DNA from: Alphaproteobacteria bacterium | GTDB taxonomy: Bacteria; Pseudomonadota; Alphaproteobacteria; GCA-2731375 | DNA length: 64,000 bases | Reading direction: 5' to 3' | Assembly (NCBI GenBank): GCA_965232515.1 | Contig: CBDDPY010000002.1 | Span: 6,144,001 to 6,208,000 of the forward strand | In this document: positions 1-64,000 of the stretch, piece by piece | Layout: every line of letters begins with the position of its first letter | Numbering within the stretch: the stretch's first letter is position 1 | Made by a program: the position numbers and the translations under genes | Notes under the pieces: generated by a model | Databases searched by the model: none | Seen by the model: only the letters and a program-made list of their open reading frames with translations | Told to the model about the DNA's origin: nothing

Positions 1-139
1 TGCCTGGCCGAACTCGACCGGCTTTTGCAGGGGGAGGGGGGGTAGCGCGCGGGAAACGCGTGAACAACCCCATGCACAGGACCTGTCAAGGGCCGGAAAT
101 GGCTGAATTCGGCCGATTCCGGAAACTCCGTTTTTGCAC

Positions 140-1009
140 TCAGCGGGCCAGGTTGTGGGTCAGGAAATCGGCCAGCTTGTCCGCGGCCTTGTTGCGGCCG
201 GCCGGCACGCGATGAAGGGCGATTTCGGCCTGCGGCAGGTCGGGCAAGCCTTCCTCGGCCCCGAGAAAGCGCAGGTCGGCGCGGGCGGTGCCTTCCTTCA
301 CCAGTGTCACGGCGATGCCGGCGGCCGCGATCGCCTCGGTCGCGGACAGGCTGGAACTGGTCAGCACCACACGCCAGCGCATGTTGGCCGCGCTCAGCGC
401 CTCGACGGCGAGATTGCGGAACAGGCTGCCGAGCGGATGGGTCGCCAGCGGCACCTCGCGGCTGAGGTCGGGCAGAGGGTCGCGGCGCGAAAAGGCCCAG
501 CGCACGCGCTCGCTGCGCAGGACCTCGCCGCCCGTCCCGGCGGGTTGGGTGGTCAGCACCAGGTCGAACTCATCGCCGAGACCGGGCAGCAACTGCAGCG
601 TGAAGCCGGTCGTGATCTCCAGCCGGACGCCGGGATGGATGGCGGTGAAGGTCTTGAGCAGGTCCGGCAGGACGATGGTGGCGTAGTCGTCCATGACCGC
701 GAGGCGCGCCGTGCCCTCGATCCGGGCGTCGGTCAATGCCTCGAGCGTGCGGTCGTTGAGCGCGACCATCTGCCGGGCATAGCCGAGCAGAGTCTCGCCG
801 TGGGCCGTCAGCCGGGTCTTGCGGCCGTCGCGGTGAAAGATCGGCGCGCCGACGACCGCCTCCAGTCGGCGCATCTGCATGCTGACCGCCGACTGTGAGC
901 GGCCGACGGCCTGCGAGGCCCTCGTGAAGCCGTGATGGTCTTGGATCGCGAGAAAACTGCGCAGGAGCGCGACGTCGATATCGCGAAACGCCTGATTAAT
1001 CGGATTCAT
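140..1009 (-). CDS. LysR family transcriptional regulator
   Basis: N-terminal HTH (LLRSFLAI..GFTRASQAVGRSQSAVSMQMRRLE) plus substrate-binding domain; divergent from ilvD. Confidence 0.95.
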   Translation of the reverse strand: MNPINQAFRDIDVALLRSFLAIQDHHGFTRASQAVGRSQSAVSMQMRRLEAVVGAPIFHRDGRKTRLTAHGETLLGYARQMVALNDRTLEALTDARIEGTARLAVMDDYATIVLPDLLKTFTAIHPGVRLEITTGFTLQLLPGLGDEFDLVLTTQPAGTGGEVLRSERVRWAFSRRDPLPDLSREVPLATHPLGSLFRNLAVEALSAANMRWRVVLTSSSLSATEAIAAAGIAVTLVKEGTARADLRFLGAEEGLPDLPQAEIALHRVPAGRNKAADKLADFLTHNLAR

Positions 1010-1104
1010 TGATTGATCATATCAGAACAATTCATTTTTCAAATTGGTATGCGGGAAACAAAATGCGCGGAACTCCCAAGCTCTGACATGCAAGGAGAAC
1101 CGCC

Positions 1105-2955
1105 ATGCGCCCCTACCGATCCCGCACCACCATGGATGGCGACAACCGCGCCGGCGCCCGGGCGCTGTGGCGGGCGACCGGCATGTCGGAGGCCGACCTG
1201 GGCAAGCCGATCGTCGCCATCGCCAACAGCTTCACCCAGTTCGTGCCGGGCCACGTGCACCTGAAGGACCTGGGCCAGCTCGTCGCGCGGGAGATCGAGG
1301 CCGCCGGCGCCAACGCCAAGGAGTTCAACACCATCGCCGTCGACGACGGTATCGCCATGGGCCATGACGGCATGCTCTACAGCCTGCCGTCGCGCGAGCT
1401 GATCGCCGATTGCATCGAATACATGGTCGAGGCGCATTGCGCCGACGCGCTCGTCTGTATCTCGAACTGCGACAAGATTACGCCCGGCATGCTGATGGCG
1501 GCGATGCGGCTGAACATCCCGACCATTTTCGTCTCGGGCGGGCCGATGGAGGCCGGCAAGGTCGTCGCCGGCGACACCGTGCGCGCGGTCGACGCCATCG
1601 ACGCCATGGTCGACGGCCAGTCGCCGGATCTATCGGCGGAGGAAAAGCTGGCGGTCGAGCAGGCGGCCTGTCCGACCTGTGGCTCGTGCTCCGGCATGTT
1701 CACGGCGAATTCGATGAACTGTCTGGTCGAGGCGATCGGTCTGGCATTGCCGGGCAACGGCACCGTGCTGGCGACCCATGCCGACCGCGAGGCGTTGTTC
1801 CGTGAGGCCGGTCGGCGCATCGTCGACCTGACCCGGCGGTATTACGTCGAGGATGATGATGGCGTGCTGCCGCGTCGGATCGCCGACAAGGCGAGCTTCA
1901 AGAACGCCATGACGCTCGACATCGCCATGGGCGGCTCGACCAACACCATCCTGCACCTGCTGGCCGCGGCACAGGAGGGCGAGATCGACTTCACGCTGGC
2001 CGACATCGACCGTCTGTCGCGCGAGGTGCCGCATCTCTGCAAGCTGTCGCCGTCGACGCCGGACTTCCATATCGAGGACGTGCATCGCGCCGGCGGCATC
2101 ATGGCGATCCTGGGCGAGCTCGAACGGCTGGGCCTGATCGATACGTCGCGGCCGACCGTGCATGCGCCGAGCCTCGGCGAAGCGCTGGAAGAATGGGACG
2201 TGATGCGCAACCCAGATGCCGATGTCGACACGTTCTATCGCGCCGCGCCCGGCGGCCGGCGCACGGTCGAGGCATTTTCCCAGGACGCGCGCTACGAAAC
2301 GCTCGACCTCGATCGCGCCAACGGCTGTATTCGCAATATCGCGCACGCCTATTCGCCGGACGGCGGCCTCGCGGTTCTGTTCGGCAACCTGGCGCCCGAG
2401 GGCTGCGTGATAAAGACCGCGGGCGTGCCCGACGGCATGGCGCAGTTCAGCGGACCGGCCCGGGTCTTCGAATCCGAATCCGACACCGTCGCCGGCATCC
2501 TCGGCGGCGCCGTGCAGCCGGGCGACGTCGTGGTCGTGCGCTACGAAGGGCCGAAGGGCGGACCCGGCATGCAGGAGATGCTGCACCCGACAAGCTTCCT
2601 GCGCTCAATGAAGCTGAACACCTCGTGCGCCCTCGTCACCGACGGCCGCTTCTCCGGCGGCTCGTCGGGCCTCAGCATCGGCCATATCTCGCCCGAGGCG
2701 GCGGCCGGCGGCCTGATCGGCCTGGTGCAGGACGGCGACGCCATCGCCATCGACATCGCCAACCGCCGCCTCGATCTCCAGGTCGCCGAGGACGAGCTTG
2801 AGCGCCGGCGTCAGGCCATGTCGGCGCGCGACGGCGAGACCACCTGGCGTCCGGCCAAGCCCCGCCCCCGCAAGGTCTCGCGCGCGCTCAAGGCCTACGC
2901 CCTGCTCGCCAGCGACGCCTCGAAAGGTGCGGTGCGGCAATTGCCGGAGGCGTGA
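1105..2955 (+). CDS. ilvD: Dihydroxy-acid dehydratase
   Basis: [53 protein letters not shown] and TDGRFSG motifs. Confidence 0.93.
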
Positions 2956-2969
2956 ACGGCAACCGCCCA

Positions 2970-2995
2970 TGGACCCCGGCCTGCGCCGGGGTGAC
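2970..2995. repeat. REP-like palindromic element (single copy)
   Basis: TGGACCCCGGCCTGCGCCGGGGTGAC hairpin between convergent genes; related copies at 33581-33606 and 33641-33666. Confidence 0.75.
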
Positions 2996-3018
2996 GAGTG
3001 GGGTGGGCCTGGGGCGAC

Positions 3019-3747
3019 TTAATTCGTCGCCTGGGACTGGGCCAGCGGGCGGAGCTGGGTCATGAGGTCGTCGGCCATCTTGGTGCCGCTGGCCTCGACG
3101 GGTAGGCCGGCGGCGGCGAGGCCGCGGGCGGTCCAGGTGTTGCATGTGTTGAGCATGTGGAACTTGCCGGTCGCCGGATAGAACTTGCTGAAGCGGTAGA
3201 GACCGGGCTCGGACGCCGCAATGCGGTCGGCGTCGCCGCGGGCGAAGCTGCTGTCGAGATAGGCGATCAGAGCTTGGAAGCCCTCGGCCGTGACGGGCAG
3301 GTCGACGACTTCGATCGAGCGAAAGGTGGCGCCGACCCGCGATTCAAGACCGAGGAGGTGCATGACCGCCGGCGTCGGCCGCAGGCCCGCCCGCAGCGTC
3401 ATGGCGAAGGTCGGTTCGGGCTCGGGGAAGTATTCGGCATCGCCCCAACTGAAACTCAGGTAGACCGCGTCGGGGAAGTCGGCCGCCTCGGGAATGACGT
3501 CCGCCGGCAACGCCGACCGCGGCACCACGATCGCCGAATGCCAGCCGTTGCTGGTGACCTGGATCGTGACGTTGCCTTGCGCCGCGTCTGTCGACGCGGC
3601 AAGGGCAGTGAAGGGCGTGCCGGCAGCGACCAGCAACGCTGCGCCAGCGGTCAGGCATACGATCACAGTGCGTCGCGATGCGCGATGCAGTGTGCGGGTC
3701 CGGCGTCGTTGTCGGATTCCGGCGTCTATCTGCCCGGCGATTCTCAT
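3019..3747 (-). CDS. DUF2459 domain-containing exported protein
   Basis: NGWHSAIVVP, SWGDAEYF and NTCNTWTARGL motifs; signal peptide (SRRTVI, possibly Tat); start uncertain. Confidence 0.8.
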   Translation of the reverse strand: MRIAGQIDAGIRQRRRTRTLHRASRRTVIVCLTAGAALLVAAGTPFTALAASTDAAQGNVTIQVTSNGWHSAIVVPRSALPADVIPEAADFPDAVYLSFSWGDAEYFPEPEPTFAMTLRAGLRPTPAVMHLLGLESRVGATFRSIEVVDLPVTAEGFQALIAYLDSSFARGDADRIAASEPGLYRFSKFYPATGKFHMLNTCNTWTARGLAAAGLPVEASGTKMADDLMTQLRPLAQSQATN

Positions 3748-3858
3748 CCCACCCCATCCGGCGCGTCTAACTCAGATATGGGCCTTTCCGGGACGGAATG
3801 AAATGCCGGACCTAGCCGAGAATCTGCGGGCGAGAAGACTTAAGGCAGACCTTGCGGT

Positions 3859-4167
3859 CTAGGCGGGATCTCCGGTGCGCACGGGAAAGCGCTGCCAGGC
3901 TTCGCCGGTTGCGACCATGCAACTGCGCCCGTCGGGGCGGGTGACGAGGACGGTCCACGAGCCCGTCTTACTGACGAACAGCTCGAACATGGCTTTGCCG
4001 CTGGGTGTCAGACCGCGCCCGACCACCTGCTCGTCGAACTGCTTCTGCAGGCTCTGCGCCGCCTTGTCGTGCGGCGCGCACACTTGTTGCGCTGTCGCGG
4101 GCTGGGCCGGCACCAGCAACGCCGATGCGATGGCCAACGCGCCCAAGGCCTGGCTTGCCGGTTTCAT
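3859..4167 (-). CDS. Small exported hypothetical protein
   Basis: Signal peptide ending ATA, two Cys, ELFVS..GSWTVLVT..DGRSC..GEAW pattern. Confidence 0.75.
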   Translation of the reverse strand: MKPASQALGALAIASALLVPAQPATAQQVCAPHDKAAQSLQKQFDEQVVGRGLTPSGKAMFELFVSKTGSWTVLVTRPDGRSCMVATGEAWQRFPVRTGDPA

Positions 4168-4383
4168 CTCGATATCTCCGTTCGCTCTCGTTCCTTCCAG
4201 CTTTGACATGTGGGAAGCGGTTGTTTCCGACCCGCATCAGCAACCGCGGATTTTGGTTTCAATTGTTAACGCTGCCGTCCGACGAGCCGAGCGCCTGATT
4301 TGCTATGGTGCTCGGACCTTGCGCCAAGGCCGGTTGCGCTGGCCTTCCGTGAGGCGTGGCATGTTGGCGGGAAAAGCAAAACC

Positions 4384-5550
4384 ATGAGCATCGATTTCAC
4401 GCCGGAGCAGCAGCAGATTCGCGAGAGCGTGTCGCGCCTGTGCGCCGAGTTCGGGGATCAGTACTGGCTGGAACGGGACTCTGATGGGCGTTTTCCGGAA
4501 GAGTTCTGCCGGGCGATTGCGGACCAGGGCTATATGGGCATCGCCATGCCGACCGCGTATGGCGGCGCGGGGCTCGGGATCACCGAGGCGGCAATCCTGA
4601 TGCAGACGATCTCGCAGTCGGGCGCCGGCAACGGCGGCGTGTCGTCGGTCAGCCTCGGCATCTTCGGGCTCAATCCGGTGGTGCGCTACGGCACGGACGA
4701 ACAGAAGGCGCGCATGCTGCCGCCGATCATCCGGCGCGACGACATCGCCTGCTTCAGCGTCACCGAACCGAATACGGGGCTCGATACCACGCGCCTGAAG
4801 ACCTCGGCCGTGCGCAAGGGCGACCGGTATGTGGTGAACGGGCAGAAGATCTGGACCAGCACGGCGCAGGTCGCCAACAAGATCCTGCTGATCGCGCGCA
4901 CGGCCGAGATCAGCGAGACGGCCCGGCCCATCGACGGCCTCAGCTTGTTCTATACCGACCTCGATCGGTCGAAGGTCGAGATCCGGCGGATCGAGAAGAT
5001 GGGCCGGAAATGCGTCGACTCGAACCAGCTTTTCATCGACGGCCTGGAGATCCCGGTCGACGACCGGATTGGCGAGGAGGGCAAGGGGTTCCGCTATCTG
5101 CTGCACGGCATCAATCCCGAGCGGATCCTGATCGCCGCCGGTCTGGTGGGCCTCGGCCGGGCAGCGCTGCACAAGGCGACGGAATACGCCAAGGAGCGCG
5201 TGGTGTTCGACCGGCCGATCGGCATGAACCAGGCGATCCAGCATCCGCTCGCCGAGAGTTGGGCCGAGCTGGAGGCGGCGAACCTGATGGCGTTTCGCGC
5301 GGCGCAGCTCTACGACCGGGGCGAGGAATGCGGGGCCATGGCCAACGCCGCCAAGTATCTCGCCGGCGAGGCAGCCTTCAAGGCCTGCAACAACGCCGTC
5401 CTGACCCACGGCGGCATGGGCTACGCCAAGGAGTATCATGTCGAGCGTTACTTGCGCGAAGCGCTGATCCATCGCATTGCGCCGATCACGCCGCACCTGA
5501 TCCTCTGCTACATTGCCGAACGGGTTTTGGGATTGCCGAAATCGTATTGA
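4384..5550 (+). CDS. Acyl-CoA dehydrogenase
   Basis: FSVTEPNTG, NGQKIWTS, THGGMGYAKEYHVERY and LGLPKSY; start placed at MSIDF. Confidence 0.95.
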   Translation: MSIDFTPEQQQIRESVSRLCAEFGDQYWLERDSDGRFPEEFCRAIADQGYMGIAMPTAYGGAGLGITEAAILMQTISQSGAGNGGVSSVSLGIFGLNPVVRYGTDEQKARMLPPIIRRDDIACFSVTEPNTGLDTTRLKTSAVRKGDRYVVNGQKIWTSTAQVANKILLIARTAEISETARPIDGLSLFYTDLDRSKVEIRRIEKMGRKCVDSNQLFIDGLEIPVDDRIGEEGKGFRYLLHGINPERILIAAGLVGLGRAALHKATEYAKERVVFDRPIGMNQAIQHPLAESWAELEAANLMAFRAAQLYDRGEECGAMANAAKYLAGEAAFKACNNAVLTHGGMGYAKEYHVERYLREALIHRIAPITPHLILCYIAERVLGLPKSY

Positions 5551-5603
5551 TGTTCCGGCGTCGCGCGCCGGATGGGAAAGAAGGGGACTGACGAGGTGAA
5601 AGT

Positions 5604-6776
5604 ATGAGCCGGCCCGCCAAGGGCTTTATCGCGGGCGTGTTCGAGCATCCGACGCGCAAGGCCGTCGACAAGACGATCCCGCAACTTCATGCCGAGGTGG
5701 CGCTGGGGGCGCTGCGGGATGCGGGCCTGACCAAGGACGACGTCGACGGCTATTTCTGCGCCGGCGACGCGCCCGGCCTGGGCGGGCTGTCGATGGCGGA
5801 GTATATGGGCCTGAAGGTCCGGCACATCGACACGACCGAGACCGGCGGCTCGTCCTACACGGTGCATGTTGGGCATGCGGTCGACGCCATCGCGGCGGGG
5901 CGCTGTTCGGTGGCGCTGGTGACGCTTGCCGGCCGGCCGCGGGCGGAAGGCGTGGCGACGCTAGGGTCGCGCAACTACGGGCCGGCCTCGCCCGACGTCG
6001 GCTTCGAGCTGCCCTACGGGCCGGCGATCACCAACCTCTATGGCATGGCCGCCATGCGGCACATGTACGAGTTCGGCACGACGTCGGAACAGCTCGCCTG
6101 GATCAAGGTCGCGGCGTCGCACCATGCGCAGCACAACGAGCACGCACTGCTGCGCGACGTGGTGACCGTCGAGGACGTACTGAACTCGCCGATGATCGCC
6201 GATCCGCTGCACCGGCTCGACTGCTGCGTGATCAGCGATGGCGGCGGCGCGCTGATCATCGTCAGCCCGGAGGTCGCCAGATCGATCGGCGACCGCTGCG
6301 TGAAGGTCCTGGGCACGGGCGAGGCGGTGAAGCACCTGAACGGCGGCAAGGTCGATCTCAGCTTCAACGGCGCGGCCCTGTCCGGACCGGTCGCCTTTGC
6401 CGAGGCCGAACTGACGCCGGCTGACATGGACTACGTGTCGATCTACGACAGCTTCACCATCACCGTGCTGCAGACGCTGGAGGACCTGGGCTTCTGCGAG
6501 AAGGGCGAGGGCGGCAAGCTGGTCGCCGACGGGAATTTGATTTCGGGTGTCGGCAAGCTGCCGTTCAACACCGATGGCGGCGGGCTCTGCAACAACCATC
6601 CCGGCAACCGCGGCGGCATGACCAAGGTGATCGAAGCGGTGCGGCAGCTGCGCGGTGAAGCGCATCCGAAGGTGCAGGTGCCGGACTGTACGCTGGCGCT
6701 GGCGCACGGCACCGGCGGCTCGATCGCCACACGTATGGGCAGCGCCACGGTGATCCTGGGGAGGAACGACGCATGA
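5604..6776 (+). CDS. Thiolase-domain (SCP-x-like) protein
   Basis: LDCCVISDGGGA, IYDSFTI, NTDGGGL; paired with the DUF35 gene. Confidence 0.9.
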   Translation: MSRPAKGFIAGVFEHPTRKAVDKTIPQLHAEVALGALRDAGLTKDDVDGYFCAGDAPGLGGLSMAEYMGLKVRHIDTTETGGSSYTVHVGHAVDAIAAGRCSVALVTLAGRPRAEGVATLGSRNYGPASPDVGFELPYGPAITNLYGMAAMRHMYEFGTTSEQLAWIKVAASHHAQHNEHALLRDVVTVEDVLNSPMIADPLHRLDCCVISDGGGALIIVSPEVARSIGDRCVKVLGTGEAVKHLNGGKVDLSFNGAALSGPVAFAEAELTPADMDYVSIYDSFTITVLQTLEDLGFCEKGEGGKLVADGNLISGVGKLPFNTDGGGLCNNHPGNRGGMTKVIEAVRQLRGEAHPKVQVPDCTLALAHGTGGSIATRMGSATVILGRNDA

Positions 6777-7174
6777 CAACGGCCGAACGCAGCTATCCCG
6801 ATCCGACGACGAACCTGGAAACGGAACGCTATTGGGCGGCGGCCAAGGACGGCGTCCTGCTGATCAAAACCTGCAATGCCTGCGGCGAGGCGCATTACTA
6901 CCCCCGCGAGATCTGCCCGCATTGCGGCAGCACGGACACTGAATGGCGCGAGGCCAGCGGCAAAGGCACGATCTACAGCTATTCGGTGATGCGCCGGGCC
7001 GAGATCCCCTATGTCATCGCCTATGTCACGCTCGCCGAGAGCGTGACAATGATGAGCAACATCGTCGATGCGGATTTCGACGCCATCGCCATCGGCAAGG
7101 CGGTCGAGGTGACGTTCCGCGAGACCGAGGGCGGCATGGCGCTGCCGGTGTTCCGGCTGGCAGGAGAAGGGTGA
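6773..7174 (+). CDS. Zn-ribbon/OB-fold (DUF35) protein
   Basis: CxxC..YPR..CPxC, GTIYSYS; ATGA overlap with the thiolase gene. Confidence 0.92.
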   Translation: MTTAERSYPDPTTNLETERYWAAAKDGVLLIKTCNACGEAHYYPREICPHCGSTDTEWREASGKGTIYSYSVMRRAEIPYVIAYVTLAESVTMMSNIVDADFDAIAIGKAVEVTFRETEGGMALPVFRLAGEG

Positions 7175-7181
7175 TCCGACG

Positions 7182-7634
7182 ATGGCAGGGCTTTACTACG
7201 AAGAGTTCGAGGTCGGCATGGAATTCAAGCATGCCCTGACCCGGACGGTGACGGAGATGGACAACATCATGTTCTGCGCGCTGACGCACAATCCGCAGCC
7301 GCTGCATTTGGACGAGGAGTTCGCCAAGGAAACCGAATACGGCCACCGTCTGGTCAACAGCATCTTCACGCTGGGCCTGGTAATCGGCGTGACCGTGGGC
7401 GACACGACGCTGGGCACCACGTTGGGCAATCTCGGCATGACCGACGTGCGCTTCGCCAATCCGGTGTTCCACGGCGACACCATCCGCGCCGTCACGCGGG
7501 TGAAGGAAATGCGCGAGAGCAAGTCGCGGCCGACGCAAGGTCTGGTGACGTTCGAGCATTTCGGCTTCAACCAGCGCGACCAGGAGGTGGCGTACTGCGT
7601 GCGCACCGGCCTGATGATGAAGCGGCCGGCATGA
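7182..7634 (+). CDS. MaoC family dehydratase
   Basis: RTVTEMDN..THNPQPLHLD, FANPVFHGDT. Confidence 0.92.
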   Translation: MAGLYYEEFEVGMEFKHALTRTVTEMDNIMFCALTHNPQPLHLDEEFAKETEYGHRLVNSIFTLGLVIGVTVGDTTLGTTLGNLGMTDVRFANPVFHGDTIRAVTRVKEMRESKSRPTQGLVTFEHFGFNQRDQEVAYCVRTGLMMKRPA

Positions 7635-8524
7635 TCATCCGGTCCTGGCTGTTCGTTCCGGGCGACAGCGAGCGCAAGCTGGAAAAGGGGCGGGAGAACC
7701 CGGCCGACGCACTGATCCTGGACCTGGAAGACGCGGTCTCGAACGACCGGCAGGAAATCGCGCGGGACATGGTGCAGGCCTATCTGAAGGCGAACGCCGA
7801 CCGTTCGCGCCAGCAGCTCTGGGTGCGGATTAATCCGCTCGACACCGAGCTGTCGCTGCCGGACCTGGCCGCGGTGATGCCGGGCGCGCCGGACGGGATC
7901 GTGCTGCCCAAGGTCTATTCGGCGGCCGACGTGAACACGCTCGGGCACTACCTCTCGGCGCTGGAAGCGCGCGAGGGCCTTGCGCAGGGGGTGACCAAGA
8001 TCTGCTGCGTCGCCACCGAAACGGCCGCCTCGCTGTTGAGTTTCCATACCTATCTGGACGGCGTCACCGAGCGGCTGGTGGCGATGACCTGGGGCGCCGA
8101 GGACCTGTCCGCGGCGCTCGGCGCCATCGACAACCGAAATCCGGCGACCGGTGAATACGACGATCCCTACCTGATGGCGAAGTCGTTGTGTCTGGCGGCG
8201 GCGCGGGCGATCGACGCCCAGCCCGTGGGCGTGGTCTTCACTGACTTTCGTGATCTGGCGGCGCTGGAGGCCGATTGTCTGCGTGATCGGCGGGCCGGCT
8301 TCGTTGGCAAGATCGCCATCCATCCGGCCCAGGTCGAGGTCATCAACCGGGCCTTTACGCCGTCCGAGGACGAGATCGCCTACGCGAAACGGGTCGTCGA
8401 GGTATTCGAGCAGAATCCCGGCCTCGGCACGGTCGGGCTGGATGGCAAGATGCTCGACATGCCACACCTGAAGCAGGCCCGCAACGTGCTGAACATGGCC
8501 GAGCAGATCAAGGCGTTGGCGTAG
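7631..8524 (+). CDS. CitE/HpcH family CoA-ester lyase
   Basis: RSWLFVPG, DALILDLEDAV, WVRIN, GKIAIHPAQV, GKMLDMPHL. Confidence 0.92.
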   Translation: MIIRSWLFVPGDSERKLEKGRENPADALILDLEDAVSNDRQEIARDMVQAYLKANADRSRQQLWVRINPLDTELSLPDLAAVMPGAPDGIVLPKVYSAADVNTLGHYLSALEAREGLAQGVTKICCVATETAASLLSFHTYLDGVTERLVAMTWGAEDLSAALGAIDNRNPATGEYDDPYLMAKSLCLAAARAIDAQPVGVVFTDFRDLAALEADCLRDRRAGFVGKIAIHPAQVEVINRAFTPSEDEIAYAKRVVEVFEQNPGLGTVGLDGKMLDMPHLKQARNVLNMAEQIKALA

Positions 8525-8602
8525 GCGCGAGCGGCGGTACAAATGGCTTGATCGCTTGTTTCGAGAAGTGCATATACACGTTTAGTGGAACGGAGCGACA
8601 AC

Positions 8603-9844
8603 ATGGCCGTTTCGGAGATGCGGGCAAAGTCTGTGGCGCGGCCCTTGCCACCCGGACTCGGCAGTGTGCTGCTGCTGACGGCATTGGCGGCGGTGGGGCA
8701 GTTCGCGTCGAACGTCTATACGCCGGCGCTGCCATTCGTGGCGACGTCCTTGGGCGTGGACGCCAGCGCGGCGCAGCTGACGCTGGCGATCTTCCTGTTC
8801 GCCTTTGCCGTATCGCAGCTAGTCTATGGACCGTTGACCGACCGGTTCGGCCGGCGGCCGGTGCTGTTCGCCGGATTGGCATTGTTTCTGGCCGGCACGC
8901 TTGCCTGTGCGCTGGCCGAAAGTCTGACCACGTTGCTTTGGGCGAGGGCCCTGCAGGCCGTGGGCGCGGCCGGCGGGCTGGTGGTCTCGCGCGCCGCGAC
9001 CCGCGACAGCTTCGACGGCGTCGAGCTCGCGCGCGCGTTTGGTGCCATCACCATCGCCTTCGCCCTGGTGCCGGGTCTGACGCCGCTGATCGGCGGCGTG
9101 GTGCAGGAGCTGGCCGGCTGGCGCGAGATCTTCTGGCTGACGCTCGCCGTCGGCGTCGCGGTTACGCTGGTCGCGACAATGAAGCTGCCGGAGACCGCAC
9201 GGTCGCGAATAGACCGCATCGATGCGCGTGAGATCGGCCGCGGCTATGGCGCGGTGCTGCGCGACCGGACGGCGGTGTCCTACGCGCTGACGGCGGGACT
9301 GGTGTTCGGCGCCATGTCGGCCTTCTTCGCGGCCTCGCCGGCGCTCTACATCGAGCAGTTGGGTGTGGGGCCGGCGGAATACGGCCTCTATCCGCCGCTC
9401 GCCGTGACCGGTTTCGTCATCGGCGGCATCATCACGCGACGGCTTGCCGGCAAGGTCGCGGCGCGACGGATCGCGGGTACCGGGCTTGCTATCATGGGCG
9501 TCGGTCTGGCCCTGATGCTGACGGTCCCGGCGCTCGGCCTGGTGCACAAACATGTCTTCAACGCGGCCATGATCGTCATCGTCACCGGGCTCGGCGTGTT
9601 TCTGCCAACGTCCATCGCCCAGGTTCTGTCGCGATTCCCGGACCGCGCCGGCACCGCCGCGGCGCTGCAGGGTTTCATTCAGATGTCGGGCGGCGCGCTG
9701 GGCGCCGTTGTCGTCAGCGCCGTGCAGCCGGCGATGCCGATCTTCGCCACGCCGGTGGTCATGGCGCTATCGGTCGGGATGGCGATTGTCTTGTTCGCGA
9801 TGGCTGTGCCGCGTGCGACTGAACGCGGATTCAGCGCGACCTGA
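8603..9844 (+). CDS. Bcr/CflA family MFS transporter
   Basis: About 12 hydrophobic segments; motif A GPLTDRFGRRPV; start uncertain (8585/8603/8618). Confidence 0.9.
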   Translation: MAVSEMRAKSVARPLPPGLGSVLLLTALAAVGQFASNVYTPALPFVATSLGVDASAAQLTLAIFLFAFAVSQLVYGPLTDRFGRRPVLFAGLALFLAGTLACALAESLTTLLWARALQAVGAAGGLVVSRAATRDSFDGVELARAFGAITIAFALVPGLTPLIGGVVQELAGWREIFWLTLAVGVAVTLVATMKLPETARSRIDRIDAREIGRGYGAVLRDRTAVSYALTAGLVFGAMSAFFAASPALYIEQLGVGPAEYGLYPPLAVTGFVIGGIITRRLAGKVAARRIAGTGLAIMGVGLALMLTVPALGLVHKHVFNAAMIVIVTGLGVFLPTSIAQVLSRFPDRAGTAAALQGFIQMSGGALGAVVVSAVQPAMPIFATPVVMALSVGMAIVLFAMAVPRATERGFSAT

Positions 9845-9886
9845 CGTCAAAGCTCGTCCATACTCCCGGCCGAGGAGGATTGGACG

Positions 9887-10642
9887 ATGTCCGAGAACGT
9901 ACGTCTCGAACGGCAAGGCGACATCGCGGTCGTCACCCTCTGTCGGCCGCCGGCGAACGCGCTGGACCTGGAGGCGACCGACGCGGTCGCGGGGGTTTTC
10001 GCCGAGCTCGCCGCCGACGACGCCGTTGGCGCCGTGGTGCTGACCGGCGAGGGCAAAGCGTTCTGCGCCGGCCTCGATCTGAAACGGGTGCCGCACTACG
10101 GCGCGGAAGAGCAGGACCGCCTGCTGGATGCGCTGAACCGGGCCTTCTTCAACGTCTATCGCATGCCCGTGCCGGTCGTCTGCGCCGTCAACGGCCATGC
10201 CATTGCCGGCGGCCTGGTCCTGTTGCTCTGCACCGACAAGCGCATCGCCGCCGACGGCGATTATATGGTGGGCGTCACGGAAGTTCGCGTCGGCATACCC
10301 TATCCGTTGGGCGGTATCGAGGTCTGCCGCGCCGAGCTGGCGCCGGCTGACTTCCGGAACCTGGTGCTGTTCGGCCAGACCATCCAGCCGGCGCAGGCGC
10401 ACAAGATGGGGATCTTCGACGAGATGGTGTCGCAGGACCGCTTGTTGGACACGGCCATGGAGCAGGCTGAGATGCTGGCGCAGCTGCCGCGCGACGGCTT
10501 CCGCAAGATCAAGAGCCAGATGCGGTGGCCGGTCTTCGCGCAGATGCGCGCGGCCGTCGACGACAAGGCCGATCCGCTGTTCGGCGACTGGCTGTCGGAC
10601 GAGACCATGGAGGCCGCCGCCGCTATGCTCCGCGGCGGCTGA
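9887..10642 (+). CDS. Enoyl-CoA hydratase/isomerase family protein
   Basis: AFCAGLDL, AVNGHAIAGG. Confidence 0.92.
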   Translation: MSENVRLERQGDIAVVTLCRPPANALDLEATDAVAGVFAELAADDAVGAVVLTGEGKAFCAGLDLKRVPHYGAEEQDRLLDALNRAFFNVYRMPVPVVCAVNGHAIAGGLVLLLCTDKRIAADGDYMVGVTEVRVGIPYPLGGIEVCRAELAPADFRNLVLFGQTIQPAQAHKMGIFDEMVSQDRLLDTAMEQAEMLAQLPRDGFRKIKSQMRWPVFAQMRAAVDDKADPLFGDWLSDETMEAAAAMLRGG

Positions 10643-10654
10643 GCAAGCCGAGGC

Positions 10655-11329
10655 GTGGGGGTGAACGAGCGTTCGGGGGATAACGACTGGTCCGCGTTGG
10701 CACGGCCCTGGAAATTGGCGCTGGCGCAGGCCTGGGCGGCGCATGCGGCCGGCAATATCGGTGTCGGCGCGGTTCTGACCGACGACGACGGCGCTGTTGT
10801 CGCCGAAGGGCGCAACCGGATCGTCGACGCCGAGGCGCCGCCGGGACGGCTGCGTTCGACCTTCATCGCGCATGCCGAGATGGACGTGCTGGCGCAACTG
10901 CGGCCCGGCGATTATCCCGGCCACACGGTCTGGACCACGCTGGAGCCCTGCCTGCTGTGTTCGTCGGCGATCGTGATGAGCAGCGTCGGCAACGTTCGCT
11001 ACGCCGCGCGCGACTGGCTTTGGGACGGCATCACCCGGCTCGCCGACGTGAACGACTTTGTCGCCAAGCGCTGGCCGACCCGGACCGGACCGCTCGACAG
11101 TCCGGTCGCCGTGTTCTGCGAGCTGCTGCCCGTGCTCTGGTTTGTCGCGCGCAAGCCCGACGGCGCCGTGATCAGACGCTACGCCGACCGGCATCCGACG
11201 CTGCTGCGGCTAGCCGAGCAGCTGGCGCGGGACGGCCGCATCGCATCGCTGATCGAGCAACCGGTCGAAACCGCTCTGGCCGCGCTATGGGACGATCTGT
11301 CGGAAGTCCACGCGGCCGCGAATTCGTAG
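10655..11329 (+). CDS. Nucleoside deaminase (Zn-dependent, TadA-like fold)
   Basis: HAE and TTLEPCLLC zinc motifs. Confidence 0.88.
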   Translation: MGVNERSGDNDWSALARPWKLALAQAWAAHAAGNIGVGAVLTDDDGAVVAEGRNRIVDAEAPPGRLRSTFIAHAEMDVLAQLRPGDYPGHTVWTTLEPCLLCSSAIVMSSVGNVRYAARDWLWDGITRLADVNDFVAKRWPTRTGPLDSPVAVFCELLPVLWFVARKPDGAVIRRYADRHPTLLRLAEQLARDGRIASLIEQPVETALAALWDDLSEVHAAANS

Positions 11330-11335
11330 AGCTGG

Positions 11336-12937
11336 CTATTCGCGCAGACCCAGGGCGCCGGCGGCGCGGGTGACGTGCTGGCGCAACTCCTCCGACTCGA
11401 CCTGCAGGACACGGAAATAGTCGCCCGTGCTGTAGTTCGGGCGAATTCGCCTGACTCTCTCGAGATGCCGCCGGGCCGCGGTTTCCCGTCCGGCCAGCAT
11501 GTTGCAGTAGGTCGCGATGAACTGGACGTGGACATGCGCGTTCGGCAGCCGTGCGGCGCGGTCCGACAGATCCGCCGCATCGTCCAGCCGGCCGAACATC
11601 ACGCAGTTGACCGCCTGCTGCGCCAGCATGGCGTAGGCCATGGGGTCGTAGGGGCTGAGGCGGCGGGCAGTGCCGACGGCGTCGCGGCTGCGTCCGACAT
11701 TGCCCGCCATCCAGTGCGCCAGGCCGAGGGAATAGTGGCCGAGGGCAAAGCTGGGGCTGAGATCGATCGAGACCTGGAGCGACGATATCGCCCGCTCGTA
11801 ATCACGGCGCAGAAGCCATGCCCGGCCGAGAGCCCAGTGGCCCTGGGGATCGTGCGGGCCGGCGGCGATGCTCTCCTCGGCGAAATCGAAGGCCATGCGG
11901 ATTTGGTCCTCGCGGTCCGGCGTTGCCTCGAGGAAGGCGCGTTGCCAATGCACGAACGACAGGCCCGCCTGCACGCGCGAGAGCGCGAGGTCGAGCCGGT
12001 GCGCCTGCAAAAACAACCGCTCGGCTTCGTCGAAATCGTCCTCGGTAAACCGGAACATGTGCCAGATGCCGCGGTGGTAGGCGGTCCAGGCATCGAAGTT
12101 CGATGTCTGATAGAGCAGCGCGCGCGACTGCTCGATGCGCTCGATTTCGGCCTCGACGGCACCGACGATGATGTCAACGATCTCGTCCTGCAGGGTCAGC
12201 ACGTCCGCGAGCCGGCGGTCGTAGTTCTCGGCCCAGACCTCACGGCCGGCGACCGCGTCGGTCAGTGTCACCTGAATTCGCAGGCCCGTGCCGAAGTGGC
12301 GTACGTTGCCTTCCACGATATAGCGGACGCCGAGCCGGTCGGCGACCTGCCGGGGATCGTGATCCAGACCCCTGAAGCGAAAGGCCGAGCCGCGGGCGAT
12401 CACGAACAGCCAGGACTGGCGGGCGAGCCGGGTGGTGATGTCGAGGGCGATCCCGTCGCCGATCACCTGATGCGCGGCGTCGTCGCCGAGGCAGTGGAAC
12501 GGCAGCACGGCGAGCGAGGGCCGTGTGGGCAGCGACAGATCGATTCCGGATGCTGTATCGACCGCGTCCGACGTCGCGGCATCGCAGCTTGGGCCCACGT
12601 TGGCAAGTGAAACTTCGCCCGCCGACGGCACGGCCGCCACCTCGCCGACAAAGCGGAAGCCGCGCCGGTGGTAGGTGCGGATCAGCATCTGCCGCTTGCC
12701 GTCGTCGCCGAGGATTTGTCGCGCTGACTTGACGCGGCTCGACAGCGCGGCCTCGGAGACAATGCGGCCATCCCAGACATGCGCGATGATCTCGTCGCGG
12801 GTAACCACGCGATCGCGGTTTTCGAGCAGGTAGACCAGCAGGTCGAAGACCTGCGGCTCGGCCGCGACGAGATTGCCGTCGCGGCGGATTTCACACGCCG
12901 CCGTGTCCACCACGTAAGCGCCGAAGGCGTAGATCAT
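11336..12937 (-). CDS. Winged-helix / TolB-N-like / TPR transcriptional regulator
   Basis: OmpR-type wHTH (EPQVFDLL..RRGFRFVG), PSLAVLPF domain, C-terminal TPR-like helices. Confidence 0.9.
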   Translation of the reverse strand: MIYAFGAYVVDTAACEIRRDGNLVAAEPQVFDLLVYLLENRDRVVTRDEIIAHVWDGRIVSEAALSSRVKSARQILGDDGKRQMLIRTYHRRGFRFVGEVAAVPSAGEVSLANVGPSCDAATSDAVDTASGIDLSLPTRPSLAVLPFHCLGDDAAHQVIGDGIALDITTRLARQSWLFVIARGSAFRFRGLDHDPRQVADRLGVRYIVEGNVRHFGTGLRIQVTLTDAVAGREVWAENYDRRLADVLTLQDEIVDIIVGAVEAEIERIEQSRALLYQTSNFDAWTAYHRGIWHMFRFTEDDFDEAERLFLQAHRLDLALSRVQAGLSFVHWQRAFLEATPDREDQIRMAFDFAEESIAAGPHDPQGHWALGRAWLLRRDYERAISSLQVSIDLSPSFALGHYSLGLAHWMAGNVGRSRDAVGTARRLSPYDPMAYAMLAQQAVNCVMFGRLDDAADLSDRAARLPNAHVHVQFIATYCNMLAGRETAARRHLERVRRIRPNYSTGDYFRVLQVESEELRQHVTRAAGALGLRE

Positions 12938-13050
12938 CCTCCATCCCCGTTCCGGGGCGCCATGTGCCGGTGCAGTGCGGATGCACGAAGGCTAATATGA
13001 CGCGGGAATGGGGTAAGCTGAACGAAATTCTGGGTGTGCGGGGGGGCCGG

Positions 13051-13323
13051 CTAATTGGCGTAGCGCGCCCGGTACTCGCGGTAGCGCGCGATCCAGTCGT
13101 CGTCACTGTCGACGGATTGATCGACGGCGGGCCACGCGGCCTCGGAAGACGGGCCCGAGAGGGACGGCCTGGCGATCTCCTCGATTGTCGTCACTCTTTC
13201 TTCCAGCGCCTTGATCCGCTCTTTCAGATCCTGGCTGGTGGTGGCGTTGGCAGCGCCGCTGACGGCGAGCACCAAGCCGAGTGCGCCTAGCGTTGTGACA
13301 AAAGTCTTTTGGATCGATGTCAT
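13051..13323 (-). CDS. Small exported hypothetical protein
   Basis: Signal peptide ending ANA, short coiled coil LKERIKALEERV. Confidence 0.6.
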   Translation of the reverse strand: MTSIQKTFVTTLGALGLVLAVSGAANATTSQDLKERIKALEERVTTIEEIARPSLSGPSSEAAWPAVDQSVDSDDDWIARYREYRARYAN

Positions 13324-13539
13324 GTCGGGTCTCCGGATCGGGTCAGCGCCTGGCCGTCGCGACGTTCGGCAACGGGGCTCGAAACAATTGCAGCCGATGT
13401 GGGGAGGCGCCGGCCGGTCCTGAAATGACAAGCCATGACCGATCGATCAAAAAACCTTGATGAGCCGTGAGGAACCGGCTTCGCCGGATGGAGGAGGCGG
13501 CCGATACCTGTTCCTGGTCAAATATCGGATTGACCTACC

Positions 13540-14217
13540 TCAGGCCGTCGAATCGGCGATTTTTTTGATCATCCGATTGCTGAAGACAGCCGAATCCTGT
13601 TCGGCCTCGATCCCGACCGAGACCATGTCTCTCGCCAGGTCGCGATCGGTCAGCGCCAGGCCGGGGAGGTATTTGAGCAATATGCCGGCGATGGGCAGCA
13701 GCAGCCGGTAGGGCAGACCCGTCGGCCGGCGCGCGCCGGTGGGGTGAATGTATCGCGGGCGAAAAATGTACCGCCTGGGGAAGCCGGCTTCGTGCAGCAG
13801 GTTTTCGGCCCGCCCTTTGGCGAGCGCGAACAGAGTCCGGCTCTGCTCGCTGGGATCGGCCCCGCTGGCGCCGAACAGCACGAATGTCGTTTGCGGGCTG
13901 ACGCGGGCCAAGGCATCGGTGAGCGCCTGCTGATAGTCGCAGGTGATTTCGAAGAAGGTCTCCTTGGACACTTGGCCCTGATAGACGCCGAGGCAATAGA
14001 AGCAGACGTCGACGCCCACGAGTTCGGATGACACTGTCGAGAAGTCGCGAAAATCCGCGTGCACGATCTCGTGCAGTTTCTCATGCTGGATTGTGGTTTT
14101 GCGCCGGCCGATGGAGATGACTTTGTCGACGGCCGGAGATGCCAGCAGGATGTCGAGCACCTGACCGCCTACCATGCCAGTCGCGCCCGTTAGCAGAACC
14201 GTTTTCTTTGTCATCAT
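13540..14217 (-). CDS. NAD(P)H-binding (atypical SDR) protein
   Basis: Rossmann motif TGATGMVG; IFRP. Confidence 0.85.
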   Translation of the reverse strand: MMTKKTVLLTGATGMVGGQVLDILLASPAVDKVISIGRRKTTIQHEKLHEIVHADFRDFSTVSSELVGVDVCFYCLGVYQGQVSKETFFEITCDYQQALTDALARVSPQTTFVLFGASGADPSEQSRTLFALAKGRAENLLHEAGFPRRYIFRPRYIHPTGARRPTGLPYRLLLPIAGILLKYLPGLALTDRDLARDMVSVGIEAEQDSAVFSNRMIKKIADSTA

Positions 14218-14273
14218 GCCGGGATTCTACGCCGCTGCGGCGCCGCGGACGCCATAATCGCCGCGCGCCGATA

Positions 14274-15761
<1,488 letters not shown>

Positions 15762-15770
15762 GTTACCTTC

Positions 15771-17303
15771 CTATTCGGCGGCCGCCGCGCCGCCATCGTT
15801 CGCCTTCTTCATCCAGCTGTCCAGTGCCGCCGCTTCCGCCTCGCTCAGGCGCAGGCCCAGCTTCGAGCGCCGCCAGAGGATGTCGGCCGCGGTGCGCGCC
15901 CATTCGCGGGTCATGAGCCAGCGTGCCTCGGCCTCGGTCAGGTTCCAGCCGAAACGCTGGCCCAAGGCGTCGGCCGAGGTCGCATCGCCGAGCAAGTCGG
16001 CCGCCTGGGTGCCGTAGGCGCGGACCAGGCGGCGGGCCCAGGGCTCGTCGAGGAACGGGAACTCGGCGCGGAGGTGCTGGATCTGCATCGGGACACCGTC
16101 GACGGGGAAGTCGCCGCCCGGCAGCGGCGCGCCGGCGGTCCATGGGCCGCCCATCGACGGAAAATGGGCGGTCAGCTTTTCGAGCGCCGCTTCGGCGAGG
16201 CGGCGGTAGGTGGTGATCTTGCCGCCGAAGACGTTGAGCAACGGCGCGTCGCCGTCGGCGGCGTCGACCTGCAGGACGTAATCCCGTGTCGCCGCCGTCG
16301 CCGACGAGGCGCCGTCGTCGTAGAGCGGACGGACGCCGGAATAGGTCCAGACCACATCCTCGGCGGCTATCGGCCGGGCGAAGTATTCCGACGCGGCGGC
16401 GCGCAGGTAGTCCGCTTCCTCGGGCGTGCAGACGGCGGCGTCGGGCGCCGCGCCATGGTCCATGTCGGTGGTGCCGATCAGCGTAAAGTCGTCCTGGTAG
16501 GGGATGGCGAAGACGATGCGATTGTCGGCGTTCTGGAAGATGTAGGCGCGGTCGTGGTCGAACAGCTTGCGCACCACGATATGGCTGCCGCGCACCAGGC
16601 GGATGCTGGCCGGCGAATTTCGGCGCAGCTTGTTGCGGATGATGTCGTCGACCCAGGGCCCGCCGGCGTTGACCAGACCCCGCGCGCGTACTTCGCGCGT
16701 CGCGCCGCTGGCCAGGTCTTCCAGCGTCGCGCACCACAGGCCGTCGCGCCGTTCGGCCGAGAGGCAGCGGGTGCGCACGCGGATCTCGGCGCCGAGGTCG
16801 GCGGCCGCGCGCGCGTTCAACACGACGAGCCGCGAGTCCTCGACCCAGCAGTCGGAATATTCGAAGGCCTTGCGGAACGAGTCCTTCAGCGGCGCGCCGA
16901 CCGGATCCTGCCTCAGGTCGAGCGTCCTGGTCGCCGGCAGGATCTTGCGGCCGCCCAGATGATCGTAGATGAACAGGCCGAGACGCAGCAGCCAGGCCGG
17001 CCGCAGGCCGCCGTGGTGCGGCAGCACGAAGCGCATGGGCCAGGCGATATGCGGCATGGCGCGCAGCAGCGTCTCGCGCTCGATCAGCGCCTCTCGCACC
17101 AGACGGAACTCGTAATATTCGAGATAGCGCAGGCCGCCGTGGAACAGCTTGGTCGAGGCCGACGAGGTCGCCTGCGCCAGATCACCCTGCTCGCAGACCA
17201 GGACCCGCAAGCCCCGACCGGCGGCGTCCCGGGCGATGCCGCAGCCGTTGATGCCGCCGCCGACGATGACGAGATCGAATGTTTTGTCTGGCGTGTCAGC
17301 CAT
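15771..17303 (-). CDS. glpD: Aerobic glycerol-3-phosphate dehydrogenase
   Basis: GGGINGCGIARDAAGRG, TSSASTKLFHGGLRYLE, GGKITTYR; start placed at MADTPD. Confidence 0.96.
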   Translation of the reverse strand: MADTPDKTFDLVIVGGGINGCGIARDAAGRGLRVLVCEQGDLAQATSSASTKLFHGGLRYLEYYEFRLVREALIERETLLRAMPHIAWPMRFVLPHHGGLRPAWLLRLGLFIYDHLGGRKILPATRTLDLRQDPVGAPLKDSFRKAFEYSDCWVEDSRLVVLNARAAADLGAEIRVRTRCLSAERRDGLWCATLEDLASGATREVRARGLVNAGGPWVDDIIRNKLRRNSPASIRLVRGSHIVVRKLFDHDRAYIFQNADNRIVFAIPYQDDFTLIGTTDMDHGAAPDAAVCTPEEADYLRAAASEYFARPIAAEDVVWTYSGVRPLYDDGASSATAATRDYVLQVDAADGDAPLLNVFGGKITTYRRLAEAALEKLTAHFPSMGGPWTAGAPLPGGDFPVDGVPMQIQHLRAEFPFLDEPWARRLVRAYGTQAADLLGDATSADALGQRFGWNLTEAEARWLMTREWARTAADILWRRSKLGLRLSEAEAAALDSWMKKANDGGAAAAE

Positions 17304-18087
17304 GACCGCCGTCATCCGTCGGATCGCCGTCGGCGATCTCGATCGCGATGCCCGCACGCGCGCCGGCTTCTGCGAAGGCCGGCGGCGGCGGCCGGTCGGT
17401 GACGAAGGCGTCGATGTCGGCGAGCGTGCAGATGCGCACCGGGGCGTTGCGTTCGAATTTTTCGTGGTCCGAGACCAGGATGGTCTGCCGCGCATTGGCG
17501 ACGATGGCGCGGGCGACGGCCACCTCGCGCATGTCGTAGTCCATGATCGAGCCGTCCTCGTCCAGCGCCGAGGCGCCGATGACCGCGTAATCGACCTTGA
17601 ACTTGCGGATGAACTCCACCGCTTCATCGCCGACGATAGCGCCATCGGACTGCCGCACCATGCCGCCGGCGAGGATGATCTCCTTGCCCGGCGAGCCGGA
17701 GAGAATGTTGACCACGTTGATGTTGTTGGTCACCACGACCAGGTCGTGATGGCCGCGCAGGGCGTGCGCCACCTGTTCGGTCGTCGTGCCGATATTGACG
17801 ATCAGCGAGCAGCCGTTCGGGATCATGGCCGCGGCGCGTGCGCCGATGGCGCGCTTCTCGTCACGGGCCAGCGCCCGCCGTTCGGCATAGTCGACATTGG
17901 TCACGCTGGTGCCCAGCACCGCGCCGCCGTGCACGCGGGCGAGCAACCCGTTGAGGCTGAGCTCGTTCAGATCGCGCCGGATGGTCTGCGTCGTCACATC
18001 GAACGTCGTCGCCAGGTCGTCGACCATGACACGACCCTCGGCGCGTGCGCGCGCCATGATCTCGGTTTGACGTTCGTTGAGGTCCAT
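17296..18087 (-). CDS. glpR: DeoR/GlpR family repressor
   Basis: VTTQTIRRDL HTH, RVHGGA, NIGTTTE; heads the glpRDK unit. Confidence 0.9.
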   Translation of the reverse strand: MDLNERQTEIMARARAEGRVMVDDLATTFDVTTQTIRRDLNELSLNGLLARVHGGAVLGTSVTNVDYAERRALARDEKRAIGARAAAMIPNGCSLIVNIGTTTEQVAHALRGHHDLVVVTNNINVVNILSGSPGKEIILAGGMVRQSDGAIVGDEAVEFIRKFKVDYAVIGASALDEDGSIMDYDMREVAVARAIVANARQTILVSDHEKFERNAPVRICTLADIDAFVTDRPPPPAFAEAGARAGIAIEIADGDPTDDGGHG

Positions 18088-18107
18088 GAGCGGTTGCTGA
18101 TTCAATA

Positions 18108-18187
18108 ATGTTCATTTAGAAAGATGTCGAAGTTCATATGAAATGCAAAACTTTCACTTGACGTAAAGCGAAAAATCAAATGAACAT
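18108..18187. promoter_or_regulatory. Divergent glp promoter region with putative GlpR operator half-sites
   Basis: AT-rich; ATGTTCATTT (18108-18117) and its exact inverse AAATGAACAT (18178-18187); TTGACG at 18158. Confidence 0.5.
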
Positions 18188-18246
18188 CCGATAACCCGCA
18201 AAACGCGGGTCACTCCGCTTAGACGGACGCATTCAGGGAGGCAGAA

Positions 18247-19989
18247 ATGCGCACAGGTTTGATGTCGGCTGCCGCCGCGATGGCTTTTTTCGCGGGCATG
18301 CCGGCGGCCGTCGCGGACATGGCCGCGGCAGAGAAGTGGATCTCGGACGAGTTCCAGCCGTCGACCTTGTCGGCCGATCAGCAGAAGGCCGAGATGCAAT
18401 GGTTCATCGACGCGGCCAAGCCGTTCGCCGGCATGGAGATCAACGTGCTGTCGGAAACGATTCCGACGCACGAATACGAATCGAAGGTCCTGACCAAGGC
18501 GTTCGAGGAAATCACCGGCATCAAGGTGAACCACCAACTGCTCGGCGAGGGCGAGGTGGTGCAGGCCGTGCAGACGCAGTTGCAGACCGGCCGCAACCTC
18601 TATGACGCCTACATCAACGACAGCGACCTGATCGGTACGCATTCGCGCCTGCAGCTCGCGGTCAACCTCAGCGACTGGATGGCGGGCGAGGGCAAGGACG
18701 TCACCAACCCGATGCTCGACGTCGACGACTTCATCGGCAAGTCGTTCACCACGGGACCGGACGGTAAGCTCTATCAGCTTCCCGATCAGCAGTTCGCCAA
18801 TCTCTACTGGTTCCGCAAGGACTGGTTCGACCGCGCCGACCTGCAGGCGAAGTTCAAGGAGATGTACGGCTACGACCTGGGCGTGCCGGTGAACTGGTCG
18901 GCCTATGAGGACATCGCCGAGTTCTTCAGCGTGTACGTGAAGGAGATCGACGGCGTCCGCGTCTATGGCCACATGGACTACGGCAAGCGCGCGCCGGACC
19001 TCGGCTGGCGCATGACGGACGCCTGGCTGTCGATGGCCGGCGCCGGCTCGAAGGGCAAGCCGAACGGCGTGCCGGTGGACGAATGGGGCATCCGTATGGA
19101 GCCCGGCACCTGCAACCCCGTCGGCGCCAGCGTCAGCCGCGGCGGCGCCGCGAACGGCCCGGCCGCGGTCTACGCGATCCGCAAGTGGGACGAGTGGCTC
19201 AGGAACTACGCGCCTCCGGGAGCGGCGAGCTACGACTTCTACCAGTCGCTGCCGGCGTTGTCGCAGGGCAACGTGGCGCAGCAGATCTTCTGGTACACGG
19301 CCTTCACGGCCTCGATGGTGGCGCCGAAGGCCGACGGCAACAACACCGTCGACGACGCCGGCAAGCCGCTGTGGCGGATGGCGCCGAGCCCGCACGGCCC
19401 CTACTGGGAAGAAGGTCAGAAGCTCGGCTATCAGGACGCCGGTTCCTGGACGATTCTGAAGTCGACGCCGACAGACCGCGCCAAGGCGGCCTGGCTCTAT
19501 GCGCAGTTCGTGGTCTCGAAGACCGTTGATGTGAAGAAGAGCCATGTCGGCCTGACCTTCGTGCGCGACAGCACGATCCGGCACGAGAGCTTCACCGAGC
19601 GCGCGCCGAACCTGGGCGGCCTGGTCGAGTTCTACCGCTCGCCCGACCGCGTGCTGTGGACGCCGACCGGCATCAACGTGCCTGACTATCCGAAGCTGGC
19701 CCAGATCTGGTGGCAGCAGATCGGCGATGTGAACTCCGGCGCCTTCACGCCGCAGGAAGCCATGGACCGGCTGGCCAACGAGATGGACGTGACCATGGCG
19801 CGGATGCAGGCGGCCGACGAGGCGGCGAACGTCTATGGCGGTTGCGGCCCGCGGCTGAACGAGGAGCAGGATGCGTCCGTATGGCTGAACAAGGCCGGTT
19901 CGCCGAAGGCGAAGCTGGCGAACGAGAAGCCGCAAGGCGAGACCGTCAATTATGATGAGCTCGTGAAGCGCTGGGCTTCGGCCAAATGA
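18247..19989 (+). CDS. Glycerol ABC transporter substrate-binding protein (GlpV-like)
   Basis: Signal peptide; FQPSTLS, QLPDQQFANLYWFR; divergent from glpRDK. Confidence 0.9.
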   Translation: MRTGLMSAAAAMAFFAGMPAAVADMAAAEKWISDEFQPSTLSADQQKAEMQWFIDAAKPFAGMEINVLSETIPTHEYESKVLTKAFEEITGIKVNHQLLGEGEVVQAVQTQLQTGRNLYDAYINDSDLIGTHSRLQLAVNLSDWMAGEGKDVTNPMLDVDDFIGKSFTTGPDGKLYQLPDQQFANLYWFRKDWFDRADLQAKFKEMYGYDLGVPVNWSAYEDIAEFFSVYVKEIDGVRVYGHMDYGKRAPDLGWRMTDAWLSMAGAGSKGKPNGVPVDEWGIRMEPGTCNPVGASVSRGGAANGPAAVYAIRKWDEWLRNYAPPGAASYDFYQSLPALSQGNVAQQIFWYTAFTASMVAPKADGNNTVDDAGKPLWRMAPSPHGPYWEEGQKLGYQDAGSWTILKSTPTDRAKAAWLYAQFVVSKTVDVKKSHVGLTFVRDSTIRHESFTERAPNLGGLVEFYRSPDRVLWTPTGINVPDYPKLAQIWWQQIGDVNSGAFTPQEAMDRLANEMDVTMARMQAADEAANVYGGCGPRLNEEQDASVWLNKAGSPKAKLANEKPQGETVNYDELVKRWASAK

Positions 19990-20021
19990 GGACGCCCGTC
20001 TAGAGGGCATCAACGGGCAAC

Positions 20022-20051
20022 GCGACGTCCGCGCCACGGCGCGGGCGTCGC
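20022..20051 (+). other. Intercistronic stem-loop after the SBP gene
   Basis: GCGACGTCCGCGCC-AC-GGCGCGGGCGTCGC, no U-tract. Confidence 0.55.
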
Positions 20052-20071
20052 ACGCTCCCGAGTCGCACGAG

Positions 20072-21139
20072 ATGACGCTTGAATTCCGCAACGTTGTGAA
20101 GCGGGTCGGGGCCGAGACCCTGATCTACGAGACCTCGTTCGCGCTCGCGCCAACCGGTTTCAACGTGCTGCTGGGGCCCACCAACGCCGGCAAGACGACG
20201 CTGATCAAGCTGATGGCCGATCTCGAGAAGCCGACCGCGGGCGAGATCTGGCTGAACGGCGAGAACATCACATCAGTGCCGACGCGCAAGCGCAACGTCA
20301 GCCTGGTGCACCAGTTCTTCGTCAACTATCCCAACATGACGGTGTTCGAAAACATTGCCTCGCCGCTGCGGGTGGCGCGCGTGCCTGAGCCCGAGGTGCA
20401 GCGGCGGGTCGGCGAGGCGGCGGAGATATTGCGGCTGGGGCCGTACCTGCAGCGGCGACCGGCCGAACTCTCCGGCGGCCAGCAGCAGCGCACGGCGCTG
20501 GCCCGCGCGATCGTCAAGGAAAGCGGCCTGGCGCTGCTGGACGAGCCGCTCGCCAATTTGGACTACAAGCTGCGCGAGGAGCTGCGTGACCAGCTGCCGC
20601 AGCTCTTCGCCGGACGTCAGGCGATTGTCGTCTATGCAACGTCGGAGCCGTCGGAAGCGCTGATGCTGGGCGGGCATACGGCGACCCTGAGCGAGGGGCG
20701 TGTGACCCGGTTCGGCGAGACCGCGTCGCTCTATCGCGCGCCGGGGGATCTTGAAACCGCCAGTATCTTTTCCGATCCGCCGATCAACGTGGCGCCGATC
20801 GTCAAGACGGGGGGCGAGATTCGGCTCGGTGACGGCCCGCGCTGGCCGGCATCCGACGCCATCGCCGCGGCGCCCGACGGGGAATACGTCCTGGGCGTAC
20901 GGCCGCATTTCGTCTCGCCCATGGGCAGCGCCGAGGGCGTGCCAATCACCGGGCAGATCCAGATCACCGAGCTGTCGGGCTCGGAAAGTATCGCGCATTT
21001 CGATCTCGACGGGCGGCCCTGGGTGTCGCAGAGCCACGGCGTGCATCCCTATCGCGTCGGCGAGAGCCACGAATTCCATATCGATACGCGCGGCTGCCTG
21101 TATTTCCGGCCCGACGGGGCGCAAGTCGCGGCGGCCTGA
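20072..21139 (+). CDS. ABC transporter ATP-binding subunit (GlpS-like)
   Basis: Walker A GPTNAGKT, LSGGQQQR, LLDEP. Confidence 0.93.
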   Translation: MTLEFRNVVKRVGAETLIYETSFALAPTGFNVLLGPTNAGKTTLIKLMADLEKPTAGEIWLNGENITSVPTRKRNVSLVHQFFVNYPNMTVFENIASPLRVARVPEPEVQRRVGEAAEILRLGPYLQRRPAELSGGQQQRTALARAIVKESGLALLDEPLANLDYKLREELRDQLPQLFAGRQAIVVYATSEPSEALMLGGHTATLSEGRVTRFGETASLYRAPGDLETASIFSDPPINVAPIVKTGGEIRLGDGPRWPASDAIAAAPDGEYVLGVRPHFVSPMGSAEGVPITGQIQITELSGSESIAHFDLDGRPWVSQSHGVHPYRVGESHEFHIDTRGCLYFRPDGAQVAAA

Positions 21140-21156
21140 GGCGGCGAGGGGGGCGG

Positions 21157-22239
21157 ATGGCGCGCATCGGTCTGCACGGACTTCGGCACAGCTATCTGCC
21201 GCATCCGCAGAGTCCCGCCGACTATGCGCTGAAACAGATCGACCTCGACTGGGAAGACGGCGGCGCCTACGCGCTGCTCGGGCCGTCCGGCTGCGGCAAG
21301 ACGACGTTGCTCAACATCATCTCGGGCTTGGTGACGCCGTCGGAAGGACGGATCCTGTTTGACGGCAACGACGTGACGGCGCTGCCGCCGGTCCGGCGCA
21401 ACATCGCGCAGGTCTTTCAGTTCCCGGTGATCTACGACACCATGTCGGTTTACGACAATCTCGCCTTTCCGCTGCGCAACCGTGGCGTCGACCGGCAGCA
21501 CATCGACGCCCGCGTGCAGGAAATCGCGCGCATGCTCGAGCTCGACGACATGCTCGGCCGGCGCGCGGCGGGCCTGGCGCCGGACGCCAAGCAGAAGCTG
21601 TCCATGGGCCGCGGCCTGGTGCGGGACGACGTCAACGTCATCATGTTCGACGAGCCGCTGACGGTGATCGACCCGCACCTGAAATGGAAGCTGCGCTCGA
21701 AGCTGAAGGAGCTGCACTACCAGGTCCGGGCGACGATGATCTACGTCACCCATGACCAGACCGAGGCGCTGACCTTCGCCGACCAGGTCGTGGTCATGCA
21801 GGAAGGCGAGGTCGTCCAGATCGGCACGCCGGTCGACCTGTTCGAGCGGCCGACGCATACGTTCGTCGGCCATTTCATCGGCTCGCCCGGCATGAATGTG
21901 CTGCCGTGCGAACTCCGCGACGGCGGCGCCTTCTTCAACGGCCAGCATGTGCCGACGGAAAACACGGGCGACGCGCCGGCGGGTGCGGCACGGCTGGAAC
22001 TCGGTGTCCGACCCGAATTCGTGCGTTTCGCCGACGCGGGCATTCCGGCCGATGTGGTCCGGGTGGCCGATGCCGGCCGCTATCGCGTGGTCGAGGCGCG
22101 AACCGGCGATGTGACGGTTCACGCATTGTTGCGCGAGGGCGAGTCGGCGCCCAGCGGGGCGACACATCTCAGCTTCGATCAGAGCCGCACCCGCGTTTAT
22201 GCGGACGGCTGGCTGATCGACGGCGTGGGCGGGGGCTGA
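21157..22239 (+). CDS. ABC transporter ATP-binding subunit (second ATPase)
   Basis: GPSGCGKT, MFDEPL, YVTHDQ; degenerate signature LAPDAKQK. Confidence 0.93.
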   Translation: MARIGLHGLRHSYLPHPQSPADYALKQIDLDWEDGGAYALLGPSGCGKTTLLNIISGLVTPSEGRILFDGNDVTALPPVRRNIAQVFQFPVIYDTMSVYDNLAFPLRNRGVDRQHIDARVQEIARMLELDDMLGRRAAGLAPDAKQKLSMGRGLVRDDVNVIMFDEPLTVIDPHLKWKLRSKLKELHYQVRATMIYVTHDQTEALTFADQVVVMQEGEVVQIGTPVDLFERPTHTFVGHFIGSPGMNVLPCELRDGGAFFNGQHVPTENTGDAPAGAARLELGVRPEFVRFADAGIPADVVRVADAGRYRVVEARTGDVTVHALLREGESAPSGATHLSFDQSRTRVYADGWLIDGVGGG

Positions 22240-22242
22240 GGC

Positions 22243-23109
<867 letters not shown>

Positions 23110-23119
23110 GGGCGGCCCG

Positions 23120-23920
<801 letters not shown>

Positions 23921-23932
23921 GGAGGACGGGCG

Positions 23933-24214
23933 ATGGGACTGGCATGGATGGCCTGGACATGGCCGACGGCGGCGTTCTTCGCCTTCATCGTGGTCTGCAT
24001 CTCGGTCATGGGCCTGCTGGAATGGCGCAGCCCCGGCGGCGCGCCGCGGCACGGCATTCTCGGGCTCGACACGACGCGCGGCGACCGGCTGTTCATCACG
24101 CTGCTCGGCTCGGCCTTCATCTTCCTGGCTTGGCTTGGCCTGGTCGGCACGCCGCTCTGGGGCGCGCTCGCCATCGCCGTCGCCTGGGGCGCCTTCGTGT
24201 TCTGGAAGGTCTAG
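23933..24214 (+). CDS. DUF2160 small membrane protein (GlpU-like)
   Basis: WMAWTWPTA..TTRGDRLFI. Confidence 0.88.
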   Translation: MGLAWMAWTWPTAAFFAFIVVCISVMGLLEWRSPGGAPRHGILGLDTTRGDRLFITLLGSAFIFLAWLGLVGTPLWGALAIAVAWGAFVFWKV

Positions 24215-24222
24215 CCCCGGAT

Positions 24223-24969
24223 CTAGATTACGGATTTGGCGATCAGAACGACGGAACTCGTCGCGGCGATGACGAGCATCAGATTGCGGGCCATCCTGTC
24301 AGAGATTAAGCCGCGGCATAGGCGTGCGAGCACATAGCCCGCGATCAGGCCCGGTATGAGTGACAGGCCGAGAAGAAACTCAAGCTTTCCGAACAGATTC
24401 TCCGCATAGAGCGACGCCAGCGACAGAACGCTGCCAATCACGAATATCAAGGCGATTGTCGCGTGCGCCCGGGCCGGCTCCGCCCGTTGATAGAGAACGG
24501 CGAGCGGCGGGCCGTGAATGCCGGAAAGAGTACCCATGAGCCCCGCGCAGAAGCCGCCCACGCCGGATGCGGTGCGGGACTGACGCGGTGCGAAACCGAA
24601 CTGCCCGAGGACGATCGCCGTCAGCACAATGCCACCGAAGGCCAGCCCGAAGGACGATGGCGAAAGCGCGCCGAGCAAAAGCGCGCCCGCGACCGTTCCG
24701 ACACAAAGTCCGGGCAAGAGCGTTGCCAAGCCGTTCTTGTCGATATGGCGCCGCGCCTTCGCGACCATGGCGAGGGACAAAAACAGCATCACGAACAACG
24801 ACGGTCCGGGTGCATAGGTCGGATCGATGAGCACCAGCAGCGGCACCGCGATCATGGCGAATCCGATGCCGGCCGATGCCTGCACGAAGCCCGCAACGAC
24901 GACGATGAGATTTGCCAGCAGAATTTCGAACATCGTGCCGGTCGGCATCGCGGCAAGCGATACGATCAT
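24223..24969 (-). CDS. TauE/SafE family sulfite exporter
   Basis: GFVQASAGIGFAMIAVP, GIHGPPLA; ATGA overlap with the upstream lyase gene. Confidence 0.85.
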   Translation of the reverse strand: MIVSLAAMPTGTMFEILLANLIVVVAGFVQASAGIGFAMIAVPLLVLIDPTYAPGPSLFVMLFLSLAMVAKARRHIDKNGLATLLPGLCVGTVAGALLLGALSPSSFGLAFGGIVLTAIVLGQFGFAPRQSRTASGVGGFCAGLMGTLSGIHGPPLAVLYQRAEPARAHATIALIFVIGSVLSLASLYAENLFGKLEFLLGLSLIPGLIAGYVLARLCRGLISDRMARNLMLVIAATSSVVLIAKSVI

Positions 24970-26003
24970 GAATGCGTTGATCCGGCCAACTGGTCGGCGT
25001 AACCGAACAGCGCCGGTTGGCCACCGGTATGCCAGAACAAGATTCGCCGGCCTGCAAGCCCGCTCGTCCGTGCCAGCTCGATCAGGCCGGCCATCGTCTT
25101 GCCGGTATAGACCGGGTCGAGAAACAGGCCCTCGCGCTGCGCCGTCCGTTCGATCGCATCCGTCGTGGCGTCGTTGAGCCTGCCGTATCCGGGCGCGAGC
25201 GTGCCGTCGAACATCCTGATGTCAGCCTCGCCGACCGCTACCTGCAGTCCGGTCAGATTGCCGAGATCGTCAGCACGTTGCGCAACACGCGCTGCTTGGG
25301 CCGTTGCGCCACGGCGCACGCAGATGCCGCGCACCGGGATATCCAGACCGAGCGCGCGCAGACCGTACAGCAAACCGGTGTGGGTGAGCGCGCTTCCCGA
25401 GGCGACGATGATCTCGTCCAGCGCCTCGATCGTCGCAAGTTGGGCGGCAAGCTCCTTGGCGGCCAGAACATAGCCCAACGCGCCCAACGGTGGACGGTCC
25501 GCCGCCAGCGGGATGACGTAGGGGCGCTGGCCACGCGACCTCAGCTCGCCGGCAAGCGCCGCCACGGCGGCGTCGGCGCCGGCCTCGTCCTCGCCCTCGG
25601 GATAGCTGTGCAGCACCGCGCCCAACAGCCGGTCGAGCAGCACGTTGCCATTACTTCGGTATACGTCGCTGACATCCGGGACGCGCTCCTCGAGCTGGAT
25701 GTGACAGGCCATGCCGAACCGACGCGCCATGGCCGCGGCCGTGCGGACGAAGTTCGACTGGACGGCGCTGGTGATCAGAATGGTATCGGCCTGTTCGGCC
25801 AGCGCCGCGCCGAGATAGAACTCGAGCTGGCGCACCTTGTTGCCGCCAAACGCCAGCCCGGTACAGTCGTCGCGCTTCACATACAAGTCGAGTCCCAGCT
25901 CGGCGCCGAGATTGGCCAGCGGTTCGAGCGGCGTGGGCGTATGGGCCGCCCGCGCGCGCGGAAACGGGCGCAACGCCCTGTCGATAAGGTCAAGTTCGGC
26001 CAT
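24966..26003 (-). CDS. PLP-dependent D-cysteine desulfhydrase / cysteate sulfo-lyase family protein
   Basis: PTPLE, KRDD..GGNKVRQLE, QSNF, DPVYTGK, HTGG; start placed at MAELDL. Confidence 0.88.
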   Translation of the reverse strand: MAELDLIDRALRPFPRARAAHTPTPLEPLANLGAELGLDLYVKRDDCTGLAFGGNKVRQLEFYLGAALAEQADTILITSAVQSNFVRTAAAMARRFGMACHIQLEERVPDVSDVYRSNGNVLLDRLLGAVLHSYPEGEDEAGADAAVAALAGELRSRGQRPYVIPLAADRPPLGALGYVLAAKELAAQLATIEALDEIIVASGSALTHTGLLYGLRALGLDIPVRGICVRRGATAQAARVAQRADDLGNLTGLQVAVGEADIRMFDGTLAPGYGRLNDATTDAIERTAQREGLFLDPVYTGKTMAGLIELARTSGLAGRRILFWHTGGQPALFGYADQLAGSTHS

Positions 26004-26066
26004 GGCGAAAACTCCGTTGCGTCCGGGGCGCTTTCTGGTCGACGCAAACGTCGCTACCTTGCGGCC

Positions 26067-27092
26067 ATGAATCAAGAACGCATTGCCGAGCTCGAGCGCC
26101 GATTGGCGCGCCACCCGCGTGTAGGTCTGGCGCGGCTGCCGACGCCGCTCGAGCCATTAACGCGGCTGACGGAACACCTCGGCGGGCCGCGGCTGTGGGT
26201 GAAGCGCGAGGACGAGACCGGTCTCGGCTTCGGTGGCAACAAGCTGCGCAAGCTCGATTTCGTCCTGCGCGAGGCGATCGATGCCGGCGCCGACACGCTG
26301 GTGTCCGGCGGCGTGGTGCAGTCGAACAGCCAGCGGCAGGTCGCGGCGGCAGCGGCGAAGCTGGGGCTCGGCTGTCATCTCGCCGTCTATCACGGCCGGG
26401 TGGCGCCGCCGACCGCTACCTATGAGACGTCGGGGAACGCGCTGCTGAACCGGCTCTACGGCGCGGTGCTGCACGACATCCCCTGGACCGGCGACCGCAA
26501 CGGCGCGATCCGCGATCTGGCCGACCGGCTCTCGGCCGAGGGACGCCGTCCGTTCGTCGTGCCCTATGGCGTGTCGGATGGGCTCGGCGCGGTCGGCTAT
26601 GCGTCGACGATGGCCGAGATCGCCCGACAATGCGACGCATTGGGCTTTACACCGCACGCTGTGGTGCATTGCTCGGGTAGCGGCGGCACCCAGGCGGGTC
26701 TGGTGCTGGGCGCGTCGGTGGCCCTGCCGCAGGTCGACATCGTTGGCATCGACATTGACGCCGAGCCCGAACGCGTGCGCGACGATGTCTGCCGCTATGG
26801 CGCGGCGGGCGCTGATTTGCTCGATGTGGCGTTCGCGGCCGACCGCGTCGAGGTCGTCGCCGGCCATGCCGGTCCTGCCTACGGCGTGCCGCACGCGGCG
26901 ACCGCCGACGCCATCAGGCTCGCCGGACGGCTCGAAGCGCTGGCGCTCGATCCGGTCTATTCGGGCAAGGGTTTGGCGGGTTTGATCGCGCTGATCGGCG
27001 AGGGCCGTTGGACGCCGGACGACGACGTCGTCTTCATCCATACCGGCGGCGCGCCGTCGCTGTTCGCCTACGAGGCGGCGCTGGCGCTGTGA
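26067..27092 (+). CDS. PLP-dependent D-cysteine desulfhydrase family protein (paralog)
   Basis: PTPLE, KRED..GGNKLRKL, GSGGTQAG, DPVYSGK, HTGG; start placed at MNQERI. Confidence 0.88.
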   Translation: MNQERIAELERRLARHPRVGLARLPTPLEPLTRLTEHLGGPRLWVKREDETGLGFGGNKLRKLDFVLREAIDAGADTLVSGGVVQSNSQRQVAAAAAKLGLGCHLAVYHGRVAPPTATYETSGNALLNRLYGAVLHDIPWTGDRNGAIRDLADRLSAEGRRPFVVPYGVSDGLGAVGYASTMAEIARQCDALGFTPHAVVHCSGSGGTQAGLVLGASVALPQVDIVGIDIDAEPERVRDDVCRYGAAGADLLDVAFAADRVEVVAGHAGPAYGVPHAATADAIRLAGRLEALALDPVYSGKGLAGLIALIGEGRWTPDDDVVFIHTGGAPSLFAYEAALAL

Positions 27093-27658
27093 GCCCGACT
27101 TCGCAACCCAGGTTCGAGGCGGTCGACCCCGACCGCTGGGACGACCTCGCGCGCCTGTTCGAGTCGCGTGGCAGCCCGCATTATTGCTGGTGCATGGCCT
27201 GGCGAGAGAAGCCGCCCGGATTCAAGCAAGCCGACGCCAAGGACCGGAAGGCCATGCTGAAGGCGGCCATGTGCCAGCGCGTCGCCGACGGCGTGCCGGT
27301 CGGCATCCTTGGCTATCGCGGCGACGAGCCGATCGCCTGGTGCTCGATTGCGCCGCGCGCGACCTATCGGTCGCTGGGCGGACCTGCCGAACCGGGAGCC
27401 GAGGACGCGGTCTGGTCGGTCGCCTGTTTCTTCGTCAAGCGCGCCTATCGCGGCGAGGGCATGATGCACCGGTTGCTGGAAGCCGCCACTGCCCACGCCC
27501 GCCGGCAAGGCGCCCGGATCGTCGAGGCCTATCCGGTCGATCGGGATTCGCCGAGCTACCGGTACATGGGCGTCGTCGATATCTTCCAACGCGCTGGCTT
27601 CGAGCGTGTCGGCACAGCCGGCAGCCGGCGCCACGTCGTGCGCCTTGCGCTCGACTAA
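27089..27658 (+). CDS. GNAT family N-acetyltransferase
   Basis: CWCMAWR, WSVACFFVKRAYRGEG, VEAYPVD; GTG start overlaps the upstream stop. Confidence 0.85.
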   Translation: MSPTSQPRFEAVDPDRWDDLARLFESRGSPHYCWCMAWREKPPGFKQADAKDRKAMLKAAMCQRVADGVPVGILGYRGDEPIAWCSIAPRATYRSLGGPAEPGAEDAVWSVACFFVKRAYRGEGMMHRLLEAATAHARRQGARIVEAYPVDRDSPSYRYMGVVDIFQRAGFERVGTAGSRRHVVRLALD

Positions 27659-27670
27659 CCCGCCACGGGC

Positions 27671-29386
27671 CTATCCTGACGGCCAGCGGACGCGGCGACT
27701 GGTGGGGAAGCCGTGCATGCCATTGCTGGCGAAGGCGTAGGCGTTCGAGCGCAGCGGATCGCCGCTGACGACCAGCAGGATGTCGGTCGCGCGTTCGACG
27801 ATGGGCACCAGACGGGCGGGGTCATCGTTCTCCGCGAAGATTGGGGCTGCCTTGCCGGCCGCGACCAGATCGTTGAGCGTCGGCCGGCCGGGCACCAGGT
27901 TCGACCAAGGGCCGATATAGGTCTCGAGCTTCTCGGCCGGCAGGCGGGCGTGCCGGAACAGGCCGTCGCGCACATCGGCCTTGGTCAGGCCGGCGCGGGT
28001 CAGCGTCCGCGCCACCATCGGGCTCAACACCAACAGCGGGCGGTAGGTGCCGGGCGCGAAGCCGGCGGTGAAGACGAACTCCCAGCTGGTCTGCCGCACC
28101 AGGCCGTCGGCGAGGTAGGCCAGGATTTGCTCGGGATCCTTGCCGTAGATCGACCCGACCGTGCCGCCGGCGGTGAAGCGGCCGATGGTGACGACGCTGT
28201 CGTCGGGCGCGAAGCCGCGGTCGGTCCCGAAGGTCGGCCAGCCGAGCGCGGCCGCCGCCGGCTCGTGCTCGGCCAGCACGACCCGGAAGGTATGGCCGAA
28301 GGTGCTCTTGTCGGCCGCGCCCGGCAGGAAGCCGGCGACGTTGCGTTGGAACAGACGCAGAAACCGGCCGACGCTGGTGTTGGCGCGATAACCGTCCCGC
28401 AGCGCGCCGTTCTCGCAATTGAAGCCGAGCCGGCCAATGGCGGGGCCGCTCAATATGACCAACGCGTCGCCGCCCGTGGTGTCGCCGCTGTGCTCGATGC
28501 CGTAGCCGGGATCGGCCAGCACCTCGGCGATGGCGACCAGCACCGGCATGTATTCGGGCCGGCAGTTCGCCATGACGCCGTTGACGGCGACATTCATGAC
28601 GGTGGCGGCGGCGCCCGAGGGCTGCAGCACGCCGATTACGCGGTCGGGCGCGTCGTCAGTCTGCGCGAGGAACGCGGCCACGCGGTTCCGCGTGGGCGGC
28701 ACGATGGGCAGGCCGTCGCTCCACTGCTTTTCCTCGAAGATCCGGTTGATCTCGTCGAACGCGCCGCGCGCGACGATGCCGTCGCTCGTGGTCGGCGCCG
28801 GTTCGTTTCGGGGTGTTGGCGTTTCCGTCAGGCAGCGGACCACATCGGCGACGGTGACGGCCTCAACATTGCGTGTGAGTTCGTCGTCACCCTGGCCGTC
28901 GACATGGCCGACAAGGCGGGCGACCGGCAGATCGGCGATGCCGAGGCCGCCGCAGATCGCGCCGGCCTGGCCGATGAAACCGTCGCAGACCAGGGACGCC
29001 GTGGGAATGCCGGCCTTTTCGACAACCGCGCTTGCCCGCATCACGGCGGGCGTGCACGCGCCTCAGCAGCCGACGCCGGAAACGACCGCGTCTATGCCAT
29101 GTTCGCGCAGGCGGTCGGGCAGGGCCGCCAGCACCGCGTGCTCGTCGCCGCCGAAGGTCGACCCGAAGGCCTCGTGGCCGACGAAGCGCACATCCTTGGC
29201 CGAGGCTGCAAGGGCGTCGGCGATGACCGGGAAGATCTCGTCGCCGCGGAACATATCGTCCCAGACAAAGGCGATGGTCTTGCCGTCGAGCGAAGATGGT
29301 CGCGGCGCCGGCGGTACGGCCGGTACGGCCAGCGCGCCGCCCGGCCACAGGGCGGCGAATTCTTCAGACGATGTCGGATCGCTCAT
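27671..29386 (-). CDS. UGSC-family selenoprotein (Sec at in-frame UGA 29063-29065) fused to a C-terminal WSDGLP-type domain
   Basis: ORFs 29063-29416 and 27671-29044 are in one frame: TCC GGC GTC GGC TGC TGA GGC GCG TGC ACG CCC = S-G-V-G-C-U-G-A-C-T-P; SECIS-like hairpin follows; start 29386 or 29416. Confidence 0.82.
29027..29062 (-). promoter_or_regulatory. Putative bacterial SECIS element
   Basis: After the UGA: GGCGCGTGCAC-GCCCGC-CGTGAT-GCGGGC-AAGCGCG; apical loop starts 17 nt after the UGA with G in its second position. Confidence 0.7.
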
Positions 29387-29412
29387 TGGCGTCTCCTTGG
29401 GCTTGGCGACAG

Positions 29413-30198
29413 TCACGCCGCGCGGCTGCCGAGCAGGCCGCCGTCGGTCAGCGGCTCGATCGGCCCTAGGTCCCGGTGGTGCTTATGGTCGGGGCGGGCG
29501 GTCTTGCGGTAGGCGTTCGAGACCGGATTGACGATCAGCGAGAAGATCGCCCGGTCCCAGGGCGACATGTTCACGGGCGATCCGTGCAGCAGCGTGTCGA
29601 CGAAGATCAGCGCCGTGCCCTTCTTGCCGGTCGCGGCGACGATACCGTGCGTGTCAGCAAGGTCTCGGACCAGCGGCTCGTCGACGACCCAGAGCGGATA
29701 GCTGGTCGTTTCCTCATCGAGCCTGGTTTCGTGGCTGCCGTAGGCGTGCGAGCCGGGGATGAAGTAGAGCGGTCCGTTCAGGTCGGTGACGTCGTCGAGA
29801 AACACATGCAGGTTGAGCGCCAGGGGTTGCGGAACGCCGTCCTCGGCGTGGTGGGTGGCGAAATCGTAGTGCCACTGCCAGACCTCGCCGGAAAAGGCCG
29901 CCTTGACGTTGACCTTGACCTGCTGAACGTAGAGCGGCTCGGGGCGGATCTGCCGGGCCGGTTCGATCAGGCGCGGGTCGCGGACCAGCCTGGCATAGAG
30001 ATCGTCCCGCAGATGCAGGCCCATGGCCGTGCGCACGGCGCCAGACGCCCGCTCGACGATGTTGCCGGGATGACCGTCGGCGAACAGCGCCGGCAGCCGC
30101 GCCGCGAGCGCGTCGGCCTCGGTCTCGGAAAACAGGTCGGGCAGGATCAGAAAGCCCTGCCGTTCCAGGCGCTGCAGTTCCGTGGCCGAGAGTTTCAT
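29413..30198 (-). CDS. Fe(II)/2-oxoglutarate dioxygenase, PhyH family (EctD-like)
   Basis: WQWHYDF (HxD), NGPLYFIPGSH, LLHGS..N..R; start placed at MKLS. Confidence 0.88.
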   Translation of the reverse strand: MKLSATELQRLERQGFLILPDLFSETEADALAARLPALFADGHPGNIVERASGAVRTAMGLHLRDDLYARLVRDPRLIEPARQIRPEPLYVQQVKVNVKAAFSGEVWQWHYDFATHHAEDGVPQPLALNLHVFLDDVTDLNGPLYFIPGSHAYGSHETRLDEETTSYPLWVVDEPLVRDLADTHGIVAATGKKGTALIFVDTLLHGSPVNMSPWDRAIFSLIVNPVSNAYRKTARPDHKHHRDLGPIEPLTDGGLLGSRAA

Positions 30199-30308
30199 GG
30201 GGCTGACCCTTGCCTTGTCGATCAGGTGCGACGGACTTGATTTTCCCGACATGTCTTGCGCAAATCAAATCATCGCTGCTATTCGCTGGGATAGAAATTC
30301 TATACCTT

Positions 30309-31196
30309 ATGAAACGCCGACTACCGCCGCTCAACGCCATTCGCGCCTTCGAGGCGGCCGCCGAGCATGAAAGCTTCGCGGTCGCGGCGGGCGAGTTGGG
30401 CGTGACCAAGGGCGCGGTCAGCCAGCAGGTCCGCGCGCTGGAGGACTATCTCGGATCGCCGTTGTTCGAGCGCCAGGCGCGGGGCCTGCGCCTGACCGAC
30501 GCCGGCCGGCAGTATCATTCGGCCGTGCGCAGCAGCCTCAATACCCTGGAGCGGGCGACCGCGCGCTTCGTGCCGCCGCAGACGCGGGCGACGCTGAAGC
30601 TCAGTGTGCTGCCGGCCTTCGCCTCGATGTGGCTGGTACCGCGTTTCACCGCGTTCCAGGCCCGGTACCCGGGCATTGACGTGCAGCTGTCGGCCAATGC
30701 CGAGATCGTCGACTTCGATCGCACCGACGTGCAGGTCGGCATCCGCTACGGCGCCGGCGGCATGACCGGCGGCGGTGTGCATTCGCTGGGGCTCGACAGA
30801 CTGTTTCCGGTCTGCGCGCCGGCCTATGCCGACGCCCAGGGGTTGCGCACGCCGGCCGACCTGGCCGACTGCCGCTTGCTGCATGACACCTATTGGCAGG
30901 ACGACTGGCACCGCTGGGCCGAGGCGGCGGGTGTCGAGCTGCCGAACCGGCACACGGGTCAGTATTTCACGCACTACAGCATGGCCGCGGATGCCGCGCG
31001 GGCCGGGGCCGGCGTGCTGATCGGCCATGAACGCCTGCTGGCGCCGGCGCTTGCATCAGGCGAGTTGGTGCGCTTGCCCGGTCCGGAGATCGAGGCGGCG
31101 GACGCCTATTACGTGGTCTATCCGCGGCGGTGCGCGCACGTCGCCGCGGTCAACGACTTCGTCGCCTGGCTTCGCGACGCTTTTGAAGTTTCCTAG
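30309..31196 (+). CDS. LysR family regulator (GcvA-like)
   Basis: LPPLNAIRAFEAAA..SFAVAAGELGVTKGAVSQQVRALE; divergent from the dioxygenase/selenoprotein genes. Confidence 0.93.
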   Translation: MKRRLPPLNAIRAFEAAAEHESFAVAAGELGVTKGAVSQQVRALEDYLGSPLFERQARGLRLTDAGRQYHSAVRSSLNTLERATARFVPPQTRATLKLSVLPAFASMWLVPRFTAFQARYPGIDVQLSANAEIVDFDRTDVQVGIRYGAGGMTGGGVHSLGLDRLFPVCAPAYADAQGLRTPADLADCRLLHDTYWQDDWHRWAEAAGVELPNRHTGQYFTHYSMAADAARAGAGVLIGHERLLAPALASGELVRLPGPEIEAADAYYVVYPRRCAHVAAVNDFVAWLRDAFEVS

Positions 31197-31744
31197 TTGG
31201 CGACCTTGATCAGGCGACCCTTGGCCGTGCGAACCGGCTCGCCGTCGACGGCGCGGACGAATTCGAGCTCCATGCCGGTGCCGGACAGCGTCCGGCGATA
31301 GACCTGGACCTCGTAGCCGCCGTCGGGATTGATCTGCAGCGCATTCACCACCAGCGTGCGTTCGCGGATGTGGGCCCAGATATAGGGGACGCCGCTGGTC
31401 AGCGGATCGCGCGCATCGACCGAGCGCCAGACACCGGGCCGTTCGGCGCGAAACTGCACGGTGGTCGATTTCAACTCCTCGGCCGGGTTGTTGGGGTCGC
31501 CCTTCTGGCGCTGCACCGTGTTCCAGGTCAGCGTGAAGCCGTCGCCCGACGGCTTGACCGTGACGCCGATGTCGCGGCTGGTGAGCTGGAAATAGAGGCT
31601 GATGGCGCTTTCGGATACGGCGTTGCCCTGCCACTGTCCGAAAAACGCCGCAATGTTGAGATCCGCCGCCCGCGCCGGCCCGGCGACAACAACAACAGTG
31701 AAAACAGTACCAACGAACCTACGAAGCCAACCCTTCGGACGCAT
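31193..31744 (-). CDS. Exported hypothetical protein (predicted beta-rich)
   Basis: Signal peptide ending ARA; FFGQWQG. Confidence 0.75.
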   Translation of the reverse strand: MRPKGWLRRFVGTVFTVVVVAGPARAADLNIAAFFGQWQGNAVSESAISLYFQLTSRDIGVTVKPSGDGFTLTWNTVQRQKGDPNNPAEELKSTTVQFRAERPGVWRSVDARDPLTSGVPYIWAHIRERTLVVNALQINPDGGYEVQVYRRTLSGTGMELEFVRAVDGEPVRTAKGRLIKVAN

Positions 31745-32049
31745 TGCAGCCCCACGCTCTGTTACGACCCCGGCCGGAGTGTAGCCGATGGCGGAGCCAG
31801 CGGACAGTCGTCGATCAAGTAGCTCATGCAATGCGGGACAGCAGATTCGCTCGTTGACGCGCGATATCTGATCTTACCGGATTCACGATCCGTTACTTTT
31901 GCCCGCGACCATACATGTGTCGGAATGGTGACACGGCGAAGAATAGTCGACGCCGAACACCTTGACGCTATTGCAATTGCGGGACGGAATATTGCATCTT
32001 CTTGATGGCTGATCTGGGATTGATTTTAGATTGAGATCAGGGGGTAGGC

Positions 32050-33555
32050 GTGGCACTACGGCGGTTGTGGCGTGCCTTGGCGCTGGGCAAAGTGCAGCGG
32101 CGTTCGCTGCCTACCTGCGCCCTGCTTGCTGCCACCGCATTTGCGACCGCTGCCGACGCGCAGGTGTATGTCGATCCCAGCGTTCTGAACGACTTGCAGA
32201 GCCGGTTGGATGCGCAGGAGCGCATGCTGGAGCGGCAGCGCCTCGAGATGGAGCAGCAGCGACGCCAGCTGGAGCTGCTGCGCAGCCAGATCCTGCAACG
32301 GCAACAACTCGATCAAATCCGTGGCGCCGGTCTGCCCCCCGCTCAGCCTTACGTTCAGCGGCCGATTCCGGCCGTGCCTGGCGCCGGGATTCAGACGACC
32401 CAGGCCGCGCCGCGGCCCGTCGCGCCGGTGCCGGTAGCGCCGCAACCCGTGGCGCCGCAGCCGGTCGCCCCTCGACCCGCGGCGCCGCAGCCTGTCGCGC
32501 CGCAGCCTGTCGCGCCGCAGCCTGTCGCCCCGCAGCCCGTCGCACCGCAGCCAGTCGCGCCGGAAACACCCCAGCCGGTCGAGACGCCACCGGTGGAGGC
32601 GCCCGCGCCAGCGGCACCGACCGAGACCGCATCCACCGAGCGCGAGCCGGATCAGGGCGAGCAGTTATTGTTGGAGGCGGGCGGCATCCTGCTGCGGCCC
32701 GGCCGGCTGCAGATCGAGCCGAGCCTGGAGTACTCGCATTTCTCCAGCGACCGCGTGGTGATCGCCGGCTTCACGATCTTCGAGGCCATCATCATCGGCA
32801 CGATCCGGGTCGACGACCTGGAGCGCGATATCCTGACGGCCGGCCTGACGGCACGATACGGTCTGACCCGCCGCCTGCAGATCGAGGCGCGGGTTCCTTA
32901 CACATATCGGCGCGACGACGAAATTCTCGGCGTCGGCACGGCCGACCAGGAAGACCGCCAGATCAGCGCCGACGGCATCGGCGATATCGAGGGCACGATC
33001 TCTTACCAGGCGCTGTTCCGGCGCGGTTGGATTCCAGACGCGATCGTCCGGGTGCGCGGCAAGGCCCGCAACGGGCGCGACCCATTCGACGTTGATCGCG
33101 AGACCACGACCGGCGGTACCGTGCGTCTGGACGAACCGCCGATCGGCAGCGGCTTCTTCGCGGTGTCGCCCGGCGCGACCTTTGTCTGGCGGACCGATCC
33201 GGTGGTGTTCTTCACTGGCGGCAGCTACACCTTCAACCTGGAGCGCGATTTCGGCGAGGAGTTCGGCGAGATCGATCCGGGCGACTCGATCCAGTATTTC
33301 GGCGGTATGAATATCGCGCTCAGTGATCGCGCCGCGATCAACTTCTCGTTCATCAACGAGTTCACGATGAAGACCAAGCAGGGCGACGTGAAGGTGCCCG
33401 GCACGGACACCAATGACGCCCGTGTCGTGCTGGGCGCGTCCGTGGGCCTGACGCAGAACATGTCGCTGCTGGTGTCGGCCGCGGCCGGGCTGACCGACGA
33501 GTCGCCCGACTTCCAGTTCACGGTCAGCGTGCCGATCAATTTCGATTTGTTCTAA
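32050..33555 (+). CDS. FapF-like outer-membrane amyloid secretion channel
   Basis: Signal peptide, coiled coil (LNDLQSRLDAQERMLERQ), Pro-rich linker, then barrel (GILLRPGRLQIEPSLEY, GIGDIEG, GLTDESPDFQFTVSVP) ending in Phe; beside Fap-type subunit genes. Confidence 0.82.
   Translation: MALRRLWRALALGKVQRRSLPTCALLAATAFATAADAQVYVDPSVLNDLQSRLDAQERMLERQRLEMEQQRRQLELLRSQILQRQQLDQIRGAGLPPAQPYVQRPIPAVPGAGIQTTQAAPRPVAPVPVAPQPVAPQPVAPRPAAPQPVAPQPVAPQPVAPQPVAPQPVAPETPQPVETPPVEAPAPAAPTETASTEREPDQGEQLLLEAGGILLRPGRLQIEPSLEYSHFSSDRVVIAGFTIFEAIIIGTIRVDDLERDILTAGLTARYGLTRRLQIEARVPYTYRRDDEILGVGTADQEDRQISADGIGDIEGTISYQALFRRGWIPDAIVRVRGKARNGRDPFDVDRETTTGGTVRLDEPPIGSGFFAVSPGATFVWRTDPVVFFTGGSYTFNLERDFGEEFGEIDPGDSIQYFGGMNIALSDRAAINFSFINEFTMKTKQGDVKVPGTDTNDARVVLGASVGLTQNMSLLVSAAAGLTDESPDFQFTVSVPINFDLF
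32407..32556 (+). repeat. 10 x 15-bp tandem repeat encoding (APQPV)n
   Basis: Units such as GCGCCGCAGCCTGTC; units 6-8 identical; in frame. Confidence 0.95.
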
Positions 33556-33580
33556 GGCGCGGCAGCCCAATCTTCTGACC

Positions 33581-33666
33581 GTCATGCTGGCGTAGGCCAG
33601 CATCCACTGGCCGCGCAACACATTTGCGAGTCGACAAACTTGGATCCTGGCCTGCGCCAGGATGAC
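33581..33666. repeat. Inverted pair of REP-like elements (REPIN-like)
   Basis: GTCATGCTGGCGTAGGCCAGCATCCA (33581-33606) and TGGATCCTGGCCTGCGCCAGGATGAC (33641-33666) between convergent genes. Confidence 0.75.
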
Positions 33667-33690
33667 GAACGGGTCAGGCGTATCGGCGGT

Positions 33691-34698
33691 CTATTCGGTC
33701 TTGGCCGCGACCAAACCAGCTGACGCTTTTTCGGCGAAGCTGTTGTCGACGAAGCCGGCGAGCTTTGGCGCCTCGCGCAGAACCTGACCGATGGTCAGGC
33801 CCCAGCCGTTGTATTCGGCGTCGGCGATGTCGTTTTGGGTCCAGACGAAACGGTCGTAGCGGGTCATCTCGACCCATTCGCGCGCTTGTTCGTCGCGCAC
33901 GACCACGCCCTGGCGGTGGAAGAAGATGATCAGCAGCCGCGCCGCGTCGTCCGGATCCTCGTTGATGTAGTTCAGCGCGCGGACCCAGCCGTTGACGAAC
34001 CGCTGCACGGTAACCGGCGATTTTTCGATCATCTCATTGCGGGTGATCAACGCCTGCGCGCCGATGACGCCGAGGGTGCCGACGACCTGATCGGCGGTGA
34101 GCAGATGCCGGGCCTGACCGCCGTCGATCAGTACCTTGGTGAAGTGCTGCGATTCGAACACCGCGTCGGCGAGGTTGTTCTTGAAGGCGCTCGTCAGTTG
34201 GTCGGCGGTCAGCAGGCGGATCTGAACATCGCCGGGCTGCAGCCTGGCCTGATTGAGCAGGCGCATGAGCACCGGGAACGCTTCCGAACCGTTGCCGACG
34301 CCGACGGACTTGCCCTTCAGGTCGGCGACGCCGTTCAGATCCTGGTTGCTCTTCGGCACGACCAGCTCGGTCTTGGTGCCCCAGCCATTCAACGAAATCG
34401 CTTTGACCGGCAGGCTGGAGGCGGCGGCGACGAGAAACGTCCGTTGCGGCACGGCCGCGAAGTCGCTGGAGCCGACGCCTATGGAGCGCAAGGCCGCGGT
34501 GGCCGAGGTGATGGCCAGGCCGCTGACCAACAGGCCCTCCTCGCTGAACAGGCCGCGTTCGATGCCGACGATGGCCGGCAAGGCGTCCCAGCCGCTGCTG
34601 AACGACAGGCGTACCAGGGAAGACTCCTGCGCCGACGCCCGCACCGCGAACACGGCAATCAGCGCTGCGAGTACAACCGAAATCACTTGTCGTTTCAT
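33691..34698 (-). CDS. ABC-type substrate-binding protein (SsuA/NMT1-THI5-like), orphan
   Basis: Signal peptide; GLFSEEGL, VADLKGKSVGV, VQRFVNGWVRALNYINEDPDDAA. Confidence 0.85.
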   Translation of the reverse strand: MKRQVISVVLAALIAVFAVRASAQESSLVRLSFSSGWDALPAIVGIERGLFSEEGLLVSGLAITSATAALRSIGVGSSDFAAVPQRTFLVAAASSLPVKAISLNGWGTKTELVVPKSNQDLNGVADLKGKSVGVGNGSEAFPVLMRLLNQARLQPGDVQIRLLTADQLTSAFKNNLADAVFESQHFTKVLIDGGQARHLLTADQVVGTLGVIGAQALITRNEMIEKSPVTVQRFVNGWVRALNYINEDPDDAARLLIIFFHRQGVVVRDEQAREWVEMTRYDRFVWTQNDIADAEYNGWGLTIGQVLREAPKLAGFVDNSFAEKASAGLVAAKTE

Positions 34699-34743
34699 GG
34701 CCGACCGTCCTGACGCATTGTCGCTGCCGTTATTAGACGCCTC

Positions 34744-35559
34744 TTAGGGCGCCATGCTCAACACCGATTGCAGACCGGGGGCGGCGGCGAGGTCCTGCAC
34801 CACGTTGATCTGCACGAACAGATTGTTGTTCACGATGTTGAAGTCGCCGGGCACCTGGGTGATCTGGAAGATGCCGCTGGCGCCGTTCAGGTTGCCGACG
34901 ACGGTCTGGATGGTGACGTCGCCGTTGTTACCGACATTGACATCGGCCAGTGACGGCGCCGGCGCTGGCGGCCCGTTGACCACGAGGTTGCCGGTTGGAT
35001 TGCTGTTCGGCTGGATCGAGCCGCTGAAGATCACGCTGAAATCGAGGCCGTTGAAGGCACCGCGTTCGGTGGCCATCTCGCTCTCGTCCAACGCTGCCCA
35101 TTGCGGATTGAACACGGTCGCCGCGGCAAGGTGCCGGACGCCATCGATCGAACCCGCGGGCACACCATCGTCGGCGACGACCTCGACCAGGCTCGGCGGC
35201 AACGACATCACCCCCGACGTCGTGTCGTTTTTGGTCGATGTCGTACCATCGTCGGTCGGCGCGACCGGCGCGCGTTTGGCGAGCGTCGCCCAGTCGATCT
35301 TGGCGACGCTTGGCAGCTGCGCGACCTCGATCTCGACCTCGCCGCGCGACATCTCGACCTCTTTGGTCGTCACCGTCTGCGATTCCATATGGACGCGGAC
35401 GACGGGCACGAGCGCCGGCGCCAGCTCGGGCGGCGCCGAGGTCTGGGTTGTCGATGGTGGTGCGCAGGCGGCCAGCGTGAATAGCAGTGCGGCCGCCAAT
35501 GACCGCGGACGGGCGTTCGATCGCCGCCGCGGTTCAGTGTCTGGATTGGCGCATGGCAT
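34744..35559 (-). CDS. FapE-like protein with lipoprotein signal
   Basis: Lipobox LAAC; ALDESEMATERG motif; C-terminal repeat NGASGIFQITQVPGDFNIVNN; start overlaps the C39 peptidase stop. Confidence 0.65.
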   Translation of the reverse strand: MPCANPDTEPRRRSNARPRSLAAALLFTLAACAPPSTTQTSAPPELAPALVPVVRVHMESQTVTTKEVEMSRGEVEIEVAQLPSVAKIDWATLAKRAPVAPTDDGTTSTKNDTTSGVMSLPPSLVEVVADDGVPAGSIDGVRHLAAATVFNPQWAALDESEMATERGAFNGLDFSVIFSGSIQPNSNPTGNLVVNGPPAPAPSLADVNVGNNGDVTIQTVVGNLNGASGIFQITQVPGDFNIVNNNLFVQINVVQDLAAAPGLQSVLSMAP

Positions 35560-36233
35560 CAGAATTCACCTGCCAGCGGCCGGATCGTCGCCAAGTTGCG
35601 ACTGAGCAGCATCATGATTTCTTCGGACGGCCCCTTCACGACCTGGCTGGTGCGGAAGGACTCGTCGCCTTGCCGTTGCTGATCCACGACCGCGAGGATG
35701 ATGTTTTTCCACTCGGATTCGAATTGGTCGAGCGGGCGGGACAGGTTGCCGAAGGCGGGATCTGCGATCAGAACCCGGCCATTTTCGACGCCCTTTACGA
35801 CAACGAAATGCGCATAGCCACGGGTGTTGATAAGGGTGATGACGGGCACTTTGAGCTGAAGCAGGTCGCGTACGTTGGCCAATTGAAAGCCGTCGGCCGC
35901 GTAACCGCGCGCTTCCGCCGCCTTTTTCATTTCGAGCATCGAGAAGCCGCGCTTCTGGATCTCCTCGACGTCGCCGGCCGCGACCATGTCGTCGATCAGT
36001 TCGCGTTCGGTGCGGGGGTCGCTGTAGAAGTAGGTGAACAGCGTCGCCATCGCCGCGGCGCCACAACTGACATCGAAACCCTGCCGCACCACATTCTTGA
36101 AGCGCAGACCGGCCATGCTCTCGACCGGCACATTGAGCACGGTGTTGCCCGGAATGGCAAAGGTTTGCGCGGCCGCCGGCGCTGACAGCGCGAATACGGC
36201 AAGCAGTACGGTTATGAGGCGCCGGGCGGTCAT
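35559..36233 (-). CDS. C39 family peptidase (FapD-like)
   Basis: RQGFDVSCGAAA (Q, C), AHFVVV (H), IADPAFGN (D); signal peptide; GFSMLEMK. Confidence 0.92.
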   Translation of the reverse strand: MTARRLITVLLAVFALSAPAAAQTFAIPGNTVLNVPVESMAGLRFKNVVRQGFDVSCGAAAMATLFTYFYSDPRTERELIDDMVAAGDVEEIQKRGFSMLEMKKAAEARGYAADGFQLANVRDLLQLKVPVITLINTRGYAHFVVVKGVENGRVLIADPAFGNLSRPLDQFESEWKNIILAVVDQQRQGDESFRTSQVVKGPSEEIMMLLSRNLATIRPLAGEF

Positions 36234-37066
36234 TGCAGCGGCACCACATTGACCGACATCGCCAGCGCATTGCGCGCGATGTTGCCGTCGCCGGACGCCT
36301 GGCCGATCTGGGCGATGCCGCGGAAGTTGGTGAAGGAATCGGTGACGAAATCGCCGCGCGGCCGCTGCAGGCCATCCTCCTGGTAGATGGTCGTCAGATG
36401 GTTGTTCGCCACCTGCTCGTCGAGCGTGATCGCGTTCAGCGGCGACAGTGTCTGCGGGTTGTCGGCGATGCCGAGCGCCAGCGCGTTGGTTTGCTGGTTC
36501 AGGTTGCCGGCCGATTGATTGACGCCGACGATCCCGGTCGCGTTGTCGAAGCTGTTCATCACCGTATTGTCGCGGGCGACGTCGGTGACGGTAAGCCGGT
36601 TGTCGATCAGCCGGGTCTCGACAATGACCTCCTGCAGCTGCGTTTGATCGGCCGCCGTGCCGAGCGTGACGGCGCGCACATTGGCCTGATTGTTCAGGTT
36701 GCCGACTTCCTGATTGATGCTCATCATCCCGTGGGACTCGGAAAACGATTCGAAGATCGTGGTCCGACGCACCGGCTCCTCTGGCTCGCCGATGAACTTG
36801 ATGAAGGCCGGGTTGTCTTTAAACGTTTCGTAGTAGAGCGTGCCCGCGAGCGGATGCTCGACCTCGTCCTGCGTGATCGTGACGCGATTGCCGATCAGCG
36901 CCTGGTCGACCCTGGCGGTTGCCACCGCGGTGCTGCTGGAGAGCGCAGCGACACCGGCAATATCATTGACGCCAATGGACTGCGCACTTGCGGTAAGCGG
37001 CAGGATCGCCACGACGGCGACCGCGCCTGCCAGCGCAGCGTTGCGCCCTGGTCCTCTCCACGACAT
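36230..37066 (-). CDS. Fap-type amyloid minor subunit (FapB-like)
   Basis: Signal peptide; three repeats: SFSESHGMMSINQEVGNLNNQAN, SFDNATGIVGVNQSAGNLNQQTN, SFTNFRGIAQIGQASGDGNIARN. Confidence 0.75.
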   Translation of the reverse strand: MSWRGPGRNAALAGAVAVVAILPLTASAQSIGVNDIAGVAALSSSTAVATARVDQALIGNRVTITQDEVEHPLAGTLYYETFKDNPAFIKFIGEPEEPVRRTTIFESFSESHGMMSINQEVGNLNNQANVRAVTLGTAADQTQLQEVIVETRLIDNRLTVTDVARDNTVMNSFDNATGIVGVNQSAGNLNQQTNALALGIADNPQTLSPLNAITLDEQVANNHLTTIYQEDGLQRPRGDFVTDSFTNFRGIAQIGQASGDGNIARNALAMSVNVVPLQ

Positions 37067-37112
37067 TGCCCGTCACCAAAACCTGCTTATCCAAACGACT
37101 AAATGTCCCAAA

Positions 37113-37150
37113 CGAATAAAAAGAGCGGGGAGGGGGCGAGCCCCCTCCCG
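37113..37150 (-). terminator. Intrinsic terminator/attenuator between major and minor amyloid subunit genes
   Basis: Minus strand GGGAGGGGG-CTCG-CCCCCTCCC followed by CGCTCTTTTTATT. Confidence 0.75.
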
Positions 37151-37163
37151 AGCAAATAGCGGA

Positions 37164-38042
37164 TCAGATATTCGGTGCGCCGATCGTGACCTGCGACGTA
37201 AGCGCCGAGAAGGAAACGACCGAGGCCTGGTTGATGTAGTTGCCGGTGGTCTGGTTGACCGCCGTGATGCCGTTGTTGCCGGTGATCGATGCCGAGATGG
37301 TGTTCGACCGGGCGAAGTTCTCCTCGAACAACGTGTTGTTCTCGTTCTCCTGGCCCAAAGCCGACTCGGACAACGCGGCCGTGCCGTTGATGCCGACCGA
37401 CAGTGACACGGCATTGTGCTGGTTCACCGCATCGCCGGTATTCTGGTTCACGCCGACGATACCGCTGTTGCCGATCACCGAATTGGTCATGCTGTTGACA
37501 CGGGTTTCGTCGAACTTGACGACGACGATCGGCGGCTTGCCGGGTTCGTCGACCGTCTCGGTGCCGGTGTCGTTTTCGACCTGGACGAGGGTGTTGTCGT
37601 CGTTGTCCTGCTCGACCCACGCCTGCGCGTCGGCCGCCGACGATAGGCCGGTGGTCAGCGCGAAGGCCACGACGTTCCCCTGGTTGGCGAAGTTGCCGGC
37701 GTCCTGGTTCACGTGCGTGATGCCGGTATTGGCGTTGATCGAATCGACGATAACGGCGTCGAAATCGAGACCGAGTTCCTCCGAGCCATTGGTGTCATTG
37801 GTGACGAGCTCGTTCTCGGCGTTGACCACGGCCTCGGCTTCGGCCGCGCCTTCCGGCATGATCATCGACTCGACCTGAATGAACAACGCCTTGTCCTTCA
37901 GGATGTCCTCGTCGATGTTGATTTCCTTGTCCTTGTCGAGGAAGGCCTCGACATCGACATCAGCCATGGCCGACCAGGACGTTGTGCCAAGCAGCAGCGC
38001 CGTCGTCAGCCCCAGGCTTGCGTGTAAGAGCTTTCTCATCAC
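37164..38042 (-). CDS. Fap-type amyloid subunit (FapC-like, copy 2)
   Basis: Signal peptide ending AMA; repeats SINANTGITHVNQDAGNFANQGN, SVIGNSGIVGVNQNTGDAVNQHN, SITGNNGITAVNQTTGNYINQAS; GGAG RBS. Confidence 0.8.
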   Translation of the reverse strand: MMRKLLHASLGLTTALLLGTTSWSAMADVDVEAFLDKDKEINIDEDILKDKALFIQVESMIMPEGAAEAEAVVNAENELVTNDTNGSEELGLDFDAVIVDSINANTGITHVNQDAGNFANQGNVVAFALTTGLSSAADAQAWVEQDNDDNTLVQVENDTGTETVDEPGKPPIVVVKFDETRVNSMTNSVIGNSGIVGVNQNTGDAVNQHNAVSLSVGINGTAALSESALGQENENNTLFEENFARSNTISASITGNNGITAVNQTTGNYINQASVVSFSALTSQVTIGAPNI

Positions 38043-38083
38043 TTAGGCTCCCTTCCGTATTCGCTAGGTTGCCGCGACCGGGC

Positions 38084-38875
38084 TTACTGGATCACCGCCG
38101 ACCCGAAGGCCACGATGTTGCCCTGGTTCGAGTAGTTGCCAACCGACTGGTTGACGCCCGTGATGCCGCTGTTGTTGGTCACGGACGTGGTGAGCGTCGC
38201 CAACCGGAAAGCGTTCTGCTCGGTCAGAACCAGCTCGAGATTCAGCTGACCGAGATCGGCTTCCGTCAGGATCGTGCCCGCGCCACCGGCGCCCGTCGTC
38301 ACGGCCATCGAGACGGCGTTTGCCTGGTTGCTGAACACGCCGACGGCCTGGTTGACATGCGTGATGCCGCTGCCGCCTTGCACCGAACCGGTGATCAGGG
38401 CTTCACGCTCCGTGCCGTCAACCGAGTTGAACGGGACGTCGCTGTTGATCTGCTGGGCATTGGCCTGCGCCTCGCCGAAGCTCGGATCGGCGCCCGTCGC
38501 CACGGCCGCGCTGACGGCGTTGCCCTGGTTCAGGAAGTTACCGGAGGCCTGGTTCACGCTCAGCACGCCGGTGTTGGTGTTCGCCGAGTTTTCGATCGTG
38601 TCGGTGCGGAAGGTCTCGACTTCTTCCAGCTCGTTGTTGTCGTTCTTCTGGTAGACCTGCAGATCCGACTCCGCGAACTTCTCGACCATGGCCATCACCT
38701 GCACCTGCAGGAATACGGCCTTGTCCTTCAGGATATCCTCTTGGATGTCCTTGTCCTTGAACTTGAAGATCTCGGCGTCGACGTCGACCTCGCCCGAGCT
38801 CTCCTCTTCTTGCGCCAGCGCCGGACTCGTCATGAGGAGCAGCGCTGCTGCAGTGCTCAAAAGCACGTTTCTCAT
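38084..38875 (-). CDS. Fap-type amyloid subunit (FapC-like, copy 1)
   Basis: AGGAGG RBS; signal peptide ending ALA; repeats SANTNTGVLSVNQASGNFLNQGN, SVQGGSGITHVNQAVGVFSNQAN, SVTNNSGITGVNQSVGNYSNQGN. Confidence 0.8.
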   Translation of the reverse strand: MRNVLLSTAAALLLMTSPALAQEEESSGEVDVDAEIFKFKDKDIQEDILKDKAVFLQVQVMAMVEKFAESDLQVYQKNDNNELEEVETFRTDTIENSANTNTGVLSVNQASGNFLNQGNAVSAAVATGADPSFGEAQANAQQINSDVPFNSVDGTEREALITGSVQGGSGITHVNQAVGVFSNQANAVSMAVTTGAGGAGTILTEADLGQLNLELVLTEQNAFRLATLTTSVTNNSGITGVNQSVGNYSNQGNIVAFGSAVIQ

Positions 38876-39023
38876 GCTTTTTCCTCCTGTTAAATACCGC
38901 TGGTTACCGGCGTTGGCAGTCACTAGGGTGGAAGCCATTCATGAAGCCCACGGGAACCAGCCCGACGGCCCGCCGACGACGGGCCCCGATGAAAGCAGAT
39001 CATTCGGAAGGGAGCGGCGCGTC

Positions 39024-39035
39024 TCCCAAATGGGG
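39024..39035. promoter_or_regulatory. Putative LuxR-type operator box 1
   Basis: TCCCAAATGGGG (reverse complement CCCCATTTGGGA), about 150 bp upstream of the amyloid operon. Confidence 0.5.
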
Positions 39036-39137
39036 TAGCGGCGGCCATTTTTTTTGACACCGATACCCGTGCATGTCGGCTGACTGATGTCGGGGAACGT
39101 CGACAGCATTTTCGTCATCTGAACTTTGTCACCGCAT

Positions 39138-39155
39138 GACCCTCATTTGGGGGTC
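39138..39155. promoter_or_regulatory. Putative LuxR-type operator box 2
   Basis: Near-perfect 18-bp palindrome GACCCTCATTTGGGGGTC. Confidence 0.55.
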
Positions 39156-39416
39156 GCGGCCCGACGGACCTTTGTCTAGCGTGCGGCAACGACAGCGTGA
39201 CGATTGCCGGATTTTGCATCTCTCGACCGCACGGCAATCAGGTGTGCCGGGATTGGCCCCGCGCGCAGAAGGACCTCGCCAGTAAAGGCGTATTGCTGTC
39301 CCAGCGCGCAAGGCCGTCGTGTGTCAGTGTTGATTTGGCCTGTACGGAATTGCGCGTGCGTTGGGGAAACGTGTGGCAGTCCCATGTTCGCGCGTCGATC
39401 TGATGGGATGGGGGGT

Positions 39417-39608
39417 GTGATACAGGCAAACGACAATGAAAAGTCAATTGGCCCATTGACGGCCAAGGAATGGCTCGAACTCGACCACTGGTCGTTTCAG
39501 GAATTGCCGCGGCATGCCTACGCGTTGTTCACGAAGCTGCTTGACGCGCACAAAGTTCCGATCGAACGCTGGCATAGTCAGGATGCGGCCGATGGCCCCG
39601 AGCGCTGA
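39417..39608 (+). CDS. Uncharacterised 63-aa protein (paralog A)
   Basis: GPLTAKEWLELDHWSFQELPRHAY; aligns without gaps to 43522-43713; GTG start chosen from that alignment (alternative ATG 39408). Confidence 0.75.
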   Translation: MIQANDNEKSIGPLTAKEWLELDHWSFQELPRHAYALFTKLLDAHKVPIERWHSQDAADGPER

Positions 39609-39662
39609 CGAAGGTCGATGGCAAATGCCGAAGCTCGTCCGGATACGACGGGTCGCCGCGCG

Positions 39663-40442
39663 CTAGTCTGTCGCCAGGCGCGCATGGAGCGCTTGCAGCA
39701 ACCGCGAAAGCTCGCTTTGACGCCCGGTACCGGTCTTGTCGAACATGTGCTTCAGATGCGTGCGCGCCGTTCCGGTGGTCACACCGAGTTTTTCGGCGGT
39801 GAGATCCAGCCTGTCGCCGCCGGCCAACAACGCCGCAATCTGGCTTTCCGCCGGCGTCAGACCAAAGAGCTCTTCGAGATCGTGGGGCGGCAACGATACC
39901 GGCCGTTCCGGATCGGCAACGAAGACCACGATCGGATCGTGATCGTCCAGGTGCGACGGGTCTTGTCGCTGCAGCCGATATGCGGCGAGTAGAAGCGGCT
40001 GCCGATGATCGTGGCGGTCGATTGCGAGCACGTTCGTTGCCGGATCATCGTCACCGCGCGATCCGTCGCGAACACAGGCGACCATCCGGGCGAGTTCGCC
40101 CGCCTGCGTCGAACTGTCCACGCTCAGTCGACCGGCCGTGATCGACAGCCCGTCATCCTGCGCCACGATCTCATTCACGTATCTGTTCGACCAGAAGACA
40201 TGTTCCTGACGGTCGAGCAGTGCGACGCCAATCGCCAGCCTGTCGAGTGCCGCCGTGACGGCGGTTGTGAATTCGTCTGACGCAGCTGCTGTGCGTGCAA
40301 GATCATCGAGACGGTCGGTCAGAAGCCGACGCTGAGCCGCATCGACCGGGAGGTCCGCGATTTCATCAATGAGCTGAGAGATCGCAACCTGCAGCCGGTG
40401 CGTCGATGCGACCGTATCCGCTCGCTGACGCCCCACGCTCAT
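39663..40442 (-). CDS. PAS-like + LuxR-HTH transcriptional regulator (copy 1)
   Basis: ALDRLAIGVALLD..WSN..DDGL; C-terminal LFGLTPAESQIA..LGVTTGTARTHLKHMFDKTGTGRQSEL. Confidence 0.88.
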   Translation of the reverse strand: MSVGRQRADTVASTHRLQVAISQLIDEIADLPVDAAQRRLLTDRLDDLARTAAASDEFTTAVTAALDRLAIGVALLDRQEHVFWSNRYVNEIVAQDDGLSITAGRLSVDSSTQAGELARMVACVRDGSRGDDDPATNVLAIDRHDHRQPLLLAAYRLQRQDPSHLDDHDPIVVFVADPERPVSLPPHDLEELFGLTPAESQIAALLAGGDRLDLTAEKLGVTTGTARTHLKHMFDKTGTGRQSELSRLLQALHARLATD

Positions 40443-40644
40443 GAAATGCCCATCCCGGCATTTTGTTGTGGTTTGTTCTGCACGCGGCCCGAACCCCGAT
40501 GGCGCTTTATTGCTCCCAGACGCATTACTGAAGCAAACGAAGAGCCGACGTGATGTTCAGTACAGATGCAGCATTTACTACTTATATTAGTTTTAGTTCG
40601 AATATAATATTCGTCAGCCCTGAATATTCTCTACCTGTAGTATT

Positions 40645-40661
40645 AGCAAGCAGTGTGCCAA
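40645..40661 (-). promoter_or_regulatory. Sigma54 (-24/-12) promoter
   Basis: Minus strand TTGGCAC-ACTGC-TTGCT, an exact TGGCAC-N5-TTGC match about 200 bp upstream of regulator copy 1 in an AT-rich tract. Confidence 0.7.
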
Positions 40662-40851
40662 ACGTGGTTAATTCCAATTTATCTTCCTGAACAACGCCTT
40701 AAGACCGGCCGTGTGCTGCCGTGGGGCAAGAAAGTGTAAAATCCTCCGACAATGCGTCGAGATTCTTTACAGCTTAGCCAATCCATCCGAAGCAGGATTG
40801 TCCATACGAGGCGTCGTGCGCGTTTGGTTTCGGCGCGCGACCTCGCGTTGG

Positions 40852-41625
40852 TTAGCGGATCTTTCCGTGCAGAGAATGCAGAAGCCGGGCGAGTTCGCTT
40901 TGCCGGCCGGTGCCGGTCTTGTCGAAGATATGTTTGAGATGCGTGCGCGCGGTGCCTGTCGTCACGCCGAGCTTTTCGGCGGCGGAGTCCAGGCGGTCAC
41001 CGCCGGCCAGCCGGGCGGCTACCTGACTTTCGGCCGGCGTCAGGCCGAACAGCGTTTCGAGGTCTGCGGCCGGCAACGACATCGGTCGATCCGGATCGGC
41101 GACAAACACGGCCACGATATTGCGATGTCGTTGCGAGGTCGAATTCCCATGACGTAGTGGAAACGCCGCGACCAGGCATGGCCGCTCATGCCGCCGGCGG
41201 TCGATGGCCAGCACGGCGCCCGTCGTGTCGTCGGCGTCGCCTTGTCGATCGTGCGCCCGCTCTATCAGCCGGCTGAGTGCGTTCGCTTGCTCTGAGTTGT
41301 GCACCCGCAAGCGCCCGGCGGCGACGGTCAGTCCATCATCCTCTGCCAAGATGTCGTCCAGATACCGGTTCGACCAGATAACCGTCCCGGCGGCATCGAC
41401 AAGCGCGACGCCGACAGCGACCCGGTTCAATGTCCCAAGCGCGGCATCGGCGAGCGCTTGCGACTGCGCGACGGCTTTGCTGAGCGCATCGATCCGGGCG
41501 GTCAGCGCGTCGCGTCGTTGGGCGTCGATATCGAGGTTGGAAAGGTCGCGACGCATGCCCAACAAGACGTCGAGCAGCATACCCTGTCGGGTTGCAAGGT
41601 CTGTCCCCTCTCCCCTCATGTTCAT
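40852..41625 (-). CDS. PAS-like + LuxR-HTH transcriptional regulator (copy 2)
   Basis: LNRVAVGVALVD..WSN..DDGL; LGVTTGTARTHLKHIFDKTGTGRQSEL. Confidence 0.88.
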   Translation of the reverse strand: MNMRGEGTDLATRQGMLLDVLLGMRRDLSNLDIDAQRRDALTARIDALSKAVAQSQALADAALGTLNRVAVGVALVDAAGTVIWSNRYLDDILAEDDGLTVAAGRLRVHNSEQANALSRLIERAHDRQGDADDTTGAVLAIDRRRHERPCLVAAFPLRHGNSTSQRHRNIVAVFVADPDRPMSLPAADLETLFGLTPAESQVAARLAGGDRLDSAAEKLGVTTGTARTHLKHIFDKTGTGRQSELARLLHSLHGKIR

Positions 41626-41716
41626 GAAGATCTGGACCTCGGCCCTCAGCTAGGGCTAGCGCAAAATCAAGCCCGTTCAGGTGATCCGAAGTCTGTCAGC
41701 TTGCCGTGACCGTTTT

Positions 41717-41732
41717 TGTGACTTCGATCACT
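41717..41732. promoter_or_regulatory. CRP-family binding site
   Basis: TGTGA-CTTCGA-TCACT (9/10 match to TGTGA-N6-TCACA); weaker TGTGA-ACACAG-TTACG at 41820-41835. Confidence 0.55.
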
Positions 41733-41973
41733 CTTGGTCGCGCGTTACCAGAATGTCACAGCGCGACGATGTCGAAGATGGATGGGCAGAACACGCTCCT
41801 GATCGCTCGCCCTTCCATATGTGAACACAGTTACGTGTCAGTCTTGCGAAACCTGAAGCGTCGCGGCGGCGCGCGTCGATCGTTTTGACCGCGATCAGAG
41901 TTCGTTTCGTTTGCGATGCTGCGCCCCGCGAACCCACAGACGCCGCCGGATGTCCGGTTGCAGGTTTGGCTTG

Positions 41974-41986
41974 CCCCATTTGGGGG
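41974..41986. promoter_or_regulatory. Putative LuxR-type operator box 3
   Basis: CCCCATTTGGGGG about 170 bp upstream of the N-acyl synthase gene. Confidence 0.5.
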
Positions 41987-42150
41987 ACGACTCCGCCAGT
42001 TGCACATGATCAGTTTGGATGCTCGGAAATCTGCCGGCTGGCGTCGAATGTCGGCTTGCCGGCGACAGGAGGCGTTGCCACGACCGGGGGAGGAACGGGG
42101 CACCGGATGCGCAACGGCATCAATACGAATAAGAACGACAGGAGGTTCAG

Positions 42151-43053
42151 ATGCCCGCTCGCGTGCCCCAATCCTGTAAAGCCGGTCGCCTGCCCATTCA
42201 GCACGACACGTCGCTTCTACAGGCGTTCGACAGGTTTTTCAGCGTCGTCACGGCCGACACGCCCGACCTGGTGCGGGAGGCGCACCGTTTGCGTCATCAG
42301 GTCTATTGCGTCGAAAACGATTTCGAGCCGCGCGATCGCAATCCGAACGGACTTGAGATCGACGCCTACGACGCCCGGTCGGCGCATAGCCTGCTGTATT
42401 TCGCACCGAGCCGACGGTTTATCGGAACCGTACGGCTGGTGCTGCCCGATGCCCGGCATCCGTATCGGAGCTTTCCGTTCCAGAGCATTTGCGGTGCGCG
42501 GCTTCGTGCCGTGCGCGACGCGGCGGAGGTTTCGCGGTTTTGCATTTCGCGCGAACTGCGACGGCCGCCGATGACGACAGGGATGCGGATCGCCGCGCTG
42601 TCCGGCGCTGGCGGCGCCCCGGCGACCGTCGACGCGGTCGACGAGGGTCGCCGGATCCTGCCTTATGCGGCCATGGGTCTGGTGCGCGGCCTTGTCGAGA
42701 CGAGTATGGCCAATGGGGTCAAGCACTGGTTGGTTTTGGCGGCGCCGACACTGTTGCGATTCCTCGCCGGCTTCGGCATTCACCTTGATCCCGTCGCGCC
42801 CATGGTCGACTTCCATGGCCCGCGCGTGCCCTGTTGTTCGAACCTGCAGCAATTGCTGGAGCTGGCACGGCAAGAACGGCCGGAGATTTGGCGCATACTG
42901 ACCGATGACGGCAGATTGGAGGTTCGCGGCGGTTCGTTCGCGTCGCCGATCAAGTCCAGGCATCGACCGGGGCGCGCGGAGCCGCGGCGCGGGGGCCGAT
43001 GGTGGCCCAGAGAGCGGCCGCCGTCCGTCCGACCTCACAGTCACTACACGTAA
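42151..43053 (+). CDS. N-acyl amino acid synthase, FeeM/ExoAT (PEP-CTERM-associated acyltransferase) type
   Basis: AGGAGG RBS; RLRHQVYCVENDFE, GLEIDAYDARSAHSLL, IGTVRLVLP, AEVSRFCIS, DFHGPRVP. Confidence 0.82.
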   Translation: MPARVPQSCKAGRLPIQHDTSLLQAFDRFFSVVTADTPDLVREAHRLRHQVYCVENDFEPRDRNPNGLEIDAYDARSAHSLLYFAPSRRFIGTVRLVLPDARHPYRSFPFQSICGARLRAVRDAAEVSRFCISRELRRPPMTTGMRIAALSGAGGAPATVDAVDEGRRILPYAAMGLVRGLVETSMANGVKHWLVLAAPTLLRFLAGFGIHLDPVAPMVDFHGPRVPCCSNLQQLLELARQERPEIWRILTDDGRLEVRGGSFASPIKSRHRPGRAEPRRGGRWWPRERPPSVRPHSHYT

Positions 43054-43419
43054 ATGTCACGTCGGACGCCTTGATCTGACACTGGCGAGCGCTCACTTCT
43101 GGGTCGCACGAATGCTCATTATCCCCTAATATTCCCGCGGTTCAGGCGATCTGAATTGGGGGTCGGAAAAGTTGGGGGATGGGCATCGCCCACGATGCCG
43201 AAGCCGTGCTCGGCGATGCTCGCGGATCGTGGTTAGCAACGCTGCGGAATCGCGATCGCCTGTGTGGCCGGTACCAACACGAACGACTCAAAAAGACGAT
43301 TACGGGACGGCGGCGGCGTCTCGACGAGGGCTGCCCGGCAATCCAGTACGCAGGACTTGTGGGCATCGGCGCGTTGAACCTAGGTACTTTTCCGGGCTCA
43401 CGCGTCTTGCGGAGGAATG

Positions 43420-43435
43420 TTAAGGATTTGTTAAC
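43420..43435. promoter_or_regulatory. CtrA binding site
   Basis: TTAA-GGATTTG-TTAAC, an exact TTAA-N7-TTAAC match about 90 bp upstream of microprotein B. Confidence 0.65.
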
Positions 43436-43521
43436 ACTTTCGGGAATACAGAGTTGGGATGCGCGAAACTGCCGATACTGCTTTCCTGTCGGACAGCCGT
43501 GTCATTGATCGGGACACGGAC

Positions 43522-43713
43522 GTGAGCTCGGACAACGATAAGAAGCAGAAATTCGGGCCGCTCACCGGCGAGGAATGGCTGGAGTTGGACACCTGGGCAT
43601 TCCAGGAACTGCCGCGCCACGCCTACGATATGTTCAGGAAAGTCGTCGAGAGCCACAACGTGCCGATCGATCATTGGCACGACGACAAGAAGCCGGACGC
43701 GCCGGACGGCTGA
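43522..43713 (+). CDS. Uncharacterised 63-aa protein (paralog B)
   Basis: GPLTGEEWLELDTWAFQELPRHAY; about half of positions identical to paralog A; alternative ATG 43459. Confidence 0.75.
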   Translation: MSSDNDKKQKFGPLTGEEWLELDTWAFQELPRHAYDMFRKVVESHNVPIDHWHDDKKPDAPDG

Positions 43714-43718
43714 TCCCG

Positions 43719-44507
43719 TCAGGACCTGTCGTCGGATTCCGACCGGTTCCAAAGAAGTTTGCCGAGCAACGCGCGGAGCAGGCGACTCAGCTCCCCCTGT
43801 CGGCCGGTACTGGTTTTCTGAAAGATATGCTTGAGATGGGTGCGCGCGGTTCCCGTGGCGACGCCCAATTCCGCAGCCGCGAGATCGAGGCGTTTGCCGG
43901 CGGCAAGGCGTGCGGCGAGCTCGCTTTCGGAATGCGTCAAATCGAACAACGAGGCGATGTGGCCGGCGTCGAGACGCTCGTCGCGTTGCGGGTCGGTGAC
44001 GAACACGGCGACATAATGCGCTGCGGCCGGCGCCGGCTGGTCCAGCGATCGCACGGCGGCATGATAAGAGCGCCTTCCCGATGGTCGCGCCAGCGTAATC
44101 ACGCCGGTCGCCATCTCTCCGTCACCGCAGCGATCGCCGATTTCCCTGATTCGTCGGTGCAGATCCAATGACTGCTTGCGGGTCGACGCACGCAGTTCGC
44201 CGCCGATAATTGACAGGCCGTCAGCCTCAGTCAGTATCTCGCTGCAATAGCGGTTGGCCCAGACGACATGGCAGCCCGGATCGACAACGGCGACGCCGAT
44301 CGACAGCTGATCGAGCGCGGCGAAGCCGGCGAGCGCGAGGTCTTCCGTCGGATTGTCGCCGCGTGCGAATTCAGATTGGCCGGGCGTGGCGGCATGATCG
44401 GTATCCGCATATGACAGCCTGGCCGAACCGCGGTCAGGCGGCCGCCGAGAGCGTGCTAAGCGACCAGAGTTCTCCGTAACGTCCGCCGCGCTATTCTTCT
44501 TGCTCAT
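43719..44507 (-). CDS. PAS-like + LuxR-HTH transcriptional regulator (copy 3)
   Basis: ALDQLSIGVAVVD..WAN..ADGL; LGVATGTARTHLKHIFQKTSTGRQGEL; start uncertain. Confidence 0.85.
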   Translation of the reverse strand: MSKKNSAADVTENSGRLARSRRPPDRGSARLSYADTDHAATPGQSEFARGDNPTEDLALAGFAALDQLSIGVAVVDPGCHVVWANRYCSEILTEADGLSIIGGELRASTRKQSLDLHRRIREIGDRCGDGEMATGVITLARPSGRRSYHAAVRSLDQPAPAAAHYVAVFVTDPQRDERLDAGHIASLFDLTHSESELAARLAAGKRLDLAAAELGVATGTARTHLKHIFQKTSTGRQGELSRLLRALLGKLLWNRSESDDRS

Positions 44508-44856
44508 GGGTCCTCGGCCTCCCTGCCCCTGGAGACGGGCTCGAAACCCCAACAAGATCACCGAAGCGAGTTATGGCCGCTGTCGGTGTATCGGCTCTGA
44601 AAACATCAACGCACCGAGCTTGCACCAAGCGGCGGATTGGTGCGTCATTCGATCGGTGGGCCGTCTACGCGTCGCTGCCGATGCTAACCGGTCGCTCTCT
44701 TGCCCAACCGCGGCCGATCGAATGAAAACCGAAAGATCAATATAACGAGTTTCTTATCGACGGTCGACAACTTCGCCGGCCGCGCGTTTTGCCCCGTGCC
44801 GATGTCGTATTGAACAGTGTGCATGTTCGTCGGCGGATCTGGAAATGGATGGCGAC

Positions 44857-45564
44857 ATGGGATCGGGTCGTTTCAAAACCATCGTCAACCTGGCGGCCAT
44901 ATTGGGGTTGCTGGCGGCCTGTTCGAAAGACGACGCGAATCCGGTAACGGCCGACGGCGCCGGCGACGAGATTAGCGTGATGGATTTCACCGAACCGTTC
45001 CCGCTCGACCCGCCGCCCGAAGGTTGGCGCCACCGGACCTTCTGGACCCGGCCGGCCATGGAAATCGGGTTCGCCGACAAGGACGGCGTCAAGGCGTTGC
45101 GCTGCGAGACGGATGGCAGCGGCTCGATCTTCGGCCGCAACACCGACGTCGCACTCGCGGACTATCCGCTGCTGGCCTGGCGCTGGCATGTGGAACTGCC
45201 GATCGACAGCGATCTCGATGAAGCGACCGAAGCCGGCGACGACCACCCGGCGCGCCTGTTCATTCGCATCGACGACGGGGCGGGCGAGGAACGCTACCTC
45301 GAGATTATTTGGAGCAACCGGAAGTACGCGCCTGGCGACTACAAGTATATCGGCGACTTTCCGCACTATGTGGCCAACGGACACGACGAAAACGCCGGCC
45401 GCTGGCATGACGAGCAGGTCGATCTGCTGGCGATCTATCGGACGATCACCAAGCGTGACGACGCGCCGCGGGTGAAGCTGATCGCCATTTTCTGCGACAG
45501 CGACGATACCGGCAGCCGCAGCATCGCCTATTTCGCCGACGTGCGCCTGCGGCGCGCGGATTAA
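44857..45564 (+). CDS. DUF3047-like lipoprotein
   Basis: Lipobox LAAC; YPLLAWRWHV, GDDHPARLF, DSDDTGS..AYFAD. Confidence 0.78.
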   Translation: MGSGRFKTIVNLAAILGLLAACSKDDANPVTADGAGDEISVMDFTEPFPLDPPPEGWRHRTFWTRPAMEIGFADKDGVKALRCETDGSGSIFGRNTDVALADYPLLAWRWHVELPIDSDLDEATEAGDDHPARLFIRIDDGAGEERYLEIIWSNRKYAPGDYKYIGDFPHYVANGHDENAGRWHDEQVDLLAIYRTITKRDDAPRVKLIAIFCDSDDTGSRSIAYFADVRLRRAD

Positions 45565-45634
45565 GGGAATGTTGAGGCTGGCCGGCTAGGCTTTCCGGCT
45601 CTTCCAGACGATCGACGAGAACGGGAAACGTCCG

Positions 45635-46093
45635 ATGGAACTTGCCGTCGCGCGCGGCCGGATCTCCGGCCCCGTCGCCATCCTTGCGCTGATCGGATTG
45701 CTGCTGACCGGGGCTGCTTACGCCGCCGGTTTCATCAACACGTTGGGCTACGAGAGCCGCCATGCAACGTTTTCCGGCTTCGCCAGCGGGACGCGTTCCG
45801 GAACCAGCGTCGGCCTGAAGCACATGCTGTTCTTCGAAGGGCAGACATTCTATGCGGCCTATGATGCCGAGGTGCGGCAGGGCTCGCTCCGGATCGGCAT
45901 TCTGGAGACCTTCGGGCCGATCGGCGACAAGCCGCATTTCGTCGAGAGCGTCACCGGCAACAGCCGTGGCGAGGTCGTCTACCGCATTCCCAAGACCAGC
46001 GTGTACTCGATTTATTTCGAGGGGTCTGTTCTGGGCGGTGACACGGGCCGTGGCTACGACGTCAGCTACACGGTGCGTTGGGGCGCGCGGTAG
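45635..46093 (+). CDS. Hypothetical membrane-anchored protein (tandem paralog 1)
   Basis: N-terminal TM; NTLGYE, FFEGQTF, GSVLG, VRWGAR shared with the next gene. Confidence 0.75.
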   Translation: MELAVARGRISGPVAILALIGLLLTGAAYAAGFINTLGYESRHATFSGFASGTRSGTSVGLKHMLFFEGQTFYAAYDAEVRQGSLRIGILETFGPIGDKPHFVESVTGNSRGEVVYRIPKTSVYSIYFEGSVLGGDTGRGYDVSYTVRWGAR

Positions 46094-46112
46094 CACGCCA
46101 GTCCGAACGCCG

Positions 46113-46574
46113 ATGCAGGAAGCGACGAGGCCACAACGGCGCAACGCGTCTATCGCGATGTTCGCCATCCCGCTTGTCTTGGTGCTGATGTGGACCGGCT
46201 ACGCGACGGGCTGGCTGAACACGCTGGGATATGAATACCGGCACGACAGGCTGAGCGGCTTCATGGGCGGCGGCGGCCAGGGCGGCAGCTTCGGCGTGAA
46301 CGATTTCTACTTCTTTGAAGGCCAGACATTCTTCGCGCAGTACGACGTCGAGGTGCGCCGGGGCGCGCTGGCGATCGGCATTTTCAAGCTGATCGACAAC
46401 CCGGACGACCGGATCCACTTTGTCCGTCACATAAAGGACAGCGGCCGCGGCGAGGTAACGTTCCGGATTCCCGAGACCGGTTTTTATACGATGTATTTCG
46501 ACGGATCGGTCCTGGGCCACAAATCGCGCCCGGGCATGGACGTCACCTACTCCGTGCGCTGGGGCGTGCGGTAG
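46113..46574 (+). CDS. Hypothetical membrane-anchored protein (tandem paralog 2)
   Basis: N-terminal TM; NTLGYE, FFEGQTF, GSVLG, VRWGVR. Confidence 0.75.
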   Translation: MQEATRPQRRNASIAMFAIPLVLVLMWTGYATGWLNTLGYEYRHDRLSGFMGGGGQGGSFGVNDFYFFEGQTFFAQYDVEVRRGALAIGIFKLIDNPDDRIHFVRHIKDSGRGEVTFRIPETGFYTMYFDGSVLGHKSRPGMDVTYSVRWGVR

Positions 46575-46586
46575 CGCGACGCCCGC

Positions 46587-47627
46587 TCATGCCGGCTTGA
46601 GCGCGACCAGCATGGTGAAGAGCCCGCCGATCTGTTGGCGGGCGACCTCTTCGAGGCCGGCGCTGGCGAACAGCTCGTGCTGCTCTTCCCGAGTCGGGAC
46701 GACATTGCCCCAGACGAGCTCGTTGAACTGGGTCTGCACGGCGAAGGCAAAGGCCGGATCTCGCAGATCCTCGAGATTGGACGGGTAGGTCTCGTCCAGG
46801 ATGAAGAGCGCGCCGCCGGGTTTTAGCGTCCGCGCCACCGAACCGATTACGGCCGGCCGCTTGCTCTGCTCGATTTCGTGCAGGACCTCGAACATGACGG
46901 CGAGGTCGAATGCAGCCGTGCCACCAAGATCGTCGCCGCCTTGAAGCTCGGCACTGACGCGGTCCTCGAGGGCCGCGAGCGCGATGTTCTGCTTCGCCTG
47001 CTCGATGCCGTGCGGGTCGATGTCGACGCCGTGGCAGCGGACGTTCGGCCAGGCTTGCGCGATCTTGATCATCAGGCCGCCGACGCCACAGCCTACATCG
47101 AGCACATCGGCGCCGCGCTCAAGCCGTTCCTTCATGCCCGGAATGCCGGCGATCATCTTGCGGGCGACGACGTTATGGAAGCCGGCCGTGGTGTCGCCGA
47201 CATGGCGGGAGAAGTCGTGGCCCTTTTCCTGGAACCGGCTGACGGCGCCGGTGCGGAAGAACTCGGGATAGGCCCGCAGTTCGTCCGAACCGAAGTTCAC
47301 CGTCGTGCGGAAGTAGGGGGCCAGATGCCGCGGGTCGCCGGCATCGACCAGCAGGGCATCCATGGTCGGCGCCAAACGATAACGGCCGTCGTCGGCCGCC
47401 TCCAGGACACCATAGTGATGGCCGGTCTGACACCAGACATCGACGTAGGGCGGGTGCAGGCCGAGTTCGCCGGCAAGCGCTTCCGGCGCAGCGCCGGCAT
47501 CGCCCGCCGCGTGAATTCTTTCGAGCAGGCCGGTCTCCGTGCCGATGGCGATGTGGTGCACGGCGTGAAAGCCTTTGAGATAGGTCCAGAGCAGCGCCGT
47601 CTGCGATTCCGGCGTGGTCTCGGTCAT
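46587..47627 (-). CDS. Class I SAM-dependent methyltransferase with N-terminal HTH
   Basis: VLDVGCGVG, GVDID, FEVLHE, LKPGG. Confidence 0.88.
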   Translation of the reverse strand: MTETTPESQTALLWTYLKGFHAVHHIAIGTETGLLERIHAAGDAGAAPEALAGELGLHPPYVDVWCQTGHHYGVLEAADDGRYRLAPTMDALLVDAGDPRHLAPYFRTTVNFGSDELRAYPEFFRTGAVSRFQEKGHDFSRHVGDTTAGFHNVVARKMIAGIPGMKERLERGADVLDVGCGVGGLMIKIAQAWPNVRCHGVDIDPHGIEQAKQNIALAALEDRVSAELQGGDDLGGTAAFDLAVMFEVLHEIEQSKRPAVIGSVARTLKPGGALFILDETYPSNLEDLRDPAFAFAVQTQFNELVWGNVVPTREEQHELFASAGLEEVARQQIGGLFTMLVALKPA

Positions 47628-47652
47628 CGCTGCGTCTCCTGTGGCCGGATTG

Positions 47653-48492
47653 CTACCCCATGGCGTCGAAGGCCGTGCGCAGACCGGCGAGGCCCTGCTG
47701 CAACGCGGTCCACTGCCGGCCGCCGATCATGCCGCCATCGACGACAATGTCGCGGCCGTTGATGAAGCTCGCTTCGTCGCTGGCCAGGAACACCGCCGCG
47801 TGCGCGATGTCGTCCGGCAGGCCGGCCCGCTTGATCGGCTGCATGGAGGCGAAGGCCTGCTTGACGACGTCGGCGGTCTGTTCGGCCTTGTCGTCGTCGA
47901 GGCCGAGCGCTTTGCCGAAGATGCCGGTGGCGATGGCGCCCGGGGAGATCGAGTTCACCCGCACGCCGCTTTCGCCGAGCTCCATGGCGACGCAGCGCGA
48001 CAGATGCACGACGGCGGCCTTGGCGGCGGAATAGATCATTGACGACGACCAGCCGGCCTGGTGCGCGGCGATGCTGCCGTTGTTGATGATCGATCCCGCG
48101 CCCTGCGCCTTCATTACCGGGGCGACATGCTTCATGCCGTGAACGACGCCGGCGACCAGAACGTCCATGGCGCGGTGATAGAAATCCATGTCGACGTCGG
48201 CGATCGAGCCCGTCGGCGCCGGCCCGCCGGCATTGTTGAACAGCACGTCGATGCGGCCGTGCGCGTCGGCCGTGCGCTTGATCAGCCCGGCGACCTCGGC
48301 CTCGACCGTGACGTCGACCTTCTCGAACGCCGCCTTGCCGCCCAGCCGCTCGGCCAGCGCCTGTCCCAGTTCTTCGCGTCGGCCGCAGAAGACGACCGTC
48401 GCGCCCTCGTCGACGAAGATCTCGACGGTGCGTGCGCCGATGCCGCTGGTGCTGCCGGTGACGATGGCAATCTTGCCGTCCAGCCGTCCCAT
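47653..48492 (-). CDS. SDR family oxidoreductase
   Basis: TGSTSGIG, NNAG, YSAAK, RVNSISPG. Confidence 0.93.
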   Translation of the reverse strand: MGRLDGKIAIVTGSTSGIGARTVEIFVDEGATVVFCGRREELGQALAERLGGKAAFEKVDVTVEAEVAGLIKRTADAHGRIDVLFNNAGGPAPTGSIADVDMDFYHRAMDVLVAGVVHGMKHVAPVMKAQGAGSIINNGSIAAHQAGWSSSMIYSAAKAAVVHLSRCVAMELGESGVRVNSISPGAIATGIFGKALGLDDDKAEQTADVVKQAFASMQPIKRAGLPDDIAHAAVFLASDEASFINGRDIVVDGGMIGGRQWTALQQGLAGLRTAFDAMG

Positions 48493-48561
48493 GTCCTTCC
48501 TCCCGTCATATCTGCGGGCACATGTCGGCCCTGATGGCAGATAGTAGTACGGGTTATCCGG

Positions 48562-49896
48562 TCAGCGCCACGCGCCGAGTCGGATGGCGCCGGCGACGGT
48601 CAGGCCATAGAGCAGCATGCCGGCGCCGATCAGCCCGAAGACGAGCTGCGGCGTCGGCTCGGCGGCGACAACGATCAACGCGCCGCCGGCCACGATCAGG
48701 CTCAGACGCGCGACGCCGGCCAGCACCGGCCAGAATACCCGCCGGGCGCCCTGCGAGGCGAAGTAGAGACACAGGCCGAGGCCGAAGAACGCATAGAATG
48801 GACCGGCGATGCGCAGATAGGTGCGGCAGGCCTCGCGCACGGCCTCGACGTCGGTGAACAGATTGGCCCAGAGGCTGGGGAACAGGGCCAGGACGATGCC
48901 GATCGTGCCGGTGACGGCGGCGGCGGCAAGCGCGCCGGTCCAGGCCACCTGGTGGCCGCGGTCGACCTGGCCGGCGCCGAAATGCACGCCGACCATGGTG
49001 ATCAGCGCCGCGCCGATGCCGAAGATCATCGGGATCATCAGGAACTCGAGCCGCGCGCCGATGCCGTAGCCGGCCAGCACCGCGTCGCCGAGCCGGGCAA
49101 CGAAACCGGTCACCACGATCACCGTCGCGACAGACGTCACCGGCGAGACGGATGCCAGCAGGCCGACCTTCAACAAATTGGCGAAATAGACTGCCCGGAC
49201 CGGCAGGCCGCTGAACCGCAACCGGATGCCGGCCGCGCCGCTCACGAGGTAGGCCGCCAGCAGCAGTGCGGCGAGACCGAAGCCGATGACGGCGGCGAGC
49301 GCCACGCCGCCGATGCCCATTGCCGGAAACGGACCGATGCCGAACACCAGCAGACCCCCGAGCACGACCTGACATGCCGATCCGGCCATCAGCGCGCCGG
49401 CGGCGATGCGCATATGGCCGCAGGCCCGGACCACGCTCGAGAGCGTATTCGCAAGCCAGATACTGGCGCCGCCGGCAAACAGCAGATTGGCGTAGGCGAT
49501 GGCGTGGTCGAGGGCCTCGCCCCGGCCGCCGAGCGCCGCGAAGATTGGCCGGCCGGCGAGCAGGAACAGCGCCGCGAACAGGGCGGCGGCGACGATGGCG
49601 ATGATGACGGCGTGCAGCGTCAACGTCTCGGCAAGCTGCCGGTCGCCGGCGCCGAGCGCCTGCGCCACGGCGCCGGCGATGGCGCCGCCGATCGAGCCCG
49701 CCGAGAGCATGGTCATGAGCATGAACATGGGGAAGGCGAGCGCCAGGCCGGCGAGCGCCGTCGTGCCCAACTGGCCGACATACCAGGCTTCCGCCATGGA
49801 CGTTGCCAGCATCACGAACATGGCGGCGATGTTGGGGGCGGCGAGGCGGGCGATGGTGCCGGCGATCGGCGACGTCAGCAGGGCCGGACTGTTCAT
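48562..49896 (-). CDS. MATE family efflux transporter
   Basis: About 12 TM; RLAAP, VGQLGTTALAGLAL, LAGYGIGARLE. Confidence 0.9.
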   Translation of the reverse strand: MNSPALLTSPIAGTIARLAAPNIAAMFVMLATSMAEAWYVGQLGTTALAGLALAFPMFMLMTMLSAGSIGGAIAGAVAQALGAGDRQLAETLTLHAVIIAIVAAALFAALFLLAGRPIFAALGGRGEALDHAIAYANLLFAGGASIWLANTLSSVVRACGHMRIAAGALMAGSACQVVLGGLLVFGIGPFPAMGIGGVALAAVIGFGLAALLLAAYLVSGAAGIRLRFSGLPVRAVYFANLLKVGLLASVSPVTSVATVIVVTGFVARLGDAVLAGYGIGARLEFLMIPMIFGIGAALITMVGVHFGAGQVDRGHQVAWTGALAAAAVTGTIGIVLALFPSLWANLFTDVEAVREACRTYLRIAGPFYAFFGLGLCLYFASQGARRVFWPVLAGVARLSLIVAGGALIVVAAEPTPQLVFGLIGAGMLLYGLTVAGAIRLGAWR

Positions 49897-49954
49897 GCGG
49901 TCTGTCTCCCGCCGGGCCCGGCTATCCGCCGCCCGTGCCGTTAACATCTATCAG

Positions 49955-50002
49955 AAAGGTTCAGTTTTTGAACTTTAGATGTTAAGTTCAAAAAGTCAAC
50001 TT
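49955..50002. promoter_or_regulatory. Tandem operator palindromes (likely for the HxlR-type regulator)
   Basis: AGGTTCA-GTTTT-TGAACTT and AAGTTCA-AAAAG-TCAACTT between the divergent MATE and HxlR genes. Confidence 0.6.
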
Positions 50003-50173
50003 TTTATGTTATTCTGTCGGTGAGTTATTCGTCGGTGTGGCGAAGGGTTTGCGCCACGATCACAGCGCGCGGTTGACGATGGATGTGCGAGCGGGTGTGG
50101 ATCGAAAAACGACAATAGATCGGCGCGCGGATGCCAATTGTCCGATCGGCGGTTGCGTTGGAGATCCAGCGCC

Positions 50174-50686
50174 ATGACCGTGCGCAGCTATGACCGGCAT
50201 GCCTGTCCGATCGCGCAGACGCTGTCGGTCGTCGGCGATCAATGGACGCTGTTGCTGGTGCGCGACGTGCTGCGCGGCGCACGGCGGTTCGAGACCTTTC
50301 AGTCGAGCCTGGGCATCTCTCGCAATCTGCTGGCGCGGCGGCTGAAACAGCTCGTGGCCGAGGGGCTGCTGGAGCGGACGCGGATCCCAGGCTCGCGCCG
50401 CTACGAATACCGGCCGACCGAGAAATGCAAAGATCTCCGCCTGACCATTCTGGCCTTGGCCGAATGGGGGGAACGTTGGCGGGCCGATCCGAAGGGCGCG
50501 CGCCTCGAGCTGCGGGAGCGCGATACCGACGCCGCGGTCGGCGTCCGGTTCTGTCGCCTCGACGACGGGCGCGCGATCGGAACCGCCGATGTCGTTACGC
50601 ATCCCGGACCCGCCGCCAGCGGTGGTCTGAAGCGCTGGCTCGCCCGCAATCGCGAAGGCGTCGCGGAGACCGGCACGGACGGTTGA
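50174..50686 (+). CDS. HxlR family winged-helix regulator
   Basis: CPIAQTLSVVGDQWTLLLVRD, LGISRNLLARRLKQLV, YEY. Confidence 0.92.
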   Translation: MTVRSYDRHACPIAQTLSVVGDQWTLLLVRDVLRGARRFETFQSSLGISRNLLARRLKQLVAEGLLERTRIPGSRRYEYRPTEKCKDLRLTILALAEWGERWRADPKGARLELRERDTDAAVGVRFCRLDDGRAIGTADVVTHPGPAASGGLKRWLARNREGVAETGTDG

Positions 50687-50852
50687 CGGCCGGATCGCCG
50701 CCGCCGGCCCATTTGATCCAAATCATCGCAAAGCCTGCAGGTCGATTGAGACTGGGGTCCGACCGACGGCACGGGAGTCACGGCACGCCGGGCGATGCCG
50801 ACGGTTCGGTGACGGTAACGACAGGGGCGGATGCCATGATTTCGCGTATGCC

Positions 50853-51404
50853 ATGCTGAGCTTGTTTCGAGACACCCGGCGGCGATGGCCGCTTTGGCTG
50901 CTGCTGGGCGCGTTGGCGCTGGCGACGGCTGGCGTCATATTGTTCACCGCCGGTGGCGCGGCGGCGGCTTCCCACAGCGCCGACACGAGCGACGGTCAGC
51001 GGGTCCGGGGCTTCATCGTGCCGTTTGCCGATTCGGCGCGCGGCCGGCAGCTGTTCGTCGGCAAGGGCTGCGTGATCTGCCACTCGATCAACGGAGTCGG
51101 CGGCAAGGCCGCCCCGCCGCTGGACGTCGATCCCGATGTGCAGCATGCCGACATCTTCGAGTTCGCCGCCCGTATGTGGCGCGGCGCGCCGACCATGTTC
51201 GTGCTGCAGGAGATGGAGCTCGGCTATCAGATCGACATGACCGGCGAGGAGCTGGCCCACATCGCCGGGTTCGTCTACGACCTCGAAGAGCAGAAACGCT
51301 TCAGCGACGATGACGTGCCCGAGTTGATCCGCGACTGGATGACGGACACCACCTACGAGCGCCTGGACGAACTGCGCGAGGAGTTGCGCGAATACATCGA
51401 GTAG
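50853..51404 (+). CDS. Monoheme cytochrome c
   Basis: N-terminal signal/TM; GRQLFVGKGCVICH (CxxCH). Confidence 0.82.
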   Translation: MLSLFRDTRRRWPLWLLLGALALATAGVILFTAGGAAAASHSADTSDGQRVRGFIVPFADSARGRQLFVGKGCVICHSINGVGGKAAPPLDVDPDVQHADIFEFAARMWRGAPTMFVLQEMELGYQIDMTGEELAHIAGFVYDLEEQKRFSDDDVPELIRDWMTDTTYERLDELREELREYIE

Positions 51405-51441
51405 CGTCGGCGCGGTTCGCTGGCTTTGGCTGTGATCCGCA

Positions 51442-51672
51442 TCAGACTCTATAGAGCAGCGGCCGAAGCAGGGAGCCGTGAGAGTTCACGTCCGGCGCCT
51501 GGAAGGCTTCGAACACGACCTCCTGATCGTCGTCGCCGGCGGCGATCGTGCGAACGGCAGCCTGACGATAACGGCCCGAGCGCACGATGTCGTCGTAGAG
51601 CTCGTAGGCCTCGCGGCGCTTCAGGGTGACGCCGCACGGCTTGTCATTCTTGATGACGATATAGACCTGCAT
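51442..51672 (-). CDS. Small hypothetical protein
   Basis: GAGG RBS; host-like codon use; downstream of the DUF1127 gene. Confidence 0.55.
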   Translation of the reverse strand: MQVYIVIKNDKPCGVTLKRREAYELYDDIVRSGRYRQAAVRTIAAGDDDQEVVFEAFQAPDVNSHGSLLRPLLYRV

Positions 51673-51704
51673 GGCTGCCTCGCTAAATCAAAGGTTCGGG
51701 GTGG

Positions 51705-51917
51705 TCAAAACAGCTTTCGGACTTCCCGATCGACGTCGGCACGCGTCAGGCCGACATCGCGGAGCATCCGGTCGTCCAGCCGCGACAGCGCGGAGCGCTC
51801 GTTGACGCGCATCTGCCAGTCCAGCACGGCCTGACAGATCCGCGCCGGCAGGTTGCTGCTAAAGGTATGGGTGGCGGTGGTCCGGCCATGGCCGGCGGTT
51901 GTCATATGGGCGGTCAT
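51705..51917 (-). CDS. DUF1127 small protein
   Basis: ERSALSRLDDRMLRDVGLTRADV. Confidence 0.88.
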   Translation of the reverse strand: MTAHMTTAGHGRTTATHTFSSNLPARICQAVLDWQMRVNERSALSRLDDRMLRDVGLTRADVDREVRKLF

Positions 51918-52064
51918 CTGGGCACCCTCGATATCTTCCGTTGTGCGGATCAGTCCGCTTCATCCGTTCGTGGCATAGATGGGGTGCGGCTGTTTCCGCT
52001 TGATGTCGTGCAAGCGGCTGAATTGCTTCAATTGTTTCGCGCTCGGTGGGTCGGGCCGGCGGTC

Positions 52065-53537
52065 CTATTCCTGGACCCCATAGCGCGTGCGGATCTCGAT
52101 CAGGTCGCGGCGAAGGGCGTCGCGATTCCGGATCGGAAAGGTGTCCTGCAGCAGGGGCGGGCCGATGTTCTCGTTGACCCGATCGACGGCCGTGAGCAGG
52201 GCGCGCGCGGTCGGATTCAGGCGGTCGAGCGACAGGGCCTTGTCCAGATCGCCGAGCAGTGATTCGTCAATCCGGCGGGTCAGGCCGGCATTGGCGATCG
52301 CGCGAATGGCGTAGGCGTTGGGATCGTAGGGCGTGAGGTCGACCGCACGATCGAAGGCGCGCAACGCCTCGGGTGGGTTCGCGCCCTTGCCGATCAACGT
52401 CGTCGCGCCGAGGAACTGGTAGGCCGTCGCGAGGTTCACGTTACGCGCGTCGGGACCGGCGGTCTCGATATAGCGCCGGAAGTGGGCTGCCGCCTGTCCG
52501 TAGTTGCTGAGGCCATGGCGCAGCATGCCGGCGACGAAGTCGATCGCCGGCAATGAATACCGGTCGTCGACGAGACCGGCCCAGATCCAGGCAGGTCCGA
52601 AATCGAAGTCCAGCCGATACCATTTCAGCCACTTGCCGCGCTCCTTCACGAAGCGCTGATCGAGCACGGCGAAGCGGCCGTCGATGATGCGGGTGTCGAT
52701 GCGCTCGGCCGAGACGCTGGGCGCGGCGCGGATGTTGCCGGAGCGCTGGCGGCCGACCACGTAAGCCGGCGGGATATCGACCGGGCTGTCCTCCCGCATC
52801 TCCAGATAACCAATCGTGCCATCCGGCGTTTCGACCTCGGCCCAGACGTCGCGCATGTCGCGCATGCTGAGCGCGGTCTGCGCCGGCAGGCGCGCGATCA
52901 CCGTCGAACCGGCATCAGGCGCCTGGCGCAGCGTTGCCTGCCGCCGGGTAACGACGGCCCGCGTGAACAGGTCGCGGAGCTGGATGCGCTGGGTGCGGAA
53001 GCTGAATTGCGTGCGCGACAATTCGGCCGAAAACCCCGGCAGCGGCGTGCGCCGACCCCGTGCGTAGACGCCCAGCAACGGCTGCGCGCCACGCACTTCG
53101 GGCAGCAGCGACAGGTACGGGTGCAGGAATAACAGGTCGTCGTTGACCTCGACCACGGCCCAGAGCGCCAACCAGGTTTTCTGGCTGCGGGCGATCTGGA
53201 CGGCGGCTTGATGGTAGTCGCGGCGCAATAGCTCGGTCAGGCGTTGACCTTCCGGCGGCCGGGCTAGGATCACGCCGACGCCGGACTGGTCACTGACCGC
53301 GCTCAGCAATTCGCGCCAGAGCACGAAGCCGACCGCCTTGCCGCGGCCGGTGTCGCCGGGATCGAGCGCTTCCGTCACCAGCGCCTTGTTGGTCAGATGC
53401 GTCAGCGCCTCCGGTGTCGATCCCGGTTCGTGCGTCGGCGTGAAGTCGGTGATCACGGCGCCGGCGTTGGCGAAGCTGGGCAGCAGCGCAAGGATCGCGG
53501 CGGCGGTCAGGCGGCGGAACTGGTTGGCGACAGGCAT
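52065..53537 (-). CDS. Exported protein with two SH3b-like domains and TPRs
   Basis: Signal peptide; LRQAPDAGSTVIARL..WAEV..GYL; NIRAAPS..WYRL..WIW; AFDRAVDLTPYDPNAY. Confidence 0.75.
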   Translation of the reverse strand: MPVANQFRRLTAAAILALLPSFANAGAVITDFTPTHEPGSTPEALTHLTNKALVTEALDPGDTGRGKAVGFVLWRELLSAVSDQSGVGVILARPPEGQRLTELLRRDYHQAAVQIARSQKTWLALWAVVEVNDDLLFLHPYLSLLPEVRGAQPLLGVYARGRRTPLPGFSAELSRTQFSFRTQRIQLRDLFTRAVVTRRQATLRQAPDAGSTVIARLPAQTALSMRDMRDVWAEVETPDGTIGYLEMREDSPVDIPPAYVVGRQRSGNIRAAPSVSAERIDTRIIDGRFAVLDQRFVKERGKWLKWYRLDFDFGPAWIWAGLVDDRYSLPAIDFVAGMLRHGLSNYGQAAAHFRRYIETAGPDARNVNLATAYQFLGATTLIGKGANPPEALRAFDRAVDLTPYDPNAYAIRAIANAGLTRRIDESLLGDLDKALSLDRLNPTARALLTAVDRVNENIGPPLLQDTFPIRNRDALRRDLIEIRTRYGVQE

Positions 53538-53540
53538 GGC

Positions 53541-54608
53541 TCAGCCGCCCTCGAGCTTGCTGAGTTCGCCGTCGACGATGGCGATCAGGCGAGTGAGCGG
53601 CCGCACTTTGGCCTGCTCGTCGGCGCCATACTCCGACCGTTTGGCGACGAGCCGGCCGTGCACTTGTCGCAGCGCGTCGGCGTCGCGGCCGGCGCTGGCC
53701 GCCTGGATCTGGCGAATCGAGATGGCCAGCAGTGTGTGCAGCGCCCAGTTATCGCTGAGCTGTTCGTAGAGATCCGGCGAATTCAGGCGGGCCGTCGGCA
53801 CCTGATCGTCGATGAACAGCGCGCCTGTGCGGAAGCGCGGCAGTTGCGGCACCACGAAATAGTGCGACGACAGGCGCACGGCGTCGGGTTGGGCCGATCC
53901 GGCTGGCTGTCCGAACCCGCCGACCAGCGCCAGCGCCTCGACGAACTCGCCGATCTGACGGAGGCGTTCGGTATCGCTGCGCTTGACGGCGAGATCCGTG
54001 ATCGTGGTGATGCCGATCTCCGGCGGCGGCTGGAGCAGCGGATCGTCGCTGTTAAAGGCGCTCTCCTGCAGACCGGTGTTAATAACCCGATGCAGCGACC
54101 AGGCGAGAGCGTCGAGATCGACTTGACCGGCGTCCGCGCCGCCGCCGATCAGGTACGGCATCAAGAAGATCGTCGTGCCGCCAGGTCGGCGCAGCGGATC
54201 GAGCAGCGCGCGCTCGTCATTGCTCAGGCCCGTGCCGCCGGCGAGCCGCGGCATCCGCACCAGCAGATCGCCGCAATTGACGCTGCCGGCCGGGGCGCAG
54301 GGCAGAACCCGAACGACCGGTTCGTGGTCCGGCTTCTCGAAGCTGAGCGTGACGTCGGGCAGGCGGGCGACATAACCGGGAAACAGCGTCGCCAGTTCCA
54401 ACCGAAAGCGGCCGGCGGCGTCGGTCTCGGCGGCCGCCTGGCGGATCTTGGCGCCATACTCGACGCCGATTGCGGTGCCGGCGACGGGCGTGTTGCCCGG
54501 CCCAAAGGCCACACGGCCCTCCAGCGTCGGCGCCTGTGCGGCGGCGCCGAGCGGCAGCAGCGACAGGAGTAGAGCCGAACAGAGGCTTGCCATGCGTGAT
54601 GCGATCAT
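53541..54608 (-). CDS. Exported protein with carboxypeptidase-regulatory-like beta-sandwich
   Basis: Signal peptide; GRV..PVAG..TDAAGRFRL; ATGA overlap with the upstream gene. Confidence 0.65.
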   Translation of the reverse strand: MIASRMASLCSALLLSLLPLGAAAQAPTLEGRVAFGPGNTPVAGTAIGVEYGAKIRQAAAETDAAGRFRLELATLFPGYVARLPDVTLSFEKPDHEPVVRVLPCAPAGSVNCGDLLVRMPRLAGGTGLSNDERALLDPLRRPGGTTIFLMPYLIGGGADAGQVDLDALAWSLHRVINTGLQESAFNSDDPLLQPPPEIGITTITDLAVKRSDTERLRQIGEFVEALALVGGFGQPAGSAQPDAVRLSSHYFVVPQLPRFRTGALFIDDQVPTARLNSPDLYEQLSDNWALHTLLAISIRQIQAASAGRDADALRQVHGRLVAKRSEYGADEQAKVRPLTRLIAIVDGELSKLEGG

Positions 54609-55174
54609 CGGTCCTCGCGGCATTCGAACGAGACCACGATATCGGCGCCTGCGCGCAGGCGCGGTAGCGACAATGGCTGGCGCTGCGGCGCGCAATCGCT
54701 GGTCGTCAGCACCAGCATCTGCGGTCGCGCGGCGACGCCACCTGCATAGGCCAGACTAAAGCGGCCATTGGTCGTGTCAACGCGGCCGCCCTCGGTCTGC
54801 ATCTCGCGGCCGCGCGCGTCCAGCAGCCTGACCCGCAGATCGGTCGGCATCGTCCCGGAACCGGCCTCAACGGTGCCTGTCACGATTCCCGGCAGCGGCC
54901 AGAGCCAGCCGCCGATCCAGAACGCCGCCACGAACAGAACCAGGAGGCCGCTGCCGAGACTCGCGATCAGCGCCAGCGGCGCGTCGAGCGGTTTTGGCCA
55001 AGCACGCCGTAGCGACAGTGCCAGCAGCAGGACGGCAACGGCAAAAATGCCGATCTGCACGCCGACGAGCGGCAGTTCGATGCCGGCGAACGCCAGCACG
55101 CCCTCGATCCGCTCGACCAGGAGGCGCGGATAGTCGATGACGGACAGCGGATCGTCGAGATCGAGCTCGGCCAT
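54605..55174 (-). CDS. Hypothetical membrane protein (2 TM + beta domain)
   Basis: Two hydrophobic helices, then VTGTV..VRLLD..NGRFSL. Confidence 0.65.
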   Translation of the reverse strand: MAELDLDDPLSVIDYPRLLVERIEGVLAFAGIELPLVGVQIGIFAVAVLLLALSLRRAWPKPLDAPLALIASLGSGLLVLFVAAFWIGGWLWPLPGIVTGTVEAGSGTMPTDLRVRLLDARGREMQTEGGRVDTTNGRFSLAYAGGVAARPQMLVLTTSDCAPQRQPLSLPRLRAGADIVVSFECREDR

Positions 55175-55284
55175 GCGGTTGCGTCCCGCGTTTGCGAATC
55201 GATGCCATCATATCGTCAATTCACCGGTTGCCGGCAGCGGCCGGGCCCGCGGCGTTCCGCGAGCCCGGCGTCTGCGCGGACGCG

Positions 55285-56685
55285 TCAGGCCTGCGCCGCC
55301 AGCGCGACGATGTCGGCCATGCGGAACGTGTCGGCGTCGGCGCGCGGTAGGGTCGGCGTCCAGCCGGGGTCGGCGCAGAGGTAGGCCGTCGAATCGAGCT
55401 GCATCAGCCCGACCAGCACCTCGGCGACGATATGGCCGCCGACCGGACCCAGCTTGCGGCCGTCGCGGCGGATCTCCGACTCCTTCAGGATGTAGTACCA
55501 GAGCGGCGCCCCATCACTGAACTTCGCCGCCAGCGACGGCGCGACGCCGTTCCAGAGCTGGCCGTGGTCGAGCGGTGAAATGTTCATGGCCGCGGCCACG
55601 TGCTCGCCCGCCGGCAGACCGTAGGTCCAGTGCCGCAGCAGATTGCGCGAGGCGAGCGAGGCCATGGACGGATCGGCGTCCGGGCCGACGATCGGCGCCG
55701 GCAGCTCGAGCAACGATGGGTCGATCTTGGTGTCGATCTTGTGCGAGAGCTGCGGTGCGCCGCTGCCGGTGTCGAAGAAGGCGGCCCAATCGACCACCTC
55801 GTCGTCGCTCGTCACCGGCTGGAAACCGCGTCCGAAGGCGGCCGAGAACAGGCCGTGCGCCTGCGCCTGCGGCTGCAGCCTCATGGTCGGGGGCACCTGG
55901 CTGTGGCCGTAGCGATAGGCCGCGACCGAGAACTCGACCGGCATGTAGACGCGCTTATGCGGGCGGTAGAAACGCCGCCAGTGGATGGCGCGCCGGGTGC
56001 GCCGACGGCCGGCGATCTTCGGCAGGAACTCATGCACAACCATCCACTGATAGTGCCAGCGCACCAGACGCTGGGCCTCCTCGAACAGCGGCTTGCCGGC
56101 AAGACCGTGCGCGCTCGCCAGGTGATCGACGACGGCGTTGTGGAACTTCAGGAACATGAGCTGAAGCTGCGAGACCACGCGGTTCTCGTCGTTGCGCGGA
56201 TCGCCGATGAGCGCGCGCTGCGGCTGCTCGGTGCCACCGACGTCCTCACGGTTGCGGGGCAAGTCGGTGCCGTCGCGGCCGGTCAGCAGCTTGATGCCGG
56301 CGAACTCACCGTTGTTCAAATAGAGGTACGGCGATGCCTCGGGACCCCGCCCATAGACGCAATCCAGGTCGAGCGCCGGTGTACGCACATTGACGACGTC
56401 GCGCGGACGCGACCGGGCGTCGAGGCTGCTGGTCGTGTCAAGCGTGATGTCATGATCGATGAACTGGCCGAGAAAAACGAACCCCAGGGGCACGTCGGGA
56501 TTCTCGGCCGGGTGCGCGCCGGCATTCATCGGGCCGGCGGCCGCGCCGAGCTCGATCAGCGCCTCGCGTTCGATCCTGAGAGATTCGAGATAGCCGAACA
56601 TGCGGCCGAAGGTGGTGCCGTCCTGATCGGACCGGCCCCGGTGGCCGATGACGGACGAATGCGGTTCAAATCCATGGGATGCCAT
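55285..56685 (-). CDS. Heme peroxidase (peroxidase-cyclooxygenase superfamily)
   Basis: GQFIDHDIT, LDLDCVYG, GDPRNDEN, EFSVAAYRYGHS, PLWYYILKE; start placed at MASHG. Confidence 0.88.
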   Translation of the reverse strand: MASHGFEPHSSVIGHRGRSDQDGTTFGRMFGYLESLRIEREALIELGAAAGPMNAGAHPAENPDVPLGFVFLGQFIDHDITLDTTSSLDARSRPRDVVNVRTPALDLDCVYGRGPEASPYLYLNNGEFAGIKLLTGRDGTDLPRNREDVGGTEQPQRALIGDPRNDENRVVSQLQLMFLKFHNAVVDHLASAHGLAGKPLFEEAQRLVRWHYQWMVVHEFLPKIAGRRRTRRAIHWRRFYRPHKRVYMPVEFSVAAYRYGHSQVPPTMRLQPQAQAHGLFSAAFGRGFQPVTSDDEVVDWAAFFDTGSGAPQLSHKIDTKIDPSLLELPAPIVGPDADPSMASLASRNLLRHWTYGLPAGEHVAAAMNISPLDHGQLWNGVAPSLAAKFSDGAPLWYYILKESEIRRDGRKLGPVGGHIVAEVLVGLMQLDSTAYLCADPGWTPTLPRADADTFRMADIVALAAQA

Positions 56686-56762
56686 GTCGCTGTGCTCCGT
56701 TGGTTGTGAACAACGAACGGCCCGAACCCTTGCGGGAAACACTAGGCGGCGAAGGCGACGGA

Positions 56763-56784
56763 GCTTGTGAGTGCCTTCACAAGC
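56763..56784. promoter_or_regulatory. CRP-family site / palindrome upstream of the peroxidase
   Basis: GCT-TGTGA-GTGCCT-TCACA-AGC contains a perfect TGTGA-N6-TCACA; could also act as an RNA hairpin after the methyltransferase gene. Confidence 0.55.
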
Positions 56785-56801
56785 GAATTGGCACGGCGCT
56801 T

Positions 56802-57602
56802 TTAAGCGTCTGATGTGGCGGCGACGAGGAGCGTGAAGGCGGCGTGGCGATGCCAGCGTTCGAGCCAGGGATTGGCCGCGATCAGCGCGGCGTCGGGCTG
56901 CGGCTCGGCGATGCGGGTGATGCGAAATCCGGCCATGCAGAGACCGTTCACGTAGTGTTCCAAACGAAATGGAAAGTGCGGCACGACGAACGGTTCGGCC
57001 GTTGCCGTCTCGGGCGCCTTGGAAAAGCGCCAGCGTTCGACCGCGGCGCGCTCGCCGAAATAGTCGGCGACGGTCACATGGTCGGGGACATCCGAGCCCT
57101 GCTGCGGGTTGAAGCCGGGCGTCATGAAGCAGGGGTGCAGGACGCTGAAATAGAGTGCGCCGCCAGGTCGCAACACGCGATGGGCGGCACGCGCGGCGGC
57201 AGCGAAGTCTGGGCTGTCCATCAGCGCCATGGTCGAGACCGCGGCGTCGAAGCTGTCGTCGGGGATGCCGTCCAGCCGCGTGAAGGAAGCGGTCTGATAG
57301 GCGATGCCCAACGGCTCCTCGGTCTCGGCGGCGCTGGCCGCCGCAACCATGCGCGGAGAGATGTCAATGCCGGTCATGCGAGCGCCACGGCGGGCGAACT
57401 CGCGGGTATTACGGCCTTCGCCGCAGCCGAGATCGATCACCTGCCGGCCGTTCATGTCCGGCAGAAAATCGAGGAAGGCCGGCAAACTGATCAGTTCGCG
57501 ATAACGGTCGTAGCCCGCCCGCACGTGCGCCGTCCAGGTCGGTGCGTTCGCGTCCCAGGCCGCCGCAACCTCGGTCTCGCCGATCTCGTTCCGTCTGGTC
57601 AT
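56802..57602 (-). CDS. Class I SAM-dependent methyltransferase
   Basis: IDLGCGEG, GIDIS, RVLRPGG, HPCF; real start MTRRNE lies inside the long ORF. Confidence 0.88.
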   Translation of the reverse strand: MTRRNEIGETEVAAAWDANAPTWTAHVRAGYDRYRELISLPAFLDFLPDMNGRQVIDLGCGEGRNTREFARRGARMTGIDISPRMVAAASAAETEEPLGIAYQTASFTRLDGIPDDSFDAAVSTMALMDSPDFAAAARAAHRVLRPGGALYFSVLHPCFMTPGFNPQQGSDVPDHVTVADYFGERAAVERWRFSKAPETATAEPFVVPHFPFRLEHYVNGLCMAGFRITRIAEPQPDAALIAANPWLERWHRHAAFTLLVAATSDA

Positions 57603-57694
57603 GCTGGGCTCGCGGCGCGGATGTCGATCGCCCGTATCTACCGCATCGACCGGCGGCGCGCCAATGATGGCGGAAGATAAAGATGCGTGGCGCG

Positions 57695-59005
57695 TTAACC
57701 CGGCCGGGTGCGCATGTTTTCCGGGAGCCAGGTGGCGAGGTCGGGGAAGGCGATCAGCACGAAGACCATGACCACCATGATCAGGAACATCGGCAGTGCG
57801 GCGATGGCGATGTAGCTCATCTCGTGCCGCGTCATGCCTTGCAGGACGAACAGGTTGAAGCCGATGGGCGGCGTGATCTGCGCCATCTCGACGACGACGA
57901 CGATGAAGATGCCGAACCAGATCACGTCGATGCCGGCCTGGCGGATCATCGGCTCGACCACGGCCATGGTCAGCACCACCGACGAGATGCCGTCCAGGAA
58001 ACAGCCGATGATGATGTAGAACACCATCAACGCCAGGATCAGCACGGTTGGCGACAGGTCGAGCGTGTCGATCCAGCCGGCGAGCGCCCGCGGCAGCCCG
58101 GTGAAGCCCATGGACAGTGACAGAAAGGCCGCGCCGGCCAGGATCAGCGCGATCATCGCCGAGGTCCGGGTCGCGCCCATCAGGCTCTCGGTGAAAGTCG
58201 CCCAGGTCAGCGAGCCCTGGCTGGCGGCCAGGATCAGCGAGCCGATGACGCCGAAGGCCGCGGCCTCGGTGGCGGTGGCGACGCCGAGATACATGGAGCC
58301 GATGACCAGCATGATCAGCAAGATCACCGGGATCAGAAAGCGCGAATTCTTGAGCTTTTCCAGCAACGGGCGTTTCGGCTCGGGCGCGGGCTGCAGGTCG
58401 CGCCGGATCAGCGCCCAGACGGCGACGTAGCCCATGAACATCAGCGCCAGCACCAGGCCCGGCAGCAGGCCGGCGATGAACAGCTTGGAGATCGACTCGT
58501 TGATCGTGACGCCGTAGACAATCAGCGTCAGCGACGGCGGGATCATCAGGCCCAGCGTGGCGGCGCCGGCCAACGTGCCGATCGTCATCTTTTCGGCGTA
58601 GTTCCGCCTGCGCAGCTCGGGAATCGACATCTTGCCGACCGTGGTCAGCGTGGCGGCGGACGAACCGGAAACGGCGGCGAAGATCGTGCAGCCGACGATG
58701 TTGGTGTGCAGGAGGCCGCCCGGCAGCGGCGCCATCCAAGGCGCCAAGCCCTTGAACATGTCTTCCGACAGGCGGGTTCGGAACAGGATCTCGCCCATCC
58801 AGATGAACAGCGGCAGAGCGGTCAGCGACCAGGACGACGACGCTGTCCAGATCGTGGTGATCATGGCGTCGCCGGCCGGCCGCGACGTGAACAGCTCCAT
58901 GCCGACGAAAGCCACGCCCATCAGCGCCAGGCCGACCCAGACACCGGTGCCCAGCAACAGGAACAGGACGAAGAGGAAGATGGCCGTGAGCGCGAGCTGT
59001 TCCAT
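57695..59005 (-). CDS. dctM: TRAP transporter large permease
   Basis: ALPLFIWMGE, FAAVSGSS, LGLMIPPS, QITPPIGFNLFV. Confidence 0.93.
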   Translation of the reverse strand: MEQLALTAIFLFVLFLLLGTGVWVGLALMGVAFVGMELFTSRPAGDAMITTIWTASSSWSLTALPLFIWMGEILFRTRLSEDMFKGLAPWMAPLPGGLLHTNIVGCTIFAAVSGSSAATLTTVGKMSIPELRRRNYAEKMTIGTLAGAATLGLMIPPSLTLIVYGVTINESISKLFIAGLLPGLVLALMFMGYVAVWALIRRDLQPAPEPKRPLLEKLKNSRFLIPVILLIMLVIGSMYLGVATATEAAAFGVIGSLILAASQGSLTWATFTESLMGATRTSAMIALILAGAAFLSLSMGFTGLPRALAGWIDTLDLSPTVLILALMVFYIIIGCFLDGISSVVLTMAVVEPMIRQAGIDVIWFGIFIVVVVEMAQITPPIGFNLFVLQGMTRHEMSYIAIAALPMFLIMVVMVFVLIAFPDLATWLPENMRTRPG

Positions 59006-59014
59006 GCCGCCGTC

Positions 59015-59551
59015 CTATTCGCCGTGACTCTGTTCGACGGTGTCGGACTCGATGCCGTGGGCGCCGAAGAACAGGATCCGGACGAGGTTGTCGACCAGCG
59101 CCACCGCCAGCAGCACGGTGCCGGCGGCCATGACGAGCTGCGGGATCCAGATCGGCGTAGCGTCCTGGCCCTGGCTGATATCGTTCAGCTTGTACGACCA
59201 GTAGACGGCGCGGATGGCGTAGTAGGCGAAATAGCAGGACAGCGCGCTGGCGACGGCGAAACACCAGATCTCGGCCCAGCGCCGGTAACGGCCGAGCTTG
59301 CTCAACAGCAGGCTGACGCGGATATGCGCGCCACGGCTAAGCGCGTGGGCGAAGGCGAAGAACGAGGCGCCGGCCATGCAGTAGCCGGCATAGTCCGTCG
59401 AGCCCGGAAAGACCTGCCCGGTCCAGCGCGCCGCCATCTGCAGCACGATGATCACTAGGATTGCGATCAGAAAGCCGGCCGCGACCATGCCACCGGCGAA
59501 GTAGAGCCGGTCGAGGATGGCACGCAGGCCGTTGCCGATGGCCTTCACCAT
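59015..59551 (-). CDS. dctQ: TRAP transporter small permease
   Basis: 4 TM; GAHIRVSLL; PIWIPQ. Confidence 0.9.
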   Translation of the reverse strand: MVKAIGNGLRAILDRLYFAGGMVAAGFLIAILVIIVLQMAARWTGQVFPGSTDYAGYCMAGASFFAFAHALSRGAHIRVSLLLSKLGRYRRWAEIWCFAVASALSCYFAYYAIRAVYWSYKLNDISQGQDATPIWIPQLVMAAGTVLLAVALVDNLVRILFFGAHGIESDTVEQSHGE

Positions 59552-59588
59552 GACATTGCTACCAACCGTGAACCGCCAGTGGTGTTAC

Positions 59589-59621
59589 CGGACGCGGCGG
59601 CCACCACAGCCGTCGCGTCCG
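59589..59621 (-). other. Intercistronic stem-loop after dctP
   Basis: CGGACGCGGCGGC-CACCACA-GCCGTCGCGTCCG. Confidence 0.55.
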
Positions 59622-59666
59622 TCCGCTTCCAGACCAGGTTGGCAAGACCGTTAACGGACCCGTCGC

Positions 59667-60644
59667 CTACATGCTCTTGAAGCTGTCGACGATGGCTTTG
59701 CCGTTGCCGCCAGCCTGGCCAAGCCATTCCTCGGTCATCGTCTCGCCAATCTTCATCAGGTCGGCGCGTAGCGTGTCGCCCGCCTTCACCACCTGCATGC
59801 CGCCCTCGCGCAGACCCTTGAGGGTGAACTGCGTGTAGTCGACGGCGCGCTTCAGGCCGTTCGCGGCGGCTTCGTCTGCGCAGCTGCGCAGCACGCCCTG
59901 GGTCCCGCTGTCGAGGCCTTCCCAGGCGTCCTTGTTGGCGAAGATGTGATTGCGCGGCAGCCAGGCATCGACCTCGTAGAAGTGGGTCAGATGCTCCCAG
60001 ACCTTGCGGTCGTAACCGGTGGCGCCGGAGGAGATGAAGGACTCGGCGACACCTGTGGCGAGCGCCTGCGACAGCTCGGCCGCCTCGATCTGTACGGGCA
60101 GCATGCCGGCGAGCTCGGCCAGGCGCGCCGTCGCGGTGTTGTAGGAGCGGAATTTGATGCCGCGCATGTCGGCGACGCCGTTCACGGGCTTTTTGAAATA
60201 AAGGCCCTGCGGTGGCCAGGGTACCGAATAGAGCAGCACGAGGTTCTGTTCTTCGAGCAGCTTCTCGATGGTCGGGCGCGCCGCCTTCCAGAGCCTTTCG
60301 GAATCTTCGAACGAGGTTGCCAGGAACGGGATCGAGTCGACGCCGAAGATGGCGTTCTCGTTCTGATGCGCCGACAGCAGCCGCTCGCCGATCGGCGTCT
60401 GGCCGGTCTGCACGGCGCGCTTGATCTCGTTGCCCTTGAACAGCGAGCCGGACGGGTGGGTGACGATCTCCAGCTTGCCGCCGCTGCCGGCGGTAACGCA
60501 TTTCGCGAACGCCGCGCCGTTCTCCGAGTGGTAGTTCGTCGCGGCATAGGCCATGGGCATGTCCCATTTCTCCGCCGCGGTCGCGCTGGTGGCCAACAGG
60601 CCGACCGTCGCCAAGACGCTAAGGCTTGTCTTGATGAAGTTCAT
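59667..60644 (-). CDS. dctP: TRAP transporter substrate-binding protein
   Basis: Signal peptide; HPSGSLFKG, DMRGIKFR, ELSQALATG. Confidence 0.92.
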   Translation of the reverse strand: MNFIKTSLSVLATVGLLATSATAAEKWDMPMAYAATNYHSENGAAFAKCVTAGSGGKLEIVTHPSGSLFKGNEIKRAVQTGQTPIGERLLSAHQNENAIFGVDSIPFLATSFEDSERLWKAARPTIEKLLEEQNLVLLYSVPWPPQGLYFKKPVNGVADMRGIKFRSYNTATARLAELAGMLPVQIEAAELSQALATGVAESFISSGATGYDRKVWEHLTHFYEVDAWLPRNHIFANKDAWEGLDSGTQGVLRSCADEAAANGLKRAVDYTQFTLKGLREGGMQVVKAGDTLRADLMKIGETMTEEWLGQAGGNGKAIVDSFKSM

Positions 60645-60710
60645 TCGGCTTCTCCATGACGACCCCCAGAATCAGAGGCAATTTAGTAGCATGTGATGTT
60701 GAGAATGTGC

Positions 60711-61973
60711 TTACGAAAATCGCGCCGGCCGATAGGGCGCGAGGTCGATGTTGGGTCGGCGGCCGGCGATCAGGTCGGCGAGCAGACGCCCTGTCTTGGG
60801 TCCACCCGTAAGACCGATATGGTGGTGGCCGAAACCGAGATAGGCGCCGGCGGCGCCGGGCGCCTCGCCGATGATCGGGATCGAATCGGCAGGCGCCGGG
60901 CGGTGACCCATCCATTCCCGCGTCTCGCGCCAGGTCAGGCCGGGCATCGCCTGGCGCGCCCGTTTCGTGAGCAGTTCGAAGGGCTTACGGCTGGGCGGCG
61001 CGTCCAGACCGCCAAATTCGACGATGCCGGCGAGCCGCAGGCGGCCGTCCATCGGCGTGGCGACGAACTTGCCGGCGGCGACCATCACCGGCGCGCGCGG
61101 CATCAGGCTGGGTTCGATCAGCTCGAGATGATAGCCGCGCTCGCTTTCCAGTGGCACGCGCAGGCCCAACTTGGCCGCGAGCGGGCCGGACCAGACGCCG
61201 GTCGCGATGATGGCGGCGTCGCAGGGAATCGGTCCCTGGTCGGTGGCGATGCCCGTGACGCGGCCATTTTCGCGAATCACGTCCGCGACGTCGGCCTTGA
61301 CGACACGTCCGCCCGAGGCCGCGACATGCGTGGCCAGGTCTTTGACATATTGGCCGGGGTCGGTAATGTGGCCGTGGTTCGGCACGCGTACGGCGAAATC
61401 GAACCCGTCGCCGAAGGCCGGATCGTAATTGCGGAACGCCGGCTTCTCCAGTTCTTCCCACTCGAACCCGTGGGCCCGACGCAGGTTCCAACCGAAGGCA
61501 TCGGCCTCGAAACCGGCCCGGTCGCCATAAACGAAGACATAGTCCGAGGCCGAGATCCATTTCTCGGCGCCGGTGCCGTCGGCGAGCGCCCGGTGCTGAT
61601 CCAGGCTGTCGCCGACAATGGGTTCGAGCGCCGCGGCGATGCGCCGGGTCTCTTCCGGACGGCAATGGCGCAGGTATTTGATCAACCACGGCAGCAGTTT
61701 CGGCAGATAGGACCAGCGCAGGAACAGCGGGCTCTCGGGATCGGCCAGCATGCCCGGCGCCTTGCCAATGAGGCCCGGCACCGTGACCGGCACGATCGAA
61801 CACGACGCCAACACGCCGCCGTTGCCGTAGGAGGTGCCTTCGCCTGGGGCGAGCCGATCGACGAGCGTGATCTGATATCCGGCACGCTGCAGCCAGACCG
61901 CTGCCGAGACGCCGACGATGCCGGCGCCGACAACGGCGACATGGCGTTCGGTCGTGTCCTGGTTCATCGGCAT
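60711..61973 (-). CDS. FAD-dependent D-amino acid dehydrogenase family (DadA-like)
   Basis: VVGAGIVG, TSYGNGG, SERGYH, WMGHRP..DSIP, GHHHIGLT. Confidence 0.9.
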   Translation of the reverse strand: MPMNQDTTERHVAVVGAGIVGVSAAVWLQRAGYQITLVDRLAPGEGTSYGNGGVLASCSIVPVTVPGLIGKAPGMLADPESPLFLRWSYLPKLLPWLIKYLRHCRPEETRRIAAALEPIVGDSLDQHRALADGTGAEKWISASDYVFVYGDRAGFEADAFGWNLRRAHGFEWEELEKPAFRNYDPAFGDGFDFAVRVPNHGHITDPGQYVKDLATHVAASGGRVVKADVADVIRENGRVTGIATDQGPIPCDAAIIATGVWSGPLAAKLGLRVPLESERGYHLELIEPSLMPRAPVMVAAGKFVATPMDGRLRLAGIVEFGGLDAPPSRKPFELLTKRARQAMPGLTWRETREWMGHRPAPADSIPIIGEAPGAAGAYLGFGHHHIGLTGGPKTGRLLADLIAGRRPNIDLAPYRPARFS

Positions 61974-62084
61974 TCTGTTTTGTGGGGTATCTGTGGCCGG
62001 TTGTTGCCGTTGGCGCGACGCGACTAAGCTAGGCGGCGTGCGGATCGCCGGTCAAACATATTGCCGGCACAAGGGAGAAGAGCG

Positions 62085-62819
62085 ATGACCAAGGTCAGCG
62101 GCGGCAAGGCCGTCTACGGCGCCGCGGTCGGTATCCTGATGCTGGAGGCGCGGTTTCCGCGCATTCCCGGGGATATGGGCAATGCGCTGACCTGGCCGTT
62201 TCCCGTGCATTACCGGGTCGTGCGCGACGCCTCGCCGGACCGGGTTGTGCGGCGGCGCGCCGAGGGCCTTCTCGACGCTTTCGTCGCGGCCGGCCGAGAC
62301 CTGGTCGCCGACGGCGCCGACGGCATCACCACCAATTGCGGGTTCCTGTCGCTTTACCAAGCCGAACTTTCGGAAGCGCTCGACGTGCCGGTGGCGACGT
62401 CGTCGCTGATGCAGGCGCCGCTGATCCAGGCGACGCTGCCGCCCGGCCGGCGTGTTGGCGTTCTGACGATCTCGCCATCGTCCCTGAGCCCCGAGCACTT
62501 GGACGCGGCAGGCGTCGATCCCGCAACGCCCGTTGGCGGCACCGACGAATCAGGCGCTTTCTGCCGAGCGATCCTTGGCAACGAGATGTTGCTGGATGTG
62601 GCGGCGGCGCGACGCGACAACGTCGAAGCGGCGGTCCGGCTTGTGGCCGATCATCCTGATCTCGGCGCGCTTCTGTTGGAGTGCACGAACATGATCCCTT
62701 ATGCCGCCGATGTCCGCGCTGCCACCGGCCTGCCGGTCTATTCGATCTACAACTTCGTGACCTGGTTCCACTCGGCGCTGAGCCCGCGCCGATTTCCGCC
62801 GCCGGTCACAGCGGCCTAG
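62085..62819 (+). CDS. Aspartate/glutamate racemase family protein
   Basis: ITTNCGF and LECTNM Cys motifs; RFPRIPGD. Confidence 0.85.
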
Positions 62820-63664
62820 GGCCATTTCGCCATCGGCGGCATCGACATCAGGATGGCCTCGGTATTGCCGCCAGTGCGCAGGCCGAACTGGGTGCCGCGG
62901 TCGTGCAGCAGGTTGAACTCGACATAGCGGCCGCGGCGGACGAGCTGGTGCTCGCGCTCGGCTTCGGTCCAGGTTTCGTTGAAGTGCTGGCGGACGATGC
63001 GCGGATAAACCTCCAAGAAGGCCCGGCCGACGTCCTGGGTGAAGGCGAAATCCGCCGTCCAGTCGTTGTCGAGATAGTCGTAGAAGATCCCGCCGACGCC
63101 GCGCGGCTCGCCCCGGTGCGGCAGGTAGAAGTATTCGTCGCACCATTTCTTGAAACGCTCGTAGTAGTCGGCGCCGTGCTTGTCGCAGGCCGAACGAAGG
63201 GCGTCGTGAAAGGCCGCCGTGTCGTCCTCATCCGGCGTCATCGGCGTCAGGTCGGCGCCGCCGCCGAACCAGGATTTGGTGGTGACGATATGGCGGGTGT
63301 TCATATGGACCGCCGGCACCAGGGGCGAGCACATATGCGCGACCAGGCTGATGCCGCTGGCCCAGAAACGCGGGTCGGTCTCGGCGCCGGGGATGCGTTG
63401 CCGGAACTCCTCGGAGAACTCGCCCCAGACGGTCGAGACGTTAACGCCGACCTTCTCGAAGACCCGCCCGCGCATGACCGACATGACGCCGCCGCCGCCG
63501 TCGGGCCGATCCCACGCGGTACGCTCGAAGCGCCCGGCCGGCCGATCCTTGAGCGGCCCGGCATAGTCGTCCTCGATGGCTTCGAAGGCGGCGCAGATAC
63601 CGTCGCGCAGCCGCTCGAACCAGGCTCTCGCCGTCGCCTTGCCGTCTTCCATGGCCTCATTCAT
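62816..63664 (-). CDS. hemF: Oxygen-dependent coproporphyrinogen III oxidase
   Basis: [37 protein letters not shown]. Confidence 0.95.
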
Positions 63665-63668
63665 GCGT

Positions 63669-64000
63669 TCACACCAGGTTTTCGAAACCGCCGGTTTGCC
63701 GCAGTGCCTCGCCCAACACCAAGCCAGCGGCCAACGCGACGTTGAGAGAGCGGGCGCCATCGCGCATCGGCACCCGCACCGCCAGATCGGCCGCCGCGTG
63801 AACGGTGTCCGGCACGCCGGCCGACTCGCGGCCAACCAGCAGGACGTCGTCGGCCGCGTAGGCGGCTTCCGTGTAGGCGATACGGCCGGCCGTGGTCAAC
63901 AGCACCAGCCGTCCACCGCGCGCCAGCCGGAACGAATCCCAGGAAGCGTGCCTCCGAACATCGACGAGCGGCGCATAGTCCATCGCCGACCGCTTGAGCT
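63669..64000 (-). CDS. trmL: tRNA (cytidine/uridine-34-2'-O)-methyltransferase, 5' end outside the window
   Basis: [26 protein letters not shown] SpoU motifs. Confidence 0.88.

Follow-up and report, generated by a model that had tools for sequence, protein, structure and literature searches.

A putative PAS-LuxR regulatory island next to a divergent Fap-type amyloid operon in an alphaproteobacterium

The window analysed here is a stretch of 64,000 nucleotides from an alphaproteobacterium (GCA_965232515.1, CBDDPY010000002.1:6144001-6208000), and positions are counted from its first letter. Between 32,050 and 44,507 it contains a Fap-like amyloid locus and, directly adjoining, a regulatory block with three PAS+LuxR-HTH regulators (LuxR1, LuxR2 and LuxR3), two small ORFs, an N-acyltransferase (the synthase) and several operator-like sites (Table 1). 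The preliminary description of this DNA had reported a Fap-like locus beside a FeeM/ExoAT-type acyltransferase, three paralogous PAS-like+LuxR-HTH genes and two paralogous 63-aa ORFs, with one palindrome upstream of both the amyloid operon and the synthase and with no PEP-CTERM or exosortase genes in the window. Every one of these elements was recovered at or near its reported position, the amyloid locus being divergent, and the reported absence held.

Table 1. Features of the amyloid locus and the adjoining regulatory block
Feature	Position	Strand	Evidence or remark
FapF-like outer-membrane transporter	32050..33555	+	NF058560 164 bits, residues 190-498
SsuA/NMT1-type periplasmic solute-binding protein; last gene of the operon	33691..34698	-	PF09084 76.8 bits
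Predicted lipoprotein, 271 aa, fapE position	34744..35559	-	position and lipobox LAAC
C39 peptidase, FapD-like	35559..36233	-	PF03412 76 bits (cut-off 22)
Fap-type repeat protein, nearest FapB	36230..37066	-	NF058557 73.5 bits; three repeats
Fap-type repeat protein, FapC-like	37164..38042	-	NF058558 38.6 bits; repeats
Fap-type repeat protein, FapC-like; first gene of the operon	38084..38875	-	NF058558 53 bits; three repeats
Operator-like site TACCCCATTTGGGAGA	39022..39037	-	PWM 23.2; ~150 nt 5' of the fap start (38875)
Second operator-like site ACCCTCATTTGGGGGT	39139..39154	+	PWM 22.4; divergent fap / small-ORF1 promoter region
Small ORF 1, 63 aa	39417..39608	+	coding signature; alternative in-frame starts at 39384 and 39408
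PAS+LuxR-HTH regulator 1 (LuxR1), 259 aa	39663..40442	-	AF2 pLDDT 85; Foldseek top matches VqmA, EL222
PAS+LuxR-HTH regulator 2 (LuxR2), 257 aa	40852..41625	-	54% identity to regulator 1
Operator-like site TGCCCCATTTGGGGGA	41972..41987	+	PWM 23.5; divergent LuxR2 / synthase promoter region
TIGR03694 (exosortase-associated / FeeM-like) N-acyltransferase, 300 aa	42151..43053	+	TIGR03694 221.9 bits (cut-off 111.95)
Half-site ATCTGAATTGGGGGTCG	43149..43165	+	upstream of small ORF 2; identical in G001
Small ORF 2, 63 aa	43522..43713	+	possibly 84 aa from ATG 43459, common to G001
PAS+LuxR-HTH regulator 3 (LuxR3), 262 aa from ATG 44507	43719..44507	-	paralog of regulators 1 and 2

In profile searches, the FapF-like protein, whose gene is convergent with the remaining locus, was homologous to FapF but divergent; it fell short of the equivalog level (curated cut-off 700 bits) and was composed of an N-terminal coiled-coil-like segment, a Pro-rich PQPVA repeat linker and a β-barrel. 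The C39 peptidase gave 142 bits with NF058616 (cut-off 330) and 117 bits with FilB. The predicted 271-aa lipoprotein had no family match in the profile searches and matched the FapE of the same genome weakly in BLASTP (E 0.002 over 42 aa), and the solute-binding protein, whose position was conserved in the sister species (G001), gave 121 bits with TIGR01728, under its cut-off. In the sister species, the FapF-like gene and the fap-like operon were also found on one contig. The two FapC-like proteins shared 41% identity; the reading frame of the first gene is open to 38938, and its start was placed at 38875, which has an AGGAGG ribosome-binding site and matches the sister species. The three imperfect N/Q-rich repeats of FapB/FapC subunits were represented in all three repeat proteins by the motif G-[IV]-x-x-V-N-Q-x-x-G-x-x-x-N-Q-x-N, with HMM scores below the cut-offs. 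A regular expression found three, two and three copies in 36230-37066, 37164-38042 and 38084-38875, and the third copy of the 292-aa protein was spotted by eye in the translation.

Like the Fap system of Pseudomonas (fapABCDEF), the locus had a FapF-like barrel with an N-terminal helix and Pro-rich linker, a C39 FapD-like peptidase, a gene in the fapE position and three secreted proteins, each with three Fap-type N/Q repeats. Unlike that system, it was not a single fapABCDEF operon: every HMM score was far under the curated cut-offs, no FapA match was found within the locus, a solute-binding protein gene was inserted, and fapF was on the opposite strand. The last arrangement was also seen at about half of 21 other alphaproteobacterial FapF loci, as read from the strands. 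The same genome also contained a canonical fap locus (fapA, fapB, six fapC copies, fapD, fapE and fapF) and a Fil-like locus.

The three regulators of the adjoining block shared pairwise identities of 54%, 44% and 46%. LuxR2 is a tandem duplicate of LuxR1 with a repeat spacing of 1183 nt, and the start of LuxR3, whose ORF reaches 44561, was inferred from its alignment with the ortholog P0015. Their GerE matches were weak and under the cut-off, and no autoinducer-binding domain was matched in any of them. An AF2 model (pLDDT 85) displayed a PAS fold followed by an HTH, and the ten best Foldseek matches were all VqmA (7dwm, 6ide, 6ugl) or EL222 (3p7n), with E values from 7.5e-6 to 1e-4. The predicted structure places the three regulators in the fold class of VqmA, the Vibrio DPO receptor, and EL222, a LOV-HTH protein, with which they share the two-domain architecture of PAS and LuxR-type HTH. 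They differ from both by an extra N-terminal helical pair, an identity of only 13-16% and a low whole-chain TM score (0.24-0.38), and at the sequence level the match of the regulator profile to the PDB was confined to the HTH, outside VqmA or EL222 membership. The small ORFs 1 and 2, convergent with LuxR1 and LuxR3, respectively, were 52% identical to each other. Of the codon changes relative to the sister-species copy, 18 were synonymous and 16 non-synonymous; the differences at codon positions 1/2/3 numbered 13/8/26, which is a coding pattern. The family comprised 13 clusters (50% identity) among 1.84 billion representatives and had the conserved core GPLxGxEWLELDxWAFQELPR.

In addition to TIGR03694, the synthase matched FeeM (PF21926, 35.8 bits; cut-off 27); it had a basic C-terminal tail, and its orthologs at 71%, 65% and 63% identity were all 300 aa long. 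Enzymes of this type produce long-chain N-acyl amino acids from acyl-ACP. A published link of TIGR03694-type synthases to PEP-CTERM is cited in PMC7293339. No exosortase or PEP-CTERM match was present in the 64,000-nt window; the genome carries one exosortase (C2:6573203, 222 bits) and 40 PEP-CTERM matches elsewhere, as well as two further TIGR03694 paralogs, a tandem pair, beside a PepA-type PEP-CTERM gene. The enzyme resembles the exosortase-associated acyltransferases in its score and in the genome that contains it, but differs from them in being flanked by PAS-LuxR genes and lying next to an amyloid locus. This neighbourhood was seen at none of the 21 other TIGR03694 loci compared, of which 19 came from the class sample, one came from Denitrobaculum and one was the tandem pair of this genome.

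The elements of the block and the amyloid operon shared a 16-nt site with the core CCCCATTTGGGG, of which two copies lay upstream of the fap-like operon and one upstream of the synthase. The first fap-proximal site contained the palindrome CCCAAATGGGG at 39025, the second a copy with one mismatch at 39142, and the core at 41974 was 177 nt 5' of the synthase ATG. In the window alone, the palindrome had 6 strand-matches against 2.6 expected, a marginal excess reached in 5 of 100 shuffles. The exact 12-mer occurred three times in the genome, with 3.4 expected from base composition, so it is the placement of the copies, not their number, that stands out. Scanning of the 7.4-Mb genome with the PWM separated the five best copies (21.6-24.8) from the next best (18.9), a ranking that is partly circular because the matrix was built from the same sites. 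All five were intergenic and 37-350 nt 5' of start codons. Three belonged to this block, the synthase-upstream site being the second best of the genome; one preceded a REC-PAS-LuxR paralog heading an H-NOX/kinase operon by 37 nt, and one preceded a haem-peroxidase gene by 58 nt. No site scoring >=11.5 was found at the paralog loci L007, L009 and L010.

Comparison with the sister species showed that the fap-promoter sites at 39022..39037 and 39139..39154 lay in perfectly conserved islands, of 20 nt and 27 nt respectively, as did the small-ORF2 half-site, amid diverged intergenic DNA. One of its contigs carried the two sites together with the fap operon and small ORF1; LuxR1, LuxR2, small ORF2 and LuxR3 likewise lay on a single contig. 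The 1267-bp synthase segment, which includes the site at 41972..41987, was replaced by 26 bp, and no synthase ortholog was found in this assembly (81% complete). In two metagenomic relatives, the synthase orthologs P0125 (71%) and P0127 (63%) matched the LuxR1/LuxR2 orthologs P0006/P0010 and P0007/P0013 in both longest contig (22324; 15213) and contig count, so the synthase-LuxR1-LuxR2 trio appears linked in two more lineages.

These data can also be read as a variable islet that came to lie beside the fap-like operon by chance, with regulators acting elsewhere, such as on PEP-CTERM genes, and with a palindrome that is a structural or unrelated element. In its favour, block content varied: the sister species was without the synthase and the segment at ~44.7-47.6 kb, and no LuxR3 ortholog for the 22324 and 15213 contigs was among the matches listed. 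The block DNA had also diverged faster (70-72% identity to the sister species, against 84% for the fap genes), the GC content of the 36-45 kb stretch (0.57-0.63) was below that of the flanks (0.68-0.70), and the palindrome is short and G+C-rich, with a genome count equal to expectation. Taken as a whole, this explanation appears quite improbable, since the conserved islands were in promoters and not 3' of genes, and the sister species retained both sites on the same contig as the fap operon and small ORF1. Moreover, the site recurred at the amyloid locus of a genome from another family (G181, gene order fapB-C-D-E-PG_binding-F), where a copy scoring 19.6 and identical over 15 nt lay 73 nt 5' of fapB and a divergent 367-aa member of the regulator family (profile E 1e-53) lay 3 kb upstream of fap.

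Two further genomes had such sites, one of 19.4 between two divergent regulator-family genes (G025) and one of 19.6 about 600 nt beyond the end of one such gene (G151), and none reached 19 at 39 other control loci (694 kb; maximum 18.1). Of 23 loci of the regulator family in other genomes, only 3 had a site of >=19, so the operator is not a family-wide property of these regulators, and among 21 other FapF loci the family occurred within ~10 kb at only 2.

The circuit envisaged in the preliminary description had a second half, in which the synthase supplies the signal. In this reading, a diffusible N-acyl amino acid made by the TIGR03694 enzyme would be the cognate ligand of at least one PAS-LuxR protein, giving non-AHL quorum sensing; the synthase-upstream site would provide autoinduction, the small proteins would adjust the receptors, and the circuit would control the amyloid. 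TIGR03694 synthases belong to a GNAT family related to LuxI, and this one matched AHL synthases in the PDB weakly. As in LuxI/LuxR systems, a GNAT-fold acyl-transferring synthase stood beside LuxR-HTH regulators, here between the receptor genes, with a palindrome and a top-scoring operator-like site upstream; the receptor architecture is that of VqmA, a known quorum-sensing receptor, and the trio was apparently linked in the two metagenomic relatives. The regulator family was present in 8 of 14 other TIGR03694-positive genomes and in 48 of the remaining 386, a comparison in which related genomes are not independent and genome size may be a confounder. In contrast to LuxI/LuxR, the receptors had PAS instead of an autoinducer-binding domain, and the synthase scored 20.4 with Autoind_synth, under the cut-off of 24; the sister species dispenses with it at this locus and keeps the three regulators, both small ORFs and operator-like sites. 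The regulator family was absent within ~10 kb of all 21 other TIGR03694 loci, the two families were never close together in the 8 genomes with both, and G181 coupled regulator, operator and fap with no TIGR03694 match in its genome. The synthase as a dedicated signal source was thus not supported, and the full circuit is unlikely. What stood of the original proposal is the probable wiring of regulators to fap, through operator-like sites conserved in the sister species and recurring at G181.

On balance, we slightly favour the interpretation that a regulatory island restricted to this lineage adjoins a divergent Fap-type amyloid operon, with the regulators driving the matrix genes. Because the block of amyloid, regulator, small-gene and synthase genes has one conserved control site, the regulators probably act on the amyloid operon and turn on the fibres. 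Each would be a one-component protein with a coiled N-terminal helix pair, a PAS sensor and a LuxR-type HTH, and the three paralogs may bind the ~16-nt operator CC(C/T)CATTTGGG(G/A)G; a factor other than these regulators could bind it. The predicted targets are the fap / small-ORF1 divergent promoter with its two sites, the LuxR2 / synthase divergent promoter, the half-site upstream of small ORF2, and at least two remote promoters. Upon an input to the PAS domain, the regulators would induce the N-acyltransferase along with the genes for amyloid subunits and secretion. The enzyme would be a co-regulated output, its product an N-acyl amino acid lipid that acts within or on the matrix and could, but need not, serve as a feedback ligand; the site in its promoter, one of the best in the genome, fits co-regulation or feedback. 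The two small proteins may be partners of LuxR1 and LuxR3 that were duplicated along with them.

The proposed arrangement resembles curli, a system unrelated to Fap, in that the gene of a LuxR-HTH regulator, a proposed activator, lies beside amyloid structural and secretion genes; CsgD is described in a passage of PMC8072697 as the LuxR-family master regulator of csg. It differs from CsgD in its sensor, which is PAS and not receiver-like, and in its three paralogs with small partner proteins and a different palindrome as operator. Other members of the regulator family had PEP-CTERM genes as neighbours. In the same genome, two paralogs flank one PEP-CTERM gene and another adjoins the gene of a 1612-aa PEP-CTERM protein; both regulator loci of G025 were within 2 kb of PEP-CTERM genes, and one locus of G220 was within 5.3 kb of such a gene. 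Together, these observations suggest that the regulator family may control secreted matrix proteins.

As stated in the preliminary description, the region at 32-45 kb of the window (G000:C2:6144001-6208000) contained a Fap-like locus beside a block of one N-acyltransferase (the synthase), three PAS+LuxR-HTH regulators (LuxR1-LuxR3) and two 63-aa ORFs. The fap-like operon lies on the minus strand and converges on the FapF-like gene. All three subunits carry the Fap N/Q repeat motif, as a motif search showed. The amyloid locus is Fap-like, but its scores stay below the equivalog cut-offs and it has no fapA. Between the FapF-like gene and that for the binding protein lies an 88-nt dispersed repeat (33579-33666) resembling a REP- or MITE-type element, with 25 copies in the source genome G000 (BLAST) and many copies at contig ends in the assembly of the sister species G001. 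G000 has a second fap locus, which is canonical and contains six fapC paralogs in tandem (L005, G000:C2:7106001-7126000), and also a Fil-like locus. The Rfam scan of 31-48 kb gave no credible match, and the promoter and terminator scan remained at chance level. In public runs, the region was covered by two RNA-library contig sets (30 of 30 bins and 21 bins); coverage in the first was approximately even, intergenic DNA included, and thus does not show transcription. The synthase region was covered in the public-run strains, which are near-identical to, and not independent of, G000.

Features of the fap-like locus, the regulatory block and the operator-like sites
Feature	Position	Strand	Remarks
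FapF-like gene	32050-33555	+	NF058560 164 bits (cut-off 700); N-terminal helical segment, PQPVA-repeat linker, barrel
SsuA-type binding protein	33691-34698	-	member of fap-like operon
271-aa lipoprotein	34744-35559	-	fapE position
C39 FapD-like peptidase	35559-36233	-	
Three secreted Fap-type repeat proteins	38084-38875, 37164-38042, 36230-37066	-	
Small ORF1	39417-39608	+	
LuxR1	39663-40442	-	
LuxR2	40852-41625	-	
Synthase, TIGR03694 acyltransferase	42151-43053	+	222 bits (cut-off 112)
Small ORF2	43522-43713	+	
LuxR3	43719-44507	-	
DUF3047 protein	44845-45564		within segment missing from G001 contig
Two paralogous ~150-aa proteins	45635-46093, 46125-46574		no known family; within segment missing from G001 contig
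SAM methyltransferase with O-methyltransferase dimerisation domain	46587-47627	-	within segment missing from G001 contig
Two operator-like sites	39022-39037, 39139-39154	-, +	divergent fap / small ORF1 promoter
Operator-like site	41972-41987	+	divergent LuxR2 / synthase promoter
Half-site	43149-43165	+	upstream of small ORF2
Operator-like site, perfect CCCCATTTGGGG			37 nt upstream of REC-PAS-LuxR paralog heading H-NOX/kinase operon
Operator-like site, best score in genome			58 nt upstream of animal-haem-peroxidase-family gene

The three regulators are paralogous, with pairwise identities of 44-54%, and LuxR1 and LuxR2 form a tandem duplication with a spacing of 1183 nt. From sequence alone, the HTH was the only part of the regulator recognised. 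The AlphaFold2 model of LuxR1 (29 homologs, pLDDT 85) showed a pair of long helices at the N terminus along with a PAS-type sheet and an HTH of four helices, and its best PDB matches were VqmA and EL222, both PAS+LuxR-HTH one-component regulators and the nearest to LuxR1 in architecture, in agreement with the domain assignment proposed earlier. The small ORFs are protein-coding as judged from codon substitutions, since comparison with the G001 copy gave 13, 8 and 26 differences at codon positions 1, 2 and 3, and of the codon changes 18 were synonymous and 16 non-synonymous. An exhaustive profile search of 1.84 billion representatives gathered 13 clusters of the small-protein family (61-137 aa) with a sharply conserved core; Pfam and NCBIfam gave no match, and the Atlas gave low scores only, leaving the family without annotation. 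The three-helix AlphaFold2 model (pLDDT 69) had no Foldseek match in the PDB, and no relation to the regulators was detected against the N-terminal domain of their longer relatives (hhalign probability <1%). The complex prediction of LuxR1 with small ORF1 (scores 0.01 and 0.12, mark 0.32) neither supports nor opposes binding. The single JGI metagenome match to the small-protein alignment was weak, was overlapped by better ORFs and had no regulator near, and was judged spurious. A conserved TGTTAAGGATTTGTTAAC element (43420-43458), identical in G001 (L037), lies immediately 5' of the small ORF2 ATG at 43459; none was seen upstream of small ORF1.

The palindrome previously noted upstream of both the amyloid operon and the synthase proved to be the core of a 16-nt operator-like site present at both promoters. 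With a matrix built from five copies, those five scored 21.6-24.8 in the 7.4-Mb genome and the next scored 18.9, a ranking that is partly circular because the same copies built the matrix. All five were intergenic and upstream of start codons. Since the exact 12-mer occurred 3 times in the genome against 3.4 expected and the within-window statistic was marginal, the case for the site rests on placement and conservation. In the promoter alignment with G001, both fap sites and the half-site of small ORF2 were perfectly conserved islands amid diverged sequence. Outside the window, a perfect copy precedes an operon that is headed by a REC-PAS-LuxR paralog and also encodes an H-NOX protein and a PAS histidine kinase (L008, G000:C2:3213809-3217060), so that nitric-oxide sensing may be tied to the same regulon, and the best-scoring copy precedes a gene for a 570-aa animal-haem-peroxidase-family protein (L079, G000:C2:3093749-3095534; PF03098, 436 bits). 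In L005, an XRE-HTH+LuxR-HTH regulator adjoins fapF, with a weaker operator-like copy (score 15.8) 156 nt upstream of the regulator.

Among 401 genomes sampled from the class, the regulator family was matched in 57 (E <= 1e-10) and FapF-like genes in 24. There were 25 other FapF matches; of these, 21 loci were examined, the four weakest being left out, and the regulator family was found near FapF in two, in G181 of another family (E 1e-53) and in G169 (E 3e-24). G181 is the strongest comparative case: a divergent regulator-family gene lay 3 kb upstream of a fapB-C-D-E-F operon, and a site scoring 19.6, with 15 nt identical to the window fap site, lay 73 nt upstream of fapB. A site scoring 19.4 was located between two divergent regulator genes of G025, and 20 further regulator loci included one with a 19.6 site and a few with weaker related palindromes. 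Sites scoring at least 19 were thus found at 3 of 23 regulator loci outside the genus; the 39 control loci (694 kb) had no such site, their maximum being 18.1. Mere juxtaposition of the block and the fap locus would fit the fluid content of the block, its lower GC and its faster divergence: one contig of G001, an 81%-complete MAG of the same genus, was 84% identical in nucleotide sequence over the fap-like operon, small ORF1 and part of fapF, and another, with LuxR1, LuxR2, small ORF2 and LuxR3, was 70-72% identical. Against it stand G181 and the conservation of the promoter sites, and mere juxtaposition seems quite improbable. The lower GC of the fap-like and regulatory stretch (0.57-0.63 at 36000-45000, 0.68-0.70 in the flanks) suggests from composition that it is an acquired island. 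A segment at 44845-47627 was missing from the G001 contig. On balance, we favour a reading in which the PAS-LuxR paralogs would bind the common operator-like site and, once bound, regulate the fap-like operon together with the synthase gene, both small ORFs and a few remote genes. The synthase would make a matrix lipid under the same regulation, and the role of this lipid in signalling is putative.

The synthase clearly belongs to TIGR03694, but its neighbourhood is atypical. TIGR03694 was matched in 23 of the 401 genomes, 15 of them over the cut-off. Two further paralogs in G000 adjoin a PepA-type PEP-CTERM gene; this tandem pair (L004, G000:C2:4826000-4831000) lies beside a 721-aa ThiF-like/nitroreductase-like fusion, the PepA-type protein and an ECF sigma factor. 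In G001, 26 bp stand in place of window 41762-43028, the segment with the synthase and its site. The incomplete G001 assembly yielded orthologs of its two paralogs but none of the synthase itself. Orthologs P0125 (71%) and P0127 (63%), both of 300 aa, were recovered from a collection of 5.8 billion proteins. Their longest-contig values (22324 and 15213) equal those of the LuxR1 orthologs P0006 and P0007 and the LuxR2 orthologs P0010 and P0013, and because these values coincide, the synthase-LuxR1-LuxR2 trio is probably ancestral and was lost in part in G001. The same agreement countered a recent insertion of the synthase peculiar to G000, which was rejected in favour of loss in G001. The search of genome contigs gave a single true relative, in Denitrobaculum (38%).

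A full quorum-sensing circuit would fit the architecture, the operator-like site in the synthase promoter and the apparent synthase-LuxR1-LuxR2 linkage in two relatives. Such a circuit is nevertheless fairly unlikely, since G001 has no synthase at the locus, G181 has the regulator, the site and fap but no TIGR03694 match, and the regulator family was found within ~10 kb of none of 21 other synthase loci (19 other loci, the Denitrobaculum locus and the tandem pair of G000). The regulator family occurred in 8 of 14 other synthase-positive genomes and in 48 of the remaining 386, related genomes not being independent. Of the circuit postulated in the preliminary description to control the amyloid, the link of regulator, site and fap is supported by the conserved sites of G001 and by G181, and the synthase as signal source is not supported; in the co-occurrence check proposed there, the regulator family was near FapF at two of 21 other loci and near none of the 21 other synthase loci. 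It is unlikely, in our estimate, that the locus encodes a new cell-to-cell signalling circuit in which the exosortase-type N-acyl amino acid synthase would produce the autoinducer sensed by VqmA-like PAS-LuxR receptors, the new ~63-aa family would modulate the receptors, the CCCCATTTGGGG operator would mediate autoinduction and the Fap-type amyloid would be the collective output. If it did, G001 would count as a variant that is blind to the signal or eavesdrops on it.

Regulator-family members often adjoin PEP-CTERM genes. In G000, a PEP-CTERM neighbour was found at two of four other paralog loci (three of five other paralogs); such genes lay within 2 kb of both G025 regulator loci and within 5.3 kb of one in G220, and a PEP-CTERM match was absent in six of ten regulator-positive genomes checked. 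No description of the arrangement had been known at the outset, and our literature search likewise found no PAS-LuxR regulator or operator for fap and no link of a TIGR03694 synthase to an amyloid locus; the sections available of PMC7293339, PMC8776678, PMC8072697 and PMC6173800 do not describe it, and those of the last, a 2018 review, still pose the regulation of fap operons as an open question. In its logic, the arrangement most resembles CsgD with curli. The locus is a concrete, testable candidate for fap regulation, in which a regulator family goes with a 16-nt operator-like site that two distantly related alphaproteobacterial lineages have at their fap promoters. It also connects two gene families hitherto associated with PEP-CTERM matrix proteins to matrix material of a second kind. 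Were the product of the synthase the ligand, this would constitute a new signal-receptor pair.

Follow-up and report, generated by a model that had tools for sequence, protein, structure and literature searches.

Two small genes, m1 and m2, lie in a regulatory island of the 64-kb stretch of DNA analysed here (hereafter the window; Table 1). Both are 192-nt ORFs, present where the first-pass annotation had placed them, and each converges tail-to-tail on a gene for a PAS-LuxR regulator. The ORF coordinates bear out the gaps already reported, 54 bp between m1 and R1 (39609-39662) and 5 bp between m2 and R3 (43714-43718). That both microproteins face such a gene thus stood, but the regulator genes number three, and tblastn of the window found no microprotein remnant beside R2. 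BLASTP aligned the two 63-aa products without gaps, with 33/62 identical and 44/62 positive positions (E = 6e-27), in line with an earlier hand count of 33/63. No third copy was found in the whole window by tblastn with both products (next match, E 0.21).

Table 1 Genes and candidate elements of the island, in window coordinates
Feature	Position	Strand	Remarks
Fap-like amyloid operon: FapD-like C39 peptidase and three FapB/C-like repeat proteins	35559..38938	-	divergent from m1
CCCCA-WW-TGGGG palindrome, copy 1	39024..39035	.	1 mismatch; between Fap-like operon and m1; identical in L002
CCCCA-WW-TGGGG palindrome, copy 2	39141..39152	.	1 mismatch; 265 nt upstream of m1; identical in L002
m1, 63-aa microprotein	39417..39608	+	GTG start; ortholog P0010 (locus L002) shares start codon; dN/dS ~0.14
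R1, PAS + LuxR-HTH regulator	39663..40442	-	convergent with m1, 54-bp gap
R2, PAS + LuxR-HTH regulator	40852..41625	-	nearest paralog of R1 (54% identity); without microprotein
CCCCA-WW-TGGGG palindrome, exact copy	41974..41985	.	between R2 and acyltransferase
Acyltransferase TIGR03694, PEP-CTERM/exosortase-associated, FeeM-like, LuxI-related	42151..43053	+	upstream of m2, same strand
Looser palindrome copy AATTGGGGGTCG (family D8)	43154..43165	+	~300 nt upstream of m2 ATG; conserved in L001
TTAAGGA-N3-GTTAAC element	43420..43435	+	upstream of m2; unique in window; 0/100 shuffles reach 1 match; pattern defined post hoc
Possible 21-codon 5' extension of m2 (ATG, 84 aa) or conserved 5' leader	43459..43521	+	open in 7/7 m2-clade sequences
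m2, 63-aa core ORF from GTG, paralog of m1	43522..43713	+	core pLDDT >90; dN/dS 0.137
R3, PAS + LuxR-HTH regulator	43719..44507	-	convergent with m2, 5-bp gap; ORF open to 44561; database form 262 aa

The two ORFs are short, high-GC DNA yields many spurious ORFs and an antisense 110-aa ORF overlies m2, all of which would suit chance ORFs or conserved non-coding elements. Against this stand the strength of the paralog match, a family of 13 clusters from independent metagenomes, a confident predicted fold, and codon-position GC typical of genes (0.62/0.39/0.67 in m1 and 0.61/0.34/0.84 in the m2 core). Comparison of m1 with its L002 ortholog gave dN 0.158 and dS 1.116, and the m2 core relative to its L001 ortholog gave a dN/dS of 0.137. 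The non-gene reading is effectively refuted by this evidence and retains next to no chance of being right. These results indicate that m1 and m2 are genuine paralogous genes under purifying selection, with a core dN/dS of ~0.14.

Comparison of orthologs supports GTG 39417 as the probable start of m1. The L002 ortholog begins at the equivalent GTG and lacks the ATG at 39384, and a 1-nt indel in a G-run throws the ATGs upstream of m1 out of frame. The Val/GTG start position is retained in 10/10 rows of the m1 and m2 clades, and GGGA stands 7-8 nt upstream of the GTG in both genes. The start of m2 is ambiguous between this GTG (43522) and ATG 43459. In the m2 clade the frame from an ATG 21 codons upstream is open in all seven sequences, with products of 82-84 aa, whereas the extension has a dN/dS of 0.9-1.2 at low dS, which counts against the ATG, and residues 1-21 of the 84-aa form were modelled with pLDDT <50.

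Among 1,835,955,588 representative proteins, the microprotein family comprises 13 true clusters of 61-137 aa, all of them small and stand-alone with no fused forms. The core motif proposed in the first-pass annotation proved correct across 21 members and can be written [FY]GPLxGxEWLELDxWAFQELPRxxYxxFxxxxxxHxVPxxxW, with G33, L35, W40, L43, W46, F48, Q49, Y56, H66 and P69 invariant. Its EWLELDxWAFQELPR segment is almost invariant although the members share just 33-53% identity and occur in differing contexts. The view that the proteins belong to no recognised family also held. In Pfam and NCBIfam, m1 matched no family above the curated cutoff; the sole weak family match was Lambda_tail_I, below cutoff in 7/21 members (E 0.016 or worse). 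PADLOC gave no match for m1 or m2, PHROGs gave one (E 0.056), and searches of phage (50,697 records) and plasmid sequences gave no match to the family. A profile of the 21 members matched only an LRR protein (LRRTM) and Cdc7 kinase among 177,635 PDB sequences (E up to 10), and Foldseek with model ma3d5f043afcf against PDB folds (E up to 10), a tool for which small helical domains are difficult, returned only the unrelated Usp28 and ferritin, both at E >7.

The predicted fold is a core of ~45 aa with three helices (37-50, 53-65 and 70-75) and core pLDDT >90. The domain is tryptophan-rich, and the net charge of the core ranges from -6 to 0 in 21/21 members, which speaks for a module that contacts proteins and against one that binds DNA. 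We weighed the possibility that the microprotein is itself a small transcription factor, a miniature DNA-binding protein with an HTH-like three-helix domain and a basic arm. The predicted three-helix bundle would suit such a protein, as would K/R-rich stretches that immediately precede the core or lie in the C-terminal tail of several members (P0011, P0014, P0018 and P0019). The core charge, the pI values of m1 (5.4) and m2 (4.7), the lack of a match to any Pfam HTH family and a PDB fold search that gave two unrelated chains only make it quite improbable. In our best explanation m1 and m2 are members of a rare, unnamed family of small cytoplasmic proteins whose conserved ~45-residue domain is predicted to have three helices.

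The regulators carry a LuxR/GerE-type HTH at the C-terminus: GerE scored 18-22 bits in R1, R2 and R3, just short of the 23.5 cutoff, LuxR-type DNA-binding domains, VpsT included, were among the PDB sequence matches, and full-length fold matches of the R3 model agreed. The AHL-binding domain Autoind_bind had no match in R1-R3, which have PAS-type N-terminal domains instead. Pfam PAS matches were below cutoff; the R3 model, by Foldseek against the PDB, gave 90 matches at E <=0.001, headed by VqmA (7dwm_B, E 6.8e-7) and EL222 (3p7n_A, E 1.6e-6) and followed by many PAS/LOV domains, with only 15-18% identity between R3 and VqmA. The N-terminus of R3 is thus predicted to adopt a PAS fold, as R1 and R2 probably do, given 44-46% identity.

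Upstream of m2, the acyltransferase scored above the TIGR03694 cutoff (221.9 bits versus 111.95) and the FeeM cutoff (35.8 versus 27), and below that of Autoind_synth (20.4 versus 24); it is not present at the MAG locus. The Fap-like operon scored under all equivalog cutoffs (FapD 141.6/330, FapB 73.5/190, FapC 38.6-53.1/195). The ORF at 34744-35559 after the FapD-like peptidase matched no family, and FapA, FapE and FapF were not recognised among the ORFs scanned. In the 64-kb window the CCCCA-WW-TGGGG palindrome occurs three times, each time between genes of the island, versus 0.38 expected (0/100 shuffles reach 3), and may be the operator of R1-R3. The TTAAGGA-N3-GTTAAC element, a pattern defined post hoc, recurs at the corresponding position in L001 and lies upstream of the distant L003 homolog as well. 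A consensus scan of 38800-44900 found 9 terminator-like sites versus 6.3 expected, none of them in the 54-bp or the 5-bp gap.

Genomic context was readable for five family loci, a set that leaves out 10 distant clusters. Convergent microprotein-regulator adjacency within 60 bp was found at three of the five (m1 and m2 of the window and MAG locus L001), and the m2-R3 layout of L001 has an identical 5-bp gap. In the MAG, the 207 bp that follow m1 and the 174 bp that precede R1 bear no relation to the m1-R1 junction of the window and end in a repeat, so that close spacing of m1 and R1 has not been kept. A homolog without a linked LuxR-type gene, which the first-pass annotation had named as counter-evidence, occurs once: in the 10 kb on either side of the L003 homolog (52% identity), neither tblastn nor an A6 HMM run on the six-frame translation found a PAS-LuxR-type gene. 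This homolog has no convergent partner gene; next to it lie a two-component system (a histidine kinase with a response regulator of the OmpR type) and an ECF sigma factor. Two pairs of m2-like and R3-like proteins, P0004 with P0024 (1559) and P0007 with P0030 (22324), have equal 'longest contig' values within the pair, which is at most suggestive of linkage. In the regulator tree (13 rows), R1 and R2 joined at 100/99, the R3 clade at 99/97 and all 13 rows at 100/99; in the microprotein tree, m1 stood at 96/96, m2 at 86/89 and m1 and m2 jointly at just 71/84. These topologies are compatible with, and do not prove, one duplication of a convergent microprotein-regulator unit followed by a duplication of the regulator alone. 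The duplicated cassette proposed earlier is consistent with the trees and with the recurrence in L001, but L003 without a regulator does not fit it.

We tentatively propose that each microprotein is a protein-binding modulator that would contact its convergent PAS-LuxR regulator and titrate or tune its activity, as an anti-activator or a co-factor. Under this proposal m1 would contact R1 and perhaps R2 too, m2 would contact R3, and the tail-to-tail layout would tie expression of microprotein and regulator together. The setting is an island in which the Fap-like amyloid operon and the LuxI-related acyltransferase accompany three one-component regulators of VqmA/EL222-like PAS + LuxR-HTH type. 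For the modulator we counted the paralogy and coding evidence, the adjacency at three of five loci, the two m2-like/R3-like protein pairs, the trees, the palindrome, the core charge, the R3 fold and the stand-alone family members; against it, L003, the lone R2, the MAG m1-R1 junction, the near-invariance of the motif and the lack of a match to solved LuxR-binding proteins. Since the searches revealed no resemblance to TraM, QslA or Aqs1, the anti-activator role is one that we infer. A wider version, in which the helical family would be dedicated partners of VqmA-like PAS-LuxR receptors (anti-activators or specificity co-factors) in a non-AHL circuit, with the LuxI-related N-acyl-transferase making the signal and the Fap-like amyloid operon as output, seems unlikely.

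The near-invariance of EWLELDxWAFQELPR is more readily reconciled with a conserved partner than with a regulator that evolves fast and is confined to one lineage, and would suit an output effector, by analogy with the small protein Qtip downstream of VqmA(Phage): the gene would be a target of an island or nearby regulator, and the microprotein would bind some conserved protein apart from the PAS-LuxR regulators, such as transcription machinery or another repressor. The two-component and ECF sigma neighbours of L003, the TTAAGGA..GTTAAC element before m2 and its L001 and L003 counterparts, and the palindrome upstream of m1 are consistent with this, as is the activation of a small gene, vqmR or qtip of phage VP882, by VqmA-type regulators in the part of PMC8284805 drawn on here. 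It leaves unexplained the convergent PAS-LuxR neighbour that both paralogs retain and the conservation of the 5-bp m2-R3 junction; no candidate partner is at hand and the patterns of the upstream elements were drawn up after the fact, so that we regard an output effector as possible but rather unlikely. The layout might also itself be the mechanism, with convergent transcription and overlapping 3' ends causing mutual antisense or transcriptional interference and the protein being secondary, as the 5-bp gap in both the window and L001 and the two terminator-free gaps would allow. The strong purifying selection on the core and the family-wide conservation of the motif indicate that the protein matters; other DNA is inserted after m1 in the MAG, and L003 lacks a convergent partner, which makes interference as the main mechanism very doubtful. 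Interference is compatible with the other explanations.

These results establish a genuine new small-protein family located in a regulatory island. Even without binding, it would be a strongly conserved, unnamed microprotein family with a well-folded predicted structure, represented by 13 clusters in 1.84 billion representatives. If m1 and m2 bind R1-R3, they would add a family and a fold, both new, to small-protein control of LuxR-type regulators and extend protein-level control to the PAS-sensor branch, in a system that would connect amyloid-fibre genes with a LuxI-like acyltransferase. The two candidate cis-elements make the island experimentally tractable. The portion of PMC13043044 used here covers small-protein control of LuxR-type regulators for AHL receptors (TraM, QslA and Aqs1), and describes no case for the PAS-sensor branch (VqmA/EL222).

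The same portion describes TraM of Agrobacterium/Rhizobium as a small anti-activator that contacts TraR directly and has a paralog, TraM2, in certain strains, and QslA, QteE and phage Aqs1 as small negative regulators of LasR/RhlR that block dimerisation or DNA binding or destabilise the receptor; it gives the PDB codes 2Q0O (TraM), 4NG2 (QslA) and 6V7W (Aqs1) (PMC13043044). TraM, the model invoked in the first-pass annotation, resembles what is proposed for m1 and m2, a small inactivator of a LuxR-type regulator with a paralog. TraM, QslA and Aqs1 were absent from the family-profile matches among PDB sequences and from the Foldseek PDB matches at E up to 10, and no similarity to QslA, QteE or Aqs1 was found. 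The TraM-type partner is an AHL-binding LuxR receptor, whereas the partners proposed here carry a PAS sensor. CsgD, a LuxR-type regulator that adjoins and controls the curli amyloid-fibre operon, is similar in gene placement, and JGI labels three distant R3 homologs 'CsgD family'. R3 matched the CsgD model to a negligible degree (E 0.21), CsgD is not known to have a PAS domain, and we know of no CsgD-linked microprotein. The small genes vqmR and qtip adjoin their VqmA-type regulator genes. VqmA and VqmA(Phage) share the architecture of R1-R3, an N-terminal PAS and a C-terminal HTH, in our Foldseek search and in the part of PMC8284805 drawn on here, where each is functionally tied to its small gene, the sRNA vqmR or the small protein Qtip. 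In these VqmA systems the small gene is the target of the regulator without feeding back on that regulator, unlike the role proposed here for the microproteins.

m1 (39417-39608) and m2 (43522-43713), the two microprotein genes of the window, are real genes under selection. The first-pass annotation had described two 192-nt ORFs encoding gap-free paralogs, each convergent with a regulator gene across gaps of 54 and 5 bp, and both were found exactly so. The products aligned without gaps, with 33/62 positions identical and 44/62 similar (E 6e-27), and a tblastn search of the 64-kb window with both proteins returned these two copies only, the next match having an E value of 0.21. GC content by codon position was 0.62/0.39/0.67 in m1 and 0.61/0.34/0.84 in the m2 core, and the regulators displayed a similar pattern (0.68-0.73/0.45-0.53/0.70-0.74). 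Compared with its ortholog on L002, which together with L001 represents the island on two contigs of one alphaproteobacterial MAG, m1 showed dN of 0.158 and dS of 1.116; between m1 and m2 dN was 0.346 with dS saturated, and the m2 core (codons 32-75 of an 84-codon ORF) gave a dN/dS of 0.137 against the L001 ortholog.

GTG 39417 was the sole conserved in-frame start of m1, and it is where the 63-aa L002 ortholog starts (MIQANDN). In L002 the G-run immediately 5' of m1 differs by one base, which takes the upstream ATGs out of frame, and ATG 39384 is missing. For m2, the frame was open from ATG 43459 in 7/7 m2-clade sequences (the window, protein-cluster representatives P0003-P0007 and L001; 82-84 aa), which leaves an 84-aa form as the alternative. 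The 63-aa product from GTG 43522 may nevertheless be right, because the 21-31 extra codons had a dN/dS of 0.9-1.2 with low dS (0.14-0.23, versus 0.90 in the core), the extra N-terminal residues were disordered in the structural model, the Val/GTG position was retained in 10/10 m1/m2-clade rows and a GGGA lies 7-8 nt 5' of the GTG in both genes.

The family to which the two proteins belong is tiny; its fold is small, helical and confidently modelled, and its core is not basic. Word-indexed searches recovered five relatives of m2 and three of m1, one of the latter being the window's own protein. An HMM built from nine sequences and run, with length unrestricted, against 1,835,955,588 representatives matched 14 proteins at E values up to 0.001, of which 13 were small (61-137 aa) and had the same core; no fused or longer family forms were found in this search. 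The remaining match, P0022 (982 aa, six matched stretches), was dropped as a false match: it is a leucine-rich-repeat protein, and its 'LQELP' repeats resemble the motif. Across the 21 aligned members, G33, L35, W40, L43, W46, F48, Q49, Y56, H66 and P69 were invariant and P34, L41, D44, E50, L51, P52, R53, F59, V68 and W73 nearly so; the N- and C-terminal tails varied in length and charge, and the core net charge was -6 to 0 in 21/21. The first-pass annotation had recognised no family, and we likewise found none matching in Pfam, NCBIfam, PADLOC or PHROGs. Searches of PDB sequences with the family profile gave spurious matches only, ESM Atlas gave no usable match for the whole protein or its core, and m2 had no tblastn match in plasmids or phages; we found no description in the literature, where an unnamed family is hard to search for by words. 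In the AlphaFold2 model of m2 built from the 21-row alignment, a short beta bridge precedes helices 37-50, 53-65 and 70-75; the pLDDT of the model averages 72.5 and lies at 90-95 in the 10-residue blocks between 31 and 70. Foldseek with this model found nothing meaningful in PDB (two matches, both E above 7) or in BFVD (29 matches, all E above 2, best 2.6).

The neighbouring regulators R1, R2 and R3 are paralogs (R1-R2 54%, R1-R3 44% and R2-R3 46% identity). R2 (40852-41625) sits between the two pairs and lacks a microprotein; tblastn over the window found no degenerate third copy beside it. The 409-bp R1-R2 spacer (40443-40851) is AT-richer, with no convincing ORF and no microprotein remnant. 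Pfam GerE and PAS scored just under cutoff on the regulators. R3, whose database form has 262 aa and starts at 44507, was modelled by AlphaFold2 at a mean pLDDT of 75.8. The best PDB matches of this model were full-length VqmA (7dwm_B, E 6.8e-7; also 6kju, 6ugl and 6ide) and EL222 (3p7n, E 1.6e-6), with many PAS/LOV domains next. Since these fold matches were joined by sequence-profile matches in PDB to LuxR-type DNA-binding domains, VpsT among them, the earlier PAS-LuxR label is correct. R1-R3 are sensor regulators of the one-component type and not receptors for AHLs. The idea that the microprotein is a decoy, that is, a fragment of the regulator, was rejected (hhalign probability of 0.1% between the family and regulator alignments).

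Between R2 and m2 lies a TIGR03694 acyltransferase gene (221.9 bits, cutoff 111.95), with FeeM above cutoff and Autoind_synth below it. The fap-like operon on the other side of m1 encodes proteins that all scored far under the equivalog cutoffs; FapA, FapE and FapF were not recognised in the scanned ORFs, and the gene after the peptidase (34744-35559) had no Pfam or NCBIfam match. This operon is possibly a divergent alphaproteobacterial amyloid system. Beyond R3 are a DUF3047 gene and, at 45635-46093 and 46194-46574 (+), two tandem paralogs of about 126-152 aa that by eye have '...NTLGYE.RH...FFEGQTF...VRWG.R' in common and match no Pfam or NCBIfam family.

Features of the island and its surroundings (window coordinates unless a contig is named)
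Feature	Position	Strand	Remarks
Fap-like operon	35559-38938	minus	5' of m1, divergent; FapD-like C39 peptidase and three FapB/C-like repeat proteins
Regulator ORF facing m1 (R1)	39663-40442	minus	stop 54 bp from m1 end
Regulator ORF facing m2 (R3)	43719-44561	minus	stop 5 bp from m2 end
CCCCA-WW-TGGGG	39024-39035		intergenic, fap-like operon to m1; identical in L002
CCCCA-WW-TGGGG	39141-39152		intergenic, fap-like operon to m1; identical in L002
CCCCA-WW-TGGGG, exact copy	41974-41985		intergenic, acyltransferase promoter
CCCCA-WW-TGGGG, looser copy	43154-43165	plus	5' of m2; conserved in L001
Short inverted-repeat element	33579-33667; L002 7325-7357; L001 1-22		sequence match

Trees were built from all 23 rows of the regulator alignment and all 21 rows of the microprotein alignment. 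In the regulator tree, support was 100/99 for R1 with R2, 99/97 for the R3 clade and 100/99 for the grouping of all 13 island-type regulators. The microprotein tree recovered the m1 (96/96) and m2 (86/89) clades, and the branch that sets m1 and m2 together apart from the rest had a support of only 71/84. The duplicated microprotein-regulator cassette proposed in the first-pass annotation thus stands as a history that the trees fit, namely one duplication of the convergent unit and then one of a regulator alone, and falls short of proof with a microprotein alignment of this length.

A scan of 185,579 species genomes yielded three confirmed loci out of 20 pattern matches. L001 and L002 reproduce the island: L002 carries m1 and the fap-like genes, L001 carries R1, R2, m2 and R3, and on L001 m2 and R3 are likewise 5 bp apart. 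L001 lacks the acyltransferase gene together with its promoter, an indel of about 1.3 kb (window about 41760-43050) that includes the exact palindrome; 'TGTCAC' words occur close to each end of the indel, and window 43026-43068 holds a 19-nt inverted repeat. Neither the 207 bp 3' of m1 on L002 nor the initial 174 bp of L001 was related to the window m1-R1 junction, and both contigs end in the short inverted-repeat element (94% over 33 nt). It is probably at this element, as a dispersed repeat, that the assembly of the MAG broke off between m1 and R1, and the two contigs probably join across it. The third locus, L003 from a Rhodospirillaceae MAG, carries a 52%-identical homolog (P0014) with a GGAG box 5' of its ATG, next to genes for a histidine kinase, an OmpR-type response regulator, an ECF sigma factor and a Metal_resist protein; tblastn with R1-R3 and the regulator HMM over the six-frame translation found no PAS-LuxR-type gene in all its 20,177 bp. 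Of the five loci for which DNA context was available, three (window m1, window m2 and L001) have a convergent PAS-LuxR gene within 60 bp, L003 has none, and L002 is readable only to 207 bp past m1. Identical 'longest contig' values in the database for m2-like and R3-like proteins (P0004 and P0024, 1559; P0007 and P0030, 22324) suggest m2-R3 linkage, in close relatives only.

The palindrome CCCCA-WW-TGGGG, with up to one mismatch, had three sites in 64 kb (0.38 expected; 0/100 shuffles reached three), all confined to intergenic DNA of the island, and the DNA around the two sites identical in L002 varies between the loci. The PAS-LuxR regulators may have their operator in this palindrome, a candidate for that role. 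The pattern TTAAGGA-N(0-14)-GTTAAC matched the window once, at 43420-43435 (0/100 shuffles with any match), 24 and 87 nt upstream of ATG 43459 and GTG 43522, respectively; it recurred at the equivalent place 5' of the m2 ortholog in L001 (2695-2710) and 5' of the distant homolog in L003 (9653-9674), with spacers of N(3-9) over the three loci, and was not found in L002. Because this pattern was defined post hoc, after the sequences had been viewed, it is a lead only. Over 495 alignment columns, the 480 bp between the fap-like operon and m1 (38939-39416) matched the MAG at 86% identity, an unusually high level for an intergenic region. This DNA may form a long structured leader or consist of densely packed regulatory sites; Rfam gave one chance match (E 0.3) on 38800-44900 and nothing in this stretch. 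When the regions upstream of m1 and m2 were aligned four ways, no convincing common block emerged except the G-run motif, and a sigma-70 promoter and terminator scan gave nothing exceeding shuffles.

The microprotein genes are embedded among PAS-LuxR regulators, with one junction conserved. We tentatively rank first the reading that each microprotein would bind and modulate its convergent regulator, because there are two independent pairs and the 5-bp junction is conserved. A complex prediction of R3 with m2 scored 0.21 (mark 0.32) in a single run without controls and counts neither way on binding. A close second, likewise no better than possible, is that the microprotein is a regulated output binding another, conserved partner: the L003 context and a motif near-invariant across contexts argue for it, and vqmR and qtip set a precedent for it among VqmA-type regulators (PMC8284805).

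Coupling of the paired genes through convergent transcription, compatible with the other readings, appears unlikely as the explanation. It is similarly improbable that the products are mini DNA-binding proteins, a role against which the charge of the core speaks. Returning to the modulator reading, the comparison is with solved LuxR-binding anti-activators, to which m1 and m2 had no sequence or fold similarity by PDB sequence profile or by Foldseek against PDB, and whose partners differ from R1-R3, the presumed partners here, in the sensor domain. On these two grounds m1 and m2 are not members of the known anti-activator families, and by analogy they could at most work like them.
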